From the NCBI GenBank assembly GCA_016193045.1, contig JACPSW010000059.1, positions 49,383 to 113,382 of the forward strand: DNA of 64,000 nucleotides, read 5' to 3'. The notes beneath the pieces were generated by a model that had not been told where the DNA came from, did not search any database, and saw only the letters and a program-made list of their open reading frames with translations. The number at the start of each line of letters is the position of its first letter. The first letter of the stretch is position 1. A program made the position numbers and the translations under genes. The DNA comes from Candidatus Rokuibacteriota bacterium. Its GTDB lineage: Bacteria; Methylomirabilota; Methylomirabilia; Rokubacteriales; CSP1-6. Of this stretch, positions 1-64,000 are shown in pieces.

Positions 1-393
1 TGCCCGTACAACGCGTTTTCCTTCGACGACGGCCGCTTCTACACGAAGGACACCCCGGCCCTCCAGGCATACGAGAAGACCCCCACGTTCGAGTACGGCA
101 AGCCTCAGTTGAGGACCAACGGGAAACCCCCGGTCGGGACCGCGCGGAAGTGCCACTTCTGCCTCCAGCGGATCGAGGCGGGGATGCTCCCGGCCTGCAT
201 CACGACCTGCGACGGCGGGGTCAGCTTCTTCGGCGATCTGAGCGACGCCGAGAGCCTGGTCTCCAGGCTCCTCAGGACCCACGGGACGTTCAAGATGCAG
301 GCCGCGCTCAAGACCGAGCCCCGCGTCCATTATCTCGTTGACGACGCCCAAGCGGCCGACAGCCTCAAGGCCTGCCTGGCCTGCCACCGATAG
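1..393 (+). CDS. 4Fe-4S ferredoxin-type iron-sulfur subunit of a molybdopterin oxidoreductase. Only the C-terminal part is in the window; the 5' end lies upstream.
   Basis: Frame 1 is open from base 1 to the TAG at 391-393. It carries Cys-rich motifs (CHFC...C, CITTCDGG) typical of electron-transfer subunits of the TtrB/PsrB/HybA type. It sits immediately upstream of the molybdopterin catalytic subunit. Confidence 0.65.
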
Positions 394-404
394 GGGGAAG
401 ACCG

Positions 405-3400
405 ATGACGACAGAGCACGACATCTCGAACGGCTGCCGGGCCTGGTACCTGGATCGGCGGAACTTCCTCAAGACCGGAGCCTTCCTGGGCGGCTCGGCG
501 CTGCTGGCCGGGCAACTCCAGAGCGCGATGGACCTGATGGGGAGGGCGGAAGCCCAGACCCTCAGCGGCGGCGGCGCATATCCGCTGGCGAAGCCCGAAA
601 ACATCCTCTACTCGGTGTGCCTGCAGTGCAACACAGGGTGCGGGATCAAGGCCAAGGTCCTGAACGGCGTGGTCGTCAAGATCGACGGCAACCCACTCGA
701 CCCCATGAACCTCACCCCTCACCTCCCCTACAAGTCCTCTCCGTTCGACACCGCGACCTACGACGCCATCCTCTGCCCCAAGGGACAGGCCGGGCTCCAG
801 GCCGCTTACGACCCCTACCGGATCGTGAAGGTCTTGAAACGCGCCGGCACGCGCGGGTCGAACGAGTGGACGACGATCCCCTTCGACCAGGCGGTGCGGG
901 AGATTGTCGAGGGCGGCGAGCTCTTCAAGAGCGTGCCCGGGGAGGAAACCCGGAAGGTGGCGGGGCTCAGGGACCTCTGGGCGCTCCGCGACCCCAAGCT
1001 GGCCAAGGCCATGGCCGAGGACGCCAAGGCCGTCCAGGCCAAGAAGATGACCGTGGCGGAGTTCAAGGCCAAGCACGCTGGCCACCTGGACGTCCTGATC
1101 GATCCGGAGCATCCGGATCTGGGAGCCCGGAACAACCAGTTCGTCTTCGCCTGGGGCCGGCTCAAGGCGGGACGCGGGGATTTCATCAACCGGTTCACCA
1201 AGGACGCCTTCGGCTCGGTGAACGCCCACGGCCACACCACCGTCTGCCAGGGGTCGCTCTACTTTTCCGGCAAGGCGATGAGCGAGCAGTACAAGGGGGG
1301 CAAGTGGACGGGCGGGGCCAAGTTCTACTGGCAGGCCGACACGGGCAACTCCGAGTTCATCATCTTCGTGGGGGCCTCGCCCCTCGAGGGCAACTACGGC
1401 CCGCCCCTCAGGATCCCCAAGATCACCGAGGGGCTGACCTCCGGGCGGCTCAGGCTCGCCGTCGTGGACCCGCGCTTCTCCAAGACCGCCGCGAAGGCCT
1501 GGCGCTGGCTCCCCAACAGGCCGGGCACCGAGGGCGCCCTGGCCCTCGCCCTGATCCGCTGGGTCATCGATAACCAGCGCTTCGACGCCCGCTTCCTGGC
1601 CAACGCGAACAAGGCCGCGGCCAAGGCCGACGGAGAGCCCACCTGGACCAACGCCGCCTGGCTCGTCAAGCTGGAAAAGGACGGCGCGCCGGGCGCCTTC
1701 CTCCGCGCCAAGGAGGTCGGGCTCTCGGAGAAGGACCTCTTCGTCGTCCTGAAGGACGGCAAGCCCGTGGCCGTAGACCCCTACGACGAGGCCAACGCGG
1801 TCGAGGGGGACCTCCTCGTCACCGCCGAGGTGTCGGGGATCAAGGTCAAGAGCGGGCTCCAGCTCCTCAAGGAATCGGCCAGCGCCCGCACCATCGAAGA
1901 GTGGGCCGACGTCGCCGGCGTCGGCGCCCGGGACATCGCGGACCTGGCCCAGGAGTTCACCAGCCACGGCAAGAAGGCCGCGGCCGACATCCACCGCGGG
2001 GTCTCCCAGCACACCAATGGCTTCTACAACGTGATCGCCTGGTACGCGCTCAACCTCCTGATCGGCAACTACGACTGGAAGGGCGGGATGATCAAGGCGA
2101 CGACCTACAATCACGCGGGCGCGCGTGAGGGCCAGCCGTTCCCCATCGGCAAGCTCACGCCGGGCAAGGCCGCCCCCTTCGGGCTGAGCCTCATCCGCCA
2201 CGACGCCAAGTACGAGGAGTCCACTCTCTTCACGGGCTACCCGGCCAAGCGGCCCTGGTTCCCGCTCTCCTCCGACCTCTACCAGGAGATCGTCCCGTCG
2301 GCGGGGGACGCCTACCCCTACCCGATCAAGGCCCTCTTCCTCTACATGGGCACGCCAGTGTACTCGCTCCCCGCGGGCCACACGAACATCGAGATCCTCT
2401 CCGACGTGAACAAAGTCCCGCTCTTCGTCGCCTCCGACATCGTGATCGGCGAGACCTCCATGTACGCCGACTACATCTTCCCCGATCTCTCCTACCTCGA
2501 GCGCTGGGAGTTCCACGGCAGCCACCCCTCCGTAGCCCCGAAGATCCAGCCCGTGCGCCAGCCGGTGATCGCCCCCCTTCCCGAGACCGTCCGGGTGTTC
2601 GGCGAGGAGATGCCGATCTCGCTGGAAGCCATGCTGCTGGCGATCGCCGAGCGGCTAGGCCTCGCGGGCTTCGGCAAGGACGGTTTCGGTCCCGGCCGGC
2701 CGTTCACCCGCCCCGATGACTTCTACCTCCGGATGGTGGCCAACGTGGCCGCGGGGGACCGGGCGGGCGACGAGGTGCCCGACGCCAGCGACGAGGAGGT
2801 GAAGCTCTTCCTGGCCTCCCGGCAGCACCTGCCGAAGACCGTCTTCGACTCGGCCCGCTGGGAGCGGATCGTCGGCAACGGCCTGTGGCGCAAGGTGATC
2901 TACGTCCTGAACCGCGGCGGCCGCTTCCAGGACGCCGACAAGGCCTACGACGGCGACAAGGCCGCCAACAAGTACGGCAACCTCATCAACCTCTATCAGG
3001 AGAAAACGGCCAAGACCAAGAACGCGATGACCGGGAAGCCCTTCGCGGGCCTCGCCACCTATTTCCCGGCACCGCTGGACAGCCTGGGACGACCGATCGA
3101 GGATCGCGGGTACGACCTCAGGCTCATCACCTTCCGGGAGATCAGCCACACGAAGTCGCGGACGGCCGCCGACTACTGGCTGCTGCACCTCCTGCCGGAG
3201 AACTCGGTCATCATGAACGAGGTGGACGCCCAGCGGCTCGGGTTCAAGGACGGCCAGACCGTCAAGATCGTCTCGGCCTCGAACCCCGAAGGGGTCTGGG
3301 ACCTGAAGAACGGCCAGAAGCGGCCGATCGCGGGCAAGCTCCGGGTGATCCAGGGGATCCGGCCGGGTGTCGTGGCGTTCTCCCTCGGTCACGGCCACTG

Positions 3401-3587
3401 GGCCTACGGCTCGGCCGATGTCCGCGTGGACGGCAAGGTGGTCAAGGGCGATCCGCGCCGCGGCAAGGGGCTCCACGCCAACGCCGCCCTGCGGGTGGAC
3501 CCGGTTCTCGGCAACACCTGCCTCTCCGACCTGACCGGCGGGAGCGCGGTCTTCTACGACACGCAGGTGAAGGTCGTCAGAGCGTGA
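405..3587 (+). CDS. Molybdopterin (bis-MGD) oxidoreductase catalytic subunit, TAT-exported, of the tetrathionate/polysulfide/thiosulfate-reductase type.
   Basis: 1060 aa. The N-terminus has a twin-arginine signal ([19 protein letters not shown]). A Cys cluster ([11 protein letters not shown]) forms the N-terminal 4Fe-4S motif of the molybdopterin oxidoreductase (MopB) superfamily. The size matches TtrA-like enzymes. A GGGGAAG ribosome-binding site lies upstream of the ATG at 405. Confidence 0.85.
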
Positions 3588-3591
3588 CGGG

Positions 3592-4215
3592 ATGACGGCG
3601 GCCGTCGCCCTCGCTCAGGCACCCCTGGTGGAGCGGCCCGTCGCCGAGCTGGTCGAGGAGGCCGTCGCCTTCCACGGGCATCTCTGTCCCGGCCAGGTCC
3701 TGGGCGTCCGCATGGCGGTCACCGGCTGCCGCGAGGTCGGGATCCCCCTGCCCCGGCAGGCCGGCAAGGGACTGGTGGTGTTCGTGGAGATCGACCGCTG
3801 CGCCACCGACGCGATCCAGGCCCTGACCGGGGTGAGCCTCGGCAAGCGGACGCTCAAGCACCTGGACTACGGCAAGATGGCCGCCACGTTCGTCAACGTG
3901 CCCCGCGGGGCGGCCGTCCGCGTCTCGGCGCGCGACGACGCCCGCGTCCGGGCGCTCGCGTACGCTCCCGGCGAGGCGGACGCGCGCAGGGCCCAGATCG
4001 TCGCGTACCGGCTCATGCCCGAGACCGCGCTGCTCAGCATCGAGCCGGTGGTCGTGAACCCCGGCTGGCTCGACCGGCGCCGCGGCCGCGTGTTCTGCGA
4101 GGAGTGCGGCGAAGGAATCAACTATCAGCGCGAGCTCACGGCCGGCGGGCGGATCCTCTGCCGGCCGTGCGGCGGCCAGGGATACTACTCGGCCCACCCG
4201 TCCGACCGTCGCTGA
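3592..4215 (+). CDS. FmdE-family protein (formylmethanofuran dehydrogenase subunit E-like) with a C-terminal zinc ribbon.
   Basis: Carries the FHGHLCPG motif characteristic of the FmdE domain. A C-terminal CxxC...CxxC motif is present (CEECGEG...CRPCGG). It starts 5 nt after the oxidoreductase stop. Confidence 0.8.
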   Translation: MTAAVALAQAPLVERPVAELVEEAVAFHGHLCPGQVLGVRMAVTGCREVGIPLPRQAGKGLVVFVEIDRCATDAIQALTGVSLGKRTLKHLDYGKMAATFVNVPRGAAVRVSARDDARVRALAYAPGEADARRAQIVAYRLMPETALLSIEPVVVNPGWLDRRRGRVFCEECGEGINYQRELTAGGRILCRPCGGQGYYSAHPSDRR

Positions 4216-4248
4216 CCCGCCCCTCCGAAAAGTCCTCGGCCCCCGGCC

Positions 4249-4617
4249 CTACCGCCGCGTGATCACGACGATCCGGCCGCGATCGCTCAGGAAGACGGTC
4301 AGGAGCCAGCTCACCACACTGACGATCAGCGCCCCGAGGACGGCCGTCCAGAACCCGTGGACCTCGAACCCCTTCACCAGGAGCGAGGTCAGCCAGAGGG
4401 TGAGGCCGTTCAAGACGAAGAGGAAGAGCCCGAGCGTCACCAGCGTCAGGGGAAAGGTCAGGACGACCAGGACCGGGCGGACCACGGCGTTGACGAGCCC
4501 CAGCACGAGCCCGGCCCCGAGCGCGGTGAGGACACCCCGGATCTCGATCCCGGGGACGATGGCCGCGGCGAGAAAAATGGCCAGGGCGTTGGCGAGGACC
4601 CGCAGCAGGAAGCCCAA
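4249..4617 (-). CDS. DUF360 / phage holin 4_2-family small membrane protein (YvlD-like).
   Basis: The C-terminal ~120 aa of the ORF listed at 4249..5049 is a hydrophobic four-helix protein (LGFLLRVLANALAIFLAAAIVPGIEIRG...). The upstream part of that ORF is low-complexity shadow of the converging + frame. A TTG start at 4617 is likely. It lies 15 nt downstream of the DtxR-family gene on the same strand. Confidence 0.55.
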   Translation of the reverse strand: MGFLLRVLANALAIFLAAAIVPGIEIRGVLTALGAGLVLGLVNAVVRPVLVVLTFPLTLVTLGLFLFVLNGLTLWLTSLLVKGFEVHGFWTAVLGALIVSVVSWLLTVFLSDRGRIVVITRR

Positions 4618-4631
4618 GGGCGGCCCGAGCT

Positions 4632-5327
4632 CTACTTCGGCTGGTAGACCCAGATCTTCCCGGCAGCCGCCAGCCCCAGCACGATCGTCTTGCCGTCGCT
4701 CGCCGTCGTGATCGTCCCGGCCCACGGCGCGACGTCCTGGATCTTGAGCCGCATCCCCGGCCTCACCCCGTTCTGCCACAGGTGCTCGAGGAGCTTCCGG
4801 TCCGCCTCCGCCTCCTCGGTGATGCGCTCGACCACGACCGTCGTGCCTTCCTTGGCCTGGTCGAGCGGGAAGGGATGGGATTGCGACGGGCTCGCCATGC
4901 CCGGGATCGGGTTGCCGTGGGGACAGGTGGTCGGCATCCCGAGGATGGCCGCCAGGCGGTCCTCGACCTTGGGGGAGAGGGCGTGCTCGAGCCGGTGGGC
5001 CTCTTCGTGCGCCTCGGTCCAGTCGAGCCCGAGGATGTCCGTCAGCCACCGCTCGAGGAGCCGGTGGCGCCGGGCCATGACCTCGGCCATGGCCCTGCCT
5101 TTCTTGGTAAGCGTGATCTCCTTGCCCGCGGCCAGCCGGATGTAGCCCGCGCGGGCCATGCGGTGGAGGGCCTCGGTCACCGCGGGGGGGGAGACCTTCA
5201 TGTGCTTGGCGAGCCGCGCTCCGATCACCGGCCGGCCGCTCCCGGCGAGGTCGTAGATCGCCGCCAGATAGTCCTGGACTGAGGCGGTCGTCTCCGCGGA
5301 GGGGGCTTTCCGCGCCTCGTGCGCCAT
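4632..5327 (-). CDS. DtxR/IdeR/MntR-family metal-dependent transcriptional regulator with a C-terminal FeoA/SH3-like domain.
   Basis: Contains the VQDYLAAIYDL...GARLAKHMKVSPPAVTEALHRMARAGYI helix-turn-helix, followed by metal-binding and dimerisation regions and a C-terminal SH3-like domain. The start was chosen at the MAHEARK methionine (5327), which is consistent with the ORF frame. It is divergent from the Fe(III) ABC transporter. Confidence 0.85.
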   Translation of the reverse strand: MAHEARKAPSAETTASVQDYLAAIYDLAGSGRPVIGARLAKHMKVSPPAVTEALHRMARAGYIRLAAGKEITLTKKGRAMAEVMARRHRLLERWLTDILGLDWTEAHEEAHRLEHALSPKVEDRLAAILGMPTTCPHGNPIPGMASPSQSHPFPLDQAKEGTTVVVERITEEAEADRKLLEHLWQNGVRPGMRLKIQDVAPWAGTITTASDGKTIVLGLAAAGKIWVYQPK

Positions 5328-5381
5328 CGGTGCCCCATTATGAGGCCTCCCTCGGTCCGGCGCAAACAGGGCAGGCAAAAA

Positions 5382-5422
5382 TTAGGTTGACAGGATGTTT
5401 TGTATTAGGTATGGTTAATGCC
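5382..5422 (+). promoter_or_regulatory. Candidate DtxR-family operator (two TTAGGT half-sites) overlapping a sigma70-like promoter (TTGACA-17 nt-TATGGT) for the ABC transporter operon.
   Basis: The sequence ttaggTTGACAggatgttttgtattaggTATGGTtaatgcc lies 16-56 nt upstream of the ATG at 5438. TTAGGT matches the conserved half-site of IdeR/DtxR boxes. The -35 and -10 elements are spaced 17 nt apart. Confidence 0.35.
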
Positions 5423-5437
5423 ACCAGGAGGCTGGAA

Positions 5438-6457
5438 ATGAAACGCGCCGCGATTCTGCTGCTCGGCCTGGGGCTGGGACTGAGCGCCGCCCTTCCCGCC
5501 CGGGCCTCCGCGTCCGAGGTGGTCGTGTACTCGGCCCGCAAGGAAGATCTGCTCCGCCCCGTCCTGGATGCCTTCCAGAAGGACACGGGGATCAAGGTCA
5601 CGCTGCTGACCGGCAAGGCCGGAGACTTGGCCCGGCGGATCGAAGTCGAGAAGAGTGACCCCAGGGGCGACGTGTTCCTGGGCACCACCGCCGGCATCGC
5701 GGAGCTCCTCCGGCGAAAGGGGCTCCTGTCCCCGTACTTTTCCCCGGCCGCCCAGGAAGTGCCCGAGGAGTTCAAAGCCCCTGATGGAAGCTGGGTCGGC
5801 GTCACGGGCCGGGTGCGGGTCCTGATCTACAACAAGAACCGCGTGTCCGACGCCGAGCTCCCACGCTCGTTCTTCGACTTGACCGACCCGAAGTGGAAGG
5901 GGAAGGTGGCGGTGGCCTCCATGGGTGAGCGCACGACCGTGAGCTGGCTGGCTGCCTCGATGGCGCTGAGGGGCGAGGAGGCCACCCGTCAATACGTCAG
6001 GGGCCTCCGGGACAACGGCCTCAAGGTCCTCAACAACAACACCGAGGTGCGCAAGGCCGTGGCGCGGGGGGAGTACGCCATCGGCATCACGAACCACTAC
6101 TACTACCTGCTCCAGCTCCACGACGACCCCGCAAGCCCCGTGGGGATTCTCTACCCAGACCAGGGAGCCGACGGGATCGGCGCGCCGATGTTCTCCATCA
6201 CGGCCTCGATCCTCAACGGGGCAAAGCATCCGGAGGCGGCTCGCGCCCTGATCGACTACCTGCTCGGCCCAAGAGGGAACCGCCTCCTGGTGCAGGGAGA
6301 GTTCGAAATCCCCCTCATCCCGGGGATCCCCGTGCCGGGGGAGGACAAGGGCGTCAAGGGCCTCGGGCAGTTCAAGAAGGCGCGGGTGACCCAGGTCCAG
6401 CTTGCGGACCTGGAGACGAGGGTCGAGAAGCTCTTCGGGCCCTTCCTCATCCCGTAG
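5438..6457 (+). CDS. ABC transporter substrate-binding protein, Fe(III)/FbpA-type (extracellular solute-binding family 1).
   Basis: Signal peptide MKRAAILLLGLGLGLSAALPARASA. It resembles AfuA/FbpA-like iron-binding proteins. An AGGAGG ribosome-binding site lies 7 nt upstream of the ATG at 5438. Confidence 0.8.
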   Translation: MKRAAILLLGLGLGLSAALPARASASEVVVYSARKEDLLRPVLDAFQKDTGIKVTLLTGKAGDLARRIEVEKSDPRGDVFLGTTAGIAELLRRKGLLSPYFSPAAQEVPEEFKAPDGSWVGVTGRVRVLIYNKNRVSDAELPRSFFDLTDPKWKGKVAVASMGERTTVSWLAASMALRGEEATRQYVRGLRDNGLKVLNNNTEVRKAVARGEYAIGITNHYYYLLQLHDDPASPVGILYPDQGADGIGAPMFSITASILNGAKHPEAARALIDYLLGPRGNRLLVQGEFEIPLIPGIPVPGEDKGVKGLGQFKKARVTQVQLADLETRVEKLFGPFLIP

Positions 6458-6469
6458 GGCCGTGCCGGA

Positions 6470-8050
6470 GTGACGGTCCGCCGCCGCTGGTCCCCGACCG
6501 GGCTCGCTCTCGCCGTCCCGACAGCTCTCTTCGTCCTCGGTCCCCTCGGTTTTCTCGTCTGGATGGGCCTGGCCCAGGAGCGAGCCGACTTCCTCGAGCG
6601 GGCGCAGGACCTGGATCTGCCGATGGTGGTGGGGCAGGTCGCCCTCCTGGCCACGCTGACGACGGTGTGGGCGGGCGCGCTGGGGGTGCCCCTCGCATGG
6701 CTTACGGTGCGCACCGACCTTCCCGCCCGGCGGCTCCTTCACTGGCTGGCTCCGCTGCCGCTGGCCATTCCGCCGTACATCGGCGCCCTGGTCTACCAGA
6801 TCCTGCTGGCCCCGGGAGGAGTGCTTCCGAATTTCCTCGGCGTGACCAGCCTCCCGCTGAATCTCTACGGCGTCGGCGGCGCCGCGTGGATCCTGGGTCT
6901 CTTCACCTACCCGTACCTGTACCTGCTCGTGAGCGGCGCGCTGGAGCGGACGAACCCCGCACTCGAGGAAGCCGCCCGCGGGGCGGGGCTGTCGCCGCGG
7001 CGCGTGCTCACCCGCGTCACCCTCCCGTTGCTCCGCCCGTCCCTGCTGGCCGGCGGGCTCGTCGTCTTCCTCTACAGCTGGGCCGACTTCGGCGTCGTCT
7101 CCCTGCTCCGCGTGCGAACGCTCACCACGATCATCTACGACTACATCCAGGGCACGGCGGACTGGGCGCTCCCCTCCGCTCTCTCGATCCTGCTGACGGC
7201 CATCACGATCCTCGTCCTGCTCCTCCAGCTGCGGGTCCTGGGACGGGCCGGCTACACGCAGATCGTGGGTGCGGTAAAGCCCGCGCCGCTCGTTTCCCTC
7301 GGGGCGTGGCGCTGGCCGGCGTTCGCGTACGTCGGGGGGATGGTCACGCTGACGCTCCTGCTCCCGCTGGGCGTCCTGGGCTATCAGGCGTCCCGGCTGT
7401 CCGCCTCCGACATGGGCGCCTTTGCCCTGACGCAGTGGCCCTATCTCGTGAACAGCCTCTGGACGGCGGTCGCGGGGGCGAGCCTCGCCCTCCTGATCGC
7501 CCTCGGCGTCGCCCGGTCCGAGGGACGCGGCCGGGCGTGGCGCGTGTCCGGGCTCCTGCAGGTCGGCTACGCCATCCCCGGGACGGTGCTCGGGCTCGGC
7601 CTGGCGGGGTTCCTTCACGCGACGCTCCCCTGGATCTATGCGACCCCGTTGGCGCTGATCGTCGCCTATGTCGTCCTCTACATCACGCCGGCCTTCCAGG
7701 CCGTCAAGGCGGCGCTCGCCCAGCTGCACCCGTCGATCGAGGAGGCTGCCCGGAGCCTCGGCCGAGGGCCGCTCGCCGCCTTCCACGCGGTGACCCTGCC
7801 CCTCATCAAGCCGGGCCTCGTTGCCGGCTGGCTCCTGGTGTTCGTCCTCTCCATGCGCGAGCTGGCGGCCACGCTGATCGTGCGCCCGCCGGGCTTCGAT
7901 ACCCTGCCCGTGCGGATCTGGACTCACGCCATGGACGTGGGGCCGGAGCCGCGGGCGGCGGCGCTGGCCCTGGCCCTCGTCCTCACCATCGCGCTCCCCT
8001 GGTTCGCGCTGCTCTCCCGCCGGCTCAGGGGAATCTCCCCGAGCATGTGA
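6470..8050 (+). CDS. ABC transporter permease, FbpB-type (duplicated transmembrane domain).
   Basis: 526 aa. Two tandem six-helix permease domains with EAA-like loops. It follows the binding-protein gene in the operon. Confidence 0.85.
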   Translation: MTVRRRWSPTGLALAVPTALFVLGPLGFLVWMGLAQERADFLERAQDLDLPMVVGQVALLATLTTVWAGALGVPLAWLTVRTDLPARRLLHWLAPLPLAIPPYIGALVYQILLAPGGVLPNFLGVTSLPLNLYGVGGAAWILGLFTYPYLYLLVSGALERTNPALEEAARGAGLSPRRVLTRVTLPLLRPSLLAGGLVVFLYSWADFGVVSLLRVRTLTTIIYDYIQGTADWALPSALSILLTAITILVLLLQLRVLGRAGYTQIVGAVKPAPLVSLGAWRWPAFAYVGGMVTLTLLLPLGVLGYQASRLSASDMGAFALTQWPYLVNSLWTAVAGASLALLIALGVARSEGRGRAWRVSGLLQVGYAIPGTVLGLGLAGFLHATLPWIYATPLALIVAYVVLYITPAFQAVKAALAQLHPSIEEAARSLGRGPLAAFHAVTLPLIKPGLVAGWLLVFVLSMRELAATLIVRPPGFDTLPVRIWTHAMDVGPEPRAAALALALVLTIALPWFALLSRRLRGISPSM

Positions 8051-8054
8051 CGCT

Positions 8055-9092
8055 GTGGAGCTGCTGACCCTCGACCGCGTCACCAAGCGCTACGACCCGG
8101 ACCAGCCGCCGGCCGTGGACGCCCTCACGCTGACGGTCGAGCAGGGGGAGATCCTCGCCCTGCTGGGGCCCTCGGGGTGCGGCAAGACCACCACCCTTCG
8201 TCTGATCGCGGGGTTCGAGGTGCCGGACTCGGGGCGTGTGGTGATCCGCGGAGCGACCATGGCGGGACCGGAGGGCTGGATCCCTCCCGAGGCGCGCGGA
8301 GTCGGGATCATCTTCCAGGATTACGCGCTGTTCCCTCACCTGACCGTCGCCGAGAATGTCGGCTTCGGCCTGCACCACTTCGGCCGGAGCGCCCGGCAGG
8401 AGCGCACCCGGCAGATCCTGGCGCTGGTGGGGCTCGAGAGCTTCGCCCTCCGCTACCCTCACGAACTGTCCGGCGGCCAGCAGCAGCGCGTCGCCCTCGC
8501 CCGGGCCCTGGCCCCCGCCCCGGCCCTCATTCTGCTCGATGAACCCTTCTCGAACCTCGACGCCGACCTCCGCGCCCAGATGCGCGAAGAGGTGGAGCGG
8601 ATCCTGCGCAACACGGGGACGACCGGCATCTTCGTGACTCACGACCAGGAAGAGGCCTTCACCCTCGCGGATCGGGTCGGCGTGTTGAACGAGGGCCGGC
8701 TGGAGCAACTGGACGCGCCCGAAACGATCTACCACCACCCCGCCACGCTGTTCGTCGCCGAGTTCGTGGGGGCCGCCGATTTCCTCCCCGGCCTGGTGAC
8801 CCCCTACGGGATCGTGACGGAGCTCGGTGTCTTCGCCAACACCGAGGCGTGGAAGATCGGCGAAAAGGTGAAAGTCATGCTCCGCCCCGACGACGTCACC
8901 TTCGTCCCCAGCTCCGTTGGAGACGGCATGATCATCCGCCGCGACTTCCGCGGCCCGGAGACCCTCTACTGCATCCGGCTCCCCTCGGGCCAGCGGGTGC
9001 ATTCCTCCCAGGCATCGTCCTCCCTGTACCCCAACGGGACCCGAGTCCGCGCCGAGGCCCACCTCATCCACGTGGTCACCTTTCCAGTGTAG
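8055..9092 (+). CDS. ABC transporter ATP-binding protein, FbpC-type with a TOBE-like C-terminus.
   Basis: Walker A (GPSGCGKTT), ABC signature ([15 protein letters not shown]), Walker B ([11 protein letters not shown]) and H-loop are all present. A C-terminal regulatory domain follows. Confidence 0.9.
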
Positions 9093-9148
9093 GCCGGGGC
9101 CTGCTGATTCGCTCCCCAGGGGTAGATGCGGTAGCATGAAGTGTACCC

Positions 9149-10255
9149 ATGCGAGGCTTTGAGACCACGCCCCCGGATCTGCGGGCCCTCCTGCCGCAGC
9201 GCATCAGCCAGCTGGGCCTCAAGCTCGAAGGCTCGCCGGTGGAGCGCTTCGTCAAGAAGCTCTACCGGGAGGTCGAGCGGAAGGGCCTGAAGCACTTCCG
9301 CCCTCCCTGCTACCTCACCGACGAGTGGGGATGCCCCTCGGGAGAGCCGATCATCGGCATTCCCTTCTACCTCGCCGACGCCAAGCTGGCCCGCCTGGAG
9401 GACGAGATCGACGACGTCGAAGACGAGCGCGAGATCCGCATGTACCTCCGCCACGAGGCCGGACACGCTTTCAACTACGCCTTCAAGCTCTACGAGACCG
9501 CGGAGTGGCGCGAGCTCTTCGGGCCGTTCAACCGGCCGTATCGCGAGCGGTACCGCCCCGTTCCTTTCGACCGGAACTTCGTGCGCCACATCGAGGGCTG
9601 GTACGCCCAGAAGCATCCCGACGAGGACTTCGCCGAGACCTTCGCCGTCTGGCTGACCCCCCGCTCGCGCTGGCGCGCGCGGTACCGCGGCTGGCCGGCC
9701 ATGCGGAAGCTCCGCTACGTGGACCGCGCGGCGCACGCCCTGCGCGACTCCGAGCCGCCGGTCCGCCTGGCCTCCACCGACATCACGGTGGAAGAGATGA
9801 ACATGACCGTGGAGGAGTTCTTCCGCGCCAACCAGGGGGAGATCGCGCCGGTGGAGGTCGCGCTCGAGAACGACCTGCCGGACTTCTTCGTCCGCAAGGG
9901 GCGCCGCACCCGGGGGATCCGGCCAGCCTGGGAGATGGTCCACGAGCACCGCATCCCCCTGATCAACAAGATCGAGTACTGGACGGGGGTGCACCGCGGC
10001 GTCGTGCGGGCGCTGGTGGACAGCATCGCCGACGCCGCGGAGCGGCTCCAGCTCTACGTCGAGACCAAGACCGAGCGCGCCGCGCTCGTCGAGCTCACGA
10101 CTTACGCGACGACCCTCAGCATGAACTATCTGACCCGGGGGAGCTTCGTCCCGAGAGTCCGTCAGCGCATTCCGGAGGCGGCGAAACGGGCCGCCGCCCG
10201 AACGCCCAAGGAGACCGATGGCCAGACTCAGGATCGCGATCGCCCACAGCCCTGA
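9149..10255 (+). CDS. Putative zinc metallopeptidase of unknown specificity, carrying an HExxH motif.
   Basis: 368 aa. A HEAGHAFNY zincin motif is present, with a downstream EDFAETFA segment that is a possible third ligand region. It resembles the peptidase families that co-occur with ATP-grasp ligases. It overlaps the following ATP-grasp gene by 38 nt. Confidence 0.55.
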   Translation: MRGFETTPPDLRALLPQRISQLGLKLEGSPVERFVKKLYREVERKGLKHFRPPCYLTDEWGCPSGEPIIGIPFYLADAKLARLEDEIDDVEDEREIRMYLRHEAGHAFNYAFKLYETAEWRELFGPFNRPYRERYRPVPFDRNFVRHIEGWYAQKHPDEDFAETFAVWLTPRSRWRARYRGWPAMRKLRYVDRAAHALRDSEPPVRLASTDITVEEMNMTVEEFFRANQGEIAPVEVALENDLPDFFVRKGRRTRGIRPAWEMVHEHRIPLINKIEYWTGVHRGVVRALVDSIADAAERLQLYVETKTERAALVELTTYATTLSMNYLTRGSFVPRVRQRIPEAAKRAAARTPKETDGQTQDRDRPQP

Positions 10256-11222
10256 CGGCGACCCCCGGGTCCAGCGACGCCGCGCGGGCCTGCGGAAGAC
10301 CGACGCCCAGGAGGTCGCCGAGGTGCTGCGGCGGGCCGGCCACAAGACGTTCTTCGTCGTCGTGGACGGGGCGCCGAAGTGTCTGAAGCGGCTGGCCAGC
10401 GTGGACGCCGACCTCGTCTTCAACCTGGTCGAGGGCTTCGGTGACGACAACACGAAGGAGCCCCACGTCGCCGCCTATTACGACCTCCTCGGCCTCAGGT
10501 ATACGGGCTCGGGGATGCGCGGCCTCTCGCTCGCCATGGACAAAGCGCTGGCCAAGAAGGTCCTCACCTTTCACCGCGTCCGGACGCCGAAGTTCGCGAC
10601 GGTCTTCCGCGGCCGCCTGGACTGGGCGCACGATATCGAGTTCCCGGTGATCGTCAAGCCCGTCCGCGAGGACGGCTCCATCGGCATCGGCTTCAGCGCG
10701 CTGGCCGGCAGCATCAAGGAGCTGATGGAGCGCATCGACGAGCTCCACGCGGACTTCAACCACCCCGTGCTGATCGAGCAGTACATCGACGGGCGCGAGA
10801 TCTACGTCGGGGTGATCGGCAACGCGCGGGCGGAGGCGTTTCCCCCGGTGGAGCTCGACCTCTCCCACCTGCCCAAGGGCAAGCCCCGGATCGCCAGCGT
10901 GGAGGTGAAGTGGGAGGAGGGCACACGCGCCTACCGCAGCGCCAAGCTGCGGATTCCCGATGACCTGCCGCGCGAGGTCCTGGAGGCGATCCAGCACGCC
11001 GCGCTTACGAGCTTCCAGGCCCTGCAGCTCCGCGACTACGCCCGCTTCGACTTCCGAATCACCCCGGACGGGAAGGTCTTCCTGATCGAGGCGAACCCGA
11101 ACCCCTACCTCTATTCAGGGGCCGAGTTCATCCGGGGCGCCCGCGCCTCCGGCCGGACCCACCCGGAGACCATTCTCGACATTCTGGAGCTGGCCCAGGA
11201 GCGCTACCGCTCCCGCGGCTAG
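10218..11222 (+). CDS. ATP-grasp ligase of the D-alanine-D-alanine ligase family.
   Basis: 334 aa. The fold matches Ddl-type ATP-grasp enzymes (VIVKPVREDGSIGI, EIYVGVIG, FLIEANPNP). It is translationally coupled to the upstream metallopeptidase gene. Confidence 0.8.
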   Translation: MARLRIAIAHSPDGDPRVQRRRAGLRKTDAQEVAEVLRRAGHKTFFVVVDGAPKCLKRLASVDADLVFNLVEGFGDDNTKEPHVAAYYDLLGLRYTGSGMRGLSLAMDKALAKKVLTFHRVRTPKFATVFRGRLDWAHDIEFPVIVKPVREDGSIGIGFSALAGSIKELMERIDELHADFNHPVLIEQYIDGREIYVGVIGNARAEAFPPVELDLSHLPKGKPRIASVEVKWEEGTRAYRSAKLRIPDDLPREVLEAIQHAALTSFQALQLRDYARFDFRITPDGKVFLIEANPNPYLYSGAEFIRGARASGRTHPETILDILELAQERYRSRG

Positions 11223-11304
11223 TCTCAAGGGTCTGGGCTGAGCAGCCGAGTTCGGCACGACCCAGCGGGGATTGGAGTCCCGCATCGCCATTCGGGGGTG
11301 CGGC

Positions 11305-11577
11305 TCAGTGTGAGAAGCCACCACTCGGCTGCGCGAGCTTCTCTCCCTTTTCCCGGAGATACACGAGGCGCGCCCGACCTCGTTCCGAGAGCCGATAGAC
11401 ATGCTTCCCTCGCTTGCCGCGGCGCAGATCAACGACGCGACTGGCCAGGTTTTGGCGCGCGAGACGGAGCAGACCCATTGCCGCCGCTTGATACCGGACG
11501 CCGAATGCACGAGAGACCTCGTCCGAATCCGCCTGGCCCACTTTCGCGAGATATTCGAGGAGCTCGCGCTTCGTCAT
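11305..11577 (-). CDS. Small hypothetical protein, possibly a winged-helix DNA-binding protein.
   Basis: 90 aa, basic. A helix-turn-helix-like segment (SDEVSRAFGVRYQAAAMGLLRLARQNL) is followed by a predicted beta-hairpin wing (GKHVYRLSERGRARL). There is no firm family assignment. It sits at the edge of the AT-rich region. Confidence 0.35.
   Translation of the reverse strand: MTKRELLEYLAKVGQADSDEVSRAFGVRYQAAAMGLLRLARQNLASRVVDLRRGKRGKHVYRLSERGRARLVYLREKGEKLAQPSGGFSH
11312..11353 (+). terminator. Candidate rho-independent terminator for the + strand peptidase/ATP-grasp operon.
   Basis: A hairpin with a 7-bp perfect stem and 18-nt loop (GAGAAGC...GCTTCTC) is followed by TCCCTTTTCC. It lies 90 nt downstream of the ATP-grasp stop and overlaps the 3' end of the convergent small ORF. 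Confidence 0.25.
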
Positions 11578-12053
11578 ATCTCAGGATGCGGGGGATAGAC
11601 CCGCCCAGATCCCGCCTGAGTCATATCAGATTTTCGGGTTGGCGCGCCCGTGAGCAACGAGGCCCCCGAGCCAGCGGGGGCACGACGTTAGGCGGGAAAA
11701 ATGTACTCGCCGACTTGACGCACTTACACACCTTGACGCTCTTGGAGCCTCCAGATCATCGCTAGGTGTTATGATTACTGTGCCCCGTTGGCTCACATTT
11801 TGCTAAGTGTTTCTCCGAATGCTTTTTCGGGGTTTTCACGAAGAGGAACCGAGGGATCGAATCTAACGACAGACAGATAGAAACTACAGAAAGATAAGAG
11901 CTGCGGAGAACCCCTCCCGAGAAGGGCAAACCCGCCGTGAGGCGGGGGCGCAAAGCCACGGATCAGGCGACAGACCTGACAGCCGGGCTGCCGAAGGAAG
12001 GGTATCTCAACCCCCCCGGGACCGTGGTGGTCCTCCGCGCAAGGGGGACCACG

Positions 12054-13883
12054 ATGGTTGGGGGAAGGGGTTCGAGCGCTCACCGCCTCCTCGTCCTTCT
12101 ACTCGGGGGATTACTCGTCGGGGCGTCGCTGGTTCCCCCCGCCCTGGCGGCGCCACTGCCGGGCTTCCCGCTCCAGTCCTCGCAGGCCTCGCCCGTCACC
12201 GGCGCGGTCACGATCTCTGCCCCCTCCATCCTGCCCGAACCGGGCCTGCTGGGCGTCCAGTTCAAGGTCGACGGTTACGTGCTCGACGCGCTCGACGCGA
12301 CGGCGCCCTTCCAGGTCGTGTGGAGTGCCGCCAGTGCAACCAACGGCGACCATACCATCACGGCGGAGGTCCGGTTGACTTCGGGAATCGTCATCGAGTC
12401 GGCCCCGCTCAGTCTGACGGTCGACAACCCGTCGACCTTCAACCGCACGCTTCACGTCGATGCCACTGCCGGCAACGACGGCAACAATGGCCTGACACCC
12501 GACACGGCGTGGCGGACCCTCGACCGGGCCAACAACGCGGTGGTCGCGGGCGACACCGTGCTGCTATGGGGCACCTTCACTGGTCAGTACATTCGTCCCG
12601 CGATCTCAGGAACCCCCGCCACGCCGATCACCTTCAGGAGCGCTCCCGGACAGACCGCCGTGCTCGACGGTGGTCTCTCGGGCGTCGCGGCGCGGCTCAC
12701 CGCCCGCAGCTACATCGTGGTGGAGCAGCTCCGCATCCAGAACGTTCCCGGCCAGGCCGTCGTGCTGGAAGCCGGCGCCCATCACAACGTCCTGCGTGAC
12801 TTGCTTATCACAGATATTATCAACGGCACGGCGTGGGTCAGCGCCATCCGGATCACTCAGTCCAGCGACAACCTCATCGAGCGCAACACGATCACCAACA
12901 TCGGCAACGCGACGGCCGACCAGGGCGACAGCATGTGGATCGACAACGGATCGAGCCGCAACCGCATCCTCAGCAACACGATGCGGAACGGCAGCCATAG
13001 CCTCATCCTGATCGGCGGCGATTCGCCCGGTGACGCCGAGGTGGGCGACAACGTGGTGGCGGGGAACACGCTCTCGAACCCATGGGGGTCCCATATTGGT
13101 CTCTTGCATATGGCCCGACGAACGCTTATCGAGGGGAACCGCTTGTCCGACGCGAACGTGAACGGGACGAACCGCACGTCCGCCACCATTCAGGTGGTGT
13201 CACGCGATCACATCATCCGCTACAACGAGTTTGTCAACAACGGGGCAATCAATGCGGCTCCGGGTGCGGGCGGAACTCCGGGCATCTCGCTCTTGGCGTA
13301 CACCTATACGGCCGGGGTCGAGCAGGACGCGATCGGCAATCGGATATACCATAACGTCTTCTACGGCAACGGGACCTATGGGCTCTGGATGTCGGAGAAG
13401 GGCGGCCGCCGTGTCACCAACAACGTGATCGAGAACAACATCTTCTTCCGGAATGCCGGGTTCCCCCTCGGCAGCCAGACCTACACGATCGGGATTGAGC
13501 ACTACAGCAACCCGACGGCTTGGCCGGTCGGCAGCCTGAATGGCAACCGCATCCAGAACAACATCCTCCTGCGGCAGCCGGGGTCGGCGGGCGAGCCGAT
13601 GGTGCTGCGGATCCGCAACGCCAGCCAGGGCGGCAACCTGACCTACACGCTCTCGGCCTTCCAGCAGACCTACACGGAAGCGGCCAACAATCTGGAGGCC
13701 GACCCCCTGTTCACCGACGCGGTCAGTGGTGTGTTCACACTGCGAGCCGGTAGCCCCGCGGTCGATGCCGGCCTGATCATTCCCGGGATCGCCTACCTCG
13801 GGGCAGCGCCGGATCTGGGAGCCTACGAGTACGGGGCAGGCGGGCCGACACCCGCGGCCCCTTCAGGGTTAAGCCTCCGGTAA
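12054..13883 (+). CDS. Secreted right-handed parallel beta-helix protein (pectate-lyase fold) with an N-terminal Ig-like domain; paralog 1 of 3.
   Basis: Start chosen at the ATG at 12054 (MVGGRGSSAHRLLVLLLGGLLVGASLVPPALAA, a signal peptide; AAGGGGGA ribosome-binding site). An Ig-like domain is followed by the NRTLHVDATAGNDGNNGLTPDTAWRTLDRAN motif and repeated NxxxN/GxN beta-helix coils. It is paralogous to 55783..57633 and 57646..60018. Confidence 0.8.
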   Translation: MVGGRGSSAHRLLVLLLGGLLVGASLVPPALAAPLPGFPLQSSQASPVTGAVTISAPSILPEPGLLGVQFKVDGYVLDALDATAPFQVVWSAASATNGDHTITAEVRLTSGIVIESAPLSLTVDNPSTFNRTLHVDATAGNDGNNGLTPDTAWRTLDRANNAVVAGDTVLLWGTFTGQYIRPAISGTPATPITFRSAPGQTAVLDGGLSGVAARLTARSYIVVEQLRIQNVPGQAVVLEAGAHHNVLRDLLITDIINGTAWVSAIRITQSSDNLIERNTITNIGNATADQGDSMWIDNGSSRNRILSNTMRNGSHSLILIGGDSPGDAEVGDNVVAGNTLSNPWGSHIGLLHMARRTLIEGNRLSDANVNGTNRTSATIQVVSRDHIIRYNEFVNNGAINAAPGAGGTPGISLLAYTYTAGVEQDAIGNRIYHNVFYGNGTYGLWMSEKGGRRVTNNVIENNIFFRNAGFPLGSQTYTIGIEHYSNPTAWPVGSLNGNRIQNNILLRQPGSAGEPMVLRIRNASQGGNLTYTLSAFQQTYTEAANNLEADPLFTDAVSGVFTLRAGSPAVDAGLIIPGIAYLGAAPDLGAYEYGAGGPTPAAPSGLSLR

Positions 13884-13903
13884 ATCGGACCGGAGAGCTG
13901 GAG

Positions 13904-14614
13904 TCAGGTCCTCTTTCCCCCGCCCGAGCGAAGATCTAACGCTTTCCGTGCGCGTTCCCGGCAATCGCCAACGACCATTGGCATGGCGATTGCTGCACAC
14001 TCCCGAAACGCCAGCGGACGGCTTTCGACCCGGATCTGCCCTTTTCGGATGGCTGTGAGGACCGATGCGACCGTCAGATCTCCCTCGATAAGGGAGTAGG
14101 TTGTCCCGAGCTGCCGGACAGAATGGCTGTCCGAGGTGCCTATCAGCGGAAGACCGGCTTCCTTGGCCAGCCGGACCGCGGGCCGGTTGAAGTTGATTCG
14201 CCGGGTGTAGAAATGGCTGAACTCGATCGCATCGAAGAGATCGATTTCGTCGACGAGCCGCTTCCGCAGGGCGTACGAGGCGGGAAAGAACGGGTGGGGC
14301 GCCACCACGAGCCACTCCGGGCGGCGAAGCCGCCGCAGGTCGGCGAAGGTCCGGACCCGCTCCGGCGGCACGTCGAGGTTATAGAGGAGGACGTGCTTGC
14401 CTTCGATCGTCGCTTCGACCCCCGCTATCAGGAGAATTCCGCGCTCCCGCGCATAACCCTTGAGGTCCCCGCCGAAGGTGACGATGTTGTGATTGGTGAT
14501 GCTGAGCACATGAAAGCCGGACGCCGCCGCCCGGTCGATGAGATCCGGCGCATCGTAGGTGATGAACGCATCCCGCTCCCGCGTGTGGAGATGCAGATCA
14601 GCCTTGAGCTCCAT
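13904..14614 (-). CDS. PHP-domain metal-dependent phosphoesterase (CpsB/YwqE-like family).
   Basis: Carries the N-terminal DLHLHT His motif, plus ITNH and GTSDSH motifs typical of the PHP family. It is the last gene of the long minus-strand locus. Confidence 0.7.
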
Positions 14615-15608
14615 ATCCGCTCCTCGTTGCTTCCCTATCCACCGAGTTGAACAGCATGTTCGTAACGCTGCCTCTTATGCCTCCGGCCTTCTGACGGAAC
14701 CACTCGATAGTCCGGCACAGTCCCTCGTCCAGATCGACCGTGGGTTCCCAGCCAAGCAGGGTCCGCGCTCGTGTGATGTCGGGTTGGCGCACCTTCGGAT
14801 CGTCAATGGGGAGCGGTTTGAGGATGATGGAACTCGACGAGTCGCTGAGGGCGAGGATCTTCTTTGCCAGTTCGAGAAGGGTCTTCTCCTCAGGATTCCC
14901 CAGGTTCACGGGTTCGGTGACCGCTGACTGCATGAGCTGCCAGACCCCCGCGACCAGATCGTCAAAGAAGCAGAAGCTCCGTGTTTGAGAGCCATCGCCG
15001 TACACTGTGAGGGGGTCACCGCGGAGCGCCTGGGTGATAAACGTCGGGATGGCCCGGCCGTCGTGAAGCCTCATGCGGGGTCCGTAGGTATTGAAGATCC
15101 GAGCGATCCGGGTATCCAGTCCGTGGAACCGATGGTAGGCCATCGTCATGGCTTCAGCGAAGCGCTTGGCTTCGTCATAGACCCCACGCGGCCCCACGGG
15201 GTTGACGTTCCCCCAGTACTCCTCCCGCTGGGGGTGGACGAGTGGATCGCCGTAGACCTCCGATGTCGAAGCCAGGAGGAACTTGGCTCCCTTCTCCTTG
15301 GCGAGCCCGAGGGCCTTATGGGTGCCGGGCGCCCCCACCTTGAGCGTCTGGATTGGGTGCTGCTGATAGTCGATGGGAGAGGCGGGGCTGGCGAAATGGA
15401 GGACGTAGTCCAGCCGCCCGGCCACGTAGATGTAGTTGGTGACATCGTGCTTGACGAAGGTGAACCGGTGGTCGCGAATGTGAGCGATGTTGTCAATGGT
15501 TCCCGTGAGGAGGTTATCCATGCAGACCACCTCTCCCCCCAGGGCGAGGAGAAACTCGCAGAGGTGGGAGCCGATGAAGCCAGCCCCTCCCGTGATCAGC
15601 ACGCGCAT
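14598..15608 (-). CDS. UDP-glucuronate decarboxylase (UDP-xylose synthase, an extended SDR).
   Basis: Contains [16 protein letters not shown] and the YDEAKR catalytic YxxxK motif. The conservation pattern matches the UXS family. Confidence 0.85.
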
Positions 15609-15615
15609 GGATGAC

Positions 15616-16926
15616 CTATCCAGGGATCACGGGCTTGCGCCCGATGGAGTGATACTCGAAGCCGAGACGCCGCATCCGCTCCGGCTCGTAGAGGTTTCGG
15701 CCGTCGAAGATCACGGGACGGCGCATGAACGATCGGACGCGCTCCAGGTTGAGAAATTTGAATTCATTCCACTCGGTGGTTAGGATGAGGGCGTCTGCCC
15801 CCTCGGCTGCCTCGTACGCCGACATGCAGTAACGGAGGCCCGGAGGAAGGAGGGGCTTGGCGTTCTCAGTCGCCACCGGATCGTAGGCCCTCAGTTCGGC
15901 CCCGTCATCGTGGAGGAGTCGGATCACCTCCGCACTCTTGGCTTGCCGCGTGTCGTCGGTGTTAGGCTTGAAGGCCAACCCCAGCACGCCGATCACCTTC
16001 CCTTCCACCGGCCCCAGCACCTTATGAACCTTCTCGACGAGGACGGCGGCGCGCTCCCGGTTGATCTCCTCAACAGCCTTGAGGAGCTTGAAATCGTAGC
16101 CCAGGGCCGCGGCGGTCTGGATCAAGGAGTCGGTATCCTTTGGAAGGCAGGCGCCCCCGTACCCGAGCCCAGCCTGGAGGAACGTCGTGCCGATCCGCGG
16201 ATCAAGCCCTACGCCCTTGATCACCTGCCCCACGTCGGCGCCGGCCAAGTCACAAATGTTCGCGATGGCGTTGATGAACGAGATCTTGGTAGCGAGAAAT
16301 GCGTTGGAGGCGTACTTGATCATCTCCGCGGAGGGCACATCCGTGATGATCATGGGACGCCCGAGCTGGGCGTAGAGCTCGAGGAGCGTCATGGCGACCT
16401 GCTGAGTCGGCGCCCCGATGACGATCCGGTCGGGGCGGAGAGTGTCCTCGATCGCGGAGCCCTCGCGGAGGAACTCGGGGTTCGAGACGACGTCGAACTC
16501 CACCGGCTTCGGTTGATTGGTCAGGATGATCTCCCGCACCAGCTCACCGGTTCCCACCGGCACCGTGGACTTGTTGACGATGACCTTGTAGCGGTTCAGG
16601 GCCCGCGCGATCCCGCGGGCGACCTCTTCGACCGCCGAGAGGTCCGTCTCCCCGTTAGCCTTGGCCGGCGTGCCGACCGCGATGAAGATGATCTCCGATT
16701 TCCTGACGCCCTCGGCGAGACCGGTCGTGAAGCTGAGGCGGCCGTCGGCGACGTTGCGCGCCACCATCTCCTCCAGCCCGGGCTCGTAGATCGGCATACG
16801 GCCCTGCTTGAGGCCTTCGATCTTCTCGCGCACCTTGTCCACGCAGATGACGTCGTTGCCCAGATCGGCGAAGACCGCTCCGGTCACCAGCCCCACGTAT
16901 CCCGTCCCGACCACGCAGATGTTCAT
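15616..16926 (-). CDS. ugd: UDP-glucose 6-dehydrogenase.
   Basis: Carries the [16 protein letters not shown] Rossmann motif and a central catalytic Cys region (GGACLPKD). At 436 aa it is typical of bacterial Ugd. Confidence 0.85.
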
Positions 16927-16986
16927 CCTACCCTTCTCTCATCGGACGACCGGAATCCCACTAATTGTCATGCGCCACCCCAATGC

Positions 16987-19179
16987 CTAGTGCGGCTCGC
17001 CTTCGACCCCGACGTGGTCGCCTGGTCGCGCTGTGGCGGACGCATGCGCCTCCTCGCGACGATCGAGGATCCCAGGGGTATTGGCGAGATCCCGTCCCAT
17101 CTCGGGCTGACCACCGAGGTACTGCGCCGGGACCCGCCATGCGAGCAGCTGTTTACGCAGGGCGGCGCCCGTCTTTACGCGCGGTCGCCAGCCGAGTTCC
17201 TCGCGCGCCTTGCGGCAGTCGAACACCAGCCGCGCGTACGCAGAGCGCAGGCGGTAGGGAGAGATGGAGGCGGGACGCCCCAGCAGATTCAAGAGCCACT
17301 CAATCCCCCTTGCCAGGAAGCACGCCAGGCCCATCGGCACGTGGATGATCCTCAGGTGCGGTTCGCGCCCCTGAGCGTACAGCGAGGCCAGTTCCTCACG
17401 CGTGAGCGAGCCGTCGCCGACACATTGATAGATGCGACCATCGGTGAACGGGCTCCGCGCGGCCTTCACCATCGCTTCCACCGCGTCGTCCACGTGGATG
17501 AGCGGCAACCGGATCGATCGGTCGCCGATGAGGATCAGCCGTCTGCCGGCGCGCATGCCGACCGCAGCAGTGATCAGCGGGCTGCTCTCGCTCCACATCT
17601 GTCCGAGACGCAGGATCAGCGCGGGCACACTGCGCTCCTGCGCCGCAGCGCGCACGATCCGTTCCGCTTCGAGCTTCGCCCGCGTGTAGTAGCCGCGCTG
17701 CTGAGGGAAAGGTTCGAGCGGTGAATTCTCGGTGACCGGCCTCTCGGCGGGATGCCCCGCCCAGTCAGTCACCGAGAGGGAACTGATATGGATGAGCTTC
17801 CCCACGCGGTGCTTGTGGCAGGCCTCGACGATGTTCCGTGTGCCGGTGATCGTGGCCGCTTCATGCGCCTCCCAACCACCGCCCATCGCCGCGCCGATGT
17901 GGAAGACCGTGGTGGCGTTGGCGAGAGCGCGGTCCACCGCCTCTGGATCGCCCAGGTCGCCGAGCGTGACTTCGACCTGCGGGTGATGGAGGATTTCGGG
18001 CGGTGGCAACCGGCGCACGAAGAGCCGCATGAACTCCCCCTCGTCGATGAGTCGGTTCACGAAAGCGCGGCCGAGATGTCCGTTCGCCCCCGTCACGACG
18101 ACAGCCGGGCGATCGCTCGGCCGATACTGGCTGACAAACTTCGCTTTCGCGTGATCCGCCTCGCGGGCGGCCTGTTCGGTCCAACGCACGATGGCGCGCG
18201 CTTGCTCGACGCCAGCCGGCATCGGTCCGCCCGTGGCGAGCGCGTCGTAGAAGTTACGGACGAAATTGTGGAGGCCCTGATAGGGCTGAATCGAGCCCGC
18301 CATGAACCGCACAGCGTTGGAGCTGACTTGCGCGGCGATCGAACCCGCCTCGCCGATGGCGTTGACGACGCGCTCAACCGCCTTCGGCAGCGGCGTGTGG
18401 AAGCGACGGGTGAGGAACATCGAGAACAAATCCGCGCGCAGCGTCCCGCGCGTTCCCTGGATGATGAGTTGGTGCTGCAACGGCTTGATGCTCCATGAAA
18501 GATGGATGCCTCCGGCACCCCGCGCGCATCGGACAAGGGCGCGCCACTCGTCGAAATGGAGGTTGGGGTCGCGGGACCTCGCCCCTGACGTTCTGAAATC
18601 TATCCGTAGATCCTGAATGTCGCCGAGGAACTCCTGAAGAAGATACAGCGCGTGCACGCCGAGATCCCGGAATGGAAAGCCTCCGTCCCGGCACGGCGGC
18701 GGCAACGGCCCGCCGCGATGGGGCGGGTAGTTGGAGCTGCGGAGGTACTCGACGGCGATGATCTCGCCAATAGCGCCGCTGCGCACAAGGTGGAGCGCCT
18801 TCGCCACAAACGGGTCGCCGAGGAGTGAGTGGCTGACGCACAGGTTCACACCTCGCGACGTCGCTTCTCCGGCGAGCCGGTCGCAATCGTCGACGCTCGT
18901 CGCCAGCGGTTTCTCCACGAGGACGTGGCAGCCGAGGGCAAGGGCTTCAAGCGCGACGATGGCGTGACTGTCCGGCGGCGTGAGAACATGGACGACGTCC
19001 AGACCTTCCGCGGCCATAACGGCGAGGGATCGGAAGGACGGGAGGCCCGTGGCTTGAGCCCGGGCCGGGTCGAGGTCCGTAACGCCGACGATGCGCACAT
19101 GGGGGAGCCGCTTCAGCGCCTTGATATGAAACTCGCTGACGTACCCTGCGCCGACCAATCCGACGCGGAAGGTCTTCAT
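16987..19179 (-). CDS. Bifunctional fusion of a Gfo/Idh/MocA-family oxidoreductase (N-terminal) and an NAD-dependent epimerase/dehydratase SDR (C-terminal).
   Basis: 730 aa. The N-terminal domain has VGLVGAGYVSEFHIKAL...EKPLA. The C-terminal domain has VVVTGANGHLGRAFVNRL...YYTRAKLEAE (YxxxK). The two domains are joined in a single ORF with no internal stop. Confidence 0.8.
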   Translation of the reverse strand: MKTFRVGLVGAGYVSEFHIKALKRLPHVRIVGVTDLDPARAQATGLPSFRSLAVMAAEGLDVVHVLTPPDSHAIVALEALALGCHVLVEKPLATSVDDCDRLAGEATSRGVNLCVSHSLLGDPFVAKALHLVRSGAIGEIIAVEYLRSSNYPPHRGGPLPPPCRDGGFPFRDLGVHALYLLQEFLGDIQDLRIDFRTSGARSRDPNLHFDEWRALVRCARGAGGIHLSWSIKPLQHQLIIQGTRGTLRADLFSMFLTRRFHTPLPKAVERVVNAIGEAGSIAAQVSSNAVRFMAGSIQPYQGLHNFVRNFYDALATGGPMPAGVEQARAIVRWTEQAAREADHAKAKFVSQYRPSDRPAVVVTGANGHLGRAFVNRLIDEGEFMRLFVRRLPPPEILHHPQVEVTLGDLGDPEAVDRALANATTVFHIGAAMGGGWEAHEAATITGTRNIVEACHKHRVGKLIHISSLSVTDWAGHPAERPVTENSPLEPFPQQRGYYTRAKLEAERIVRAAAQERSVPALILRLGQMWSESSPLITAAVGMRAGRRLILIGDRSIRLPLIHVDDAVEAMVKAARSPFTDGRIYQCVGDGSLTREELASLYAQGREPHLRIIHVPMGLACFLARGIEWLLNLLGRPASISPYRLRSAYARLVFDCRKAREELGWRPRVKTGAALRKQLLAWRVPAQYLGGQPEMGRDLANTPGILDRREEAHASATARPGDHVGVEGEPH

Positions 19180-20336
19180 TGCGAACGGGCGCCTTTGGCC
19201 TGACCGACGCGCTCACAGACGTGCTTCATCTTCGCCTCCCACGTCTCGTCGCGCATGGCGTCACTACGTTGATGGCGCTTCGCAGGGGTGTCGTCGCGCA
19301 ATGCGTGTTCGAGGCTGGCGATGAACTCGTCGTGCCCGTGCGCAACAGAGCAGATGTCGCTGTAATACTTCACTTCCGGCAGGTCTGTCGAGACGACTGG
19401 CAGGCCGGCGCTGAGGTACTCGCGAAGCTTGATCGGATTGACGGCGCGCGAAAGGTCGCTCACGACGAACGGGATGATCCCGACGTCGAAGCCTTTGCAG
19501 TACGCAGGGAGCGTGTCGTAAGGCCGTCGGCCCAGGATGCGGATGTTGGGTAGCTCCCGCACACCGTCCAACGACACGCACACTTCTCCAATGAGGACGA
19601 CTGACCATTCGGGGTGGGTGCGTCCAACCTCCGCAATGAGCTTCAGATCGATCCAGTCGTGGATGAGACCGAAGAACCCGATGACGGGGTGCGGCAGGTG
19701 CCCGATGTCCTCGGGGACGTTCGTCTCCGGGGCGAGCGCCTTCGCGAAATGCTGGTAGTCCACGCCGTGCGACGACAGAAAGGTGTTCGGGTTATATTCC
19801 CTCTTCGACGTGACGAGCGTGTGCGCCGTCGCCAGGCATATGTCGGCTTTCCTCAGCAGGTCGCGCTCCATTGCGGCCATCTTCTCTCCGTCGAGGTACG
19901 AGAAGGCGGACCACTCATCGATGCAGTAGTACACGACGAGCGATTCGTCGAGCTGCCCGACCATGTCCGCGACGTTCGGCAGGAAGGTCCACATCTGGGG
20001 GCGGGCCATGCCGAGCTTGCGCGCCTGGCGCTGGAGGAACCAGCGCAGGAGCCTGCGGTTGACGATCCTCGCGAGGCTGGAGTAGGGCAGCGGGATGACC
20101 ATGGGCTGATACACCCAGGCCCGCGGGCCGACCTGTCGGAGGCCGCCGAGGCACATGCGCAACTTCCGGAGAATCTTCTTCAGGTCGCGGGCTGAAGCGA
20201 GGCTCGGGCTGCGCATCGAGATGGAGTTGACCCAGAGCACCTTGTTGTCGGCCGCGAGATGCTTGAACACGTGGTCGCAGCTTGTCGGATCTCCACCCCA
20301 TTCCTTCGCAAAGTAGATGATCGATTCGCCTTTCAC
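19176..20336 (-). CDS. Glycosyltransferase, GT1/GT4-like (TuaH-type group 1).
   Basis: 386 aa with a GTG start. The C-terminal domain carries the IGFFGLIHDWIDLKLI...EYLSAGLPVVSTDL nucleotide-sugar-binding pattern of group 1 glycosyltransferases. Confidence 0.7.
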   Translation of the reverse strand: MKGESIIYFAKEWGGDPTSCDHVFKHLAADNKVLWVNSISMRSPSLASARDLKKILRKLRMCLGGLRQVGPRAWVYQPMVIPLPYSSLARIVNRRLLRWFLQRQARKLGMARPQMWTFLPNVADMVGQLDESLVVYYCIDEWSAFSYLDGEKMAAMERDLLRKADICLATAHTLVTSKREYNPNTFLSSHGVDYQHFAKALAPETNVPEDIGHLPHPVIGFFGLIHDWIDLKLIAEVGRTHPEWSVVLIGEVCVSLDGVRELPNIRILGRRPYDTLPAYCKGFDVGIIPFVVSDLSRAVNPIKLREYLSAGLPVVSTDLPEVKYYSDICSVAHGHDEFIASLEHALRDDTPAKRHQRSDAMRDETWEAKMKHVCERVGQAKGARSQ

Positions 20337-21358
20337 TCGGATTCCCCTTGTGGCTTGCCGATCCTTACTACGCGCGGGTCAGTTGATCTAATTGGAAGCG
20401 ACGCCCAATGCGCAATCGGTTTCTTCAGGACACAAAAGACCGCAAAGACGAAAAATTCGTCCAGCAGGGGAATTTGGCTCAGGCCCCTCAACCAGTGGCC
20501 GACTCTGAACGCCTTTCCAGAAAATCCGATGCGCTCAAAGTGAACAGTTTCAAATGGTAGAACCTTGAGCATCCGCCGGAATTGACGGATCGTCATGTGG
20601 TTGAGGTACTCCTTCCAATGTTGGTGATCCGTGTAGGGATTCGGGCGACGTTTTCCGGTGTCGGGATCGAACCAATAGTAGGCAGGTGTGTATTCGTCTG
20701 AGGCGTAAAGGTAAGCCGCGGCGTTCAGGAGTGTCTCCATCGAGAAGACCGTATGGAGCCACGGAAGCGGAAGGATGTCCTCAAGGTGTGAACCATACGG
20801 ACCAAGCCAGGGATGAAAGTGGACCAGAAACACACCCCCCGGGCGCAAGAGGCGATAGCACTCCCTGAAAATGTCTTCGGCCCGGCTGAGATGTTCAACG
20901 GTGTCTACGGTGTAGACCACATCGACGGACTCGTTGGGCAGGGGAATGCCCGAGGCCGTGGATTCCACAAAATGGATTCCGTTGCCGTGCTCGGCGCGCC
21001 CACGGGCCAGAGCCGATCTATCAATGTCAATTCCGATTGGCGAAAACTGCTCCTGCTGGCGAAAGGCCTTGAGGAGGTATCCCGTCGAGCATCCGAGCTC
21101 AGCGACCGACTTTCCACTGAACCGGGCGAAACGAGCGAACAGGCCGTAGTATCTCTCGATGTTTGACAAGCGGTCATCCACATGGTTCTGAGCGCTATCG
21201 TATCTCGCTCCCAGTCGGCCGTATCTCAAACCGAACCGTCGGAGTCGTCCGCTAAGAAACACTCGAGCGACGGCCAAACATACCTTCTCCGAAACCCGTG
21301 TGAGCTCTGGCCGCCCATTCAGTGCGACATCCTGCATTTTCGCCTCATGCTGGCCCAC
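20333..21358 (-). CDS. Class I SAM-dependent methyltransferase.
   Basis: SAM-binding motif I (VAELGCSTGYL), motif post-I (IGIDID) and LLRPGGVF are present. Confidence 0.75.
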   Translation of the reverse strand: MGQHEAKMQDVALNGRPELTRVSEKVCLAVARVFLSGRLRRFGLRYGRLGARYDSAQNHVDDRLSNIERYYGLFARFARFSGKSVAELGCSTGYLLKAFRQQEQFSPIGIDIDRSALARGRAEHGNGIHFVESTASGIPLPNESVDVVYTVDTVEHLSRAEDIFRECYRLLRPGGVFLVHFHPWLGPYGSHLEDILPLPWLHTVFSMETLLNAAAYLYASDEYTPAYYWFDPDTGKRRPNPYTDHQHWKEYLNHMTIRQFRRMLKVLPFETVHFERIGFSGKAFRVGHWLRGLSQIPLLDEFFVFAVFCVLKKPIAHWASLPIRSTDPRVVRIGKPQGESE

Positions 21359-21743
21359 GGAACCCTCCGTCAGAAGGTCCTAACAGTCGTTCGAAGGCCC
21401 ACAAGCAAGGTGTGCCGTGAGGAGGGCGGCTGGAGAAGTCCGGGGCGTCATCACGGTTCCCATCGCCGAGCTGGCCGTAGTCGTTCAGCCCCCAGCACCG
21501 CACCGTGGCCTCCTCCAGGAGCGCGCAGGTGTGGAAGGCGCCGGCTTCGACGGCGGTGGCCGTGCTGATTACGGTCGCCGTGAACTGCTGGGTCTGGCCG
21601 ACGGCGATGGTGGGATCCGCCGGCGTGACGCTGATGGCCTGGGCGGCGACCTCATCTGTAGCCAGAGCGAGCACGAGGCTGAAGACGCCGGACAAAACCA
21701 GTGCTCTTGCCTTCCATTGTGGACCACGCCCATGTGGCTTCAT
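21345..21743 (-). pseudogene. Truncated paralog of the RCC1-repeat secreted protein. Only the signal peptide, Ig-like (Big_2) segment and first RCC1 blade survive before the frame diverges.
   Basis: About 300 bp (roughly 21440-21745) are near-identical to the 5' end of the full gene (roughly 24185-24444), including a 53-bp identical run (gccgtgaactgctgggtctggccgacggcgatggtgggatccgccggcgtgac). After about 100 codons the homology ends, and the ORF runs into the start of the methyltransferase gene. Confidence 0.5.
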
Positions 21744-21787
21744 GCGATGAAGGCGCCTCTAGAGCAGCAGCACCGCGGCGACGCCTC

Positions 21788-22885
21788 CTAGCGGACGCGA
21801 TAGACCGCGACAAACAGGCTGTTCAACACGGGAGCGTCGGCCAGCCGGCCCAACACGCCGAAGCTCATGCCAAGCTTGGCGTAAAAGTGTGCCTCGACCA
21901 GAGCCGCGCCCCGCGGAGCCAACTGCCGCGTAAGCTCGCCCAAGGTCGCGACGTTCTTGATGTGAGCAAAGTACGAGGGCCGGCCCGTCAGTCGGAACGT
22001 GAGCTGCTCCACCTTGCGGTAAATCGCCGACTTGTTTGGGAGCGAAACAATCAGGTGCCCGCCCTTGTTAAGCAGGTTCACAACGACATTCAGGCAGTGG
22101 GGCAGATCATCCACGTAATCCAGCACACTCGAACACAAGAGCAGGTCCGCCTTGGCGAGACCCGCGCCCGGCAAGTCCTCCAGCCGGTTGCAGCCAAACC
22201 TCACGTTCAGCACCTTCAACTCCGCCTGTTTCTGCTTGCAAAATTCGATCATCTCCGGGCTGGCGTCGATGCCAACGACCATCTTGTTGAATTTGGCCGC
22301 CGCGAAGCTGAACATCCCGACCCCACAGCCCACATCCAGGACCGAGGCAGCTGGCGAACTGTACTTCTCGATCAGCTTCGTCCAGACCGAGTAGCGCTCG
22401 CGGAAATCGGGGGCCTTTTGGTATTTCGCCGCAAATCCGTGGACGCATCGCGAGTGGAACTCGATGGCGTCTTTGGCCTTCATGCTTCGACTGACGTTCC
22501 CGCACATTGTGGTGTCATCCTGCGAACGGCGGCCCACACCGCTGCATATGAGCGCGACGAGCAGAACGCCAGTGAGGTTGAGGCCGACATCCATCGGCGA
22601 CAGGCTTCGGCCTGGCACCCCGCCCTGGTACCACTCGACGGAGAGCCCCAAGGCGCTGCCGACTGCAAGCACCAGCGCGGCGCGCTGCCGGACCGGCCAC
22701 CGGCGGAAGGCCAAGGTCAGGCACAAGGCGAGGCACGCGAAAAGCGGGATATGCGAGGCATTCCAAGCGAACCGCCAGAACCCCCTGCCCGCCGGTGTCG
22801 CGCCTCCGGGGAGAGACGATACGTAGAAGAGGGCCCCTACGTAAGCCAGGCTCAGAACGGTATAGACGGGAGACAGTCGTTTCAA
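21788..22885 (-). CDS. Fusion protein of a VanZ-like membrane domain (N-terminal) and a class I SAM-dependent methyltransferase (C-terminal).
   Basis: Residues 1-120 form four hydrophobic helices with a VanZ-like signature (VSSLPG...H, SVEWYQ). The C-terminal part has the VLDVGCGVGMFS SAM motif I, GIDAS, and LNKGGHLIV. Confidence 0.7.
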   Translation of the reverse strand: MKRLSPVYTVLSLAYVGALFYVSSLPGGATPAGRGFWRFAWNASHIPLFACLALCLTLAFRRWPVRQRAALVLAVGSALGLSVEWYQGGVPGRSLSPMDVGLNLTGVLLVALICSGVGRRSQDDTTMCGNVSRSMKAKDAIEFHSRCVHGFAAKYQKAPDFRERYSVWTKLIEKYSSPAASVLDVGCGVGMFSFAAAKFNKMVVGIDASPEMIEFCKQKQAELKVLNVRFGCNRLEDLPGAGLAKADLLLCSSVLDYVDDLPHCLNVVVNLLNKGGHLIVSLPNKSAIYRKVEQLTFRLTGRPSYFAHIKNVATLGELTRQLAPRGAALVEAHFYAKLGMSFGVLGRLADAPVLNSLFVAVYRVR

Positions 22886-22997
22886 AACCTGTCAGGCTGT
22901 CACGGCGGCGCTGATGCGTTTGCTGGACCTGCTGCTGATCGAAGAACGACCTGATCCGAACCTCATCACAGGCCCCTCAATGACGGTGGCTAGCTTG

Positions 22998-23026
22998 AAT
23001 CCCCGCAGTTGATCGCCGCGGGGATT
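22998..23026 (-). terminator. Perfect 9-bp stem hairpin immediately downstream of the RCC1 gene; an intra-locus terminator- or attenuator-like element.
   Basis: AATCCCCGC-11 nt loop-GCGGGGATT begins 6 nt after the RCC1 gene stop (23032). No U-tract follows. Confidence 0.25.
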
Positions 23027-23031
23027 GGAGG

Positions 23032-24444
23032 TCACGGTAACACTGTGAGCGTGGTGCTCCCACTCCGGCCGCCGGAGGTCGCGGTGATCGTCGTGAATCC
23101 CGGGAGGAGGCCCGTGGCCAACCCAGTCGCAGTGATCGTGGCGACCGTCTCGTCGTCGCTCGTCCACGTCGCGCCGAGCCCGACCACTGTCACGGGAGTG
23201 AAGGCATCGGTGGTGGCGCCGTTGCCGAGCCGGCCGAACAGGCCCCGCCCCCAGCATTGCACCGTTCCGCCCGGAAGGAGCGCGCAGCCATGCTCGGCGC
23301 CCGATGTGGCGGCGGTGGCGGTAGTGATTCCGGTGACCCCGGCTCCCGGGGTGGCAAAAACGCCTCTCGGGCTCCCGTCGCCGCGCTGGCCGTAGTTGTT
23401 GTCCCCCCAGCATTGCACCCTTCCGTCCCCAAGGAGCACGCAGGTGTGCTCGGCGCCGGGTGCGAGGGCGGCGGGGGTGATGCCGCTGATGGTCACTGGG
23501 GTGGAGGACGAATTGAATGCTGGTGTCTGGCCGAGCTGGCCAAACTCGTTCCAGCCCCAGCATTGCATCGTGCCGTCCTGAAGGAGCGCGCAAGTGTGGA
23601 AGATGCCGGACTTGATGGCGACGTCCGTGGTGATTCCGGTGACCTCCACCGGGATGGGGGTGGGCCTGGGGGCGGGGGGGGCGGGGCGTTGAGTGATCGG
23701 GCTCCCATCGCCGAGCTGGCCGTACTCGTTCCGCCCCCAGCAGCGCACCCTGCCGTCCTGAAGGAGCGCGCAGGTGTGCCACCCGCCGGCGGAGACGGCG
23801 GTGGCCGTGGTGATTCCGAACACTTCCACCGGGGTGGAGTTGGTGAATAGTGGGAATAGCGCGGGTGCAGTGGTCCCGTTGCCAAGCTGGCCGTAGTCGT
23901 TCTGCCCCCAGCACCGCACGGTGCCGTTCTGAAGCAGCGCGCAGGTGTGGTAACCGCCGCCCGTCACGGCCGTGGCAGTGGTCATTCCGGTGACCGGCAC
24001 CGGCGTGGCGGAGAAGAAGGCAGTGGTGGCGGGGTCGCCGAGCTGGCCTTCACTGTTCCGCCCCCAGCATCCGAGCGTGCCGTCGGGAAAGCGCGCGCAG
24101 GTGTGGAAGCCGCCGCCCGTGACCGCCGCGGCGCCCGTGACCCCGGCGACCGCCACCGGGGTGGAGGAATCGGTTCGGGTCCCGTCGCCGAGCTGGCTGT
24201 AGTCGTTCAGCCCCCAGCAGCGCAGCGTGGCATCCTCCAAGAGCGCGCAGGTGTGGAAGGCCCCGGCTTCGACAGCGGAAGCCGTGTCGATTCCGGTCGC
24301 CGTGAACTGCTGGGTCTGGCCGACGGCGATGGTGGGATCCGCCGGCGTGACCGCGATGGTCTGCGCCACGACCTCGTCGGCGGCCAGAAGAGAGACGAGG
24401 CCGAGGACACCTAAGACAAGGACGAGGCTCGCATTTCTCTTCAT
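23032..24444 (-). CDS. Secreted RCC1-repeat (seven-blade beta-propeller) protein flanked by bacterial Ig-like (Big_2) domains.
   Basis: Signal peptide MKRNASLVLVLGVLGLVSLLAA. Seven repeats of the GxHTCALLxDGxxxCWGxNxxGQLGDG consensus follow. Big_2-like segments sit at the N-terminus (IAVTPADPTIAVGQTQQFTATG) and C-terminus. Confidence 0.8.
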   Translation of the reverse strand: MKRNASLVLVLGVLGLVSLLAADEVVAQTIAVTPADPTIAVGQTQQFTATGIDTASAVEAGAFHTCALLEDATLRCWGLNDYSQLGDGTRTDSSTPVAVAGVTGAAAVTGGGFHTCARFPDGTLGCWGRNSEGQLGDPATTAFFSATPVPVTGMTTATAVTGGGYHTCALLQNGTVRCWGQNDYGQLGNGTTAPALFPLFTNSTPVEVFGITTATAVSAGGWHTCALLQDGRVRCWGRNEYGQLGDGSPITQRPAPPAPRPTPIPVEVTGITTDVAIKSGIFHTCALLQDGTMQCWGWNEFGQLGQTPAFNSSSTPVTISGITPAALAPGAEHTCVLLGDGRVQCWGDNNYGQRGDGSPRGVFATPGAGVTGITTATAATSGAEHGCALLPGGTVQCWGRGLFGRLGNGATTDAFTPVTVVGLGATWTSDDETVATITATGLATGLLPGFTTITATSGGRSGSTTLTVLP

Positions 24445-24802
24445 CTCGTACCCTCCGCTCTACTTCTCTTTCGTAATCCACTCACCTTTTCGGGAGCCAC
24501 GCTCCACGATCAGTGCCGTCATCCTGACGCCATCCTAGAATCTCGAGCGGGGAAGGACAATCAGGTGGAAACCCGCATCAACCATGGGGGAATCCCCGAA
24601 CAGGTGGGGGAGGCGGCCTACAGTCGAGGCGTGCGGTTTGCGGTTCGATTTTGTAGCCAGTCAGGCTATGAGAGTTGATGCGATCGAGTCACGCTCGCTG
24701 CAGAGCGACCGATCGCTGTCTCGGGACCGAGAGACGAAGACCCTGTGGGGTGCCCGCCCTCCGTCAGTACCGCCCGGGGGCGGGCACCCCATCAATTGGC
24801 CT

Positions 24803-26452
24803 TCAGCCCAGCTTCTGGAACGCGTCGGCGGCGCGGAGCACCGTACCATCCTCCCAATGACGTCCAATCAGCATCATGCCGACTGGGAGTCCCGCGGACA
24901 TGCCGGCCGGGACGGTAGCTGCGGGATGGCCGGTCACGTCGAAGGGGGCGGTGTTGGCGATCATCTCGAGGGCCCGCGCCACGTACTCCTCGCGGCTGGC
25001 GTTGGGCGCGGGGAGCAGAGTAGCCTTCAGCGGCAGCGTCGGCATCAGGAGCAGATCCACGTTCTTCAGGGCCTCGTCGTAGGCGGCCCGGAGCACGCGG
25101 GCCAGGTTCTGGGCCTTGGCGTAGTAGCGGCCCTGGTAGTTGTCCTGCATGTACTGGCCGAGCAGGATGACCAGCTTGACGGTCTCCGACAGGTCATTGG
25201 CGCGCGCCCGTCGGCTCCGGCCGTAGAAGTCCAGCAGCGAGGTGGTATAGTGGCCCTTCCAGTTCGTCCCCATGCTGTTGCCGGCGACCATCAGCATAGT
25301 CGCGCCCTCGACGGCGATCGCATTCCAGATGTCGAGGCCGTCACGGTGGAGCGGGATGGACACCTCGCTCACGGAGGCCCCGGCCCCTGTCAAGCGCTGC
25401 CCGGCCTGGCGCACCATGTCATCCACGTCCCGCTCGGAGTTAGGCCAGGCGAACCCCTCCTTCACGATCCCGATGCGCAGGCCCCGGGCGTCTCCGGTGA
25501 GCCGCTTCGTGTACGCATCCGTGCGGAGCCCGGCTGGCTGGCGTGGGTCGAGGCCGTCGGGCCCGGCGATCACCTCCAGGAGCAGGGCGCAGTCAGCGGC
25601 GCTGCGGGCGATGGGGCCGGTGTGATCCAGCGTGAGCTCGATCGGGAAGACACCCGTGTAGGGCACCAGACCATAGGTCGGCTTGTGGCCGACGGCGCCG
25701 CAGAATGAACTCGGGATCCGGATCGATCCGCCCTGATCGCCGCCCATGGCCATGTCGCACTCGCGGGCTACCACCAGGGCCGCGCTACCGCTGGAGGAGC
25801 CGCCGGCCGATCGCTTCGGGTCGTGGGGGTTGAGGACGGGTCCCGTATCCGAGGTGTGGCTGCCGCCCGAGAAGCAAAGGTGCTCGCAGACCGACTTGCC
25901 AATGATCTCCCCGCCCGCGTCCAGAATGCGGGTCACGATGGTCGCGTCGACGTCGGGCACATAGCCTTCGAGGACGTTGGAACCGTTCATCATCGGGATC
26001 CCGGCGACGCAGACGTTGTCCTTGATCGCGATCTTCTTGCCGGCGAGCAGCCCGGAGGGCGCACCCTTGATCGAGGACTTCCAGTACCACGCGTTGAGCC
26101 GATTCTCAGAGGCGGGCGGACGGTGTCCCGCGTCCCGCGGGTACTTCACCGGCAGCGTGGGCTCCGCGAACTGGTCGAGGCGGCGGTACGAGGCGAGCAC
26201 CCCGTCCATAAGATTACGGAACGACGCGAGGTCCTCACGGCTCAGGTCCAGGCCGTAGGACCTGGCAATGCGCTCCAACTCGCCTAGCGGCGGCTTGCGC
26301 AGGATCCGCGGGGCGGTCGCGGCTGGTGGCGGGGCCTGCACCTCTGCGGCCCCGGCCTGGCTAGGCCTTGTCGGAGTGACGAGGGTCGCCGCCATGGCGG
26401 CCGCGCTCGTACGGAGAAACTGGCGACGCGAATGTTTCGGCGAACCTAGCAT
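24803..26452 (-). CDS. Amidase-signature-family amidase, TAT-exported.
   Basis: Start at MLGSPKHSRRQFLRTSAAAMAATLV (twin-arginine motif; GAGGAGG ribosome-binding site). The amidase-signature core (GGSSSGSAALVA) and Ser-cisSer-Lys triad region are present. Confidence 0.85.
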   Translation of the reverse strand: MLGSPKHSRRQFLRTSAAAMAATLVTPTRPSQAGAAEVQAPPPAATAPRILRKPPLGELERIARSYGLDLSREDLASFRNLMDGVLASYRRLDQFAEPTLPVKYPRDAGHRPPASENRLNAWYWKSSIKGAPSGLLAGKKIAIKDNVCVAGIPMMNGSNVLEGYVPDVDATIVTRILDAGGEIIGKSVCEHLCFSGGSHTSDTGPVLNPHDPKRSAGGSSSGSAALVVARECDMAMGGDQGGSIRIPSSFCGAVGHKPTYGLVPYTGVFPIELTLDHTGPIARSAADCALLLEVIAGPDGLDPRQPAGLRTDAYTKRLTGDARGLRIGIVKEGFAWPNSERDVDDMVRQAGQRLTGAGASVSEVSIPLHRDGLDIWNAIAVEGATMLMVAGNSMGTNWKGHYTTSLLDFYGRSRRARANDLSETVKLVILLGQYMQDNYQGRYYAKAQNLARVLRAAYDEALKNVDLLLMPTLPLKATLLPAPNASREEYVARALEMIANTAPFDVTGHPAATVPAGMSAGLPVGMMLIGRHWEDGTVLRAADAFQKLG

Positions 26453-26575
26453 CGCACATCCTCCTCTTGACCGGCGGGTTGTGAAACCAATCACCAGGAA
26501 AGCGTCGCCCCACGGTCTGCCGCTTCGTCTGGAAACATGACCGGGCGCCACTTCCCGTCAACACACATTCCTAAT

Positions 26576-29089
26576 TCATCGCGCAACCGCGCTAGATGGT
26601 GGGAAATCTGGGAGAAGGTCACCTGCGCTCGTCTCACCCGCCAAATCATGGACTCCACTGCGCAGCTTCCTGAATACGGCAAAAGCCAGCGCGTACAAAC
26701 CCAGTGCGACCAGGATAGCGACGTTCAAACCGAACGCTATGCTGATTGGCACGCTCAGTAGACCACCAACGACGGTAAACAAGCCGTTCATCCCCCACGC
26801 CCAAGCGATTGCACCACGAGGCTGGTTTGCGATCGCTAGAATGCCCAGAGGGAACGGCATACCGAGGAGAAACCCTACAGGAAATATCATAACCCCCGAC
26901 GCGAGGATTCTACCGGTAAGAGGCAATCCGAGAACCAGACCGGATAGCCATGGATAGAGTATCACAAACGCAAGACCCACGGCGAGGACTCCCAGGAACG
27001 GTATCGCCCATCTGCGCCGACATTCAATCCCCAACATCTCCGACGACCCGCTGCCGATTCCCGCTGCAAGCAGCAATGTGAATATGACCGTCGAATACGT
27101 GTGCAGTGGGCTGCCGATCAGTTGCATGAATTTTTGTATGAAGACGAGCTCAAGAATAATGAACCCCGCACCCAGGCAAGAAAAGTACAAGAGCAACGGT
27201 ACAGCGCTCGTCCCCCTTTCTCTGCCAATCTTCGAGAATCGCAGAGGAACCAGAACAAACAGCAATACAAATACAGCAGAAGCGAATCCGGTAAAGAATA
27301 AGTGCACCCAATCCATCGGAATGACGCCTTTGATGAGTGATTGGTTCAGAACAGCTGCAGTCCCCACATCCAGATAGTTCCTTGCATCCGGGTCCAAGCG
27401 CTCGATCGTCTTTCGAAGCAATCCAAAATAGGGTCTGTCGTCCGTGCGCGGCGTGACGTGAACGGCCATCCGGTCGGCCAGCTCATCGGGAAAACCCCCG
27501 GAATAAAACTCCTGCGACAGGAACCTCTCCTTCGGCTCCAGCGGATTCTCAACAAGACTCAGACGATGGTCTTCATCAGCCTCAGGCGGCGCCAGGAACT
27601 TGTTCAGCGACGCAATTTCCGCGGCTGTCCATGGCTGATTCTTTACCAGCAGAGTGGGCAGCAGAGGTTCCAGTGGGTAGGCATAGACAGCAACGTGGCG
27701 TGCAAAATCGGTTCGTCCCATGCGCTTCCACGCCAGCGCAGCGGTCGTAATCATTCTCGGATATGCATAGTGATTAATGTGCAGTATGCCATTGGCGGTC
27801 AGCCGCGAGAAATACTCCTGATAAGCCTCGGCAGTCTGCAGATACACCGGCGCTAGGGCGCCCGTGCCCTGCGCAACGCTCGAGCTTGTGTGATTGCTAT
27901 AGATCTGAATGACGTCGTACTTGCGGTCGCTGTGGCGTAAGAAGCTTCGACCTTCACCAGCCTGAACGCGCACAGCCGGGTTGTGAAATATGTGGCCGAT
28001 ATACTTCGAGTACCGACCGGTCGCGAGTTCGACTACGGTCGGCACCAGCTCTACAGCATCGATATAGGTCGCACCGTACATCAGGGCGGCTTTTGTTTCC
28101 TGGCCGCCTGCGCTCCCAATTACCAAGACCCTGTGCCCCGCATCGCGTTTCAGGTAGTGCGACGCCAAAACGCCGATCTGCCAGAAGTGCTCAGTAATAC
28201 GGGATTTGTCGTGCTCGATATGTTCCCGAAGAGACTTCAGATCGCCGTCAAACTTATAGAAGTAACTCGTCTGATTACCGCCGTCGTACTGAATGGCCTT
28301 TCGATCACCGTACCGATGCCATGGCGTGGATATTTCAGGTGACCACGTTTCATCGATCACCTCGATCTTTGATATCGGATCCCAGCGAACGAGCTCGCGC
28401 CTGCCTTTTTCGACGGCGTCCTTCACCCTCCCCTGCTTGTCCATGTGCTGCACAAAGTCAATATAGTCTGGTGCTTTGACCATTGGCAGGGCGACGGCCA
28501 GGACCGCTAGAACACCAGCAGCGCGACTGCGGAATCGCGACTCTGTAAACAACGCCGCCGCCAGGAGTCCCAGTCCCGCCGCACACACAATAAGGCCGCC
28601 AGGGCCGAGTGTTGATATGAATGGAACGACGATCACACTCCCCAAGCCCGCGCCGATCAGATCCCAGAAATACAATCTTTGAATCCTCAGCGCATATTTT
28701 GAGAACGTTGCAATGAGTACGTAACCGGCCAGAAAGAATGGAAGAAGCAGAGCCACGTACAGAAGGGCGAACGATGCCACGGTGATGAACGGACGTCGGA
28801 CGATGCTCGTGTAGTCAAGCGGCAAGACGTTGATCAGTGGGATCACCAACGCAGTCGTCGCCGCAAATCCAACGCTTCCTGTAAAAAGAATCTCACTGAT
28901 CTCTCGATCTACCGGAATCGGGCGCAGGGTCGCCCACACTCCAGCCAGACCAAAGGCGAATACGGCGACTGTTACGACGAAATAGGCGATGTTAGGGGCC
29001 AGCATCACGTCAAACACACGCGTAAGCATGAGCTCAAGCACCAGCGTCGCAAGAGCAATCAACAGGATTCCGCACGAAAGCCTGCGCAT
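26576..29089 (-). CDS. Large polytopic membrane protein with a central spermidine/spermine-synthase-like (aminopropyltransferase-fold) domain.
   Basis: 837 aa. An N-terminal block of about 7 transmembrane helices is followed by a soluble domain with VLVIGSAGGQETKAALMYGATYIDAVELVP...DVIQIY (a SpeE-like class I methyltransferase fold), then a second multi-helix membrane block. Its GC content is markedly lower than that of its neighbours. Confidence 0.65.
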   Translation of the reverse strand: MRRLSCGILLIALATLVLELMLTRVFDVMLAPNIAYFVVTVAVFAFGLAGVWATLRPIPVDREISEILFTGSVGFAATTALVIPLINVLPLDYTSIVRRPFITVASFALLYVALLLPFFLAGYVLIATFSKYALRIQRLYFWDLIGAGLGSVIVVPFISTLGPGGLIVCAAGLGLLAAALFTESRFRSRAAGVLAVLAVALPMVKAPDYIDFVQHMDKQGRVKDAVEKGRRELVRWDPISKIEVIDETWSPEISTPWHRYGDRKAIQYDGGNQTSYFYKFDGDLKSLREHIEHDKSRITEHFWQIGVLASHYLKRDAGHRVLVIGSAGGQETKAALMYGATYIDAVELVPTVVELATGRYSKYIGHIFHNPAVRVQAGEGRSFLRHSDRKYDVIQIYSNHTSSSVAQGTGALAPVYLQTAEAYQEYFSRLTANGILHINHYAYPRMITTAALAWKRMGRTDFARHVAVYAYPLEPLLPTLLVKNQPWTAAEIASLNKFLAPPEADEDHRLSLVENPLEPKERFLSQEFYSGGFPDELADRMAVHVTPRTDDRPYFGLLRKTIERLDPDARNYLDVGTAAVLNQSLIKGVIPMDWVHLFFTGFASAVFVLLFVLVPLRFSKIGRERGTSAVPLLLYFSCLGAGFIILELVFIQKFMQLIGSPLHTYSTVIFTLLLAAGIGSGSSEMLGIECRRRWAIPFLGVLAVGLAFVILYPWLSGLVLGLPLTGRILASGVMIFPVGFLLGMPFPLGILAIANQPRGAIAWAWGMNGLFTVVGGLLSVPISIAFGLNVAILVALGLYALAFAVFRKLRSGVHDLAGETSAGDLLPDFPPSSAVAR

Positions 29090-29099
29090 TCTCCTGCTC

Positions 29100-29525
29100 C
29101 TAGAAGGTGTTTACCGCCCTCATCGCACAGAGACGAGCCTCGGTCGCTGACAGGACCCAGCCTCTAACGTTGACTACGCGGCCATGCAGGAAATCGTCAC
29201 GTTGCTGCTGGTGCACCAAGTCGCGGAGTTTTTCTATGTCAGTGTCCAGGAGCTCGGCACCACGGCCTGGCCACGTTGAACAAATCACACCAAGCAGCAA
29301 CTGCACGTTCGCCTCGCTGGGGACCTGCTTAAGGTATTCTCGTCCAACGATCGCGGCGCTTTCTTTACAGGCCAACACACCAGCGAGTTTCGAAGCGCCC
29401 GGATCGTGGACTCTGCTCCTACGCACGGCACCCCACGTGCCTAGTGGGCGGCAGAGACCAAGGGCCCCCACCCAAAGCATGAAAGTCAGGAAACGTCGTC
29501 TGAGGATGCTTGTAGACGGGCTCAT
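29100..29525 (-). CDS. Gluconate 2-dehydrogenase subunit-3-family small TAT-exported subunit, the partner of the GMC oxidoreductase.
   Basis: Carries the RRRFLTF twin-arginine signal at the N-terminus and is the small subunit typically encoded beside GMC flavoproteins. It overlaps the upstream GMC gene by 4 nt. Confidence 0.6.
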   Translation of the reverse strand: MSPSTSILRRRFLTFMLWVGALGLCRPLGTWGAVRRSRVHDPGASKLAGVLACKESAAIVGREYLKQVPSEANVQLLLGVICSTWPGRGAELLDTDIEKLRDLVHQQQRDDFLHGRVVNVRGWVLSATEARLCAMRAVNTF

Positions 29526-31102
29526 GTCATAAGCCTCTTTACGTGGTCGGCTAGTCTCAGTGAAAGGGCCACGATCGTAAGCGTCGGATTCGAGGCGCCG
29601 GACGTGGGGAAGACAGAGCTCCCGGCTATGAACAGATTCGAGATATCGTGCACCCGGCAGTTCTCATCAACGACCCCCTTCTTGGGGTCGCGGTGCATGC
29701 GAGTCGTTCCTATGTGGTGAAAACCAATCAACGGCTGAGATGGGCCATTCTCTTCGTCAAGAATGATTTTGACGCGTCCCAGGCCAGCCCGGCCGAATTC
29801 TTCGGCGATAAGCTCGGTCGCCCGTCTGATGGCGTGCTTGTACGCCGCTGTCAAGCCCCAATGCAAGACTACGCGGTTCTGGCCAAGCACATCTCGCTCG
29901 GTACTGAGCGTCACGCGGCTATGTGGATCCGGGACTTGTTCAATGCCGCAAAAGAGTTCTGCCATGCGAACCGGGGTCACCCCCTTGAAGACTCTTCCAT
30001 AGCCGAGCCTCGCGACATCATCGATGTCAGCAATGACGTTGCCTAGATGTTCGGAGAGATCGTCGGGCATAGAGGGCTTGCGCACAGCGTCGAAGAGAAA
30101 CTGAAGAGAGGCTATCCCTTTGGGTTGTATCGGCGCCAGATGTACCCGAAAATTCACAAGGTTGAAGCTACGCTGCGTCTCTCGGGTAGGCACGAGGGCG
30201 CCCTTGATCGCTGTCCGTCGTCGGCTTCCTGGAGGATTCTCGTGTCTCGGGGACGTGTAGGATTCGTATAGGCGAATGGGGAGGTAGGGATTCGAGAGCA
30301 GGAGAACGGCGGATTGTTGCCACGGGTGTTCCATGAAGAATCTTCCGACCAGGTCGTACTGGTTGCCGAGCCCGGCCCTTCGGACTTGATTGGACAAGAG
30401 TAACAAGCGGGCGTTCTCGATGACGCCCGTTGCGAGGATGAAGATCTTCGCTGCGACCCAATATCTATTGCCTTGCAGGCTGGCCACGCGGACCCGTGTG
30501 ACGGTTCTGCCGTTGGGGGGCGTCTCGATGTTGATCACGTTGGCGTAGAGGTTGAGGGTGATATTGCCCGCTCGCACGATTTCATCGCGGTAAACCTTGC
30601 CAAACCGGGTGGGCGGACTCAGCTGAATGATCTTGGTGATCACGCGGTCGCCATTGAAGTGGAAGCGGGGGGCACTTGGAGTCTCCCAAGCGTCCGCGTC
30701 ATAGAGAAAGGGCCCCAACTCGCAGATTGATTGAGCGCGCTCGTAAAACGGATCGAGATGATTCTTATTGAAAGGCCAACCGCTGTACGGAATCCAGTCG
30801 CGTGACTCGAAGTCGATTTCGTCCAGGGGTTGGCACCAACCTGTCCAGTGGTTGGTCGTACCACCGAAGTAACGGAGGCGGGCCACGTCCAGCGGCGGAT
30901 AGGGAAATCCCGTGTTCTCGCCGGCGTAAAGTGACTGCGTACCCTTCTCGAACTCGAGGCCTCCACTCTCGAGGAGGCAGACCCGGAACGGCTGGCCGAC
31001 GAACTGACGCGCCAGGGTAATTCCGGCCGCTCCGGCTCCGATGATGCAGACGTCGGTCTGGATGGTTTGGTCGCCTGGCACCGCGTGGGCATCAATGACC
31101 AA
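29522..31102 (-). CDS. GMC-family FAD-dependent oxidoreductase.
   Basis: N-terminal DVCIIGAGAAGITLA FAD-binding motif. The GMC family typically carries a C-terminal His/Asn active-site region (not checked here). Confidence 0.85.
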   Translation of the reverse strand: MVIDAHAVPGDQTIQTDVCIIGAGAAGITLARQFVGQPFRVCLLESGGLEFEKGTQSLYAGENTGFPYPPLDVARLRYFGGTTNHWTGWCQPLDEIDFESRDWIPYSGWPFNKNHLDPFYERAQSICELGPFLYDADAWETPSAPRFHFNGDRVITKIIQLSPPTRFGKVYRDEIVRAGNITLNLYANVINIETPPNGRTVTRVRVASLQGNRYWVAAKIFILATGVIENARLLLLSNQVRRAGLGNQYDLVGRFFMEHPWQQSAVLLLSNPYLPIRLYESYTSPRHENPPGSRRRTAIKGALVPTRETQRSFNLVNFRVHLAPIQPKGIASLQFLFDAVRKPSMPDDLSEHLGNVIADIDDVARLGYGRVFKGVTPVRMAELFCGIEQVPDPHSRVTLSTERDVLGQNRVVLHWGLTAAYKHAIRRATELIAEEFGRAGLGRVKIILDEENGPSQPLIGFHHIGTTRMHRDPKKGVVDENCRVHDISNLFIAGSSVFPTSGASNPTLTIVALSLRLADHVKRLMT

Positions 31103-31141
31103 GAGAGGTCCTCCTCAAGGCGTGGCGGCCCCGCACCGGCC

Positions 31142-32062
31142 TCATCGCCGAGCCCCCGAATCGGCGGAGGCGGCGTGGCGCACGTCCGGGCGGTCGCGGA
31201 CGGCCAGCATGGCTGCGACGAGCCGAATGAGATCGCGGTGATGCAGGAGGGGATCGTGGCCCACCCGGGCCCGAAACAGGAAGTTCCCCGGGCTGGTCTC
31301 CTCGGCGGGCACGCCGGCCGGAATGTCCAGGGGAATACCCCCCGCGCCGTCCAGCACCGCGCTCCGCTCCGGCGCGATCCACCGGTCGGGCTCGATCCGG
31401 ACGGTCAGGTAGAGGATGCTGCGGCGGCTGTCGGGCGGGACGCGCGGGCCCCCGGGTCGGTCGCTCCCGAGGCCGTGCGGTGTCTCGTCGACCCACGCCC
31501 CGTCGGCGCCGTTGAGGGCCACCTGCAGGGGGTGCGTCTGGGCGCTGGTCGCGAAGGCCGGGCACATCTCTCGCGCAGCCTCATGGGTGAAGCGGCAGAG
31601 CGCGTTGGTGCCGTGGTTGGCTCCGACAAGGCTGACCCACGTGCGCACGACCTCGGGATGAAGCTTGGCGGCGTACCACCGGCTGCTCACCGCCCCCATG
31701 CTGTGCGACACGATGTCGAGCCGTTGGGGCATTTCGCCCCGGTATCCGCCACCCTGGGCGGCGGCGTTCGCCCTGACGAGGAGCGCTGCCGCCGCCGGCG
31801 CGATCACCGAGGTCGCCGCCGGGATGTTGGCCATGGTGTTCGGGACAATGTCCACGGCGTGCAGGTATTCGCTCGGGTACCCGATGCCGACCAGATACCT
31901 GATGAGAGGTCGCCAGTCGGCCGAGGACAGCCCGTGACCGTGGACGAAAAGCACCGGCGTCCGCGCATAGTCGGCGGTCTCCGAGCGAACTGCCGAGCAT
32001 CCCGACGCGAGCCCGAGCAGCAGCGACATCGCCCACAGTCGCAAGGGCCGGCAGCGTTGCAT
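31142..32062 (-). CDS. Lipoprotein lipase/esterase of the alpha/beta-hydrolase fold (triacylglycerol-lipase-like).
   Basis: Start at MQRCRPLRLWAMSLLLGLASGC (lipobox L-A-S-G-C). Motifs include PVLFVHGHG, the nucleophile elbow HSMG, and VGANHGT. The start codon overlaps the upstream acyltransferase stop. Confidence 0.7.
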   Translation of the reverse strand: MQRCRPLRLWAMSLLLGLASGCSAVRSETADYARTPVLFVHGHGLSSADWRPLIRYLVGIGYPSEYLHAVDIVPNTMANIPAATSVIAPAAAALLVRANAAAQGGGYRGEMPQRLDIVSHSMGAVSSRWYAAKLHPEVVRTWVSLVGANHGTNALCRFTHEAAREMCPAFATSAQTHPLQVALNGADGAWVDETPHGLGSDRPGGPRVPPDSRRSILYLTVRIEPDRWIAPERSAVLDGAGGIPLDIPAGVPAEETSPGNFLFRARVGHDPLLHHRDLIRLVAAMLAVRDRPDVRHAASADSGARR

Positions 32063-32763
32063 CACATGGCACTCACGTGAAACGCATCGACGTTGCCCGT
32101 CGCCCCAGGCGCGCCGCGCCGGCGCAATGGTCGTGCCGGGTTGCCGACCACGATCGTGAACTCGGGCACCGGCTTGTTGACGACGGCACCCGCGCCGACG
32201 AGAGCGCCGCGACCCACGTCCTCCATCACCACGCAGTGGGCGCCGATCCAGCAGTCGTCGCCGATCGCGATGCGCTTCTTGCGGCCTCGCTGCAGGGCCA
32301 TCGGGATGTCGGTCCGGTCGATGTTGTGTTGCCGCGACCCGCTCAACAGCACCGAGTGCTCGCCCACGAGCGCGTAGTTGCCGAAGTCGCAGTGATGGAT
32401 GACGCAATACCGGTTGATGGTCACGTTGTCCCCGATGGAGACGTCGTGGTAGATGAAGACGGCACCGAGCTCGATGAGGACGTTCCGGCCACAGCGCGTG
32501 AGCGCGAAGCGATAGAACTCGGCGCGTACCACGACGCCGAAGACGTAGGGGATCAGGCTGAGAAGCTCGGAGACGGTGCGGAAGACGATGTCCGGGGGGA
32601 AGACCAGGTCCGCGGCCCGGCAGAGCATGGCGAGCGGCCACACGAAGGGCCAGGTCAAGGCCCCCACGACCGCGCGGGCGATGGTGAGCCACCGAGGTGG
32701 TCGAAACTGCAAGTAGTCGACGTCCGTGTATCGTCCGTGCTCGATTCGCGCCTCTCTTTGCAT
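32062..32763 (-). CDS. Hexapeptide-repeat (left-handed beta-helix) acyltransferase, of the WcaF / colanic-acid acetyltransferase type.
   Basis: The N-terminus is hydrophobic. Tandem [LIV]GxxxxI hexapeptide repeats are present (IGDNVTINRYCVI, IGDDCWIGAHCVV, VGAGAVVNKPV). Confidence 0.75.
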   Translation of the reverse strand: MQREARIEHGRYTDVDYLQFRPPRWLTIARAVVGALTWPFVWPLAMLCRAADLVFPPDIVFRTVSELLSLIPYVFGVVVRAEFYRFALTRCGRNVLIELGAVFIYHDVSIGDNVTINRYCVIHHCDFGNYALVGEHSVLLSGSRQHNIDRTDIPMALQRGRKKRIAIGDDCWIGAHCVVMEDVGRGALVGAGAVVNKPVPEFTIVVGNPARPLRRRGAPGATGNVDAFHVSAM

Positions 32764-32773
32764 GGCTATCCCC

Positions 32774-33526
32774 TCAACTCATCGTGCCGCCGCGTCCCGG
32801 GAACGTCCGCGCGCGCTCGACATCGAGCGCGATGGGGGCGGCCAGGTCGAACCACACCTGGACCATCGGTTCACCGGCGCGCTCGTACGGCTCGAAGCGT
32901 CCACCCAGCTGGTGGTAGAAGAGAAGCGCCGGCTTGTTCGGGGCGTCGACGACCGCCCGCATCCGGTCGACGCCCACGCGCTGGAGATAGGCCACGACGT
33001 GCGCAATGAGCGCTTCCCCGATCCGGAGAGCGGTCCGGCGCACGAAGTGCGGGGTCCGGTACTCGGGCAGCACCCCGATCGCGAGGACCTCTCCCAGCGG
33101 CTCCTGGCCAAGGTGGAGCTCGGCGCGCCGCGAGAACATGAGCCACACGGCCCTGAGCAGGCGCGGGACCAGGCGGGGAGCGCGGAGGACGGACAGCGCG
33201 ATCAGCCACGCCGCGTAGGCCCAGTGGCGCCGGATGGCCTGGCGGTGGAAGGTGATCGAGCGGTCCGTGTAGGCGACGAATCCGGCCGGCCGACCGTCCA
33301 CCTCGAAGAGCGCGGCCCGCATGAGACCGTCGCGCAGGAGGACGGTGTAGCAGAACCGTCGCAGAAAGAGTTCGCCGAGACGCGCCATCGGGCCCCACTC
33401 GAGGAGTACCTGGTGCAGGCGGGTGATGGTGGCCACATCCTCCCGCCGGGTGGGGTCGATCTCACGAAGCCGGTGCCCGACGGGAGGCTCCGCTCGCCGG
33501 TCCCGCGCGCCGACGCTCTGGATCAC
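32774..33526 (-). CDS. GNAT-family N-acyltransferase.
   Basis: Motif A-like LAIGVLPEYRTPHFVRRTAL and motif B-like AVVDAPNKPALLFYHQLGG are present. Sequence divergence is considerable. Confidence 0.5.
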   Translation of the reverse strand: MIQSVGARDRRAEPPVGHRLREIDPTRREDVATITRLHQVLLEWGPMARLGELFLRRFCYTVLLRDGLMRAALFEVDGRPAGFVAYTDRSITFHRQAIRRHWAYAAWLIALSVLRAPRLVPRLLRAVWLMFSRRAELHLGQEPLGEVLAIGVLPEYRTPHFVRRTALRIGEALIAHVVAYLQRVGVDRMRAVVDAPNKPALLFYHQLGGRFEPYERAGEPMVQVWFDLAAPIALDVERARTFPGRGGTMS

Positions 33527-34863
33527 GAGGCTCTCCTCATCTTCTTGAACCGCTCACCGTGCATCTTTTCGTCAACGATCAGCACCTTCTGGGGGATCTT
33601 GAATCCCGACAGCCTGTCCCGGCAAAAGATCCGCATCCGCCTCCTGAACTCGGGGAGCGTCTCCCCGGTGCTGAGGCTGACCTTGACCGCCACGATCTGT
33701 CCGGTGATGGGATTCGCTTCGGCACTAACGGTGACGTCCTTCACGCCCTCCATGCACAGGAGAACGCTCTCCACCTCCGCCGGGTAGACCTTTTCCCCGC
33801 CGACATTGATGATCTCGGATGGACGTCCGAGAATGCGGAGGTACTCCCCGTCCACTTCCACGGCGTCGCCCGTCGGGAACCAGCCATCGGGCGTGAACGG
33901 GCTCGGGGCGTTCAAATACCCCAGCATGGCCGACTGGGCCCGGATCTGGAGCATCCCATCGACGACACGCGTCTCGAATCCTTCCCCGCCCACCTTGACC
34001 CAGAGCGAGTCGGAGGATCTGGACTGCGAGCGCAGGATGCCGACTTCCGAGAGGCCGTAGGTCTGCAGCAAACGGATGCCAGGAAACAGCTGGCGGAACC
34101 GGGTCAGGGTGCTCTCCGGCATCACCTCGGTCCCGTACGTCACCAGCTCCAGGCTGGAGAGGTCGTGGTCCTTGTAGGCCTCGCTCGCCAGCAGGAGGTT
34201 GATGAACGTCGGGGAGGTAGGGAGCAGCTGGACCCGGTATTTCTCGATGGCTGCGCAGACCACCTCGGGCGAGCGGTCCTGGACCGTCACGATGCAGCCG
34301 GCGTTGGACAGGACGTACAGCAGCGTGTTCACGCCGCCGATGTGGTCGAAGAGCAGAAACGTCAGGGTGCGGAGCGCGTGCCGTGGGACCTTGAACTTCT
34401 CGAGAAGCGGGACGAAATCGTGGACCGCGGCCTTGCTCTTTCCGGTGGACCCGGACGAGAAGAGGACGAGCCCGGGATGCTGCGCGCTCCGCAACCTCGT
34501 GAACAGCTCGTGGCTCGGTCGGGCAGCCGTGTGCGCCGGGCGGGCCTGATCGTCGGCGCTCACGGAAACGATCGCCTCCACCTGGGCGATGGCCCGGAAC
34601 TCCGGCTTCTTCATCTCGACCGAGGAGGTCAGCGGGACGACGATGCATCCCCGCTCGACCAGGGCGAGGAGGAGCGCGATCGCGTTGGGCGAGAAGTCGC
34701 CTTCCAGGCTGACGACCGTGCCCGGAGCGGCGTCGGCGAGGGACCGGCCCCAGCGATCGACGGCGTCCGCCAGCCAGCCGTACGAGACGACCTGCTCGCG
34801 CCAGACGACCGCGTCCTTCGTGTGATTCGCGCGAAACCCGTCGAGCAAGAAGTCGATATGCAT
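33523..34863 (-). CDS. AMP-dependent synthetase/ligase (ANL superfamily), likely a fatty-acyl-AMP / acyl-ACP ligase.
   Basis: The AMP-binding motif LFSSGSTGKSKAAV, the YGLSE motif and the TGD hinge are present. A short C-terminal domain (446 aa total) and proximity to an ACP gene favour an acyl-AMP ligase role. Confidence 0.8.
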   Translation of the reverse strand: MHIDFLLDGFRANHTKDAVVWREQVVSYGWLADAVDRWGRSLADAAPGTVVSLEGDFSPNAIALLLALVERGCIVVPLTSSVEMKKPEFRAIAQVEAIVSVSADDQARPAHTAARPSHELFTRLRSAQHPGLVLFSSGSTGKSKAAVHDFVPLLEKFKVPRHALRTLTFLLFDHIGGVNTLLYVLSNAGCIVTVQDRSPEVVCAAIEKYRVQLLPTSPTFINLLLASEAYKDHDLSSLELVTYGTEVMPESTLTRFRQLFPGIRLLQTYGLSEVGILRSQSRSSDSLWVKVGGEGFETRVVDGMLQIRAQSAMLGYLNAPSPFTPDGWFPTGDAVEVDGEYLRILGRPSEIINVGGEKVYPAEVESVLLCMEGVKDVTVSAEANPITGQIVAVKVSLSTGETLPEFRRRMRIFCRDRLSGFKIPQKVLIVDEKMHGERFKKMRRAS

Positions 34864-36605
34864 CAGCCACCGCGCCGGGCATGAACGAGTTCGCCCGGCG
34901 ATCCCGCGACCGCGGCCCCGTCAACCCGATACAGTCGGACGTCGGGCGCAGCCAGGACCGCCACCAGCCATGGGGGGACGTCCCCGCGCTCGAGCTGCTG
35001 GAAGAACGGCCGGTTGCCATCCGAGGGATGGGTCGGGTCGAACAGGCCAGGGAAGAAGATGACGTAGGCCACCCCGTACGAGGCGACGAGCCGCCTGACC
35101 TGGTCGTCCGTCCACACCCGCCGGGTATACGCCGCTTGCGTGAGGCCCAGCACGGGCCGATCCAGCACGGCTCCCAGCATCTGGGCTTCGTTGCCGAGGA
35201 GCGGGCTGGCCGTCGTGACCCGTTGGCGCAGGAACAGGACCAGGGGCTCGCCAGCGAGAGGGCCCTCCAGGGCGTCCCGTATCGTGCGGTAGGGATTGGC
35301 CTGGGTGAGCGGGCGCCAGTGGTGGTGGAACACGTTGACCTGCCCTGCCAGGAGAGTGACCACGGCGGCCCCCACCCACAGCCGGGCCGCCCACGCATGC
35401 CGCGAGCGGCTCGGCGTGAAGCGGATCACCCTCACCCCATCCGCGAGGCAGAGGAGTCCGAACGGGATCAGGGCCAGGAGGTAACGCGGGCTGATGTGTC
35501 CGGAGGCGTAATTCCGGGCCCCCTGGACCATGAGAATGATGCTGACGGCCATGTACGCCAGCGAGAGGGAGACATGAGTCTCCGCAAGGGCGGCCCGCAG
35601 GGCGGACCTGTCGATCTTGAGGCGACCGATCCAGCACACCCCACCAACAAGACCGGCCGCCGCGACGATGACGAACGCGACCTCCGGCGCGCTCCCGCCC
35701 AGAAGTCCGGACTTCGTGAATCCGAAGATCCCTCCTAACGCCCACCCGACAGTCCGGTGTAACTCCATCAGCGGGTCCCCGGGGAGCATGGTGCCCGTCA
35801 GTTTTCCCGTCAGCACGAGATTGCGAAGGAACAGGGCCACCACGAACACGGACGCCGGGCCAGTGGCGAGAATCAGGGCGCGGGCGGACTGCCAGTCTCG
35901 CTGGCGGATGACCCGCACCAGGAAAAAGAGCCCCAGGCTGATGACATAGTAGACCCCCTGGTAGCGGACGGTGAAGGCCAGCCCGGCCACTGTCCCCGCC
36001 GCTGCCAGCCAGAGGTCGCGCCGCCCGGGATCCCGTTCCCCCTGCATGGCGCACCTCAGGCTGACCAGCGTCAGCAGAGTGAAGGGCATCTCGCTCATAC
36101 AGCCGAGCACGTTGAACCAGGCGAACGGAGAACCGAGCCAGACCGCGCTGACTGCGAACGAGCGCAGGGGCGTATGGCCTGCGGTCCTGAGGATGTCGTA
36201 GATGACCAGCGCGACGGCCCCGAACGAGAGCAGCGAGACCAGGAAGGCGGCATAGGGCGGATCGAGACCCAGCCGGCTGCCCAGCGCGATGAGCAGCGGA
36301 TAGCCCGGCGGGAAGACCGTCTGCGGGGCGGGCACCCCGCCCAGGCGGTATTGCTCTTCGTGCCAGACGATACTGGTGGCGAAGCCGTGGCCGCTAGCCA
36401 GGTTCTTGGCGGCGTTCACGAAAAACGCGCCGTCGATGCCGATGAACGAGCGATCGTAGAGCGCGGTGAGGCCGCCCAGCGACGCGCCGAGCAGGAGCGC
36501 CCACAGCGCGAGCGCCAGCCCGGCCGAGCCTGCGGCCGCTCTCCCGGCCGCGCGCCCTTCCCCGGCCTCACTCGCGATACCGTCCAGCCGGACGTCGGGC
36601 CACAT
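34863..36605 (-). CDS. GT-C fold membrane glycosyltransferase of the ArnT/PMT family (GT39/GT83-like), dependent on a polyprenyl-phosphate sugar donor.
   Basis: Start at MWPDVRLDG (36605), giving 580 aa. The shadow N-terminal extension of the ORF listed at 34863..37208 is excluded. It has about 13 transmembrane helices, a PMT_2-like loop and a C-terminal soluble domain. Confidence 0.7.
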   Translation of the reverse strand: MWPDVRLDGIASEAGEGRAAGRAAAGSAGLALALWALLLGASLGGLTALYDRSFIGIDGAFFVNAAKNLASGHGFATSIVWHEEQYRLGGVPAPQTVFPPGYPLLIALGSRLGLDPPYAAFLVSLLSFGAVALVIYDILRTAGHTPLRSFAVSAVWLGSPFAWFNVLGCMSEMPFTLLTLVSLRCAMQGERDPGRRDLWLAAAGTVAGLAFTVRYQGVYYVISLGLFFLVRVIRQRDWQSARALILATGPASVFVVALFLRNLVLTGKLTGTMLPGDPLMELHRTVGWALGGIFGFTKSGLLGGSAPEVAFVIVAAAGLVGGVCWIGRLKIDRSALRAALAETHVSLSLAYMAVSIILMVQGARNYASGHISPRYLLALIPFGLLCLADGVRVIRFTPSRSRHAWAARLWVGAAVVTLLAGQVNVFHHHWRPLTQANPYRTIRDALEGPLAGEPLVLFLRQRVTTASPLLGNEAQMLGAVLDRPVLGLTQAAYTRRVWTDDQVRRLVASYGVAYVIFFPGLFDPTHPSDGNRPFFQQLERGDVPPWLVAVLAAPDVRLYRVDGAAVAGSPGELVHARRGG

Positions 36606-37303
36606 CACACGCCCCCGAGAAACAGGCACTGCCCGGTGATAAAGCCGCTTGTTCTCAGCAGATAGAAGTCGATCACGTTGGCGACGTCGGCCGCGGTTCC
36701 CAGCCGGGGGATGGCCTGTCTCGACACCAGGCGGTCGATCTTTTCCTTGGGCACCGAGCGGATCAGGTCCGTCTCGATGGCCACCGGCCCCACGGCGTTC
36801 ACGGTGATGCCGAAGGGGGCTAGTTCCCTGGCCAGGACTCCGGTCAGCGAGAGGACTGCTGCTTTGGAGGCGACGTAGATCGCCTCCCCCTCCAGCTTCA
36901 GCGGCACCGCCACCGTGGTGAGATTGACGATACGGCCATACGCGTTCGTCTTCATGAGCTTCGCCGCCTCGCGGCAGAAGAGAAATGTTCCAACGACGTT
37001 GGTGTTGAGGACGGCGTTCACCGTGGAGAGAGGGGTGAGCAGCGAGTGGTTCATCGAGCCGATGCCCGCGTTGTTGATGAGGTGGTCCAGCCGTCCGTAT
37101 TTCTTCCGCACATCCGTGAAGATCCGCCTCGCCGCCTGTTCGTCGGAGACGTCCGCGACGTAGTGCTGGTAGCCGTCGAGACTCCAATCGACGTCGCCCC
37201 GACTGCATCCGACCACGCGGTGGCCGCAGCGGACGTAGTGTTCGGCGAGATACCTGCCGATTCCCTTTCGCGTGCCGGTGATCAGGGTGATGGGGGTGTC
37301 CAT
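36605..37303 (-). CDS. Short-chain dehydrogenase/reductase of the 3-oxoacyl-ACP reductase (FabG)-like type.
   Basis: Start at MDTPITLITGTRKGIGRYLA (Rossmann TGxxxGIG). Motifs include NNAG and a YVASKAAV catalytic YxxxK. 232 aa. Confidence 0.85.
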   Translation of the reverse strand: MDTPITLITGTRKGIGRYLAEHYVRCGHRVVGCSRGDVDWSLDGYQHYVADVSDEQAARRIFTDVRKKYGRLDHLINNAGIGSMNHSLLTPLSTVNAVLNTNVVGTFLFCREAAKLMKTNAYGRIVNLTTVAVPLKLEGEAIYVASKAAVLSLTGVLARELAPFGITVNAVGPVAIETDLIRSVPKEKIDRLVSRQAIPRLGTAADVANVIDFYLLRTSGFITGQCLFLGGV

Positions 37304-37304
37304 C

Positions 37305-37601
37305 TCAGGCGGCGGCCCGGATGAGGCTGCCCGCGTAATCGGCCAGTGCGCCGACGGTGCGGTAGGGGCTCGCTCGCTGCGACAAGGCTCGCTCGTCGGC
37401 GAGACTGACGCTGACGCCCAACTCGTCTTCGATCGCCTGTTCCACGGCGACGACCAGCGTGACCAGCCCCAGCGAATCCAGCAAGCCGTCGCGGCCGAAG
37501 AGGGGCGTGTCGCCATCGAGGGCCGTGGGAAGCGGCACGCCGTTGTGCTCACCGAGCTCCTGAACAGCGTTGAGGATCAGGGATACGAGTTCTGGTTTCA
37601 T
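37305..37601 (-). CDS. Acyl carrier protein.
   Basis: 98 aa, acidic. The phosphopantetheine attachment motif GLDSLGLV is present with the conserved Ser. Confidence 0.8.
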   Translation of the reverse strand: MKPELVSLILNAVQELGEHNGVPLPTALDGDTPLFGRDGLLDSLGLVTLVVAVEQAIEDELGVSVSLADERALSQRASPYRTVGALADYAGSLIRAAA

Positions 37602-37613
37602 CAGGTGACCTCG

Positions 37614-38648
37614 TCAGGTGGAGGTGGCGCCGGGGAAGGCCCGCGACGTCGCGGCGGCCACGGGGAAGCGGGGTTCACGCACCGGGAGCTGCGACGCGCG
37701 GGCGGCGGCTTCGGCGTGCTGCTCGAGGGTGAGCACCGCGAATCGGGCGGTCAGGAGATCGACCGCCTCGCCAACCAGCTCGAGCTTCCTTCCAAGGGGG
37801 AGGTTCATGGCTGGGAAGAAGGCAAGATCGCGTGTATCGTCGCAGCCGAGAAAATCCAGCGGATGCAGAAGCAGCGACGGGTGGGTCGCAGTCCACCGGC
37901 AGAGGCTGAGAGCGGCGCGGAAGTAGAGCAGAGCCAGGGCCGGCGCCAGCGCGCTCAGGTAGAGGAGGTAGCTGACGTGGATCGGGACCCTGAATACGGG
38001 CATGGTCGTCACCGGGATCTCGATGATCTCGCCGGCGTCCGTCCGCAATCGGTACGGCCGGATCGGCCGCAACCCGTCCCGAAAGCTGCCGAAGAGCGCC
38101 CGGCGTTGCCGGATCTCCTCCCGGCTCATCCCGCTCGTCCTCAAGTAATAGGCCCGGGCCAGCGGCCCCAGAAAGGTGGGCAGGGTCGAGGCGTCATAGA
38201 GGTAGCCTCGCCGCACAAGCACCTGCACCACCGTCCGAGAGAGACTGAATCCCGGGCCGCGGAAGCCGCAGGGGATCCGTCCGGTGGCACGCTCGATGTG
38301 CTCTTCCGCCCGCTCGAGCTCGACCCCGATCTGCTGCTCGGAATACAGGTGCAGCCAGGGCTCGTGGTGGAAAGAGTGGTTGCCGATCTCGTGCCCAGCC
38401 GCCGCGATCGCGGACAGCAGCGGCCGATTCTCTGCCACCGCTGCATCCTGGCCGACGATGAACACGGTGATGGCGAGGTTTCGTGCGCCGAGAAAGTCGA
38501 GGACCCGAGGCACGACGAGGTCCAGGTAGGACGGAAACCGCTCCCACCCTGGCTCCCCGCGGGTCTTCATGTACGACCACTTGTTGTCAAGGTCGAGTGA
38601 CAAGCTCGCGATGGGCTTCCTGGTCGTCATGGTCGTCCTTGTCATCAA
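37614..38648 (-). CDS. Polysaccharide deacetylase (NodB homology domain, carbohydrate esterase family 4).
   Basis: The LSLDLDNKW (TFDD-like) motif and the HEIGNHSFHH His-His metal motif are present. 344 aa. Confidence 0.8.
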   Translation of the reverse strand: MMTRTTMTTRKPIASLSLDLDNKWSYMKTRGEPGWERFPSYLDLVVPRVLDFLGARNLAITVFIVGQDAAVAENRPLLSAIAAAGHEIGNHSFHHEPWLHLYSEQQIGVELERAEEHIERATGRIPCGFRGPGFSLSRTVVQVLVRRGYLYDASTLPTFLGPLARAYYLRTSGMSREEIRQRRALFGSFRDGLRPIRPYRLRTDAGEIIEIPVTTMPVFRVPIHVSYLLYLSALAPALALLYFRAALSLCRWTATHPSLLLHPLDFLGCDDTRDLAFFPAMNLPLGRKLELVGEAVDLLTARFAVLTLEQHAEAAARASQLPVREPRFPVAAATSRAFPGATST

Positions 38649-39661
38649 AAGGTCGGCGCGATCGGCACGGGAGCTCCGTTTTTCTCGAGCGATCGCTGAG
38701 CCGCCTCCAAGACCTTGACCACCCGCAATCCGTCTCGTCCGTCGCTGAGCGGTCGCCTCCGCTCACGGACGCAGTCGAGAAAGTGCTGGCATTCCAGCCG
38801 GAGTGGTTCGTCGACCTTGACATGGGGAATGATGATGTCGCCAAAACGGATCGTGATATACTCCGCGAACGTATTGTAGTCGGTCGTGTGCTCGGCGCTC
38901 TTGTCATAGATCCTGAGTTTTTCGGTGCCCTCTAGATCGTCGAACACGACCATCTTCTTGCTGCCCACGATGGTCAGCTTGCGAATCTTATGCGGGTCCA
39001 ACCAGCTGATATGGATGTGCGCCATCGATCGTTGATTGAAATTGAGGGTCACGAAGACGACATCTTCGATCCCCGGCTGAAGATAGGATTGTCCGCGCGC
39101 CGTCACATCCGTTGGATCGAGGCCGAGCAAGTGGAGGATGACGGATATGTCGTGGGGGGCGAAGCTCCACAGCGCGTTCTCGTCCCCACGCACCGTGCCG
39201 AGATTCACCCGCTGGTTATACACGTAATAGATGTCGCCGAGCTCGTTCGAATCGACCATCTGCTTGATGCGGCCTACGACCGGGTGATACAGGAGCAGGT
39301 GACCGACCATGAGGATCCGACGTTCGTCCTCGGCGATCTTGATCAGTTCCTGCGCCTGAATGGCGAAGAGCACGAAAGGCTTCTCAACGTAGACATCCTT
39401 GCCGGCCCTCAAAGCGGCCTTGCAAAGGGCGTAGTGCGTGGACGCGGGGGTGGCGATCACGATGGCGTCGAGGTCCGGGTCCTTCAAGAGGTCCTCGAAA
39501 CGACTGGTGGTGCGGGTTCCCGGCACGAGCCCCCGCATCTGGTCGAGCTTTCGCTGATCGAGATCGCAGATGAACTTGAGCGAACAGTCGGGGATCTGAA
39601 AGTAATTGCGGGCCAGATTCTTCCCCCAACCTCCGACTCCGGCCACGGCGACCTGGACCAT
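38645..39661 (-). CDS. Gfo/Idh/MocA-family oxidoreductase, WbpB/WlbA-like (UDP-GlcNAcA 3-dehydrogenase candidate).
   Basis: Start at MVQVAVAGVGGWGKNLA (39661). The EKP motif (YVEKPFV) is present. It sits in a wbpB/wecB/wbpE/wbpD-like block. Confidence 0.7.
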   Translation of the reverse strand: MVQVAVAGVGGWGKNLARNYFQIPDCSLKFICDLDQRKLDQMRGLVPGTRTTSRFEDLLKDPDLDAIVIATPASTHYALCKAALRAGKDVYVEKPFVLFAIQAQELIKIAEDERRILMVGHLLLYHPVVGRIKQMVDSNELGDIYYVYNQRVNLGTVRGDENALWSFAPHDISVILHLLGLDPTDVTARGQSYLQPGIEDVVFVTLNFNQRSMAHIHISWLDPHKIRKLTIVGSKKMVVFDDLEGTEKLRIYDKSAEHTTDYNTFAEYITIRFGDIIIPHVKVDEPLRLECQHFLDCVRERRRPLSDGRDGLRVVKVLEAAQRSLEKNGAPVPIAPTF

Positions 39662-39683
39662 CGGCTTCTCCCTCGGGCCGTCC

Positions 39684-40850
39684 TCAGAGGAGAGCATGTG
39701 AGGCCCGTTCACGCGGGGCGATGAAGGCCAAGACCGCATCGCGGATCCGGTCGGCCGCGTGGCCGTCGCCGAACGCGGCAGCCGCGGCAGCCGAGAAATC
39801 AGCCTGTCCTGCTGGAGCGCGGGCTTCCCATGCCGATACGGCCGCACGGATCGCCTCGGGTTCGATTCCGGCGAGAATGTTGCCACCCCCCTGGAGCGTT
39901 TCGACCCATTCGGTCTCTTCCCGCAGCGTGATACAGGGGCAGCCCAAGAAGAACGCCTCCTTCTGAAGACCTCCGGAGTCCGTGAGGAGCATCCTGGCAT
40001 GGCCGACGAGGGAGAGGGTGTCGAGGTATCCAGCGGGCGGAATGAGTTGCAGGCGCGGATGCGGTGACCACGCGGGGAACCGGGACTGGAGCACCTTCGC
40101 GGTGCGCGGATGGAGGGGAAAGACGAGCCGGGCCGCCGTTGCCGCGATTTCGTTGAGCGCTGACAGCACCTTCCGGAGTCGCTTCTCGTCGTCGGTGTTT
40201 TCCGCCCGATGGATCGTCACCACCCCGTAGCGGCGAGGCTCCAGGGCCAGTCGATCGAGAATGCTCGACCGCTGCGCGGCCAGCCTACGGTTGAACAGTA
40301 CGGCGTCGTACATGATGTCGCCAGTCAGGACCGCACGCTCGGCGAGCCCCTCCTTTTCCAGATTCGCAATCGCGGTTGGAGTGGGCGCCAGCAGGAGGTC
40401 CGACACGTGGTCCGCGACGACCCGGTTGATTTCCTCCGGCATCCGCCGGTTGAAGCTACGGAGGCCGGCTTCGACGTGAGCGACCGGGATGTGGAGTTTC
40501 GCCGCCGACAGCGTGGCGGCGAGGGTGGAGTTGGTGTCGCCGTACGTCACCACGATGTCGGGGCGACCGTTCAGGAGCGCCCCTTCGATTCTGGCGAGCA
40601 TCTGGTCGGTTTGGCTCCCGTGGCTCCCCGAGCCCACACCGAGATTGAACGTGGCGGGTGGAATCGCGAGCTCGTCGAAGAACACGTCGGACATGCCCGC
40701 ATCGTAGTGCTGACCGGTGTGGACGATGATGTGGTCAATGGGCGGACCGCCACGGCGTGTGAAATGCTCGAAGGAGCGCAAGAGGGGCGCGATCTTGATG
40801 AACTGGGGTCGTGCCCCGACAATGCTGACCAGCTTAATGGCCGTCGTCAT
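39684..40850 (-). CDS. wecB: UDP-N-acetylglucosamine 2-epimerase, non-hydrolysing (WecB/WbpI-like).
   Basis: Full-length WecB pattern is present: VGARPQFIKIAPL, HTGQHYD, and DSGGLQKEA. Confidence 0.9.
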   Translation of the reverse strand: MTTAIKLVSIVGARPQFIKIAPLLRSFEHFTRRGGPPIDHIIVHTGQHYDAGMSDVFFDELAIPPATFNLGVGSGSHGSQTDQMLARIEGALLNGRPDIVVTYGDTNSTLAATLSAAKLHIPVAHVEAGLRSFNRRMPEEINRVVADHVSDLLLAPTPTAIANLEKEGLAERAVLTGDIMYDAVLFNRRLAAQRSSILDRLALEPRRYGVVTIHRAENTDDEKRLRKVLSALNEIAATAARLVFPLHPRTAKVLQSRFPAWSPHPRLQLIPPAGYLDTLSLVGHARMLLTDSGGLQKEAFFLGCPCITLREETEWVETLQGGGNILAGIEPEAIRAAVSAWEARAPAGQADFSAAAAAAFGDGHAADRIRDAVLAFIAPRERASHALL

Positions 40851-42039
40851 AGAACTCCACGACCGTGCTCACGACGTGGCGCTGCTGGTCTGCAGTCAAT
40901 TCGGGATAGATTGGAATCGCGAGGGTCTCCCTGGCGGCGCGAAGGGCCTCGGGGCAGTGCGCGGATCCATAACCGAAATGGGCGAAACACCTCTGGAGGT
41001 GAAGCGGCACAGGGTAGTAGATCTCCGAACCCACTTCCGCCCGTGTGAGGTGGTCTTTGAGGTCGTCCCGCCGCTCCGCCCGGACGACGTACTGGTTGAA
41101 AATGTGGCGACAGCCTTCCATCGCGCGAGGAGTTGAGATGTGATCGCCGACGCCCGCCTTCTGGAAAGCAGTGTGGTAATAGCGCGCGTTCTCCTGGCGA
41201 CGCCTCGTCCACCCGTCTAGATATTTGAGCTTGACGAGCAGGACGGCGGCCTGCAGCTCATCGAGCCGGAAGTTGCCGCCGACGACGAGATGGTGGTACC
41301 TGGGCCTGCTGCCGTGGACTCGTAAGATTTTCAGGCGCTCCGCCAGGGTGGGATCGTTGGTCACGCACATTCCCGCGTCACCGAACGCGCCCAGGTTCTT
41401 GCTAGGAAAGAAGGAGAAGCAGCCGATGTCGCCGATACTGCCGGCCCGACGGCGGCCCGGATATTCCGCGCCGATGGCCTGGGCCGCGTCCTCAACCACC
41501 CTGAGGCCATGCCGTCGTGCCAGCTCCATCAACGCATCCATGGCGGCCATCTGTCCGAAAAGATGGACGGGCATCAGGACCTTGACGACGCCCCCGGTAT
41601 TCCGGTCGATCAGACGGCCGGCCCGCATCTCGCACTGCGTCCCGATGAGATCCTCGACGCCAGCCGGCGAGAGGTTGTACGTCTTCGGATCGATGTCGAC
41701 GAAGAGCGGACGGGCGCCGAGGCGCGCGATCGTGCCCGCGGTGGCGAAGAAGCTGAACGCGGTCGTGATGACCCCGTCGCCGGGTCCGACCTCAAGCGCC
41801 ATGAGCGCCGCCAGGAGGGCATCGGTCCCCGATGAGACGCCGACGCCGTACCTGCACCCAGAGTACTCCGCGATACGTTCCTCGAGTTCAGTCACGCGTG
41901 GGCCGAGAATGAACTGCTGTCGCGCGCATACTTCGCGGAGAGCCTCCATGATCTCGGGCTCGATCGCACCATACTGAGCCTGAAGGTCGAGGAGGGGCAC
42001 CGCCAACCGGCGTATCGGTTCTCTCGTCAGGAGCTTCAC
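40834..42039 (-). CDS. DegT/DnrJ/EryC1/StrS-family PLP-dependent sugar aminotransferase (WbpE-like).
   Basis: GTG start at VKLLTREPIRRLAVPLLDLQAQY (42039). The PLP Lys region FSFFPSKNLGAFGDAG is present. Confidence 0.85.
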   Translation of the reverse strand: MKLLTREPIRRLAVPLLDLQAQYGAIEPEIMEALREVCARQQFILGPRVTELEERIAEYSGCRYGVGVSSGTDALLAALMALEVGPGDGVITTAFSFFATAGTIARLGARPLFVDIDPKTYNLSPAGVEDLIGTQCEMRAGRLIDRNTGGVVKVLMPVHLFGQMAAMDALMELARRHGLRVVEDAAQAIGAEYPGRRRAGSIGDIGCFSFFPSKNLGAFGDAGMCVTNDPTLAERLKILRVHGSRPRYHHLVVGGNFRLDELQAAVLLVKLKYLDGWTRRRQENARYYHTAFQKAGVGDHISTPRAMEGCRHIFNQYVVRAERRDDLKDHLTRAEVGSEIYYPVPLHLQRCFAHFGYGSAHCPEALRAARETLAIPIYPELTADQQRHVVSTVVEFYDDGH

Positions 42040-42047
42040 CCGTTCTC

Positions 42048-42650
42048 TCACGTTGGGACGACTTCGGAGACAGTGAGGCCCTTCTTCCGATAGCTGCGAC
42101 GGCAGGCGGCGCAACTCGTCGTCTCGTCCCCATCGTTCGCGATCCCCAGTCCGAGCTTGACACCGCAGGAGCACATCCACCCCCGCAACCGGGCCGGGTT
42201 GCCGTAGACCATCGCGTAGTCCGGAACATCCCGCGTGACGACCGCCCCGGCACCGACGAAGGAATAGCGCCCCAGCGTGGCGCCGCAGATCAGCGTCGCA
42301 TTGGCGCCGATCGTGGCGCCCCGCCGGACGAGCGTGGGCTGGTATTCGTTCTTCCGAGGCACGTGGCTGCGCGGGTTTTCCACGTTGGTGAACACCGACG
42401 ACGGCCCGCAGAACACGTCGTCCTCGAGGATGACTCTCTCGTACACCGAGACATTGTTCTGGATCTTGACGTTGTTACCGATGACGCAGCCCGACCCCAC
42501 GAACACGTTCTGACCGAGGCTGCAGTGTTCGCCGATGACTGCGCCCGTCATGATGTGGCAGAAATGCCAGATCTTCGTGCCCTTCCCGACCGAACAGGGC
42601 TCATCGATGAGCGCCGAGTCGTGGGCAAAATAGCCGCTGCCTTCCTTCAT
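42048..42650 (-). CDS. Hexapeptide-repeat N-acyltransferase, WbpD/WlbB-like, with an unusual C-terminal Cys cluster.
   Basis: Start at [17 protein letters not shown]. Left-handed beta-helix repeats are present. The C-terminal tail (WMCSCG...CAACRR) adds four Cys residues not typical of WbpD. Confidence 0.7.
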   Translation of the reverse strand: MKEGSGYFAHDSALIDEPCSVGKGTKIWHFCHIMTGAVIGEHCSLGQNVFVGSGCVIGNNVKIQNNVSVYERVILEDDVFCGPSSVFTNVENPRSHVPRKNEYQPTLVRRGATIGANATLICGATLGRYSFVGAGAVVTRDVPDYAMVYGNPARLRGWMCSCGVKLGLGIANDGDETTSCAACRRSYRKKGLTVSEVVPT

Positions 42651-44023
42651 TGGATGACGACCTTCGATCCGCGAAGTCGCTCCTGGCACGCCGCCGGCGA
42701 CCCAGCCGAGACCTCACGGTCTTCGAGTCGATTACCGTAATCCCTGAGGAATTCGTCGACCGCCCGCGCGACTTCGTTGTTGTTGAGGGTGGCGTTGACG
42801 AACTGGGCCGTGTTGAGCACAAAGAAGTCTTCATGCCGGGTGGTGACTCGAGGGATGAGGCTGGAGTAATTCAGGACCTGAAGGGGCTGCACCTTGAAGG
42901 CGCGGTTGATGTGGAGGCCCTGGATGTCGTCGGCGGTGAGGCCGGGGAACATCAGCCGCAGTCCATCAGAGAATACCCGGCGGAGCTGGTCATCGGTCCG
43001 GCGCAAGAAGGGATCACCGGACAGCACGTACTTGGGCAGGTACGTGAGGTGATAGCCCCCAAGCTCTTGCGGCGAGACGAGGTTGCTCATGCCGATGACA
43101 CCGGTGAACGGGATCCGGCCGTCCGCAATGTTGACGACGTAATACGGGACGAGCGGCTTCCGGGTGACGAGGACCGCGCAGACGACGCCCAGATACTCGA
43201 CGCCGCCCTCCCCGTTGGCGACTCTGACGAGTTCGCCTCCGGCGACCTCCTGGAGGACGTTGACGGGGCTCGTGAAGATGACCTTGTCGAAGGCCTCGCG
43301 TTCCTGATCGTGGGAGACCCACAGACCCCCCTTGGGACGAGGATCGATATGCTTCACAGCGACCCCCATTCGGATGTCGCCTCCGGCGGACCGGATAAGC
43401 TTCTCGAGCCGCTCGAACACCGCCTTGTAGCCGCCGGAGATATGACCGAGATGCTCGCGTTTGGCGGCGGCGTCGCGCGCGGAGAAGAGACGCTTGATGT
43501 AGGACCAGATAAAGACGGCCGAGACCCGGCGATAGCTGTCTCCCAACTTCGCCAACAGCAGAGGCTTCCAGAGCTTCTCGTAGGTGGCTCTGCCACAAGT
43601 GTGGATGAGCCACTCTTCGACAGGAATCCTCTCAAGGCGCTGCCAGTCACGAATGCGTGCGCAGTATAAGATGGTCAAGGCCAGGCGGATTTTGCCCCAG
43701 AGACCGACAAGGGGGAACCGCAGGAATTCCAGGTTGGAGCTGATGGAGTAGAACCGCCGGTCCACGTAGAACCCCGTCAAGGTTCTTGTCCAGCGCAGTT
43801 GATCCCCGAGACCGACCTCATTGAGAAAACGGATCAGATGAGTGTCGGAGGGCAGGATGCAATGGTAGAAGCGATCCCAGAAGAACGGGCCGTAGTCGTG
43901 GTACGTGGCCAGGCCGCCGACCTGGTTATCACGTTCAAACACGGTGACGGCATGCCCCCGGCGGGCGAGACGATATGCGAGCGCCATCCCCATGAAGCCG
44001 CCGCCGATGATTCCGATTTTCAC
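42647..44023 (-). CDS. FAD/NAD(P)-binding oxidoreductase, amine-oxidase/protoporphyrinogen-oxidase-like.
   Basis: GTG start at [30 protein letters not shown] (a dinucleotide-binding beta-alpha-beta with GxGxxG and an acidic end). 458 aa. Confidence 0.7.
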
Positions 44024-45045
44024 GAGTTCGACGCTTCCCCGTTCGGGGACGTGGTGTGGCGGCGCGTGACCGTGCGCTGCCATTCGATGGTCCGGGCCAG
44101 ACCCTCCTCCAGCCCCACCGTCGCTTTCACCCCCAGAATCCGCTCGCAGCGGGAGACGTCGGGGACGCGGCGTCGGACGTCCTCGTAGCTTCTTCCCGTG
44201 AACGACTCGTACGGCACGAACCGGAGTTTGAGGTCCGCGGGAGTGTTGCACAGGCGCTTGACGATTCTGGCCAGGTCGAGAATGGTGATCTCATGGGAAC
44301 TGCCGATGTTGAAGATTTCGCCGTTCGCCTCGGCCGTCACCATCGACGCGTATATGCCCTCAACGGTGTCGCTCACATACGTGAAGCTTCTCGTCTGGAG
44401 CCCGTCGCCATGAATCGGGATCTCGCGACCATTCAGCACGGCTTCGATGAAGACGGCCTGCGGGCCGCCCCACCAGCTGAGGTGCTGGCGGGGTCCATAG
44501 GAGCCGAAAAACCGGAGGACGGTGATCGGCAGACCGAAGCTCTCCTGGTAGGCGAAGGCGAGGTGCTCGTCGAACAACTTGGACACTGCATAACTCCATC
44601 GGGCGACTTTGGAGGAGCCGATCACGCACTCATCATCCTCCGCGAAGGGGACCCTCCCGTTGCGCCCGTACACGTCGGAGGTGGAGGCCAGCACCAACTT
44701 GGCGCGATTCTGCCTGGCGAATTCGAGAACATTCTCGGTACCCCTGGAGTTGATCCTCAACGTCTTCAGGGCATCCCCGTAGCGGGGAATCTTGAACGCG
44801 GCCAGGTGGACCACGCAGTCGAACTCCTTCGGCAGATCACCAAAGACCGATGCCTCCGTGACGTCCCTCTCAAGGAAGCGAAACGCAGCGCTATTCAAGT
44901 GCGCGGCGATATTCTCGAGCTTGCCCATCGAGAGATTGTCAATGCCAACCACTACATGACCAGCCGCCAGCAACTTGTCGAGCAGGTGAGATCCCAGAAA
45001 CCCTGCGGCGCCCGTGAGCAGGATCCTGTCGGGCGGATTCCTCAT
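44020..45045 (-). CDS. NAD-dependent nucleotide-sugar epimerase/dehydratase (an extended SDR).
   Basis: Start at [27 protein letters not shown] catalytic YxxxK is present. Confidence 0.85.
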
Positions 45046-46220
45046 GGTCTGGCGCTCCCGTCGTCCCGGGTCGTTCGGTAGATGGTGCTGCCGAGGTGGA
45101 AGATCTCCTCGAAGTAGCGCTTGCTCTGCAGCGCCAGGATGCCCAGGCTGATGAACTGGATCGCGAGCGTCAGACTCATGAGGCCGACGAAGAAGGTGTG
45201 GGGCGCCTGATGATAGGCGGTGGCCACCGCCGCCGAAGCCCGGGAAAAGAACCACGTGTACTGGGGAAACTTCTGATACTCAGCAAGGAAGTGGACGAGC
45301 ATCCAGGCATTGACGTAGAGGGAAAAGAGGAGCAGCACGAAGCCGGGGATGATGAAGAACATGAACGGCTTGAAGAGGAAACCGGATAACAGGGTGGACA
45401 TGGTGTGCCGGAGGACCTTCATGCTCGACTTGCGCCTCGGGCCGGCGGCGTTCTGGAGGCGCCAGTCCAGGTCGGCGGGAATCTCCTCGATCCGGGCGCG
45501 CAGCAGCATGGCCTTGTAGATCACCTCGGGGTTGATGTCCATACCCATGGACCGCAGGTTGAGCGCCCGTACGAATTTCGCGTCGTACACTCGGACCATG
45601 CTGGTCAGCGTCGACAGGCCGCCCTTGGCGGTGGCTGACAGAAAGCGATTGGCGCAGACACTCAACGTCCGTCGCAGCCAGGGGACGTTCGAGATGTAAC
45701 CGCCCTTCATGTAGGGGGATGCCACCACGACCTTGGCCCTCGTCTCCCTGATCCTGGTCAGCAGCCGGCGGATGTGATCGGCCGAGTAGCTCAGGTCCAC
45801 GTCCATCGTGACGATGTACTCGCCCCGGCAGTGGTTGAAGGCGAACTTGAGCGCCTGGCCGAGGCCGAAGTTGATCGCGTGGTGGAGGACGCGGATGTTG
45901 TCCCGCGTCCTGGCGAAGGCCTCCACCAGGCTGCCGGTATCGTCGCTGCTGCCGTCGTTGATGACGACGACCTCCCAGTTGTACTCGTCCTCGAGGGACT
46001 CCATGTACCGGCAGAGCACCGCCAGGTTGGCCTCGACGATGGCCGCCTCGTTGTAGGCCGGCACGACCACCGAGACGAGGGGCTTGGGCGCCGGCCGCTC
46101 TGCCGCGCCGTTGCCCCGTCCAACAAACGTGGATGCAGCTTCCGTCTGCGCGGACAGACCCATCACGCTCACCTCCCCAACATTCGATCCCATGTCCTCT
46201 TCTCCCCAGGGAAAGGGCAT
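45042..46220 (-). CDS. GT2-family polyprenyl-phosphate glycosyltransferase (DPM1/GtrB/ArnC-like) with C-terminal transmembrane helices.
   Basis: Motifs VSVVVPAYNEA, DGSSD, and DVDL (DxD) are present. C-terminal hydrophobic helices match ArnC/GtrB-type enzymes. The exact start is uncertain (alternative Met residues at +10 and +20). Confidence 0.75.
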   Translation of the reverse strand: MPFPWGEEDMGSNVGEVSVMGLSAQTEAASTFVGRGNGAAERPAPKPLVSVVVPAYNEAAIVEANLAVLCRYMESLEDEYNWEVVVINDGSSDDTGSLVEAFARTRDNIRVLHHAINFGLGQALKFAFNHCRGEYIVTMDVDLSYSADHIRRLLTRIRETRAKVVVASPYMKGGYISNVPWLRRTLSVCANRFLSATAKGGLSTLTSMVRVYDAKFVRALNLRSMGMDINPEVIYKAMLLRARIEEIPADLDWRLQNAAGPRRKSSMKVLRHTMSTLLSGFLFKPFMFFIIPGFVLLLFSLYVNAWMLVHFLAEYQKFPQYTWFFSRASAAVATAYHQAPHTFFVGLMSLTLAIQFISLGILALQSKRYFEEIFHLGSTIYRTTRDDGSARP

Positions 46221-46239
46221 CCCCTCTGCACCAGCTCCG

Positions 46240-47559
46240 TCACGCCGTTCGTCGATGGGCAGGATCTTCGGCTTCTACCCGCGCATCACCGACGCGAACA
46301 TCTCGACGATCCCGTGGCTCGCGCGAGGCGGCCGGGCCGCCCGGGCGGCCGGCGCGAGCGACGGCGAGAAGCAGCCCCGGACTCGGGACCTCGCCCGTAC
46401 GCGGCGTCGTGTTCCAGAGGGGGCGCGCCAGGCCCAGGGCGCCGCGCGCGAACCCAAGCAGGAGCCCAGTGTTCAACGCGAGAAAGTACCGTACCGCGGA
46501 GGCCACCAACGCGAGAACCCGGACGAACCCGGCCCCCAGCCCGAGCCCGTAGAAGGCGAGCTGGCCGATGAAGAGCCACCGGAAAAAGGGCGTGCCGAGA
46601 AGCCAGAGATTCGCCCCGAAGGCAATGAGCAGAAGCCAAGGCCCGAACCATCGAAGAACCTTGTGTGAGAAGTAGGTAAGCGCCACCATTCCCTTCCACG
46701 GAAGCAGGAGCTGCCACGTCCAGAGCAGGGCCTGAAGATCACCCGCTCCGATCCGCGCCCGTCGGCGAAACTCGTCCCGGACCTGCTGAGGCGAGGTCTC
46801 CCAGGCTCGGGCTTCCGGTACGAAAAACACACCACCGCCCGAGCGCACCCGCATCAGCATCGGAATCAGGAAGTCGTCGACGATCGCTCGGGTGGGAAGC
46901 GGCTGATATCGCTTGCGACGAAACGCGTAGATGGCGCCGTTCGCCCCCAAAACGCAGCCGAAATGCGACTCGAGGGTTTTCATCCACGTTTCGTACCGCC
47001 AGTAGGGGCCGTCGAGGTTCCCAGCCGCCACTGACGACCGCAGCTCCAGTCGTCCCACGACCGCACACGCCGACGGATAGCGCCAGAGCGCGTCGACCAG
47101 CTTCCGGACGGCGTCGGGAAGAAAGAAGGTGTTGGCGTCGGTGCAGACGATGATCTCACCCCGCGCCTGGGCGACGAGGTCGTTCAAGACGCTCGCCTTC
47201 CCTCTTCTCGGCTCGAAGGCAATGAGGCGAACGCCCGGGGCGGCGCACCCGGCGATCACCTCGCACGTTCGATCCGTGGAGCCGTCGGACCCGACGAGGA
47301 TCTCGAGATGTTCCACGGGGTAGTCAAGCTCGAGGAAGTTTCTCACGCGGTCGCCGATGACGTGCTCCTCGTTGTACGCCGAGAGCACGATGCTGACGTC
47401 TGGCCACGCCGGCCTCGGACCGCCGGGGCCGCCACCGGCGGAGGGGATGAGCCGGCTCAGCACCCAGAGGCATCCCGGGTAGATCCCATAGGCGTAGACC
47501 AACAACCCCACCGAGGCGACCAGGAGCCATCCGGCGAGAATCTCACCGTCCGCCATCAC
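46240..47559 (-). CDS. GT2-family membrane glycosyltransferase (processive/CsbB-like).
   Basis: An N-terminal transmembrane helix is present. Motifs VSIVLSAYNE, DGSTD and TDAN are present, followed by C-terminal transmembrane helices. Confidence 0.8.
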   Translation of the reverse strand: MMADGEILAGWLLVASVGLLVYAYGIYPGCLWVLSRLIPSAGGGPGGPRPAWPDVSIVLSAYNEEHVIGDRVRNFLELDYPVEHLEILVGSDGSTDRTCEVIAGCAAPGVRLIAFEPRRGKASVLNDLVAQARGEIIVCTDANTFFLPDAVRKLVDALWRYPSACAVVGRLELRSSVAAGNLDGPYWRYETWMKTLESHFGCVLGANGAIYAFRRKRYQPLPTRAIVDDFLIPMLMRVRSGGGVFFVPEARAWETSPQQVRDEFRRRARIGAGDLQALLWTWQLLLPWKGMVALTYFSHKVLRWFGPWLLLIAFGANLWLLGTPFFRWLFIGQLAFYGLGLGAGFVRVLALVASAVRYFLALNTGLLLGFARGALGLARPLWNTTPRTGEVPSPGLLLAVARAGRPGGPAASREPRDRRDVRVGDARVEAEDPAHRRTA

Positions 47560-47668
47560 GCGCTCCGCTTGGTCAGCAGGGACCAGGCGGTCTGGACCAG
47601 GACAGCGCCAACGCCGCAGAGCGGGAGGTCCTCCACCTTCGCCTCACCGCGTTGCGAGAGAAACTGTT

Positions 47669-49726
47669 TCACGAGAGCTCCATGGCCCAGCGGAGCAGCG
47701 GCTCGATCGCGGGCGAGACACCGCCTCGGACAGGCATCAGGACGAAGCGGATTTCGATCGGGACCACGCCCCGCCTCTCGTAGGTGACGACCGGGGCCCT
47801 CTCGATCACCCCGTACCGAGGGGAGAGCCAGCCGTCGCTCACCGCCACGGACAGCTCCGGATCCTGGTTCCAGACCACCATCAACCGCCGGTCGCGGTCT
47901 CCGACGTGGATCACCCACGGATCCATCGAGGCGACGGCGACCTCCAGAGGGGCCAGGTGCAGGAACCCCCGGACGGTGTGCGTCCCCTTGCCCGTGAGGA
48001 GGTCACGAACAGTCCAGACACCCAGCCGTTTGTCGAACCAGATCTGGCGGCGGTGGACGACGGGCTCGGGCAGACGGGTATAACCGTTGTGCTCCCCGTC
48101 GAAGCGGTCGAGGTCGTCGTGGACCTCCCAGCCGCGCAGGGTGAAGAGCACGGTTTCGTCCCGCTCGACCGGGAAGAGGTTCGGGTCGTCGAGGAGCCGC
48201 GTCTGCTCGTATCCGTCGACCATGACCGTGTTGTGCGACGCCGTGCTCCGGAACCGGTTCCTCCACTCGGGGGAGACGGTGTAGGCGTACGTCCCGGGAT
48301 CCTGCACGTACGCCGTCCCAGCGGCCCAGCACTCGAACGAGAGGAGGTCATGGTGCAGGTGGCCAGCCGGCCCCGTGCTCGGGCCACTCACCACCAGGTG
48401 GCGCCCCTCGCCCCGCATCACGAAGAACCCACCGTGGGGAAAGGCCCGGGAGGGCACGGTCTCGGGCTTCTCCGGAATGGCGTCATAGGTTCGGAGCCCG
48501 GTCAGCCCGAGCCACCAGAGGTTCGCCGCCCCGAGGGCCCCGCTTGCCGCCTTGAAATCAGATCGGCCGAAGAGCGCGGCGCCGGCGGCCAGCAAGGCCC
48601 GGTGACTCCGCGGGTCTCGGCTGCCCAGGTCAATCAGACTGCCGTCATCGCAGTCCCCGATGGCGGGGAAGGTCCCGTCCGGGCGGGTATAGGCGAGGGT
48701 GAACTCCAGCATGCGCTCGACGCGCTCGAGAGCCGCCGGCGGCGGCTCCAGGCCGTTTCGCCGGCAGAGGCTCAGGGCCACGAGCAAGCAATGGAGGACG
48801 TCACCGTGATATCCGATGGCATGCTCGTAATCGACCCCGTCGGCCGTTACCTGGCGGGTGACCTCGCCCCACACGATGCGCCAGCCTCGCCCGAGCCACC
48901 GGCGGGAGTCCCGGACCTCGCGCAGTACCACCCCCAGCGCGAGGAGCCCGAGCCCGTCGGTTATAAAGTGGTTCCCGGGAAGCGGGCAGATCTCCAGGTT
49001 CTGGAGGATGAACCGGGCGTGATCAGCCAGGGCGGCCAGGAAACGCCGCTGGCGCCCCTCGTCGAAGACCGGCGCCTCCAGAAACAGGAAGAACGCCCAC
49101 AGCCAGTTGACGGCGCGAACGGCGGCCTCCATGGCGCATGTCCAGTTCACGCCGAATCCGGCAGGGTTGGCAGCCATCCAGCTCTCCCACTGGGCCACGA
49201 ACTCGGCAGCGTACCGTTCGCTCCCCGTGAGCCAGTAGGCCTGGCCGAGAGTCACCCACTGATGGCAGCGGGAGAGCTCCCAGACCACCCTGACGTCAGA
49301 GGGGCGGCCGGGGTCCAGGTAGTCGATCGCCGTGTGATGGCGAAGCTCCCACCGCAAGCCTGAGATCGGGTCCCGGTGCCAGTCGATCGGGTGGGCCAGC
49401 TCGACGGGTCCTCGACCCAGCAGCGGAACCCGATGGCCGCACACCTCGTCCGCGGCGCGTACCGTGGCCGCCACCGCCTCGGGCTCGTGGGCCTGCAGCG
49501 CCTCGACCAGGGCCCACCGGTCCGCCGGATGCACGAAGAAGCGGGAGGCGGCGCTCGCCCGGAGGTCTCGATGCACCTCCACAGTGACGCCGTTCGTCCG
49601 CCACGCCGACGCGCTATCGGTCATCAGCCGATGGGTCAACGCCCGGCCCCGCTGCGTGAGCTTCTGGGCTAGGATCGGAAGCGGCATCTTCAGCGCCCTC
49701 GCCACGTTCGTGCCACGCGTCCTCAT
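47669..49726 (-). CDS. Heparinase II/III-like protein (alpha/alpha-toroid plus beta-sandwich); a candidate polymer-level uronate epimerase or lyase.
   Basis: Start at MRTRGTN (49726). Large conserved blocks (WELSRCHQW, AEFVAQWESWMAANP...NWTCAMEAAVRAVNW, HGHADLLSF-like HHDLLSFE) are typical of the Hepar_II_III family. There is no signal peptide. Confidence 0.7.
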   Translation of the reverse strand: MRTRGTNVARALKMPLPILAQKLTQRGRALTHRLMTDSASAWRTNGVTVEVHRDLRASAASRFFVHPADRWALVEALQAHEPEAVAATVRAADEVCGHRVPLLGRGPVELAHPIDWHRDPISGLRWELRHHTAIDYLDPGRPSDVRVVWELSRCHQWVTLGQAYWLTGSERYAAEFVAQWESWMAANPAGFGVNWTCAMEAAVRAVNWLWAFFLFLEAPVFDEGRQRRFLAALADHARFILQNLEICPLPGNHFITDGLGLLALGVVLREVRDSRRWLGRGWRIVWGEVTRQVTADGVDYEHAIGYHGDVLHCLLVALSLCRRNGLEPPPAALERVERMLEFTLAYTRPDGTFPAIGDCDDGSLIDLGSRDPRSHRALLAAGAALFGRSDFKAASGALGAANLWWLGLTGLRTYDAIPEKPETVPSRAFPHGGFFVMRGEGRHLVVSGPSTGPAGHLHHDLLSFECWAAGTAYVQDPGTYAYTVSPEWRNRFRSTASHNTVMVDGYEQTRLLDDPNLFPVERDETVLFTLRGWEVHDDLDRFDGEHNGYTRLPEPVVHRRQIWFDKRLGVWTVRDLLTGKGTHTVRGFLHLAPLEVAVASMDPWVIHVGDRDRRLMVVWNQDPELSVAVSDGWLSPRYGVIERAPVVTYERRGVVPIEIRFVLMPVRGGVSPAIEPLLRWAMELS

Positions 49727-49733
49727 CGGCTGG

Positions 49734-50855
49734 CTAGCCTCTCGCGAAGCCGGCGGCGGCCACTCCGCTCTCGCTCCGGAGTGGGCCGATCCCGACGCGC
49801 TCGTAGACGTCGAGCAGCCGATCCTGGGCGCCCGCGTCTTCGCATCGCGAGCGCCAGTCGCCGGTGAGCCGCAGGTGCAAGGCCCGGGCGACCTTCTCGG
49901 CGAGATCTTGTACGTCCCCTCGGCGACAGAGGAGGACGCCGGCCGGCCGGAAGTCCGTATCGGTGGCGACGACGGGGACGCCCAGCGCCAAGGCCTCCCG
50001 CACCGAGGAGGCGTCGCCATCGATGTAGCTCGGCCGGACATAGACGTCGGCTCGTGCCAGGAGGGCCAGGCATCGCTCGTGGGCGACCTCTCCTAGGCAG
50101 AGGACGCGATCCTCGAGCCCGCGCTCGGCTATGAGGCGGCGCAGCGCGGCGTCGCCCCCGGAGCCGATCACGATGCATCCCAAGCGGGGGAAGTGCGCGC
50201 TGAGACGGGCGACCGCGTCCACCACGATCGGAAGGCCGTACCACTCCGGCTCACGTCCGCCTATCGTGGCCACCAGCGGCGTGAAGGCGCTCAGCATGCG
50301 CTGGTCCGCCTCCGTCAGCGGGGCAGTCGCGCGGATCCCCAGGTAAGCGGGGATGACGGACAGCCGGTCCGTCTGGACGCCGAGGCCCGCGACCGCCTCG
50401 CGGATCTTGGCGTTGACGCAGATGACGTGGGCGAACGACGCGATGCCGAGGCGCACCAGGGAGCGGCTGGCGGGGTTGAGACTCAGCAGGTACCCCGGGG
50501 CCAGGCCAGAGTGAAGCGTGAGCAGGCCCGTCGCCCCACGCATCCGGAGGACCATGGCCGCCACCACGACCATCAAGCAGCTCTTCCGGTTGTCGCAGTT
50601 GGTGTGGAGGTGGAGTAGCGCCCCGGGCACGAGGCTTTCGCATAGCGCGGTGAGGAAGTCGACACGCCGGGCGATGGCACGGTACTCCGCGCTCGGCGGC
50701 GCGCCCCGACGGAGGTTGAGGATCTTGACGGGCACGCCGTGCGTCCGGAGCCGCTGGGCCAGCTCGCTGATGTGCAGACCTTCCCCGCCCATGGGCGGGG
50801 GGTAGTAACCAGCCAACACCACGGGCCTCAGGCCGACGCCTACGGTCGCCCGCAT
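49734..50855 (-). CDS. Glycosyltransferase family 4 (GT-B fold).
   Basis: Pattern includes the C-terminal EALALGVPVVATD (the E-x7-E region). Confidence 0.75.
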   Translation of the reverse strand: MRATVGVGLRPVVLAGYYPPPMGGEGLHISELAQRLRTHGVPVKILNLRRGAPPSAEYRAIARRVDFLTALCESLVPGALLHLHTNCDNRKSCLMVVVAAMVLRMRGATGLLTLHSGLAPGYLLSLNPASRSLVRLGIASFAHVICVNAKIREAVAGLGVQTDRLSVIPAYLGIRATAPLTEADQRMLSAFTPLVATIGGREPEWYGLPIVVDAVARLSAHFPRLGCIVIGSGGDAALRRLIAERGLEDRVLCLGEVAHERCLALLARADVYVRPSYIDGDASSVREALALGVPVVATDTDFRPAGVLLCRRGDVQDLAEKVARALHLRLTGDWRSRCEDAGAQDRLLDVYERVGIGPLRSESGVAAAGFARG

Positions 50856-50865
50856 CGGTGCCGCC

Positions 50866-52020
50866 TCATGCCGCGAGGACCTGGTCGTACAGAGCAGCGT
50901 ACCTGTCCACCATGAGCTCGAGGCGCGCGTGGGCGTTCACGTAATCCTCTCCGGCCTTGGCCAGCCTTCGACCTAGCCCGCCGTCCCGGCGCAGCTGGAG
51001 CAGCGCCCGGGCCAGGGCGGCTGAATCGCCGGGAGGCACCAACAGTCCGGTTTCCCCGTCGGCGATGACCTCCCGGATGCCCAGCACGCGAGTCGCCACG
51101 ACGGGCTTTCCCGCCGACATAGCCTCGAAGACTGTGAGGGGCATGCCCTCGTAGTGGGAGGGTAGGCAGTAGACGTCGAACACCGAATACAGTTCGGGGA
51201 CGTCGAGGCGAGCGCCGAGGAAGCGCACCCGGTCCCGCACGGTCAGCGCCCCAGCGAGCGCCTCGAGCTGCTCGCGCCGCTCCCCCTCGCCCACCAGGAC
51301 CAGCCAGGCATCCGGAACGACCAGTCGGAGTTGGGCAAAGGCCCGGAGGAGCCCCTCGTGGTTCTTCTGAGGCCGAAGATTGCCTACGAGGCCGATCACC
51401 CACGCGTCGGACGGAAGGCCGAGTTCACGTCGTTTCGCCGCGCTGTCGTGAGGTTGGCCGAAGCGCCGGACGTCCACGCAGTTATAGATCACTTTGACAC
51501 GATCGGGGGACACGCCGGCTTCGTCGAGCAAATAGGCGCCCACGGCGTCGGAGGCGCCGGTCACGAGATCGGGACGCGACAGGAGCCAGCGGCCGACCCA
51601 CACCAGCCATCGGGGATACCCGCCGTCGACGTCGGGACGGATCTGCTCGGTGTGCACCCAGCGCCACCGCCGTGCCCTCCGACCGGCAAGGAACGCGTGC
51701 AGGAGTGGAGTCAGGTGGTGCGTGTGGAGGATGTCGATCTCATCGCGCTCCATCAGGGCCTCGAGCCGGGCCACCCGGGCCCGCAGTGCGTGAAGCTTCC
51801 CCATGGCGCGCGGCCGACGTCCGTTGACCGGATCGCCGATCGTGTGCACGGGACATCCTCGCGCCGCCAGAGCTTCCCCGACCAGCCCCCCGGTCTGGCT
51901 ACACGCGAACACCCGAAACCGGTCCGGGTCCAAGTGGGCGGCCAGGTCGGCGACCAGACGCTCCGTCCCTCCGGTCGCGAACGCGGGAAGGAAAAACAGG
52001 ACGTTCGTCCGTGAAACCAT
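50866..52020 (-). CDS. Glycosyltransferase family 4 (GT-B fold).
   Basis: Motifs LPSHYEGMPLTVFEAMSAGKPVVAT and GETGLLV are present. Confidence 0.8.
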   Translation of the reverse strand: MVSRTNVLFFLPAFATGGTERLVADLAAHLDPDRFRVFACSQTGGLVGEALAARGCPVHTIGDPVNGRRPRAMGKLHALRARVARLEALMERDEIDILHTHHLTPLLHAFLAGRRARRWRWVHTEQIRPDVDGGYPRWLVWVGRWLLSRPDLVTGASDAVGAYLLDEAGVSPDRVKVIYNCVDVRRFGQPHDSAAKRRELGLPSDAWVIGLVGNLRPQKNHEGLLRAFAQLRLVVPDAWLVLVGEGERREQLEALAGALTVRDRVRFLGARLDVPELYSVFDVYCLPSHYEGMPLTVFEAMSAGKPVVATRVLGIREVIADGETGLLVPPGDSAALARALLQLRRDGGLGRRLAKAGEDYVNAHARLELMVDRYAALYDQVLAA

Positions 52021-52029
52021 TCTCCAGAC

Positions 52030-53337
52030 TCACCGCGTCGGGGAGACCAACACCGCCAGCCGAGCGCCGATCACCCGGATGGCCGCCGCGAGGCCGGCCA
52101 GGTAAAAGAGCAGGAAGCCGTAGGAAATGGGCAGGAAGGAGGCGCCGACCAGAAAGCTGTAGATCGCCAGTTCCAGGCCGCTGGCTATGGCGATGACCTC
52201 GCGCGCCTCCGGGACCGGCCTGAGCCGCCTCTGCGTCTGTCGGAGCCCTCGCAGGCTCTGAACGAACAGCAGGACGTAGACGAGCAGTCCCGGAAGGCCG
52301 AGGTCGGCCCCCACCCGCAGAAATACGCTGTGGGTCACGTGTTCCCCCTTGAACCCCTTCTCGACGTACACAAGGCCCTCCATCCCCAGGCCTGCGCCGA
52401 TCAACGGATTCTCCAGCATGGACCTGAAGGCGACCTGCATCTGTTGCGAGCGGCTCTGGATGGAGCCGGCGCGGTCGCGGTCCCAATCGAAGAGGCTGTA
52501 CAGCCGGTCGGCGTAGCCGTCCGGAGCCAGGAAGATGCCCACGACGACAAGCGCCGATGCCCACAGCAGCGCCACGGGCCCCCGTGCCCGGACCCATCTT
52601 GCCAGCAGCACCGCAACAATCAGCGTCAAGCCGAGGAACCCACCGCGGGAAAAGCTGACGATGACCCCTGCCACCGCCAGACCCATCCCCGCCAGGAGCA
52701 GCACCTTCACGAGGCGCCGCCGCGCCACGAAATAGAGCCCGATCGTGAGCGCGAGGATCACGTTGAGGGTGAGGGCGAGATCGACGGCGTTGTCGGCCAA
52801 CTGGTTGGCGTAGCCCCAGATGCGGCCAGGCTCACGGGACATCGTGTGCTCGGTGGCGAAGTTGCGCAGCGCCGTCGCCGAGATGATGAAGCCGTAGAGG
52901 ACGATGGACGCGACGAGCAGCTTGAGGCGTCGCATCGTCTCCAGTAGATTGGCGATCAGAAAGAAGACGATGACGCTCTTCACGAAAGTGCTGAGGAAGA
53001 ACTCGAGGCTGCCGCCGGGCGAGAGCGAGAACGGGATCGACACCACGGCCGCGAGCGCGAACCACAAGACCAGGCGAACCTCGGGCGTGACGACCGTCAC
53101 GGGCCGCCGGTTCATGAGACGGCTCAGGACATAGGCGACCGCGGCCAGGCCTGCCGACGTCGCCGCGAGACGGAGCGGCTCCAGGCTCGGGAAGATGTTT
53201 TGTGGCGCGATGAACAGGACGAACGTGAAGAACATGAGGCACCAGAACGGGACGACGTTCTCCCGGGGTGGGGCCGCCGACGTCCGGGACGCGCCGGAGC
53301 GGGCCCGCGCCTCGCTCACGATCCCGGCGGCCGTCAC
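52030..53337 (-). CDS. O-antigen/EPS polymerase or ligase-family membrane protein (Wzy_C domain).
   Basis: About 10 transmembrane helices, with the characteristic periplasmic loop FSRGGFLGL. Confidence 0.65.
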   Translation of the reverse strand: MTAAGIVSEARARSGASRTSAAPPRENVVPFWCLMFFTFVLFIAPQNIFPSLEPLRLAATSAGLAAVAYVLSRLMNRRPVTVVTPEVRLVLWFALAAVVSIPFSLSPGGSLEFFLSTFVKSVIVFFLIANLLETMRRLKLLVASIVLYGFIISATALRNFATEHTMSREPGRIWGYANQLADNAVDLALTLNVILALTIGLYFVARRRLVKVLLLAGMGLAVAGVIVSFSRGGFLGLTLIVAVLLARWVRARGPVALLWASALVVVGIFLAPDGYADRLYSLFDWDRDRAGSIQSRSQQMQVAFRSMLENPLIGAGLGMEGLVYVEKGFKGEHVTHSVFLRVGADLGLPGLLVYVLLFVQSLRGLRQTQRRLRPVPEAREVIAIASGLELAIYSFLVGASFLPISYGFLLFYLAGLAAAIRVIGARLAVLVSPTR

Positions 53338-53380
53338 CGCGTCACCTCGCCGAGCACGGCCATGAGGTCGCTCACCGCGG

Positions 53381-54910
53381 TCACCCCTCTAGAGCTTCCC
53401 GGGCGGGGAGACCACCCAGCGCGCGGAGCCTTCGGCCCAGGGCCTGGATGGCTTTCTTTTCGCCGCTGCTGAGCACCGCAAACCGCCACAGCATCACGAC
53501 GTAGATCGCCCCGAAGGCCACACCGGCGGCGGCGAGGATCAGCCAGGAGGCCAGGAGTCCCGTTGTCTTCACCAGCAGCACCGGAATCGCCGACACGAGA
53601 GAGGCCGCGACGATCCGGGCCAGCACGCCGAGCGGCCATACCTTCGCGTACGGCAGGCCGGTGAGGCGGCTGACGCGGACGAGCAGGATCACGTGGGTGG
53701 CCGCGAGCGCCAGGACGAAGGCGAGCGGCGCGCCCGGGAGGCCGAGCGTCGGGGGAAGCACGGTCAGGAGCCCCACACACACCATGCCGCGGACCGCGTA
53801 CATGAAGAACAAGAAGCGCGTGTCGGCCCACGCCCGGGGCACGTAGTCGAGCTGGGTCGCCATGAGGGGAAGCACCAGCAGGGACACCCGGAAGACCGGC
53901 ACGGCGTCCACGAAACGGTGCGTGTACAGGAGCGTGATCACCTCGCCGGCGAGGAGCTCGAGCAAGACGAACAGGGGCAGGCAAACCAGCGCCACCAGCC
54001 GGATGCCGGCGCCGATCGTGTCGTGGATCTGGTCGCGGGCGCCGACCTGCGCCAGCCGGGTGACCTGCACAACGACCATACTGACGACAGCGCTGTAGAT
54101 CACATCGACGAACGGGACACTCATGGAGCCCACCGCGAACACGGCGAACGTCCGGGTGTCATACCCCCAGGCGACGTAGTACTGCGGCGCCGCCAAGGCG
54201 AGGACCTCCACGATGTGGCCGCCCCAAAAAGGGATCGCGTAGTTCCACTGGCGCCCCACGGGCCCCCAGGACAGCGCCCGGAAGGACAGGAGGCGGGCCC
54301 GACGGAGATAGAGGAGGAGCGCGGTGATCCGTGCGGCGTGGACCACGGTCACGGCCCACAGAATGGCGGGCACGCCTCCCCCGGCCAGGAGCACTCCCAG
54401 GACGAGGGCGGCGAGAGCGAGATCTGAGACGCCGTAGGCCACCGCCGCCTGGCGGGCGCGCTGCCGCGCGATGAGGATGGCTTCCAGCACGGAGCTGACG
54501 AGCGTCGCGCCCAGAAACACCGCCAGTTGAGGCGCCAGGGGACCCAGGAGATTCTCGTAAAAGGCTGCCCCCCACCACGGCGCCCCAGCAACGAGCGCCG
54601 CCCCGCCGACGACGGCCACGAGCGCCAGCACGGCCAGGCTCTGGGAGACGTACTGGGGTCTGGCCCGCTCGTCGCGCTGGAGGAAGTAGTACAGGCTGGC
54701 GGGCAGGCCGAGATCCAGCAGCAGAATGAACGTGGTCTGCAGCAGGAAGGCCTGCTTGTACAGTCCGAACTCGATCTGGGGCAACTGCCGGGCCAGGACC
54801 ACGGCCATGGCGAACCGGCAGACGAACCCCGCCCCCCGTCCCACCACCAGCGCGGCGGTGCCTCGCCCGAAGCTCGAGTCCACGGCTGGCCGCGAGGGGG
54901 CCTTAAGCAC
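53381..54910 (-). CDS. Wzx-type oligosaccharide flippase (MOP superfamily polysaccharide biosynthesis protein).
   Basis: 509 aa with 12-14 transmembrane helices. The composition and length are typical of Wzx/RfbX flippases. Confidence 0.75.
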   Translation of the reverse strand: MLKAPSRPAVDSSFGRGTAALVVGRGAGFVCRFAMAVVLARQLPQIEFGLYKQAFLLQTTFILLLDLGLPASLYYFLQRDERARPQYVSQSLAVLALVAVVGGAALVAGAPWWGAAFYENLLGPLAPQLAVFLGATLVSSVLEAILIARQRARQAAVAYGVSDLALAALVLGVLLAGGGVPAILWAVTVVHAARITALLLYLRRARLLSFRALSWGPVGRQWNYAIPFWGGHIVEVLALAAPQYYVAWGYDTRTFAVFAVGSMSVPFVDVIYSAVVSMVVVQVTRLAQVGARDQIHDTIGAGIRLVALVCLPLFVLLELLAGEVITLLYTHRFVDAVPVFRVSLLVLPLMATQLDYVPRAWADTRFLFFMYAVRGMVCVGLLTVLPPTLGLPGAPLAFVLALAATHVILLVRVSRLTGLPYAKVWPLGVLARIVAASLVSAIPVLLVKTTGLLASWLILAAAGVAFGAIYVVMLWRFAVLSSGEKKAIQALGRRLRALGGLPAREALEG

Positions 54911-55904
54911 GGGACGTTCCTCCGAAGGTCTCCACCAGGATCTTCACGATCCGGCTCGCCGCCTGCCCGTCCCACAGCGGCGGAGGATCGTTCGGACAGG
55001 GCGGGTGCTCCAGAGTCCACAATGCTTCCGCCACGATGCGCGCCGGATCGGCGCCGATTACCCTATTCGTCCCGTGGCTGACGGTGACCGGACGCTCGGT
55101 GGTGTCCCGGAGGGTCAGGCAAGGCACGCCAAGGACCGTCGTCTCCTCCTGGACCCCTCCAGAATCGGTGAGGACGAGACGGGCACGGCTCATGAGGGCG
55201 ATGAAGTCGAGGTATCCCAGGGGATCGAGATAGGTGATGCCCTTTCTGGACAGAGGTCCACTGGAATCCGGCATCCCCTTGAACAGGTAACTTTGGCGGA
55301 GGAGCTGGTGCTTCACGCGCGGGTGGACGGGAAAGACAATGGGCACCTGGCGAGCCAGCTCCTCGAGCGCTTCCAGGTAGTTCATCAGGGTCAGGGGGTC
55401 GTCCACGTTGGAAGGGCGGTGGAGGGTCAAGACCGCGTACGACTCACCGTCCAGCCCCAGCCGGCTCAGGATCGCCGACCGTTCCCATCTCGACCGGAAC
55501 GTCTGCAGGGCGTCGATCATGAGGTTGCCGACGAAATGGACCTTCTCCGGCGTGATGCCCTCCCGGAGCAGGTTCTGCCGGCCGCTCTCTTCCGTGACGA
55601 ACAGCAGGTCGGCCACGGCGTCCGTCAGCACCCGGTTGATTTCCTCGGGCATGGTCCGGTCGAAGGAGCGGAGACCGGCCTCGACGTGGGCGACCGGGAT
55701 GCGAAGCTTCACCGCCGTGAGGGCGGCGGCCAGTGTTGAGTTCACATCCCCCACGACCAGCACGAGGCCCGGGCGCGTCGATTCAAGAAGAGGCTCCAGC
55801 CGCCGCATCACCTCGGCGGTCTGAACCGCGTGGGAGCCCGAGCCCACGCCGAGGTTGAAGTCCGGCGGACGGATGTCCAGCTCGGTGAAGAACTGCGCCG
55901 ACAT
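54903..55904 (-). pseudogene. Second UDP-GlcNAc 2-epimerase (wecB) copy, missing the N-terminal ~40 codons (Rossmann beta1-alpha1).
   Basis: The first ATG of the ORF (MSAQFFTELD) aligns to about residue 53 of the intact copy. Homology continues upstream in the same frame (LLVHTGQHYDGPM) to about 55,940 and then stops abruptly inside the 3' end of the beta-helix gene. No in-frame start codon was identified in the homologous upstream stretch. Confidence 0.5.
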
Positions 55905-57633
55905 CGGACCGTCGTAGTGCTGGCCGGTGTGGACGAGCAGCGGGGTCAGAGCGGACGCCTGGGATGCGCAGTCCCCGGTCCACGGCCGGACTGCCCGCCC
56001 GCAGCGTGAAGACCCGCTTGGCCTCGTCGGTGAACAGCGGGTCGATCTCGAGGTTGTCGGTGGCCTCGCGGTGAGTCTCCTGGAACTGCGCCAGGGTGTA
56101 TGTCAGGTTCTCGCCCTGGCTCGTGTTGCGGATCCGCAGCACCGCCGACTTGCCCGCCGATCCGGGCTCGCCCAGGAGGATGTTGTTCACAATCCGATTG
56201 CCATTCAGGCTCCCCACGGGCCAGGCCGTCGGGTTGTGGTAATGCTCGATCCCGATCGTGTAAGGCCCGCTGTTCCGGAAGAAAATATTGTTGGCGATCA
56301 GGTTGTCGCGCACGCTGCGGCCGTCCTTTTCAGACATCCAGATCGCGTATGACCCGTTGCCGTAGAAGACGTTGTGGTAGATCTGGTTGCCGATCGCGTC
56401 TTGGGGGAGGGCCTCACCTTTCTCCGTGTAGACATACCCGAGCAGCAAGAATGAGGTCGCGTTGTTGAAGACCTCGTTGTAGCGGATGATGTGGTCGCGC
56501 GACATAATCTGGATCGCCGTGGCAGTAAAGTTCACATTGGCCCGCTTCGCATCGGAGATGCGGTTGCGCTCGACGAGCGTTCGTCGGGCCATCCCGCCCA
56601 GCCCCATCCCCGTCCCCCACGGATTCGACAGGCTGTTCCCCGCCACCACGTTGTCTGCCACCTCGGCCTGGCCGGCCCTGTCACCGCCGACCTGGATCAG
56701 GGCGTGACCGGCGTTGCGCAGGGTGTTCTTCAGGACGCGGTTGCGGCTCGATCCGTTGTCGATCCAGATGCTGTCTCCCTTGTCGCCATTCAGATCACCG
56801 ACGTCGATGATCTGGTTCCGCTCGATGAGATTGTCGCTGGACCTGGTGATTCGAATAGCGTGGCCATAGGCGCCGGGTGCCGTGCCGGTATCCGCGATAT
56901 AGGAGTCGCGCACGACGTTGTGATGCGCGCCGGCGTCGAGCATGACGGCATTACCGGGGACGTTCTGGATCCGGAGCCGCTCCACCACGATGTGGCCGCG
57001 AGCCTCGAGCCTCACCGCGACGCCGGAGCGGCCGCCGGCGAGCACGGCGGTCTGGTTGGGATAGCTCTTGAAGGTGATCGGCTTCGCGGGAGTTCCCGAG
57101 ACCGCGGGACGAATCTGCTGGGCCGTGAAAGTCCCACGCAAGAGCACCGTATCACCCGCGACGACGGAGCGGTTGGCCTTCTCCAGGGTCCGCCACGCCG
57201 TCTCCGGGCTAGCCCCGTCCTTGCCGTCGTCGCCGCTGGCGGCATCGACGTAGAGGACCCGGTTGAAGGTCGGCGGGTTCACGACGGTCAGCCGGAGGGG
57301 GGCGGACACGATCACGGCCCCCGAACGGTAGTGGGCCTCCGCTGTGACCGTATACTCTCCAGGGGTCGCGCTGGCGGCGCTCCAGACCACCTCGTACGGA
57401 CGCGTGGTGTCCGGCGCGTCCAGGACGTAGCCATCCAGCTTGAACTGGACGGCGAGCAACCCCGGGTCCGGCGGCACCTCGGCGGTGAGCATCACGGCTC
57501 CGCTCACCGGGGATGGTTGAGAGGACCGGAGTGAGACGGGCAAGGACTGCGCGTGGCTGGAAACCGGGCCGCACACCAGCAGCAGGGCCACGAGGAGCGG
57601 GAGACCCCTTGCCAAGCTTCGGTGGTCGTTCAC
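55783..57633 (-). CDS. Secreted right-handed beta-helix protein with an N-terminal Ig-like domain (paralog 2). Its C-terminal tail is replaced by read-through into wecB-derived sequence.
   Basis: GTG start and signal peptide (LARGLPLLVALLLVCGPVSSHA). Motifs match paralogs 1 and 3 up to ...GLRIPGV. The last 56 aa (RSDPAARPHRP...) are unrelated and are encoded by an alternative frame of the truncated wecB. Confidence 0.75.
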   Translation of the reverse strand: MNDHRSLARGLPLLVALLLVCGPVSSHAQSLPVSLRSSQPSPVSGAVMLTAEVPPDPGLLAVQFKLDGYVLDAPDTTRPYEVVWSAASATPGEYTVTAEAHYRSGAVIVSAPLRLTVVNPPTFNRVLYVDAASGDDGKDGASPETAWRTLEKANRSVVAGDTVLLRGTFTAQQIRPAVSGTPAKPITFKSYPNQTAVLAGGRSGVAVRLEARGHIVVERLRIQNVPGNAVMLDAGAHHNVVRDSYIADTGTAPGAYGHAIRITRSSDNLIERNQIIDVGDLNGDKGDSIWIDNGSSRNRVLKNTLRNAGHALIQVGGDRAGQAEVADNVVAGNSLSNPWGTGMGLGGMARRTLVERNRISDAKRANVNFTATAIQIMSRDHIIRYNEVFNNATSFLLLGYVYTEKGEALPQDAIGNQIYHNVFYGNGSYAIWMSEKDGRSVRDNLIANNIFFRNSGPYTIGIEHYHNPTAWPVGSLNGNRIVNNILLGEPGSAGKSAVLRIRNTSQGENLTYTLAQFQETHREATDNLEIDPLFTDEAKRVFTLRAGSPAVDRGLRIPGVRSDPAARPHRPALRRSDVGAVLHRAGHPSAGLQPRRGLGLPRGSDRRGDAAAGASS

Positions 57634-57645
57634 CAGTAATCGCGC

Positions 57646-60018
57646 CTACGACGTGACCCGCGTGTCCATGGCCTCTTGCACCTCCGCCTGGGTCAGCGCG
57701 CGGTTGTAGACCCGAACCTCGTCGATCAGCCCGCCGAAGAAGTCGAGGTTCGACGCGCCGTAGATCCAAGCCCCGATCTGGAGCGCATCAGTGACTGCGG
57801 GCAGCGATACCGATCGGGCGGTCCCCTGCGGTGCCCCGTTCAGGTAGGCGCGCAGGGTCGCGCCATCGTAGACAAGCGCTACGTGATGCCAGGTGTTCGT
57901 CGAGATGGCCGTGCCGAAGGTGCGGCCGCCGGAGAAGGTGATCACGCCGTTCCTGAGGAAAAAGGCTCGCGTACTCCCGACCGTCATGATCGTCTCGTAC
58001 GCCTCGTTGCTCGGGTTGAAGACCCAGGCCATCATGGTGAAGGCCGGACCGAGCGTCACTGTGCCCGCAGCGACGCGATCGTGGACGCCGTCGAAGGCAA
58101 GTGCCCTCCCCAAACCCCCCGGCGTGTGCGTCGTCCTGGTGGCGCCCGAGATGGTGGCACTGCGGTTGTTTCCCGAGGAGTCGACGGCGGTGGCGCCACT
58201 CCCTTCGTCGAACCCGTAGGCGGCCACGAGGCCGCCGGCCGCGGCGACCTCGAAGATGCCGATATCCGGGGCGGCCCCCTGGAAGTGGACGCCGGGGATG
58301 ATCACGCCCTCATCGATGGCAGAGCTCCCCGCCTGGAGGGCGAACACCCGGTTCGCCTCGTCGGCGAAGCGCGGGTCGGTCTCGAGGTTGTTGGCCGCCT
58401 CTGGGTAAAGGGCCTCGAATTGAGCCAGGGTGTAATCGACGTTGCCCCCCTGGTCGGGGCGGCGAATGCGCAGCACGGCGAGCTCCCCGGCGGAGCCGGG
58501 CTCCCGGAGGAGGATGTTGTTCTGGATCCGATTCCCGTTCAGGCTGCCTTCCGGCCACGCCACCGGCGTCTGGAAATGCTCGATGACGACCGAATAGATG
58601 GCGCCCCCGAAGGCAAAACCGCTGTTTCGGAAGAAGACGTTGTTCGCGATGAGGTTGTCGCGAACCGTGCGGCCGTCCTGTTCGAACAACAGGATCGCGA
58701 CCCCGGCCTGTCCCGCGTTGGCGGGCGCGGCCGTCCCCCCGTTGCCGTAGAAGACGTTGTGGTAAATCTGGTTGCCGATCGAGTCCTGCCCGATGGGTCC
58801 GAAGGCGAAGCCGCCCACGTGGATGCCCGCGCCCGCGTTGTCGAAGACCTCGTTGTACCTGATGATGTTGTCGCCGGCCGCGATCTGAATCCCCGGCCCG
58901 GGGGGGTTGACGCCGTTGCGGGCCCCGTCGGAAATCCGGTTGCCCTCGACGAGCGTCCGCCGGGCTCGCCACGAGAGGATAAGGGGCGTCGCCCACCGGT
59001 TGGACAGCACGTTGTTGGCCACGACGTTGTCGAGGACATCGGCGTCATCCGGCCGGTCGCCGCCGATCTGGATCAGGCTGTGGCCGCCGTTCGTCAAACG
59101 GTTGTTGAGGATCAGGTTCCGGCTGGCGCCGTTCGCGATCCAGACCGAGTCGCCGATGTTGGCCGCCTCGTCGCCCACATCCCGGATGATGTTGGCGTCG
59201 ATGACGTTGTCGCTGGAGCCGTCGTAGATGAGGATGTCGGTGCCCGTGAGGTCAGAGTTCCTGACCACGTTGTGGTGCGCGCCCTCGGCCAAGAAGACGC
59301 CGGACACTCCGATCGGGCTGCCGATGTTCGTCATGGCGAGGCCGTCGACGATGATGTAGCTCTCGGCCGAGCCCCTGTCGAGCCACACGACAGCGGCGAA
59401 CCATCCGCCGTCGAGCACGGCGGTCGCCCCCGGCGCGCTGCGGAAGGTGATCGGCCGGTCGGCCGTCCCCGACGTGAGGGGCCGGATCACCTGGCCCACG
59501 AATGTGCCCCGCAGCAAGACCGTGTCGCCTGCTACGACCGACTGGTTGGCCCTGTCGAGCGTCCGCCAGGCCGTGCTCGGGCCCAGTCCGTCGTTCGCGT
59601 CGTCGCCGCTGGCAGCATCCACGTAGAGCGTTCGGTTGAAGGCCAGGGGGTTGGCCACGGTGAGGTGGAACGGGGCGGATTCGATCACTTCGCCCGAGGC
59701 GTAGCGGGCTTCAGCGGTGATCGTGTGCTCGCCGTTCACGGCGCTGGCCGCGCTCCACAGGATCTCGTAGGGAAAGGCGGTATCGAGCGCTTCCAGCGGG
59801 TAGCCGTCGAGTTTGAACTGCACGCCGAGGAGCCCAGCCTCGGGCGGGACGTCGGCGGAGAGCGTCACGACGCCGGTCACCGGCGACGACTGGGACGCGC
59901 AGATCGCGAACCCCGGGAGCGCGGCCGGTTGGGCGGCCACGGGCAGGGGCAGGGCGGCCCAGGCCGCGAGCAGCAGGAGCGCCCGGCAGGCCCGAGCGAG
60001 GATCGAGTGTGCGTTCAC
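57646..60018 (-). CDS. Secreted right-handed beta-helix protein with an N-terminal Ig-like domain and a C-terminal LamG/concanavalin-A-like lectin domain (paralog 3).
   Basis: Signal peptide ILARACRALLLLAAWAALPLPVAA. The beta-helix core is paralogous to 12054..13883. A C-terminal ~200 aa LamG-like domain is present (FDGVHDRVA...WHHVALVYDG...LRAYLNG...IDEVRVYNRALT). Confidence 0.8.
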   Translation of the reverse strand: MNAHSILARACRALLLLAAWAALPLPVAAQPAALPGFAICASQSSPVTGVVTLSADVPPEAGLLGVQFKLDGYPLEALDTAFPYEILWSAASAVNGEHTITAEARYASGEVIESAPFHLTVANPLAFNRTLYVDAASGDDANDGLGPSTAWRTLDRANQSVVAGDTVLLRGTFVGQVIRPLTSGTADRPITFRSAPGATAVLDGGWFAAVVWLDRGSAESYIIVDGLAMTNIGSPIGVSGVFLAEGAHHNVVRNSDLTGTDILIYDGSSDNVIDANIIRDVGDEAANIGDSVWIANGASRNLILNNRLTNGGHSLIQIGGDRPDDADVLDNVVANNVLSNRWATPLILSWRARRTLVEGNRISDGARNGVNPPGPGIQIAAGDNIIRYNEVFDNAGAGIHVGGFAFGPIGQDSIGNQIYHNVFYGNGGTAAPANAGQAGVAILLFEQDGRTVRDNLIANNVFFRNSGFAFGGAIYSVVIEHFQTPVAWPEGSLNGNRIQNNILLREPGSAGELAVLRIRRPDQGGNVDYTLAQFEALYPEAANNLETDPRFADEANRVFALQAGSSAIDEGVIIPGVHFQGAAPDIGIFEVAAAGGLVAAYGFDEGSGATAVDSSGNNRSATISGATRTTHTPGGLGRALAFDGVHDRVAAGTVTLGPAFTMMAWVFNPSNEAYETIMTVGSTRAFFLRNGVITFSGGRTFGTAISTNTWHHVALVYDGATLRAYLNGAPQGTARSVSLPAVTDALQIGAWIYGASNLDFFGGLIDEVRVYNRALTQAEVQEAMDTRVTS

Positions 60019-60023
60019 GTGCG

Positions 60024-61334
60024 CTACAGCCTGAGAATCCGGTCGGCCGGAGCGGGGATCCCCCAGGTGGCGTTCCGCGTGTCCACGACGAGCGCCGCCG
60101 CCTCGACGATCCGCCGGTAGTCGAACTCCGGATGGTCGGCGAGGATCAGCGCGCAGTCGGTCGCTCGGAGCTCCTCGTCCGTCACCGCCACGGCCTTCAG
60201 CACAGCCCCGTCAAGCACGATCGAGGGGACGTAAGGGTCGGCGTAAGAGACCTCGGCCCCCCTGTCGCGGAGCTTCGCGACGATCTCCAGGGCAGGCGAC
60301 TCCCGCATATCGCCGACGCCGCGCTTGTACGCGACCCCGAGCGCGAGGATCCTAGCGGCGTTCACACAGCGGGCCCGCCGGTTCAGCGCCTCGGTCACCA
60401 GCTCCACCACGTGGCGGGGCATCGCGCGATTGATCTCGTCGGCCAGCGCGATGAAGCGCGCCTCGTAGCCGTTGAGGCGCATCTTCCAGGCGAGATAGAG
60501 GGGGTCGACGGGGATGCAGTGCCCGCCGATGCCCGGCCCCGGGTAGAAGGGCATGAAGCCGAAGGGCTTCGTGGCGGCGGCGTCGATCACCTCCCTGGTG
60601 CTCACGCCGAGGCGCTGGCACATGAGGGCGAACTCGTTCGCCAGCGCGATGTTGACGTTCCGGAAAACGTTTTCGTAGAGCTTGGCCAGCTCGGCGACCT
60701 TCGGGCTGGAGACCTCGACGACCTTGGTGATGATCTGACGGTAGAGGAAGGCGGCGAGGTGTGCGCACTCGGGCGTGACGCCCCCCACCACCTTCGGGAT
60801 GTCTCGCACCTTGAAGGTCGCGTTGCCCGGGTCGATGCGTTCCGGCGAGAAGGCGAGGAACAGGTTGACGCCCACCCTGGCCTGCCGGCCCTCGAACAGG
60901 GAGAGTAGGAGCTCCTCGGTGGTCCCCGGATAGGTCGTGGATTCCAGAATCACCAGCTGACCGGGCCTGAAGCGGGCGGCGGCCTGCTCTGCCGCGGCGA
61001 CCACGAAGGAGATGTCCGGGTCCTTGGATTTCCTCAGCGGCGTCGGCACACAGATGAGCACGGCTTCGCTCTGTTCCAGGACGGAGAAGTCCGACGTCGC
61101 CTCGTACCGGCCTTGGCGGAGCAGTGTCGCCAGGTCCTCGCTCTCCACGTCGGGGCTGCACGACCGGCCGGCGTTGAGCGCCGTGACTCGGTCCAGGTCG
61201 GTGTCGAGGCCCGTCACCGGAAAGCCGGCGCGGGCGAACTCGACGGCCAGAGGGAGCCCCACGTACCCCTGGCCGATGACGGTGAGGCGTGCCTCCCGGT
61301 TTCGGATGCGTTCGACGAGGCCTGCGTGACTCAT
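60024..61334 (-). CDS. UDP-N-acetyl-D-glucosamine (or mannosamine) 6-dehydrogenase, WbpA/WecC-like.
   Basis: The Rossmann motif TVIGQGYVGLPLA and a catalytic Cys region (GGHCIPVD) are present. 436 aa, in the nucleotide-sugar dehydrogenase family. Confidence 0.85.
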   Translation of the reverse strand: MSHAGLVERIRNREARLTVIGQGYVGLPLAVEFARAGFPVTGLDTDLDRVTALNAGRSCSPDVESEDLATLLRQGRYEATSDFSVLEQSEAVLICVPTPLRKSKDPDISFVVAAAEQAAARFRPGQLVILESTTYPGTTEELLLSLFEGRQARVGVNLFLAFSPERIDPGNATFKVRDIPKVVGGVTPECAHLAAFLYRQIITKVVEVSSPKVAELAKLYENVFRNVNIALANEFALMCQRLGVSTREVIDAAATKPFGFMPFYPGPGIGGHCIPVDPLYLAWKMRLNGYEARFIALADEINRAMPRHVVELVTEALNRRARCVNAARILALGVAYKRGVGDMRESPALEIVAKLRDRGAEVSYADPYVPSIVLDGAVLKAVAVTDEELRATDCALILADHPEFDYRRIVEAAALVVDTRNATWGIPAPADRILRL

Positions 61335-62368
61335 TCCCGCACCTCCGCGGCCAGCTCCAGGACGGCCTGGGCCAGTCTCTGTGGGTCGTGGCGGATCTTG
61401 GGGCCCACCCCGAGAAGGTCGCGCGCGATCGGCCGGACGCCCAGCGCCCCTAGGGGCGGGACTTCCATGGGGACGGGGACAGTACCTTCGGCGGCATAAT
61501 GCTCGATCAGCTCAGGGGGGATGGGGGCAGTATTAAAGAGCACATCGTGAATGGGGACCTGGGGCGCATGGCCACGGATGGCCATGACAAAGTCGGCCGC
61601 GGTGTAGCCGTCGGTCTCCCCCGGCTCGGTCATCAGGTTCATCACGAGCACGATCCGGGCACGGGAATGCGCCACGGCCTCCGCGAGCTCCTCGATCAGG
61701 AGGATAGGGATGAGGCTGGTGTAAAGACTTCCGGGGCCGATGACGATCAGATCCGCCGCCCCGATGGCGTCCCGGGCCTGGGGGAGGGCCCGGGCGCCTT
61801 CCGGCTTCAGCCGAACCCGCCGGATGGGGCGGCGGGCCGAGGCGATCCGTGATTCTCCTTCCACGCAGCTGCCGTCGGCAAACTCAGCCAGGAGGACGAC
61901 ATCGTCCCCGGTGGATGGCAAGACTCGCCCCCGGATCGCCAGGATCTCGCCTCCCCGCTCCACCGCCCTGGAGAAGTCGCTCTCGAGCTGGCTGAGGGCG
62001 GTCAGGATGAGGTTCCCCAGGCTATGGCCTCCAATTTCTTCTCCGCCATTGAATCGGAAGCTGAAGATGGCCGCCATTCGGGGATCGCCATCCGCGAGGG
62101 CGAGAAGGCAGTTCCGGAGGTCGCCCGGAGGGAGCACCCGGTACGCCTGTCTCAGGCGCCCGGAACTGCCTCCGTCGTCCGCGACCGTGACGATGGCCGT
62201 GAGTCGATCCCGGTCTCGGGACGGTTCCCACATCCATCCGGGAGGAAACAAGGCCGCTCTCATGCCCTGGAGCAGAATGGGGAGACCGGTGCCGCCCCCC
62301 AGCGCGACCACCCTGGGAGTTCGACGGGCGGGCCGGAAGGCCGGGGCCAGGAGCCGCTCCCCCGGCAT
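61331..62368 (-). CDS. YvcK/CofD-family (UPF0052) protein.
   Basis: Start at MPGERLL. The VVALGGGTGL motif and conserved DGGSSG and GPGSLYTS blocks are present. Confidence 0.75.
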   Translation of the reverse strand: MPGERLLAPAFRPARRTPRVVALGGGTGLPILLQGMRAALFPPGWMWEPSRDRDRLTAIVTVADDGGSSGRLRQAYRVLPPGDLRNCLLALADGDPRMAAIFSFRFNGGEEIGGHSLGNLILTALSQLESDFSRAVERGGEILAIRGRVLPSTGDDVVLLAEFADGSCVEGESRIASARRPIRRVRLKPEGARALPQARDAIGAADLIVIGPGSLYTSLIPILLIEELAEAVAHSRARIVLVMNLMTEPGETDGYTAADFVMAIRGHAPQVPIHDVLFNTAPIPPELIEHYAAEGTVPVPMEVPPLGALGVRPIARDLLGVGPKIRHDPQRLAQAVLELAAEVRE

Positions 62369-62478
62369 GGCCTGCCACCGGTAGAGCCCTATGTGGCTGT
62401 CGTACTCGACCAGGTAGCGTGGCTCGCCCACGGCCTCACTCCGTCTTGATGCCCCGCACTTCCTCGCTCTTCCACCAA

Positions 62479-63774
62479 TCACGCCGCCTTCGTCTGGTCG
62501 AGCTTCTTGCGTAGTGTCCATTTGCCGGTCACTCCCGTGAGGGGCTCGGCCCGGCGGGCATCGGGCGCCGCTGAACGGCAAGCTAAGAGAACGATCTTGA
62601 ATGTCTCGAAGAGGATACGGAGATCGAGCCGGAACGACCGGTGCTTGACGTAGTAGACGTCGTACCGCAGCTTCTCGATCTCTTCCTCGAGGTTGTTCGC
62701 GTAGCGGTAGCGGACCTGGGCCCAGCCCGTGATTCCTGGCCGGACCATCGAGCGGAGGCAGTAGTACGGGATGGCTTCGCCGCTCTCGGGGGTGTTTCGA
62801 GCTACCAGGGCAAACAGCTCGAAGTTTGAGGCCGGATGGGGCCGCGGACCTACGAGATTCATGTCGCCCCGGACGATGTTCACCAACTGAGGAAGCTCAT
62901 CGAGGTGAAACTTCCGGAGCCACTTCCCGACCCGGGTGATGCGGTCGCCGTTGTCCCCGACCCACTCGGACGTCCGCCCGCTGGCGGGGCGCATGGTGCG
63001 AAACTTGACTAACGTGAAACGCTTCCCGCGCAGGCCCACCCGCTCCTGAACGAAAAACACGGGCCCCCGGGAATCCAGCTTGATCGCCAGGGCGATGAAG
63101 CCGAAAAGGAGGGCAAGGCTGATGAGCCCCATCAGAGAGGCGAGAAAGCTCATGGCGCGCACGAGCACCAGGTAGGTCCAGGGCTTGGGGAAATCCCTGG
63201 AGAAGACGAGGTGGTTCGACGTGAGCGACTCGATGGCGAGCTTCCCCGTGAGGCGCTCGTAGACCTCGACACCGTCGTCGACAGCAACGCCCCTCAACAT
63301 CCGGGCCTCCAGGAGCGGCTCGATACGCAACCTCCCTCGCAGCTCGTCGAGCGCCACGATGATCCGGTCAGGACGGACCTGCTCAACAATCTTGCCGATC
63401 TGCTCCAGTGGCCCCAACAGGGGATAGCCGAGCGGTAGGTCTTGGGGCCCGCCGGGATCATCCGCCACGCCCACGATGGCGTACCGGCCACGGGGGTCAG
63501 CCTCGATCTCCTCGATGAGCTTCCGGGTGAGCAGGCTCGTCCCCACGATCAGCACGCGCTCCCTGAAGGCGCGGCTTCTGAGAATCCGGTATGTGGCGGC
63601 GTGGAGCGGCAGAACCAGCCCGAGGCCGATCAGGACACTCGCGAGGACAGGACCTCGGGCGAGCATTTCTGGGAAAAGCACGTAAAGGGCGCCCACCACG
63701 GGTAAGGCGATGCCGAGGGATACCGCGCAGGCGAACGACAGTGCGGAGGCTAGCTTCAGCCGCGTCAGCGTCAT
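62479..63774 (-). CDS. Polyprenyl-phosphate glycosyl-1-phosphate transferase (WbaP/EpsB-type bacterial sugar transferase); initiates repeat-unit assembly.
   Basis: N-terminal transmembrane helices and a CoA-binding-like linker are present. A C-terminal catalytic domain has KFRTM, DELPQLVNIVRGDMNLVGPRP and ITGWAQV motifs. Confidence 0.85.
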   Translation of the reverse strand: MTLTRLKLASALSFACAVSLGIALPVVGALYVLFPEMLARGPVLASVLIGLGLVLPLHAATYRILRSRAFRERVLIVGTSLLTRKLIEEIEADPRGRYAIVGVADDPGGPQDLPLGYPLLGPLEQIGKIVEQVRPDRIIVALDELRGRLRIEPLLEARMLRGVAVDDGVEVYERLTGKLAIESLTSNHLVFSRDFPKPWTYLVLVRAMSFLASLMGLISLALLFGFIALAIKLDSRGPVFFVQERVGLRGKRFTLVKFRTMRPASGRTSEWVGDNGDRITRVGKWLRKFHLDELPQLVNIVRGDMNLVGPRPHPASNFELFALVARNTPESGEAIPYYCLRSMVRPGITGWAQVRYRYANNLEEEIEKLRYDVYYVKHRSFRLDLRILFETFKIVLLACRSAAPDARRAEPLTGVTGKWTLRKKLDQTKAA

Positions 63775-64000
63775 CGTTCGCGGGGCTCTCTCAGGCGGTC
63801 CAGGCTGACAACGGAGCCTGACTCACGCCCGTTGCCCCCGGTGACCGGCCACCCGATCCTCATTCTCCGGCGGGGGTGGCCGGCAACCAGCTGGCAGAGG
63901 AGGGGCCCCAGCTTGTCGGGATCGTGCCGAACCACGGGCGCCGGCTCGAGGAGGTCAGTGGTCACGACCAGCGGATGCCCGGACGGGGCCGCGAAGTCGA
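63771..64000 (-). CDS. 3' end of an unidentified upstream gene (partial); the reading frame is open to the window edge.
   Basis: The minus-strand frame is open from 64000 down to the TGA at 63771-63773, which overlaps the start of the priming transferase (ATGA). The encoded C-terminus has no recognisable motif. Confidence 0.35.
   Translation of the reverse strand, partial: DFAAPSGHPLVVTTDLLEPAPVVRHDPDKLGPLLCQLVAGHPRRRMRIGWPVTGGNGRESGSVVSLDRLREPRER

Follow-up and report, generated by a model that had tools for sequence, protein, structure and literature searches.

The 132-codon open reading frame (ORF) that lies between two methyltransferase genes in a 64,000-nucleotide stretch of Candidatus Rokuibacteriota DNA (the window) is most probably a functionless relic of an additional, paralogous RCC1/Big_2 copy that has been partly overwritten by gene conversion, as judged from sequence comparison and structural modelling. 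We infer that the 5' third of this fragment descends from a lineage that split off the resident RCC1 gene before the host and its nearest sampled relative diverged. Gene conversion with the intact gene, 2.7 kb away, as donor would later have replaced the rest, on one or more occasions and in the very recent past, leaving a tract of 58 identical nucleotides as its trace. On this account the fragment ORF would be an ordinary by-product of genome rearrangement and not a new small protein.

The intact RCC1/Big_2 gene and its locus

An earlier note on this DNA had described an intact RCC1 gene and a partial duplicate of its 5' end. Both ORFs are present as described (23032–24444 and 21345–21743), on the minus strand. 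The intact gene and the methyltransferase genes are laid out as follows.

23032–24444, minus strand: RCC1/Big_2 gene, 470 aa (GenBank MBI3029534.1, 'Ig-like domain-containing protein')
24175–24444, minus strand: part of the RCC1 gene alignable with the fragment (codons 1–90)
24280–24360, minus strand: putative N-terminal third of Big_2 (residues 29–55; profile positions 3–27)
23176–24279, minus strand: predicted seven-bladed RCC1-like propeller (approximately residues 56–423), between Big_2 profile positions ~27 and 37
23035–23175, minus strand: putative C-terminal two-thirds of Big_2 (residues 424–470; profile positions 37–79)
22484–22885, minus strand: VanZ-like segment, 134 codons, in the window only
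21788–22483, minus strand: MT1, the class I SAM methyltransferase present ancestrally (orthologue of 232 aa), between the RCC1 copies
20333–21337, minus strand: MT2, the second methyltransferase, with ATG 21337 as its likely true start

The intact protein begins with a hydrophobic signal-like helix and is predicted to be exported by a Sec-type route. Its seven tandem RCC1 repeats exceed the Pfam thresholds (RCC1_2 ×7, 229 bits; RCC1, 172.7 bits; WD40_RLD, 275.5 bits, cut-off 150), Big_2 is also matched, and the AlphaFold2 model (pLDDT 89.5, pTM 0.84) predicts a closed seven-bladed beta-propeller. The best Foldseek match of this model is UVR8 (E 4e-34, target TM 0.87). Seven RCC1 repeats are shared with the RLDs of UVR8, RCC1 and HERC2 (PF00415, PF13540, PF25390), on which the model superposes (for UVR8, rmsd ~2.1 Å at 28% identity). 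Unlike these proteins, the window protein is bacterial, carries a putative signal peptide and appears to have its propeller nested inside Big_2, and a tie to Ran, chromatin or UV-B sensing would not be expected. BLIP-II of Streptomyces (beta-lactamase inhibitor protein II; PDB 1jtd, 3qhy; Foldseek E ~4e-16), which works through protein binding, is also a secreted bacterial seven-bladed RCC1-like propeller, but differs in its shorter blades (~270 aa in total), its lack of an Ig-like domain and its genomic context (query TM 0.41–0.44).

The Big_2 segments at either end had been listed as if the propeller were flanked by two such domains. When the N-terminal 30 aa and the C-terminal 47 aa are joined, they match profile positions 3–79 of 79 in one stretch at 56.8 bits, against 19.8 and 39.7 bits for the pieces scored singly, which points to halves of one Big_2 domain, complete but split, with the propeller inserted in its loop. 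The pLDDT of 94–95 at residues 31–50 of the model suggests that the two halves pack physically. Homologues with 66–86% identity occur in the same type of locus at four other Rokubacteria loci (L004/L009, L001, L002 and L014/L015), contrary to the view that RCC1 propellers are rare in glycan loci, and the gene appears to belong regularly to this envelope-glycan locus, which is conserved in Rokubacteria.

The orthologous locus used for comparison (L004 and L009, one locus sampled twice) is ~85% identical to the window; one or more genes that belong to the locus, among them a lipase-like one, have been lost in the L004 relative. Ancestrally, MT1 already sat between RCC1 and MT2. The VanZ-like segment is a clean ~480-nt insertion, missing from L004, that is fused in frame to MT1; through its N-terminal 134 codons the joint ORF (21788–22885) exceeds the thresholds of Pfam VanZ (32.9 bits; 30.1 required) and NCBIfam vanZ_1 (27.2 bits; 20 required), with a match confined to the profile's C-terminal half, and the 365-aa VanZ-MT1 product is identical in independently assembled contigs (see below). 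The fusion seems to be unique to the window's lineage, a separate lineage-specific insertion. Since VanZ was inserted into an ancestral MT1, the RCC1 duplication did not span a VanZ-methyltransferase gene, which had been offered as one of two possibilities.

The repeat and its mosaic divergence

The fragment lies in an inserted segment of ~345 nt within the native spacer separating MT1 and MT2, and contains the first ~90 codons of an RCC1/Big_2 gene, that is, the signal peptide, a third of Big_2 and three blade strands. Its parts, and the DNA on either side, are these.

21744–21787, minus strand: native spacer past the MT1 gene, with clear homology to the spacer of L004 over the first ~22 nt behind the stop codon
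21345–21743, minus strand: fragment ORF, 132 codons (GenBank MBI3029532.1, 'hypothetical protein HYY64_08485'; singleton cluster), with the specific sequences FTATVISTATAVEAGAFHTCALLEEATVR within the ORF and DDAPDFSSRPPHGTPCLWAFER in its tail
21630–21722, minus strand: signal-peptide part of the fragment (codons 8–38)
21572–21629, minus strand: 58-nt identical run, equivalent to 24294–24351 of the RCC1 gene
21453–21571, minus strand: last homologous part (codons 58–97), with three strands of the first blade
21398–21452, minus strand: 3' junction segment, 55 nt of unassigned source, translated as ORF tail
21345–21397, minus strand: native 5' leader of MT2, conserved with L004, through which the fragment ORF reads

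The L004 spacer homologous to 21744–21787 adjoins a MITE-like element.

An ungapped block of 270 nt aligns 21453–21722 with 24175–24444 in codon register (215 identical and 55 differing positions), and a repeat search of the window returned 21454–21689 against 24176–24411 at 86% over 236 nt, together with 156 nt at 92%. The match of about 300 bp noted earlier is therefore genuine, at 270 nt, while the identical run put at 53 bp extends to 58 nt; this run has two matches in the window and none in 100 shuffles, with none expected by chance. At the protein level, 60 of 73 residues are identical (E 3e-38). The repeat is real and far above chance, and the alignment that had been suggested as a check on duplication gives a similarity well beyond a short chance match. 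The two copies form a direct repeat with a spacing of 2.7 kb. Because the fragment matches the first RCC1 repeat best (92%, against 62–74% for the other blades), what was copied is specifically the 5' end of the RCC1 gene.

Chimeric joins are frequent at repeats in metagenome assemblies, and the repeat might in principle be an artefact of this metagenome-assembled genome; we consider this almost certainly not to be the case. Both unique junctions of the fragment are reproduced, at 99.85–100% identity, in four Logan contigs (L006, L007, L012 and L013) from two SRA runs, which represent independent read sets. L006 and L007 run from window positions 23660 and 23633, respectively, to 21600, and L012 and L013 from 21601 and 21564 to 17333; three of the four end within the 58-nt run, the behaviour expected at a repeat. 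The 55 positions in 270 at which the fragment and the intact gene differ also speak against an artefact.

Divergence between the copies is far from uniform. Over codons 8–38 the fragment is only 57% identical in nucleotides to the neighbouring gene, so that the signal peptide is not near-identical as had been claimed, and 60% identical to the L004 orthologue, whereas the neighbour and L004 are 87% identical there; 31 of these 93 sites are changed in the fragment alone. The following 60 nt (codons 39–58) match the neighbour at 98.3% of positions. Over the final 117 nt (codons 59–97), identity is 88% with the neighbour and 86% with L004; the ~177 nt that contain the 58-nt tract are 91.5% identical between the two copies. 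A maximal chi-square breakpoint falls at ~21630 (chi2 44.8), a value equalled in 0 of 2000 permutations. In the protein encoded by codons 8–38, other family members are closer than the neighbour, and 39 nt of the 5' part are 87% identical to a paralogue in L002, where three tandem RCC1 paralogues occur, so such arrays exist; the donor paralogue was not found. Over codons 39–97 no family member comes closer than the neighbour, at 84% aa; the others reach 77% or less. The 5' third thus diverges from the neighbour more than the neighbour does from its orthologue in another organism, and appears to have a separate history. Taken together, the comparisons indicate that the fragment is a three-part mosaic and not a simple duplicate of its neighbour. 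Codons 39–58 of the L004 orthologue show 10 differences, synonymous ones included, and identity of the tract therefore reflects recency and not selection; we take the 58-nt run as a recent gene-conversion tract.

Truncation, constraint and conservation of the fragment

Homology to the RCC1 gene stops after fragment codon 97. The fragment had been credited with the whole first blade, of which it holds just three of the four strands; the fourth lies at residues 93–98 in the full-length model, past the break. Its Big_2 match (PF02368) covers profile positions 2–28 only, at 18.0 bits against a cut-off of 22.8, and is an incomplete domain: the partner strands of the Ig domain are found at residues 426–469 of the intact protein, 330–370 residues away. 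There is one RCC1_2 unit (residues 63–91), WD40_RLD reaches 35 bits where 150 are required, and no set of repeats able to close a propeller is present. With ~90 homologous codons, compared with 415–811 aa in 25–30 aligned relatives, the fragment is shorter than every intact member of the family. Past codon 97, the frame would simply cross 55 nt of unrelated DNA and the MT2 leader to the first stop, which chances to fall in the MT2 ribosome-binding site. Nothing that matches the 55-nt segment turned up elsewhere in the window or in the other loci retrieved. The last 35 codons consist of this unrelated sequence and the MT2 leader, and by our own calculation the chance of finding no stop in 35 random codons of the same base composition is ~0.4; that the tail is open calls for no special explanation.

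Two of the 13 family-invariant positions that the fragment covers are changed (G51V at codon 58 and D71E at codon 78), a weak indication of relaxed constraint. Over codons 59–97 there are four lineage-specific changes in the fragment (plus two three-way sites) against nine in the intact gene, a difference that is not significant (binomial p ~0.13, an estimate); a pseudogene in free drift would not be expected to carry fewer changes than the intact gene. The fragment-specific changes comprise three synonymous and three non-synonymous ones, on a short branch, too few for a test of selection.

Comparison with orthologous loci, which the earlier note had recommended, shows no fragment ORF in L004 or L009, the sole distinct orthologous locus compared; there the MT2 orthologue has its own GAGG site and no ORF upstream. 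A homologue search returned the fragment itself and partial RCC1 proteins, with no related 132-aa protein among the listed proteins of up to 231 aa. The fragment therefore appears not to be conserved in the orthologous locus (one distinct locus compared) or elsewhere, and it could have been lost in the L004 relative. The earlier suggestion of a decaying duplicate is borne out as regards truncation and lack of conservation, but not as regards simple descent from the neighbour.

The frame is nonetheless open: it starts with an ATG, encodes a plausible signal peptide whose last residues are AQA, and is free of stops and frameshifts throughout the homologous part. The insertion junction coincides with this ATG, and the nearest AGAGG lies 12 nt 5' of it, a poor spacing. 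At the other end, the TGA (21345–21347) overlaps the GAGG Shine-Dalgarno of MT2 and lies 7 nt upstream of ATG 21337, a layout that would allow translational coupling. This MT2 start is backed by the orthologue and by the GAGG; the reported overlap of the fragment with the methyltransferase start arises only with GTG 21358, the longest-ORF start. No promoter-like or terminator-like sites were found between MT1, the fragment and MT2, and operon read-through is therefore likely. The fragment is thus probably transcribed with the operon and may be weakly translated, although its product would be unable to form either parental domain and would have no role of its own.

Competing explanations

The fragment might instead encode a functional exported mini-protein of ~100 aa, made up of the signal peptide, the Big_2/RCC1 piece and a novel tail, which could be a binding module, or else a leader ORF translationally coupled to MT2. 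Its open frame with an ATG, its signal-peptide-like N-terminus, the overlap of its stop codon with the MT2 Shine-Dalgarno and its annotation as a protein in GenBank all fit such a role, yet we regard it as quite unlikely: the ORF is a singleton with no whole-length homologue (among proteins of up to 231 aa), it is missing from the orthologous locus, where MT2 manages with its own GAGG and no upstream ORF, and its product would combine a third of an Ig domain with three blade strands, the partner strands being 330–370 residues off in the parent. The two altered invariant residues, the poor AGAGG spacing and a tail that is the neighbouring gene's 5' leader weigh in the same direction, and the expressed secreted protein of about 130 aa raised in the earlier note is left unsupported. 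That the neighbouring RCC1 gene was partially duplicated in one recent event to give the fragment, with all differences due to later drift, is very improbable. The neighbour is indeed the best match for codons 39–97 and the copies lie close together in direct orientation, but the strongly non-uniform divergence (57/98/88%) speaks against it, as does a 5' third whose distance from the neighbour exceeds that between the neighbour and the orthologue of another organism. Because the 5' third is so diverged, a single copy would have to predate the split of the two lineages, yet the orthologous locus has no fragment; mosaic divergence and absence from L004 thus disfavour this origin.

Silent-cassette gene-conversion systems are known from pilE/pilS in Neisseria, vlsE in Borrelia and msp2 in Anaplasma. 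Like these, the window has a promoter-less partial copy near a gene for a predicted surface protein, and the 58-nt identical tract, within ~177 nt at 91.5% identity in direct repeats, means that exchange between the copies has occurred. The fragment could accordingly be a silent partial cassette, or a direct repeat mediating deletion of RCC1, VanZ and MT1, kept as a promoter-less partner of the RCC1/Big_2 gene so that conversion or RecA-dependent deletion generates variants. If so, the three genes would be removable, the propeller protein and the accompanying glycan would vary, and an uncultivated phylum would have a simple variation switch. This is highly improbable, however. Whereas the known systems draw on multiple partial donor copies with variable segments, a single partial copy was found in the 64-kb window; the tract in common is no variable region but the N-terminal segment that the family conserves best; the intact gene shows no excess divergence from its orthologue there (83% in the tract, 81–87% in the flanks); and the fragment is not conserved in the relative. 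A remnant partly overwritten by gene conversion is closer to bacterial gene relics that have been homogenised with an intact neighbour. It would be set apart from these by its still open ORF, its retained signal peptide and the unassigned donor of its 5' third; like them, the fragment is partial, lineage-specific and mosaic, carries a perfectly identical tract, and runs into unrelated sequence under an annotation merely as a hypothetical protein.

Mosaic structure of the fragment

The repeat described in the earlier note, between an RCC1 gene and a partial copy of its 5' end, is real in both DNA and protein alignments, and both ORFs lie at the coordinates it had given, on the minus strand:

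20333-21337, minus: MT2, the second methyltransferase
21345-21743, minus: the fragment ORF, 132 aa; MBI3029532.1, 'hypothetical protein HYY64_08485' (GenBank)
21788-22483, minus: MT1, a methyltransferase
23032-24444, minus: the intact RCC1/Big_2 gene, 470 aa; MBI3029534.1, 'Ig-like domain-containing protein' (GenBank)

Repeat finding aligned 21454-21689 with 24176-24411 at 86% identity over 236 nt, including a 156-nt core at 92%. Identity between the fragment and the six other internal RCC1 repeats is only 62-74%, so the copied part is the 5' end specifically rather than any one blade. When aligned by codons, the two copies share 215 identical positions over 270 nt without gaps (21453-21722 against 24175-24444). 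Identity is unbroken for at most 58 nt (21572-21629 = 24294-24351), a run that occurs twice in the window and in none of 100 shuffles. The fragment and the intact protein share 60 of 73 residues (E 3e-38); FTATVISTATAVEAGAFHTCALLEEATVR and DDAPDFSSRPPHGTPCLWAFER are specific to the fragment.

The similarity is, however, unevenly distributed when the fragment is compared codon by codon with its neighbour and with the RCC1 gene of L004, the orthologous locus.

Three-way identity along the fragment
Fragment codons; to window RCC1; to L004 RCC1; window to L004 RCC1; informative sites
8-38 (signal peptide); 57%; 60%; 87%; 31 of 93 sites altered in the fragment alone
39-58; 98.3%; 81.7%; 83.3%; 10 sites group the fragment with the window gene, 0 with L004
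59-97; 88%; 86%; 81%; 11 sites with the window gene, 9 with L004, 3 in the fragment alone (and 2 three-way sites)

Homology stops after codon 97. A maximal chi-square analysis places the main breakpoint at ~21630 (chi2 44.8, reached in 0 of 2000 permutations). In protein comparisons the neighbour is the best match for the core (84% vs ≤77% for others) but not for the signal-peptide part, which resembles other family members more (61-67%); none of 133 family proteins exceeds 67% in this part, and at its end 39 nt are 87% identical to an RCC1 paralogue in L002, another Rokubacteria locus. The orthologue differs at synonymous sites of the identical tract, which therefore reflects recent copying rather than selection. 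The three-way comparison is at odds with a single, recent copying of the neighbour. The pattern fits a separate or older paralogous fragment that gene conversion from the neighbour would have overwritten in part. The proteins listed when the fragment was searched for homologues were all ≤231 aa, a range that a full-length donor paralogue falls outside. Neither the 55-nt 3' junction nor the 5' junction sequence matched anything in the window or in any locus compared.

The window is part of a 144-kb contig in a Candidatus Rokubacteria MAG, and Logan assemblies of two SRA runs yielded four relevant contigs. Two of these run from window 23660 and 23633 down to 21600 (99.85-99.95% identity) and two from 21601 and 21564 down to 17333 (99.93-100%). 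Taken together they recover both unique fragment junctions, which excludes an assembly artefact; three of the four stop within the 58-nt run, after 30 nt of it, which is how de Bruijn assembly behaves at a repeat.

Extra segments relative to the orthologous locus

L004 is collinear with the window at 83-88% DNA identity, with the gene order 843-aa membrane protein, RCC1 (472 aa), MT1 (232 aa) and MT2. A metagenome scan with MT2 returned L009, which is 99.93% identical to L004 and thus adds no new arrangement, and two 54% matches (L010 and L011) with neither RCC1 nor MT1 nearby. A 51% MT1 homologue lies in an unrelated polysaccharide locus (L008). Four segments are additional in the window:

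21397-21788: segment holding the RCC1 fragment
22482-22999: clean ~480-nt insertion, VanZ-like and in frame with MT1, to which it is fused
22484-22885, minus: the VanZ-like segment itself, 134 codons, with the RCC1 3' flank on one side and the MT1 start on the other
24574-26595: segment holding the TAT-signal amidase
24803-26551, minus: the amidase, 582 aa, with a twin-arginine signal (NCBIfam PRK07235, 790 bits)
31169-32088, minus, ~920 nt: Lipase_2/alpha-beta-hydrolase-like protein

The Lipase_2-like gene is present in L001, L002 and L014, three further Rokubacteria loci, and missing from L004; this gene of the locus has thus been lost in L004, which cannot serve as a purely ancestral reference. 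The amidase, placed between the 837-aa membrane protein and RCC1 in the window, is missing from all four of these loci and so looks like a lineage-specific insertion. The earlier note had taken the VanZ-methyltransferase as one gene. The VanZ-like part is instead an in-frame insertion: no stop codon separates it from MT1, MT1 homologues elsewhere (206-253 aa) do not carry it, and GenBank's 308-aa methyltransferase product starts within it. A genome-contig scan with the fusion gave as its sole match an unrelated Aminipila methyltransferase (22% identity). For annotation, the 'VanZ-methyltransferase' is best regarded as a lineage-specific fusion. Exact look-up of the RCC1, fragment and 308-aa methyltransferase proteins in a contig index that does not hold the source assembly gave no match.

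Apart from a MITE-like element, the MT1-MT2 spacer of L004 has homologous sequence in the window both upstream and downstream of the fragment. Upstream, similarity is clear over the first ~22 nt past the MT1 stop; downstream, the match picks up again at 21397, which is 60 nt ahead of the MT2 start. The fragment is thus a ~345-nt insert in a native spacer. The MITE-like element (~215 nt, internally palindromic) has two copies in L004, at 8118-8337 and 10690-10910 (the same in L009), and none in the window. The copies are 94% identical, have the ends CTAGCCCGCAnTATTCACGAA and are flanked by CTAG, with one flank taking in the MT1 stop codon. They bracket the RCC1-MT1 pair, and the same spacers hold the amidase and the RCC1 fragment in the window. 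The mosaic fragment also records gene conversion, together with repeated insertion into the few spacers of a tightly packed operon.

Coding potential of the fragment

Besides a decaying duplicate, the earlier note had considered an expressed secreted mini-protein. The frame of the fragment is intact, it keeps a plausible signal peptide, and its stop is positioned as in translationally coupled genes: its TGA overlaps the GAGG site behind which MT2 starts at ATG 21337 (MQDV..., against MDVE... in L004). Over codons 59-97 the fragment's lineage-specific branch is the shorter one, with 4 changes plus 2 three-way sites vs 9 changes in the intact gene, a difference that is not significant. Promoter-like and terminator-like sites were not found flanking the fragment, and it is therefore probably transcribed along with the operon.

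Against a functional product, only one RCC1 unit remains in the fragment, and its Big_2 match spans profile positions 2-28 at 18 bits, which is below threshold. Its break comes ahead of the residues that the full-length model assigns to strand four of the first blade (93-98) and to the Ig partner strands (426-469). Two of the 13 family-invariant positions that it covers are altered (G51V and D71E). Where the parental gene has its ATG the fragment has CCA, and its own ATG falls at the insertion junction, with the nearest AGAGG 12 nt upstream. The last 35 codons are unrelated sequence and MT2 leader; by calculation, ~40% of random stretches matched for length and composition would lack a stop. 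Among the proteins of ≤231 aa listed by the homologue search there was no related one of 132 aa. A functional secreted mini-protein is unlikely. The evidence supports the decaying duplicate in a refined form: the copy is a mosaic remnant, modified by gene conversion and lying as an insert within a native spacer. Genomic debris of this kind is ordinary. The main value of this result is for annotation, in that MBI3029532.1 should be treated as a gene remnant and not as a small secreted protein.

The RCC1/Big_2 family and its glycan locus

Pfam assigns the intact gene Big_2, seven RCC1_2 units and, at 275 bits, an RCC1-like domain model. The AlphaFold2 model, for which 30 relatives were used (pLDDT 89.5, pTM 0.84), predicts a propeller that superposes on UVR8 (E 4e-34, target TM 0.87), with further matches to RCC1 and the HERC2 RLDs and, more distantly, to BLIP-II, a secreted Streptomyces inhibitor. 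Against the Big_2 profile, the first 30 mature residues cover positions 3-27 (19.8 bits) and the last 47 residues positions 37-79 (39.7 bits). When joined, they match positions 3-79 of 79 in one continuous stretch (56.8 bits), so that what had been read as two Big_2 domains are halves of one, and the propeller interrupts one Ig-like domain at a loop. The halves would pack against each other, judging from a pLDDT of 94-95 over residues 31-50. The arrangement FTATG-propeller-TWTSSD is common to all 25-30 aligned relatives, and the N-terminal hydrophobic helix suggests export. The seven RCC1 repeats (23217-24335, minus; period 150-180 nt, or 306 nt across one missed copy) share 60-78% DNA identity with one another, from which the propeller looks fairly recently amplified. 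Neither Rokubacteria RCC1 proteins nor RCC1 combined with Big_2 turned up in literature searches. A family with its propeller nested in a single Big_2 domain may interest specialists.

From ~13.9 to 40 kb of the window every gene is on the minus strand, mostly abutting, the following among them:

UDP-glucose dehydrogenase, epimerases, GT1-type glycosyltransferase, two methyltransferases
837-aa membrane protein, GMC oxidoreductase, lipase-like protein
hexapeptide transferase, GNAT, AMP-binding enzyme, PMT_2 membrane glycosyltransferase, polysaccharide deacetylase

RCC1/Big_2 homologues (66-86% identity) occur within the same gene set at four other Rokubacteria loci: L004 (= L009), L001 (GCA_040961615.1), L002 and L014 (= L015; GCA_003220655.1). 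This makes the gene a regular part of loci of this type, and not the rarity in glycan loci that had been supposed. L002 has three tandem paralogues (10022-11461, 11520-12959 and 15372-16814), a local expansion of the family; two of them are N-terminal parts of far longer proteins (1245 aa and 985+ aa). This Rokubacteria envelope-glycan locus is interesting, conserved and uncharacterised. That RCC1 constantly accompanies its PMT_2, AMP-binding, GNAT, hexapeptide-transferase and deacetylase genes may likewise interest specialists, as a concrete starting point for work on the role of exported bacterial RCC1 propellers.

The 837-aa multi-pass membrane protein (26576-29089, minus) has a weak spermidine-synthase-like central segment only, and no family assignment was found for it. 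It keeps 84% identity in L002, where it belongs to the same locus as RCC1, and is collinear with the 843-aa homologue that adjoins RCC1 in L004. Rfam and tRNA scans of window 20-25 kb gave no match. The spacer upstream of RCC1 contains a GC-rich palindrome (24746-24791; 23+23 nt, perfectly adjacent, 83% complementary) ~300 nt ahead of the start codon. An RNA element lies next to the glycan locus:

11916-11996, plus: c-di-GMP-I-GGC riboswitch aptamer (RF03167, 70.5 bits vs gathering score 59, E 1e-14)

It sits at the 5' edge of a 648-aa beta-helix/Big_7 ORF (listed at 11937-13883), which suggests that c-di-GMP controls a probably exported protein adjoining the glycan locus.

Follow-up and report, generated by a model that had tools for sequence, protein, structure and literature searches.

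Is a VanZ-like membrane domain joined to a methyltransferase in a polysaccharide locus the product of a genuine gene fusion, and what does it say about the function of either half? The question is raised by an open reading frame of 365 amino acids in the window (the whole 64,000-nt stretch of DNA analysed here), which lies on the minus strand at positions 21,788–22,885, begins with TTG and ends with TAG. All features described below are on this strand.

The fused reading frame and its two domains

The frame encodes a VanZ/Llp1 domain (residues 1–114), a linker of 20 residues and a class I methyltransferase (residues 135–365), with no stop codon between the VanZ and methyltransferase halves. 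An in-frame TGA lies two codons 5′ of the TTG, so the frame cannot be extended upstream. The TTG start is supported by the similarity to P0011, a stand-alone VanZ protein of 124 aa, since the match begins at the MKRLSP with which both proteins open. In the NCBI annotation of the same MAG the gene is called from an internal TTG at codon 58, giving a product of 308 aa (MBI3029533.1). This call is an annotation error, as a start at this codon lies midway through helix 2 and leaves the VanZ domain truncated. The fusion thus corrects a database gene call that misses part of the VanZ domain.

A false frame joining two separate genes could have been created by mis-assembly or by an indel error. Stops are present in both other frames of the linker region, one of which overlaps the ATG of the methyltransferase (ATGA), so that a single indel in codons 115–134 would separate the genes. 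However, the identical 365-aa product was found on two Logan contigs from separate assemblies (L011 and L012; runs SRR12113385 and SRR12113425), which match the window at 99.85–99.95% identity over ∼2 kb without gaps. Three SNP positions distinguish these contigs from the window; the one that lies inside the frame is synonymous. The MAG contig and two independent single-run contigs therefore agree across the whole frame with zero indels, and the linker is without long homopolymers. With the same frame present in three assemblies, we regard an artefact as very unlikely indeed, in agreement with the preliminary description of this locus, which had argued that the fusion was not produced from two adjacent genes.

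The VanZ/Llp1 (Lipocone) domain, with four predicted transmembrane helices, is encoded by codons 1–114 (22,544–22,885). Its score passes the Pfam cut-off of 30.1 bits (PF04892) by a small margin, reaching 30.2 bits in the context of the whole protein and 32.9 bits when the N-terminus is scored by itself; the cut-off of NCBIfam vanZ_1 is passed as well (NF037970; 27.2 against 20). Amino acid identity over residues 1–114 is 68% with P0011, and a second stand-alone VanZ relative, P0159, is 53% identical. At the nucleotide level, the fused VanZ is 80% identical to the stand-alone gene of contig L006 over a stretch that opens at the start codon and ends near codon 110. The stand-alone relatives score 41.5 (P0011) and 41.2 bits with the VanZ model, ∼8.5 bits above the 32.9 bits of the fused copy. 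Four hydrophobic segments coincide with helices 6–24, 35–60, 65–89 and 97–128 of the AF2 model, which are of low confidence (pLDDT 50–59). Judged by profiles and homology, the N-terminus is a true VanZ homologue; the four-helix VanZ-like domain first proposed for it is upheld, and the alternative of a generic membrane anchor fails the profile check. A small VanZ is normally encoded by a separate gene of 124–132 aa in polysaccharide loci, and the stand-alone relatives in L006 and L010 both lie inside sugar-modification loci. The fused copy is without the last ∼10 codons and the stop of such a gene.

Codons 135–365 and the stop (21,788–22,483) encode the class I SAM methyltransferase. This half matches Methyltransf_31 at 5.7e-23 and Methyltransf_11, 25, 12 and 23 at 1e-14 to 1e-17, with residues 164–331 covered. 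SAM-binding motif I, VLDVGCGVG, occupies residues 182–190 (22,316–22,342), and D184, G186, C187, G188 and G190 are invariant in the family alignment; G205 and D207, at the acidic position after strand 2, are invariant or nearly so. The AF2 model has the Rossmann-like seven-strand fold of the class, with pLDDT above 90 for residues 140–365, and Foldseek matched it with probability 1.00 to 3l8d, NodS (3ofk, TMt 0.83), UbiG, CmoA and similar enzymes. A PDB structure search with the model of the fusion returned methyltransferases only, the nearest solved structures being generic, and a single-sequence AlphaFold prediction of the fusion (pLDDT 44) was uninformative. The closest methyltransferase relative, P0002, is 83% identical at the amino acid and 88% at the nucleotide level and begins at the ATG at 22,483 of the fusion (MKAKDA); P0003 is 51% identical to this half. 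The C-terminal part is unambiguously a complete class I SAM-dependent methyltransferase, fused in frame as originally described.

The linker, SGVGRRSQDDTTMCGNVSRS (codons 115–134; 22,484–22,543), has a pLDDT below 50 and is net basic, consistent with a cytoplasmic location. Its origin is not detectable: comparison with the 3′ tail of the stand-alone VanZ gene gave no significant homology. The possibility that the old VanZ stop is still present and is bypassed by a frameshift was rejected: 3′ homology is absent past about codon 113, where 83% of shuffled sequences score as high or higher.

Origin, distribution and translation of the fusion

In contigs L001, L002 and L008, which come from three samples and of which L002 and L008 represent the same population as L001, the gene order is GMC oxidoreductase, 840-aa protein, secreted RCC1-repeat protein, methyltransferase and second methyltransferase. 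The first methyltransferase of these contigs, P0002, is stand-alone, with 63 bp between the RCC1 stop and its start. Breaks in blastn synteny and the junction sequences delimit a segment of 483 bp (161 codons) that is present in the window (22,484–22,966) and absent from all three contigs. The segment opens right after the position of the relative's ribosome-binding site and start codon and closes at the ATG at 22,483; copies of the short repeat ATGA(G/A)G flank it, at 22,966 and 22,483. By its correspondence to the start of P0002, the ATG at 22,483 is the ancestral start of a stand-alone methyltransferase gene.

The 483-bp difference may be a gain in the window, or a loss in the relative by deletion between the short repeats; no outgroup with the RCC1–methyltransferase synteny was found. 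As the more distant methyltransferase homologues are all stand-alone, the fused state is derived at some level. By chance alone, about one-third of insertions would give an in-frame junction. Comparison with L001 shows two further differences in the window, an additional amidase segment and a duplication of an RCC1 N-terminal fragment, and the locus is thus rearrangement-prone. We also considered a Rosetta-stone relationship, in which VanZ and methyltransferase would be neighbouring genes in relatives. This was rejected, since the gene following VanZ encodes a formyltransferase in L006 and a FemAB-like acyltransferase in L010, and the methyltransferase relatives are without an upstream VanZ.

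A word-indexed search of 5.8 billion proteins returned relatives of either half as stand-alone proteins in every case, and a scan of genome contigs turned up nothing close. In an exhaustive HMMER search of 1.84 billion cluster representatives, no match to both halves occurred among the best 150 listed, all of at least 127 bits, a level too high to be reached by a distant VanZ fused to a class I methyltransferase unrelated to this one. Each of these matches covers residues ∼130–365 or, for P0011, residues 1–114. The closest methyltransferase homologues are stand-alone in nine cases out of nine, as are most among the best 150 representatives listed; the long matches among these 150 are GT4–MT, GT2–MT and MT–MT fusions. 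Among the best 150 listed, members of the methyltransferase family are thus joined to glycan enzymes, and in no case to VanZ. As far as these searches reach, the VanZ–methyltransferase fusion is a singleton and a single-lineage event. Because it comes from a single population, there is no evolutionary replication to show that it is selected as a unit. We conclude that the two genes have genuinely fused, in one lineage, within a population of Candidatus Rokubacteria, an uncultivated bacterium of soil type.

Translation of the fused frame probably still depends on the signal of the older gene. A Shine–Dalgarno-like site, GAGGGG (22,973–22,978), lies 6 nt before an ATG at 22,966 and corresponds to the ribosome-binding site of the relative's methyltransferase gene, which in L001 is GAAGG, 7 nt before a GTG start. 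In the window this ATG, at the ancestral methyltransferase start, opens a 24-codon upstream ORF, MRFGSGRSSISSRSSKRISAAVTA (22,892–22,966), which is in frame with the fusion and terminates at a TGA that precedes the TTG by 6 nt. No comparable Shine–Dalgarno-like site was found before the TTG at 22,885 or the ATG at 22,483, and most genes in the window have one. Since a good site is present only at the ancestral position, before the upstream ORF, termination–reinitiation is suggested: the ancestral ribosome-binding site would drive the upstream ORF, and the fusion would be made by ribosomes that reinitiate after it. A stable hairpin (22,998–23,026; −20.4 kcal/mol, z = −3.3, no T-run) separates the RCC1 stop from the fusion region. 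The promoter and terminator scan returned nothing above background.

Active-site changes, topology and the role of the VanZ half

Li et al., citing their paper of 2025, report that yeast Llp1, a member of the VanZ family, and Escherichia coli YfiM are Ca2+-dependent pyrophosphatases of lipid-linked oligosaccharides, and H87, E128, R137, D143 and D147 of VanZ are named there as active-site or metal residues (bioRxiv 10.64898/2026.09.16.752124). Mapping by spacing and motif, rather than by structure superposition, places the putative catalytic and metal-binding residues of the fused copy between 22,577 and 22,753: H45 (22,751–22,753), E84 (22,634–22,636), R93 (22,607–22,609), D99 (22,589–22,591) and N103 (22,577–22,579). 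The first four are kept, and the spacing E-9-R-6-D-4-x is that of the reported E128/R137/D143/D147. Position 103 is Asn in the fused copy and Asp in both stand-alone relatives, P0011 and P0159. At the position in YfiM equivalent to D147, the D91A mutant is reported to be near-inactive (bioRxiv 10.64898/2026.09.16.752124).

An Asn at the last position of H4 is also the consensus of the VanZ-1 family, which is distinguished by an Asn in H2 and DxDDxxxN in H4, VanZ-2 having RKxxH in H2 and DxxxD in H4 (PMC12419801). The motifs observed were N42-x-x-H45 in H2, ExxQ in H3 and, in H4, DxxxD in the stand-alone members as against DxxxN in the fusion. On this comparison of motifs, VanZ-1 and VanZ-2 features are mixed across the fused copy and its stand-alone relatives.

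With P0159 as outgroup, 12 changes were unique to the fused VanZ and 12 to P0011, so that no overall rate acceleration of the fused VanZ was found. The two sets differed in their distribution and kind: 10 of the 12 fused-copy-specific changes fall in residues 79–103 (scan permutation p = 1e-4; the counts are small, and the changes cannot be dated relative to the fusion) and are radical (D83V, H86Y, W89G, D103N), whereas those of P0011 are scattered and conservative. dN/dS for VanZ against L006 was 0.30 in codons 2–78 and 0.95 in codons 79–103; for the methyltransferase against L001 it was 0.31. The presence of D103N at the Asp reported as essential, with a cluster of radical changes around it, suggests that the pyrophosphatase site of the fused VanZ is probably weakened or retuned. 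With four of the five reported residues kept, and Asn the VanZ-1 consensus at the fifth, the domain may still be active.

If both halves were fully active, the fusion would be a bifunctional enzyme coupling two steps of one pathway. The methyltransferase would modify the glycan in the cytoplasm, and VanZ would hydrolyse surplus or aberrant Und-PP-glycan in the periplasm and so recycle the carrier, the two activities being held at fixed stoichiometry and co-localized. Conservation of H45, E84, R93 and D99 with exact spacing is consistent with this, as are the tolerance of Asn103 in the VanZ-1 consensus, the passing of curated cut-offs by the VanZ part, purifying selection on the TM1–TM3 region and the natural occurrence of VanZ genes in such loci. 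However, D103, D83 and H86 are kept in both stand-alone relatives, and the fused copy has changed all three along with seven neighbours, in a stretch where dN/dS is ∼1. The near-inactivity reported for YfiM D91A also speaks against an intact site, and the fusion does not recur, as a coupled function might predict. A bifunctional enzyme is therefore somewhat unlikely.

The clustering of radical changes in the catalytic region would also fit an incidental fusion, neutral or decaying, in which a recent rearrangement placed a VanZ fragment in frame and the VanZ part, having no role, is eroding. The methyltransferase would keep its function unchanged, whether as part of the fused protein or through internal initiation at the ATG at 22,483. 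That the fusion is a singleton, and that the same stretch has undergone two other lineage-specific rearrangements (the amidase segment and the duplicated RCC1 fragment), is in keeping with such an accident. So are the stop between the ancestral start and the new frame, the weak ribosome-binding site of the TTG and the failure of the NCBI pipeline to call the full ORF. Yet VanZ codons 2–78, with a dN/dS of 0.30, do not look like a sequence released from selection, and all four hydrophobic helices are intact. Moreover, the internal ATG, unlike the starts of most genes in the window, is not preceded by a ribosome-binding site, and the frame is intact in two samples that show SNP-level diversity. 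We consider an incidental fusion unlikely.

The disposition of the two halves across the membrane was predicted from the distribution of charge. The N-terminus, the TM2–TM3 loop and the linker together contain nine K/R residues, as compared with three in the other two loops; by the positive-inside rule both termini and the TM2–TM3 loop are predicted to be cytoplasmic. A SAM-dependent enzyme must be cytoplasmic. The VanZ catalytic residues are predicted to lie at the periplasmic ends of helices 2–4, and the methyltransferase in the cytoplasm. Domains on opposite faces of the membrane would not act simultaneously on the same head group, which weakens the idea that the VanZ domain binds the substrate of the methyltransferase. 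A related reading is that VanZ, without hydrolytic activity, has been co-opted as a non-catalytic module that binds or tethers the Und-PP carrier and presents the lipid-linked glycan to the methyltransferase. We consider this distinctly improbable. If true, the module would be a Lipocone pseudo-enzyme that presents substrate during polysaccharide tailoring, observed not long after it arose, while both stand-alone parental states persist in sister populations.

From ∼13.9 to 63.8 kb, the minus strand of the window is taken up by a single large polysaccharide locus, which belongs to the Wzx/Wzy lipid-linked type. Among its products are a Bac_transf priming transferase, a Wzx flippase and a Wzy_C polymerase/ligase. 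The glycosyltransferases comprise two GT4, two GT2, a further GT1-like enzyme and a PMT_2/ArnT-like GT-C enzyme, and there are also two UDP-GlcNAc 2-epimerases, two UDP-glucose dehydrogenases, a DegT aminotransferase, epimerases, acetyltransferases and a deacetylase. What had been described as a glycan locus is in fact a full Wzx/Wzy-type lipid-linked pathway.

We favour, with a probability of roughly 0.5, the reading that the fused protein consists of a VanZ-derived membrane tether for a glycan methyltransferase of this Wzx/Wzy locus, the helices having been kept and the pyrophosphatase site weakened or retuned. With the C-terminus predicted to be cytoplasmic, the methyltransferase would be held at the inner face of the membrane, where the priming transferase and glycosyltransferases would build Und-PP-linked repeat units before these are flipped by Wzx. 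There it may methylate a sugar of the growing lipid-linked glycan or of a precursor, the VanZ-derived module serving mainly as a membrane tether.

It had also been proposed that the fusion offers a functional hint for the VanZ domain. The hint is a weak one, because the fusion is a single-lineage event with a predicted opposite-face topology and an unusually changed active-site region. A functional clue for VanZ had moreover already been published (PMC12419801; bioRxiv 10.64898/2026.09.16.752124), and what the fusion adds in this respect is correspondingly limited. Its interest lies more in being a clean, datable natural experiment, with the unfused parental states present in close populations (83% identity for the methyltransferase and 68% for VanZ). 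Also of value are the breakpoint, which coincides exactly with the old start codon, the former ribosome-binding site that would now drive an upstream ORF, and the unusual burst of radical substitutions in the catalytic loop of VanZ. The system could serve to test how a polytopic enzyme becomes a membrane anchor, and whether being tethered makes a difference to a glycan methyltransferase.

Comparison with known VanZ proteins and glycan methyltransferases

The view that VanZ proteins are normally stand-alone, from which the preliminary description had started, proves too simple, as an extensive diversity of VanZ domain fusions is reported in the Lipocone survey (Burroughs et al., eLife 2025, PMC12419801). 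That survey places VanZ in the Lipocone superfamily, describes fusions of VanZ termini to cytoplasmic domains and predicts that VanZ acts on flipped polyprenyl-PP-sugar head groups (PMC12419801). The link of VanZ to polysaccharide loci is likewise already published. The fusion described here is thus a new domain combination within the known VanZ/Lipocone multi-domain proteins of polysaccharide loci.

Its nearest published counterparts are Lipocone–methylase architectures, namely Skillet–DUF2809–MTase, Skillet-2–MTase and calcineurin–MTase, calcineurin also being fused to VanZ-2 (PMC12419801). These have in common with the fusion a Lipocone-superfamily membrane domain and a methylase in one polypeptide. 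They differ in having a Skillet-clade domain or an intervening calcineurin-type phosphoesterase, whereas the fusion joins VanZ directly to the methyltransferase; this comparison concerns domain order. In the Lipocone context network, neither VanZ-1 nor VanZ-2 appears as the N-terminal neighbour of MTase (PMC12419801).

With stand-alone VanZ/Llp1 proteins (PF04892), the fused copy shares the four-helix core, the profile matches, the H...E-x8-R-x5-D spacing and residence in a polysaccharide locus. It differs from them in its 251-residue, putatively cytoplasmic extension (linker and methyltransferase), in the Asn at the position of the last catalytic Asp and in the clustering of radical changes in residues 79–103.

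The stand-alone members of the ∼230-aa glycan-locus methyltransferase family (P0002–P0158) are ∼206–253 aa long and start near MKAxDA, whereas in the fusion the homologous part begins only at codon 135. P0002 and the methyltransferase half have in common the RCC1 gene upstream, the second methyltransferase downstream, the MKAKDA sequence and the invariant SAM-binding residues. Its members readily form N-terminal fusions with glycan enzymes. Glycosyltransferase neighbours or fusions were found in L003 and L004 and for P0032, P0049, P0081, P0083, P0100 and P0127, and the more distant stand-alone methyltransferases sit downstream of GT4 genes. In the fusion, the N-terminal partner is a VanZ membrane domain instead.

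Finally, the fusion can be compared with membrane-associated O-antigen methyltransferases of the WbdD type. The methyltransferase half shows a weak similarity to WbdD in the SAM-binding core (E ∼6e-5); the analogy is functional only, and the fusion is not a member of that family. WbdD acts in ABC-transporter pathways, has a kinase domain and binds the membrane through an amphipathic helix. The locus of the fusion, in contrast, is of the Wzx/Wzy type, and the anchor would be a polytopic VanZ domain.

Mosaic organization of the polysaccharide locus

Nearly 50 kb of the window (13904-63774, minus strand) is occupied by a Wzx/Wzy-type polysaccharide locus, all of it on one strand, and comparison with contigs L001, L006 and L008 revealed a mosaic structure. 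The locus encodes Bac_transf, a CofD-like protein, Wzx, Wzy_C, a heparinase II/III-like protein and a PMT_2/ArnT-like enzyme, along with two large beta-helix proteins, one of which carries a laminin-G domain. Another fusion within the locus, a 730-aa protein (16987-19179, minus strand), joins a GFO/IDH/MocA oxidoreductase to an NAD-dependent epimerase/dehydratase. The locus is flanked by genes for a Phage_holin_4_2 (four-TM holin superfamily IV) domain protein (4249-5049, minus strand) and a 1060-aa molybdopterin oxidoreductase (405-3587, plus strand).

A segment of about 2 kb (24574-26595) is missing in L001, a relative with a stand-alone methyltransferase whose synteny otherwise matches the window. 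This segment contains an amidase gene with a TAT signal (24803-26551, minus strand), and is placed between an RCC1-repeat gene and the gene for an 837-aa protein without a Pfam match (26576-29089, minus strand). The latter gene lies in the stretch of lowest GC in the window (0.56-0.58, as compared with ∼0.65-0.69 across most of it), and its product is kept in L001 at 85%.

The RCC1-repeat gene and its truncated paralogue

The RCC1-repeat gene (23032-24444, minus strand), which lies midway along the polysaccharide locus, has conserved counterparts in L001 and in L008, another relative with a stand-alone methyltransferase. It encodes a secreted beta-propeller protein with seven repeats and a C-terminal Big_2 domain. 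Directly 3' of its stop codon is a hairpin (22998-23026, minus strand; -20.4 kcal/mol, z = -3.3), the stability of which was equalled by none of 200 shuffles; no T-run was present at the hairpin. Judged by eye, the stem of the L001 counterpart appears weaker.

The RCC1-repeat protein also has a truncated paralogue of 132 aa, encoded at 21345-21743 (minus strand), whose ORF overlaps the beginning of the gene that follows. Positions 21455-21686 show 83% nucleotide identity to the N-terminus of the RCC1 gene in L001. Both Logan contigs encoding the fusion product (SRR12113385 and SRR12113425) break at 21600, inside this paralogue, as expected for a repeat.

An open frame antisense to the fusion gene

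A 417-aa ORF (21701-22954, plus strand) spans the whole VanZ-methyltransferase fusion gene on the opposite strand, and no homology support was found for it. Such an ORF is typical of high-GC sequence, and in this window a long open frame is by itself weak evidence for a gene.

Stand-alone VanZ relatives in other cassettes

A protein search with the VanZ part only did not list P0001, in which residues 58-134 occur unchanged; the way candidates are filtered probably accounts for this omission. Stand-alone relatives of the VanZ part are encoded on two contigs. In L006 (1-6276), the VanZ relative is joined to an upstream amine oxidase gene by an ATGA overlap, while in L010 (1-7415) it overlaps an upstream GT4 gene by 4 nt; both are translationally coupled to their upstream genes. 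The tailoring enzymes downstream of VanZ (formyltransferase, FemAB-like acyltransferase, asparagine synthase) differ between the two contigs. Given the different upstream partners and the different tailoring enzymes that follow, this small VanZ subfamily thus moves among different sugar-tailoring cassettes.

Follow-up and report, generated by a model that had tools for sequence, protein, structure and literature searches.

The window, the whole 64-kb stretch of DNA that was analysed, comes from the genome of a soil bacterium (Candidatus Rokubacteria) and carries a polysaccharide locus of the Wzx/Wzy type. A block of low GC content within this locus is a cassette of three minus-strand genes (Table 1). 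The locus further encodes Bac_transf, Wzx (Polysacc_synt), Wzy_C, GT4, two GT2 proteins, UDP-sugar dehydrogenases, DegT, GFO, a deacetylase, an ACP, an AMP-ligase and a GT-C enzyme. The lipase gene call was taken from the source organism's own contig, and the true start of the PMT_2 gene was set from the gene calls of L169. An earlier note had read the cassette as a GMC oxidoreductase, a small partner with a Tat signal and a polytopic protein whose SpeE-like fold is flanked by two transmembrane blocks; these open reading frames, on the minus strand, were confirmed.

Table 1. Coordinates of the cassette genes and neighboring features in the window
Feature	Coordinates	Strand	Remark
GC-rich palindrome, 23+23 nt, near-perfect	24746..24791		12 nt past amidase stop codon
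Tat-signal amidase-signature enzyme	24803..26452	-	Directly downstream of cassette
837-aa membrane protein, MFS-type fold with SpeE-fold domain	26576..29089	-	Last cassette gene
141-aa twin-arginine (Tat) signal partner	29100..29525	-	ATG overlaps GMC stop
GMC-family FAD oxidoreductase, 526 aa	29522..31102	-	Cassette gene 1
Class-2 lipase / alpha-beta hydrolase, 306 aa	31142..32062	-	Upstream cassette flank; Pfam Lipase_2 E 1e-4
PMT_2-type GT-C membrane glycosyltransferase, 580 aa	34863..36605	-	Pfam PMT_2 and DUF2079

The GC content of the block from 26576 to 31102 was 0.565, compared with 0.663 for the rest of the window (z = -4.0; other 4.5-kb windows had a mean of 0.661, an sd of 0.024 and a minimum of 0.617). 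In 1-kb windows, GC was 0.544 to 0.581 between 27 and 31 kb and 0.62 to 0.71 in the flanks. In 300-bp windows it remained at 0.49 to 0.59 from about 26450 to 30950 and jumped to 0.65 to 0.76 on both sides, with the lowest value, 0.487, at 27050-27349. The GC3 values of the 837-aa, 141-aa and GMC genes were 0.62, 0.64 and 0.69, respectively, compared with a mean of 0.85 (sd 0.07) for the other 38 genes of the window, and their codon-bias z scores were 4.4, 4.9 and 1.3. The dip matches exactly the three cassette genes. These non-uniform GC and codon-usage profiles (GC3 of 0.62 to 0.69 against about 0.85) bear out the AT-rich block of about 26.6 to 31.1 kb described in the earlier note, but the span given there to the feature, 24803 to 31102, also took in the amidase gene, whose composition is native (GC3 0.85, codon-bias z of -0.7). 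Outside the 4.5-kb block one methyltransferase gene deviates, and the remaining locus has host-like GC3.

The call of an amidase with a Tat signal was correct: it matched Pfam Amidase (E 3e-98), NF005565 (790 bits; cut-off, 545) and TAT_signal (23.0 bits; cut-off, 22.7), and its ATG at 26452 is preceded by a GGAGGA ribosome-binding site. It had been placed upstream of the 837-aa gene in transcription order; with every gene here on the minus strand, it lies downstream. Its presence at the cassette junction is specific to this lineage, and the relatives L088, L168, L053 and L085 lack it. The palindrome past the amidase gene (inverted repeat I2, arms 83% complementary, 0-nt spacer) may mark where the transcription unit ends and is followed by a 350-bp spacer of lower GC and then by an RCC1 gene. 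At the other junction, the lipase gene has native GC and is located elsewhere in the locus in relatives. No tRNA, mobility gene (integrase or transposase) or flanking direct repeat was found around the cassette.

The GMC protein matched Pfam GMC_oxred_C (E 6e-22) and DAO (E 4e-7). Among solved structures, the best match was the alpha subunit of the B. cepacia FAD-glucose dehydrogenase (BcGDH; 6a2u, E 5e-27), and the large subunit of fructose dehydrogenase also matched (7w2j, E 1e-22). The gene starts with TTG, with a GAGGAGG ribosome-binding site ahead. The GxGxxG motif begins at residue 22, leaving no room for a signal peptide, and His85 (in TTNHW) aligns with His105, the FAD-linked residue of BcGDH (PMC6719666). 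The six Cys residues of the protein are scattered and form no cluster. The protein is 100% identical to one assigned by NCBI to a Candidatus Rokubacteria MAG.

The 141-aa partner has the N-terminus MSPSTSILRRRFLTFMLWVGALGL...TWGA, and its RR motif is kept in 25 of 25 aligned family members. The ATG of its gene overlaps the GMC stop by 4 nt (ATGA), indicating translational coupling. Among 41 metagenome loci of at least 7 kb, on contigs ranging from 0.37 to 0.75 in GC, at least 27 have a homologous ORF directly beside the GMC gene. Searches of Pfam, NCBIfam and PDB sequences with the 141-aa protein gave no match, and neither sequence nor fold comparison revealed homology to known hitchhiker subunits, which counts against a hitchhiker role. 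In BcGDH the small subunit is a Tat-signal hitchhiker required for export of the catalytic subunit (PMC6719666). We infer the same architecture for the cassette pair from the invariant RR, the 4-nt overlap, the adjacency across diverse loci and the export of the nearest solved relatives by Tat small subunits. Such pairs recur in the glycan loci of many phyla, beside genes for GT4, GT2, epimerase, AsnB, sulfotransferase and ABC-2, and several lineages have a GT4 or epimerase gene close to a homologue of the 837-aa protein; the cassette genes are therefore not atypical for a glycan locus, as had been suggested. No neighbor of the MFS/SpeE family was universal in the 77 genome loci compared, and outside the Rokubacteria group the family had no link to GT-C or GMC genes.

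The AF2 model of the 837-aa protein (pLDDT 75.8, pTM 0.71) has a 14-helix MFS-type fold, with a SpeE-fold domain at about residues 206 to 590 between two extra helices, TM7 and TM8. Pfam MFS_1 gave no match, and the SpeE match in Pfam and NCBIfam was weak and below threshold. Intramembrane acidic and basic residues (E19, R24, D27, D143 and E647) are conserved in the family. The earlier note had proposed a check of the SpeE acidic residues. In 80 of 80 family members, GGGDGG is without its Asp and D-S-x-D without either of its two; the first position is G or A in all 80 and never D in 104 of 104 broader relatives, and the catalytic motif is replaced by [Y/F/M]-S-N-[H/Y/F]. All members (100%) have E347, all (100%) have E or D at position 379, and the Gly-rich loop is kept. 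The loss of the aminopropyltransferase Asp residues makes canonical aminopropyl transfer unlikely. Some public sources label homologues as spermidine synthase, and weak matches to PF01564, PRK00811, PRK03612, TIGR00417 and solved SpeE structures would agree with a membrane-bound polyamine aminopropyltransferase (spermidine or spermine synthase). The scores are far under the curated cut-offs (15.9 versus 22.9, 25.3 versus 260 and 19.3 versus 250), D-S-T-D-P is replaced, and spermidine synthase loses its activity on a D103I or D101I change (PMC3725402). This assignment is contradicted by the motif census and is highly improbable.

The location of the domain was considered from positive-inside statistics. 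In 103 diverse homologues, K+R was 1.75 to 2.9 in the cytoplasmic loops and 0.02 to 0.76 in the opposite loops, and both loops bracketing TM7, the domain and TM8 are K/R-rich. The domain is thus predicted to be periplasmic, where SAM and dcSAM are not expected. TM7 is weakly hydrophobic (maximum, 1.58), so the topology is not secure, and the conservation of the adenosyl-binding-type positions counts against a periplasmic domain. Both observations would fit a 12-TM transporter with a cytoplasmic SpeE-like domain that is an active SAM-dependent (methyl) transferase modifying the substrate before export. The motif-I glycines, the ribose-binding Glu E347 and the adenine-position acid E379 are kept family-wide, insertions in the MFS central loop are usually cytoplasmic, and in plant putrescine N-methyltransferase it is by losing the GGGDGG Asp that spermidine synthase is turned towards SAM use (PMC3725402). 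In that arrangement, however, the strongly hydrophobic helix 592-623 would invert all later loops, putting K+R values of 2.9, 1.9 and 1.75 outside and 0.08, 0.14 and 0.02 inside. The LELxxxR/K helix repeat also places the start of the second MFS half at TM9 rather than TM8, and the altered D-S-x-D motif speaks against an active transferase. A cytoplasmic methyltransferase is therefore rather unlikely.

The cassette is present with the same gene order in the same Wzx/Wzy glycan locus of the relatives L088/L002, L168 and L085, whereas L053 has the MFS homologue alone, without the GMC and small-subunit genes. The order is hexapep > GMC > small > MFS > RCC1 in L088/L002 and L168, SDR > GMC > small > MFS > PMT_2 in L085, and PQQ-dehydrogenase-family protein > MFS > PMT_2 in L053; across related lineages the cassette has three different positions within the shared locus. 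In L085 the PMT_2 gene starts at 14566, directly after the end of the 834-aa gene at 14565, and in L053 it likewise directly follows the 837-aa homologue (9254 and 9264). The hexapeptide transferase gene directly adjoins the GMC gene in L088, L002 and L168, with the lipase homologue several kb upstream or off the contig. In L053 the lipase gene is directly ahead of RCC1.

Protein identity to the window was 83 to 87% for the cassette (69 to 76% for the small subunit) and 70 to 89% for the flanks, and the four related lineages were about equidistant (star-like) for cassette and flanks alike. The dN values were 0.07 to 0.095 for the GMC and MFS genes, 0.15 to 0.19 for the small subunit and 0.05 to 0.18 for the flanks; dS was raised in the cassette only. 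Cassette GC3 was 0.69 to 0.78 in L002 and L168, 0.77 to 0.83 in L085 and 0.84 in L053, compared with 0.86 to 0.93 in their own flanks. Every relative shows the dip, each more weakly than the window genome, indicating that the composition is fully native nowhere. These results indicate that the cassette is common to sister lineages, has moved within the locus and shows the same divergence as its flanks (83 to 87% versus 80 to 89% protein identity). Its composition looks foreign, but it is an old component of the glycan cluster that has been shuffled, not a private recent insertion.

The earlier note had suggested horizontal insertion into a pre-existing locus. A recent, lineage-specific insertion of a foreign 4.5-kb fragment into a complete glycan locus would account for the sharp break in GC, GC3 and codon usage exactly at gene boundaries, the deepest dip in the window genome, and the higher dS of the cassette than of the flanks. 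In the synteny comparison, it would also account for the lack of GMC and small-subunit genes in L053, where lipase directly precedes RCC1, and for the difference of both junctions from those of L088 and L168, lipase and amidase being there only in the window genome. The presence of all three genes in unchanged order in L088/L002, L168 and L085, the flank-like, star-like divergence and the absence of detected mobility marks or direct repeats nevertheless argue against it. No homologue closer than the clade members was found outside the clade, where the next best matches were at 70% (MFS, Steroidobacteraceae) and about 60% (GMC), from different sources. Recent insertion is therefore unlikely. 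Equally improbable is that no transfer occurred and that low GC3 is intrinsic, by selection or mutation, for example through slow-translation codons (14-TM protein, Tat complex) or low expression. The cassette genes are the lowest-GC3 genes of the locus in all five lineages, and the congruent divergence and lack of mobility marks would also agree. However, Wzx, Wzy and PMT_2, other membrane proteins of the locus, have GC3 of 0.85 to 0.89, and the Tat amidase 0.85. The MFS homologue is native in Steroidobacteraceae and other hosts (0.79 to 0.82 versus 0.75 to 0.84), GMC and small-subunit pairs match host GC3 in L086 and L087, and the size of the dip varies among close lineages (GC3 0.62 to 0.84).

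The best explanation of the whole, held with moderate confidence, is an ancestral cassette, mobile within the locus, that probably serves periplasmic glycan tailoring. The ancestral locus would have received the cassette from a source of lower GC, or the cassette would circulate among close relatives, and it would be incompletely ameliorated, least so in the window genome. Later rearrangements would have put the lipase and Tat amidase genes at the two junctions. The GC3 spread of 0.62 to 0.84 counts against this ancestral reading, since the flanks of the lineages differ by a dS of only about 0.3; it may be attributed to repeated exchange with lower-GC donors or to lineage-specific amelioration rates, which are not separable.

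The cassette probably modifies a sugar polymer outside the cell membrane. A periplasm-facing role, as the earlier note proposed, is the most coherent reading, but the aminopropyl transfer included there is unlikely. The folded flavoprotein would hitchhike through the Tat pathway with the 141-aa protein and, once in the periplasm, would oxidize a sugar hydroxyl on the glycan or its lipid-linked precursor. With neither an Fe-S cluster nor a cytochrome c partner, its electrons would pass to quinone, O2 or another acceptor. The MFS protein may move the precursor across the membrane, possibly a polyprenyl-phosphate sugar for the neighboring PMT_2 GT-C transferase; a flippase for the GT-C donor is a conjecture from the two adjacencies in L085 and L053. 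The SpeE-fold domain, predicted to be periplasmic, may bind or modify the moved precursor without canonical dcSAM chemistry, and the Tat amidase would add periplasmic amide hydrolysis in the window lineage only.

The GMC pair resembles BcGDH (6a2u) and the Gluconobacter fructose dehydrogenase (7w2j), whose GMC-fold catalytic subunits likewise have no signal peptide; as in BcGDH, the twin-arginine signal is on the adjacent small protein and the FAD-linkage His is conserved. Unlike BcGDH-type complexes, the cassette protein has no Cys212/218/222-type cluster and hence no 3Fe-4S. No multi-haem cytochrome c subunit, as in FAD-sugar dehydrogenase complexes, was found: CxxCH occurs in none of the plausible genes of the 64 kb. 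The known small subunits showed no detected sequence or fold similarity to the 141-aa protein. Those dehydrogenases belong to respiratory sugar-oxidation operons, whereas the cassette-type pairs occur in glycan-synthesis loci. Compared with SpeE (PF01564), the 837-aa domain retains the motif-I Gly loop, the acid after beta-2 and the acid at the adenine position, but it is without both Asp of D-S-x-D, scores under all family cut-offs, and is inserted in a membrane transporter with a predicted periplasmic location. Loss of the GGGDGG Asp is shared with the plant putrescine N-methyltransferase, which is derived from SpeE (PMC3725402). The protein shares conserved intramembrane acidic and basic residues with 14-TM MFS transporters (DHA2-type: NorC, EfpA, EmrB) and the lipid flippase LtaA, but it has a 385-residue enzyme-like domain in the TM7-TM8 loop and no MFS_1 match.

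The window also has several counterparts of the Arn/Gtr systems, which combine a polyprenyl-P-sugar synthase, a flippase and a GT-C enzyme: a DegT aminotransferase, a GT2 that best matches polyprenyl-P-sugar synthases, ArnC among them, a deacetylase-family protein resembling ArnD and a PMT_2 GT-C enzyme, and in two relatives the MFS gene adjoins the GT-C gene. All of these match under the equivalog cut-offs, and the window showed no small ORF resembling GtrA or ArnEF. O-antigen and capsule Wzx/Wzy gene clusters can be mosaic and of low GC. The window locus is likewise a heteropolysaccharide Wzx/Wzy locus with blocks of deviating composition and a gene order that varies between close relatives, but here the 4.5-kb sub-block and one methyltransferase gene alone deviate.

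The AT-richer stretch within the polysaccharide locus that an earlier note had claimed was confirmed. The GC content of the block at 26576-31102 was 0.565, compared with 0.663 elsewhere in the window (z = -4.0), and the lowest value among the other 4.5-kb windows was 0.617. In 1-kb windows, the GC content was 0.544 to 0.581 between 27 and 31 kb and mostly 0.62 to 0.72 in the surroundings. In 300-bp windows, values of 0.65-0.70 gave way to 0.57 at about 26450-26600; inside the block they were 0.49 to 0.59, lowest (0.487) at 27050-27349, and they climbed to 0.69-0.76 at the right edge, at about 30950-31250. The block is limited to exactly three minus-strand ORFs, here called the cassette, which encode a GMC flavoprotein, a small protein and a membrane protein with a SpeE-fold domain (MFS/SpeE). 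The GC3 values of these genes were 0.69, 0.64 and 0.62, respectively, and the mean of the 38 other window genes was 0.85 (sd, 0.07; cassette z, -2.4 to -3.4). When codon usage was compared with that of the remaining window (Karlin codon bias), the MFS/SpeE (z = 4.4) and small-protein (z = 4.9) genes were outliers, and the GMC gene showed a mild rise (z = 1.3). The cassette thus has the deviating base composition and codon usage of a genomic island.

The amidase gene had been counted as part of this island and placed upstream of the cassette. Its composition was native (GC3, 0.85; codon-bias z, -0.7), and all of these genes lie on the minus strand, so they are transcribed in the order lipase, GMC, small protein, MFS/SpeE, amidase, with the amidase gene downstream. 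The enzyme matched PF01425 (330 bits), NF005565 (790 bits versus 545) and PF10518 (23.0 bits versus 22.7), and it contains the signature GGSSSGSAA and the twin-arginine motif SRRQFLR, as a Tat-exported amidase-signature protein does. The palindrome directly after its stop codon is a possible terminus of a long transcription unit.

Features in and around the cassette (window positions, except the last line)
Feature	Position	Strand	Remarks
Left-flank genes	405-11222	+/-	Molybdopterin oxidoreductase (1060 aa), DtxR-family/FeoA regulator, ABC transporter with solute-binding protein, putative Zn-peptidase, D-Ala-D-Ala-ligase-like ATP-grasp protein
Class I methyltransferase	20333-21358	-	GC3 ~0.65, codon-bias z 3.1
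132-aa ORF	21345-21743	-	One or two RCC1 repeats only; odd codon usage, z 2.8
RCC1/Big_2 gene	23032-24444	-
Direct repeats in RCC1 gene	24034-24276		Two of 93 nt, 74% identical, 150 nt apart
Palindrome	24746-24791		GC-rich, 23+23 nt; followed by a 350-bp lower-GC spacer
Amidase	24803-26452	-
MFS/SpeE	26576-29089	-	837 aa
Small protein	29100-29525	-	141 aa
GMC flavoprotein	29522-31102	-	526 aa
Lipase	31142-32062	-
PMT_2 GT-C enzyme	34863-36605	-	580 aa; gene calls on the organism's own contig
Mechanical ORF	34863-37208		781 aa; fusion of two genes according to the same gene calls
SDR	36605-37303	-	Gene calls on the organism's own contig
ACP	37305-37601	-	98-aa ORF just upstream; phosphopantetheine site LDSLG
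PQQ-dehydrogenase-family beta-propeller	5205-6671 of L053	+	Directly upstream of the MFS/SpeE gene

Contigs identical to the source were found in two public soil read sets, and the GMC protein had 100% identity to a protein assigned by NCBI to a Candidatus Rokubacteria MAG. Because the left-flank genes are unrelated to glycan synthesis, the glycan locus begins near 12 kb; it is of the Wzx/Wzy type and extends to the right end of the window. It encodes an initiating Bac_transf enzyme, two UDP-sugar dehydrogenases, Wzx (Polysacc_synt), Wzy_C, a GT4 and two GT2 enzymes, as well as a heparinase II/III-like protein and beta-helix proteins. It also has a flavin amine-oxidase-family protein, a DegT aminotransferase, GFO/IDH/MocA oxidoreductases and UDP-GlcNAc 2-epimerases. 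Further members are a polysaccharide deacetylase, the ACP, the SDR, the PMT_2 GT-C glycosyltransferase, an AMP-dependent ligase, a GNAT protein, a hexapeptide transferase, the lipase, methyltransferases and the RCC1/Big_2 protein. The ACP, two UDP-GlcNAc 2-epimerases, an epimerase/dehydratase and another 373-aa gene were located in gaps between annotated genes. The 132-aa ORF, 1.3 kb further downstream than the complete RCC1/Big_2 gene, is possibly a pseudogene or a shortened duplicate. The direct repeats within the RCC1 gene are internal protein repeats, not a mobile element.

The cassette was also found in the glycan loci of related lineages. In L088/L002 and L168, it lies between the hexapeptide transferase and RCC1 genes (hexapeptide transferase, GMC, small protein, MFS, RCC1, methyltransferases), and the lipase at the junction and the amidase of the window are missing. 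In L085, it is elsewhere in the locus (deacetylase, ACP, SDR, GMC, small protein, MFS, PMT_2), and the amidase is missing. GMC and the small protein are missing from L053 alone, which also has no amidase and retains the MFS gene in the order PQQ-dehydrogenase-family beta-propeller, MFS, PMT_2, AMP-ligase, GNAT, hexapeptide transferase, X, lipase, RCC1. The beta-propeller scored 474 bits with TIGR03075, just under the cut-off of 480, and also resembled the "empty quinoprotein" group; it may stand in for the periplasmic dehydrogenase as a non-orthologous substitute.

Identity to the window was 83 to 87% for GMC and MFS (90% for the GMC of L168), 69 to 76% for the small protein and 70 to 89% for the flanking genes, and pairwise distances among the four lineages were similar for cassette and flanks. 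The dN was 0.07 to 0.095 for GMC and MFS, 0.05 to 0.18 for the flanks and 0.15 to 0.19 for the small protein, and the dS was 0.21 to 0.37 for most flanks, 0.33 to 0.45 for GMC and 0.47 to 0.77 for MFS. A raised dS with a flank-like dN in GMC and MFS is as expected if synonymous composition alone had shifted. The cassette genes had the lowest GC3 of the locus in every relative, with a smaller dip than in the window: 0.69 to 0.78 in L002/L168, 0.77 to 0.83 in L085 and 0.84 in L053, compared with 0.86 to 0.93 in their flanks. The class I methyltransferase gene is a second compositional outlier of the window. The GC3 of its L088 orthologue was 0.78, the same trend as in the cassette, with less amelioration in the window.

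The block had been interpreted as a horizontal insertion into a pre-existing locus. As a recent event, this is contradicted by the presence of the cassette in relatives, by its flank-like divergence and by the absence of mobility marks. A genomic island is expected to be missing at the corresponding site of close relatives, and here the cassette occupies that site in L088/L002 and L168. No tRNA was found in the window, the block was flanked by short chance direct or inverted repeats only, Pfam scans of the neighbours revealed no integrase or transposase domains, and there was no enrichment of promoters or terminators; intergenic gaps were 10 to 123 bp. The insertion reading had been made to depend on the same genes not being present in all related loci with native composition; the genes were present, but their composition was not fully native.

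L168, the closest further relative, was rejected as a lower-GC donor since it is a high-GC3 host with a dipped cassette again. Steroidobacteraceae, the nearest outgroup of the MFS gene (~70% identity), were also rejected as donor: their copies have a native GC3 of ~0.8, and the GMC gene is missing. The nearest outgroup of GMC and the small protein consisted of diverse contigs with a GC content of 0.51 to 0.64 (~58 to 61% identity). Most plausibly, the cassette was put together and acquired before the split of these lineages, or was exchanged among them; its amelioration is still under way, and its position within the locus has changed. The whole phenomenon is an ordinary, compositionally mosaic glycan locus. 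A sharp compositional island is not necessarily a recent insertion; this block probably dates back as far as the locus family itself.

The identities proposed for the three genes were borne out. The 837-aa protein has two pseudo-symmetric six-helix bundles, as MFS transporters do, and its hydropathy profile indicated 7 + 7 helices; no MFS profile (PF07690 or related) was found in Pfam or NCBIfam, even at E values up to 10. Among 103 diverse full-length relatives, the loops alternate between K+R-rich (1.75 to 2.9) and K+R-poor (0.02 to 0.76), and the loops preceding helix 186-208 and following helix 592-623 are both K+R-rich. The TM1-type repeat LELxxxR/K lies in the ninth helix, not the eighth, and TM7 is weakly hydrophobic. 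The simplest topology is a 14-TM MFS protein, in which the loop between TM7 and TM8 would be periplasmic and would hold the SpeE-fold domain.

This architecture is widespread, with 2,215 clusters at 50% identity (E <= 1e-30) and relatives in 170 GTDB species genomes. Identity to the 837-aa protein was 61 to 72% in Steroidobacteraceae and 43 to 52% in Gemmatimonadota, Acidobacteriota, Desulfobulbaceae, Nitrospirales and others. No gene neighbour is common to the whole family, no clustered ORF occurring in more than 9 of 77 genome loci, and a literature search on MFS-spermidine-synthase fusions found nothing relevant. The Steroidobacteraceae MAG contig DATMRM010000049.1 (L014, L047) apparently carries two MFS/SpeE copies with a distant GMC gene (29% identical) between them, the only case outside Rokubacteria with the two families near each other.

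The inserted domain has the beta-hairpin N-domain and Rossmann domain of the SpeE fold, with SpeE-family scores of 15.9 bits versus 22.9 (PF01564), 25.3 versus 260 (PRK00811) and 19.3 versus 249.6 (TIGR00417). The aminopropyl transfer suggested earlier did not survive a residue check on 80 homologues from many phyla, all of which lack the Asp residues of GGGDGG and D-S-T-D-P. The GGGDGG Asp site (position 328) is G in 72 and A in 8 of them, and G, A, S or C, never D, in 104 broader representatives; D-S-T-D-P is replaced by [Y/F/M]-S-N-[H/Y/F]-[T/S] in all 80. The ribose-binding E347 is kept in 100% of the homologues, E379 (adenine position) is E or D in 100%, and the motif-I glycines and the YDGGxQ motif are also conserved. 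In spermidine synthase, the GGGDGG Asp binds the dcSAM amine and excludes SAM, and its mutation abolishes activity (PMC3725402). Because this residue is absent from the homologues, canonical aminopropyl transfer by the 837-aa protein appears unlikely from the alignment. In distant members (27 to 34% identity; P0295-P0399) of the same ~800-aa architecture, motif I is IGxGGGxD and the catalytic loop is V-D-T, indicating that the superfamily has at least two chemically distinct subgroups; to judge by these motifs, some distant members may be active enzymes. Databases often name this family "spermidine synthase," and relabelling of what is predicted not to be able to act as one would avert false inference of polyamine metabolism in metagenomes.

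The GMC protein matched PF05199 (GMC_oxred_C; E = 6e-22, 79 bits, cut-off 24.6) and PF01266 (E = 4e-7) and has the fold of the GMC family, with IIGAGAAG at residues 20-27. It begins directly with the FAD-binding fold, indicating that it has no signal peptide. The N terminus of the 141-aa protein contains ILRRRFLTF, then a hydrophobic stretch and TWGA, and the RR pair is invariant among its homologues. Its ATG overlaps the GMC stop codon (4-nt overlap). In most of the 80 metagenome loci recovered by searching with the GMC protein, a small-protein homologue directly adjoins the GMC gene, independently of host GC (0.37 to 0.75). No family match for the 141-aa protein was found in Pfam, NCBIfam or a PDB profile search; among 25 family members scanned with Pfam, TAT_signal was detected in 3, with one marginal PF12318 match. 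The genes had been considered atypical for a glycan locus. The GMC and small-protein pair recurs in other phyla beside GT4, epimerase/dehydratase, AsnB-type amidotransferase, sulfotransferase, ABC-2, GT2, TylF-type methyltransferase and deacetylase genes, indicating that it is a common glycan-locus module.

Wherever products around the cassette could be localised, they appear to face the periplasm: the flavoprotein with its Tat-signal partner, the Tat amidase, the GT-C enzyme and the predicted periplasmic SpeE-fold domain. The PQQ-dehydrogenase-family protein in place of GMC and the small protein in L053 probably does so too. The periplasmic role proposed in the earlier note seems right in part. 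The locus also contains Arn/Gtr-like ingredients, namely, the DegT aminotransferase, a deacetylase-family protein and the PMT_2 GT-C enzyme, and its GT2 best matched polyprenyl-P-sugar synthases; no GtrA- or ArnEF-type flippase was seen in the unannotated gaps of the window. On the basis of the periplasm-facing parts and these ingredients, a mechanism is proposed with modest confidence. The MFS protein would deliver an amino-sugar precursor, lipid-linked or soluble, to the periplasmic side for use by the GT-C enzyme, and its SpeE-fold domain would handle the delivered precursor. The GMC/small-protein complex would then oxidise a sugar hydroxyl of the product, and the amidase might provide an extra, lineage-specific step.

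A bolder reading, which we consider improbable, is that the 837-aa family is an uncharacterised 14-TM MFS class whose periplasmic SpeE-fold domain is a working transferase. Supplied by its own transporter with a cytoplasmic donor, SAM-derived or polyprenyl-linked, it would form a self-contained "export-and-transfer" machine for alkylating or otherwise decorating amino-sugar glycans outside the cytoplasm, with a logic like that of AT3-SGNH O-acetyltransferases, and would be teamed here with a cytochrome-free, Tat-exported sugar dehydrogenase. If the periplasmic placement is true, the question is then which chemistry a SAM-enzyme fold carries out in that compartment. The predicted periplasmic SpeE-fold domain in this very large and unstudied MFS family is the one feature worth pursuit.

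The second recurrent, unstudied module is the predicted Tat-exported GMC dehydrogenase with its private small partner, present in polysaccharide loci of many phyla. The best PDB matches to the GMC protein were the FAD-glucose dehydrogenase of Burkholderia cepacia (BcGDH; 6a2u, E = 5.4e-27) and the fructose dehydrogenase of Gluconobacter (FDH; 7w2j, E = 1.5e-22), followed by pyranose and glycoside oxidases. All of these enzymes oxidise sugar hydroxyls. The FHHIGTTRM and SNPTLT segments of the GMC protein, candidates for the active-site His and the Asn/His pair near the C terminus, line up with the equivalent 6a2u segments in the HMMER alignment. As in BcGDH and FDH, the catalytic subunit is a homologue of the alpha or large subunit, and as in BcGDH, a small Tat-signal protein is encoded beside it; the architecture is shared, and no homology to known small subunits was detectable by sequence or fold. 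The small gamma subunit of BcGDH is a Tat-signal hitchhiker needed to export the alpha subunit, whose 3Fe-4S loop contains Cys212, Cys218 and Cys222 (PMC6719666). In contrast, the cassette GMC has Cys only at 19, 42, 90, 127, 385 and 482, with no Cys cluster that could bind 3Fe-4S. The 64 kb also contain no gene for a membrane-bound multi-haem cytochrome c subunit: no cytochrome c partner was found near the cassette, including unannotated gaps, and among ORFs of at least 100 aa, CxxCH occurred in one 130-aa frame near 373, at the window edge and outside called genes. The module thus differs from its characterised relatives in having neither the Fe-S cluster nor the cytochrome.
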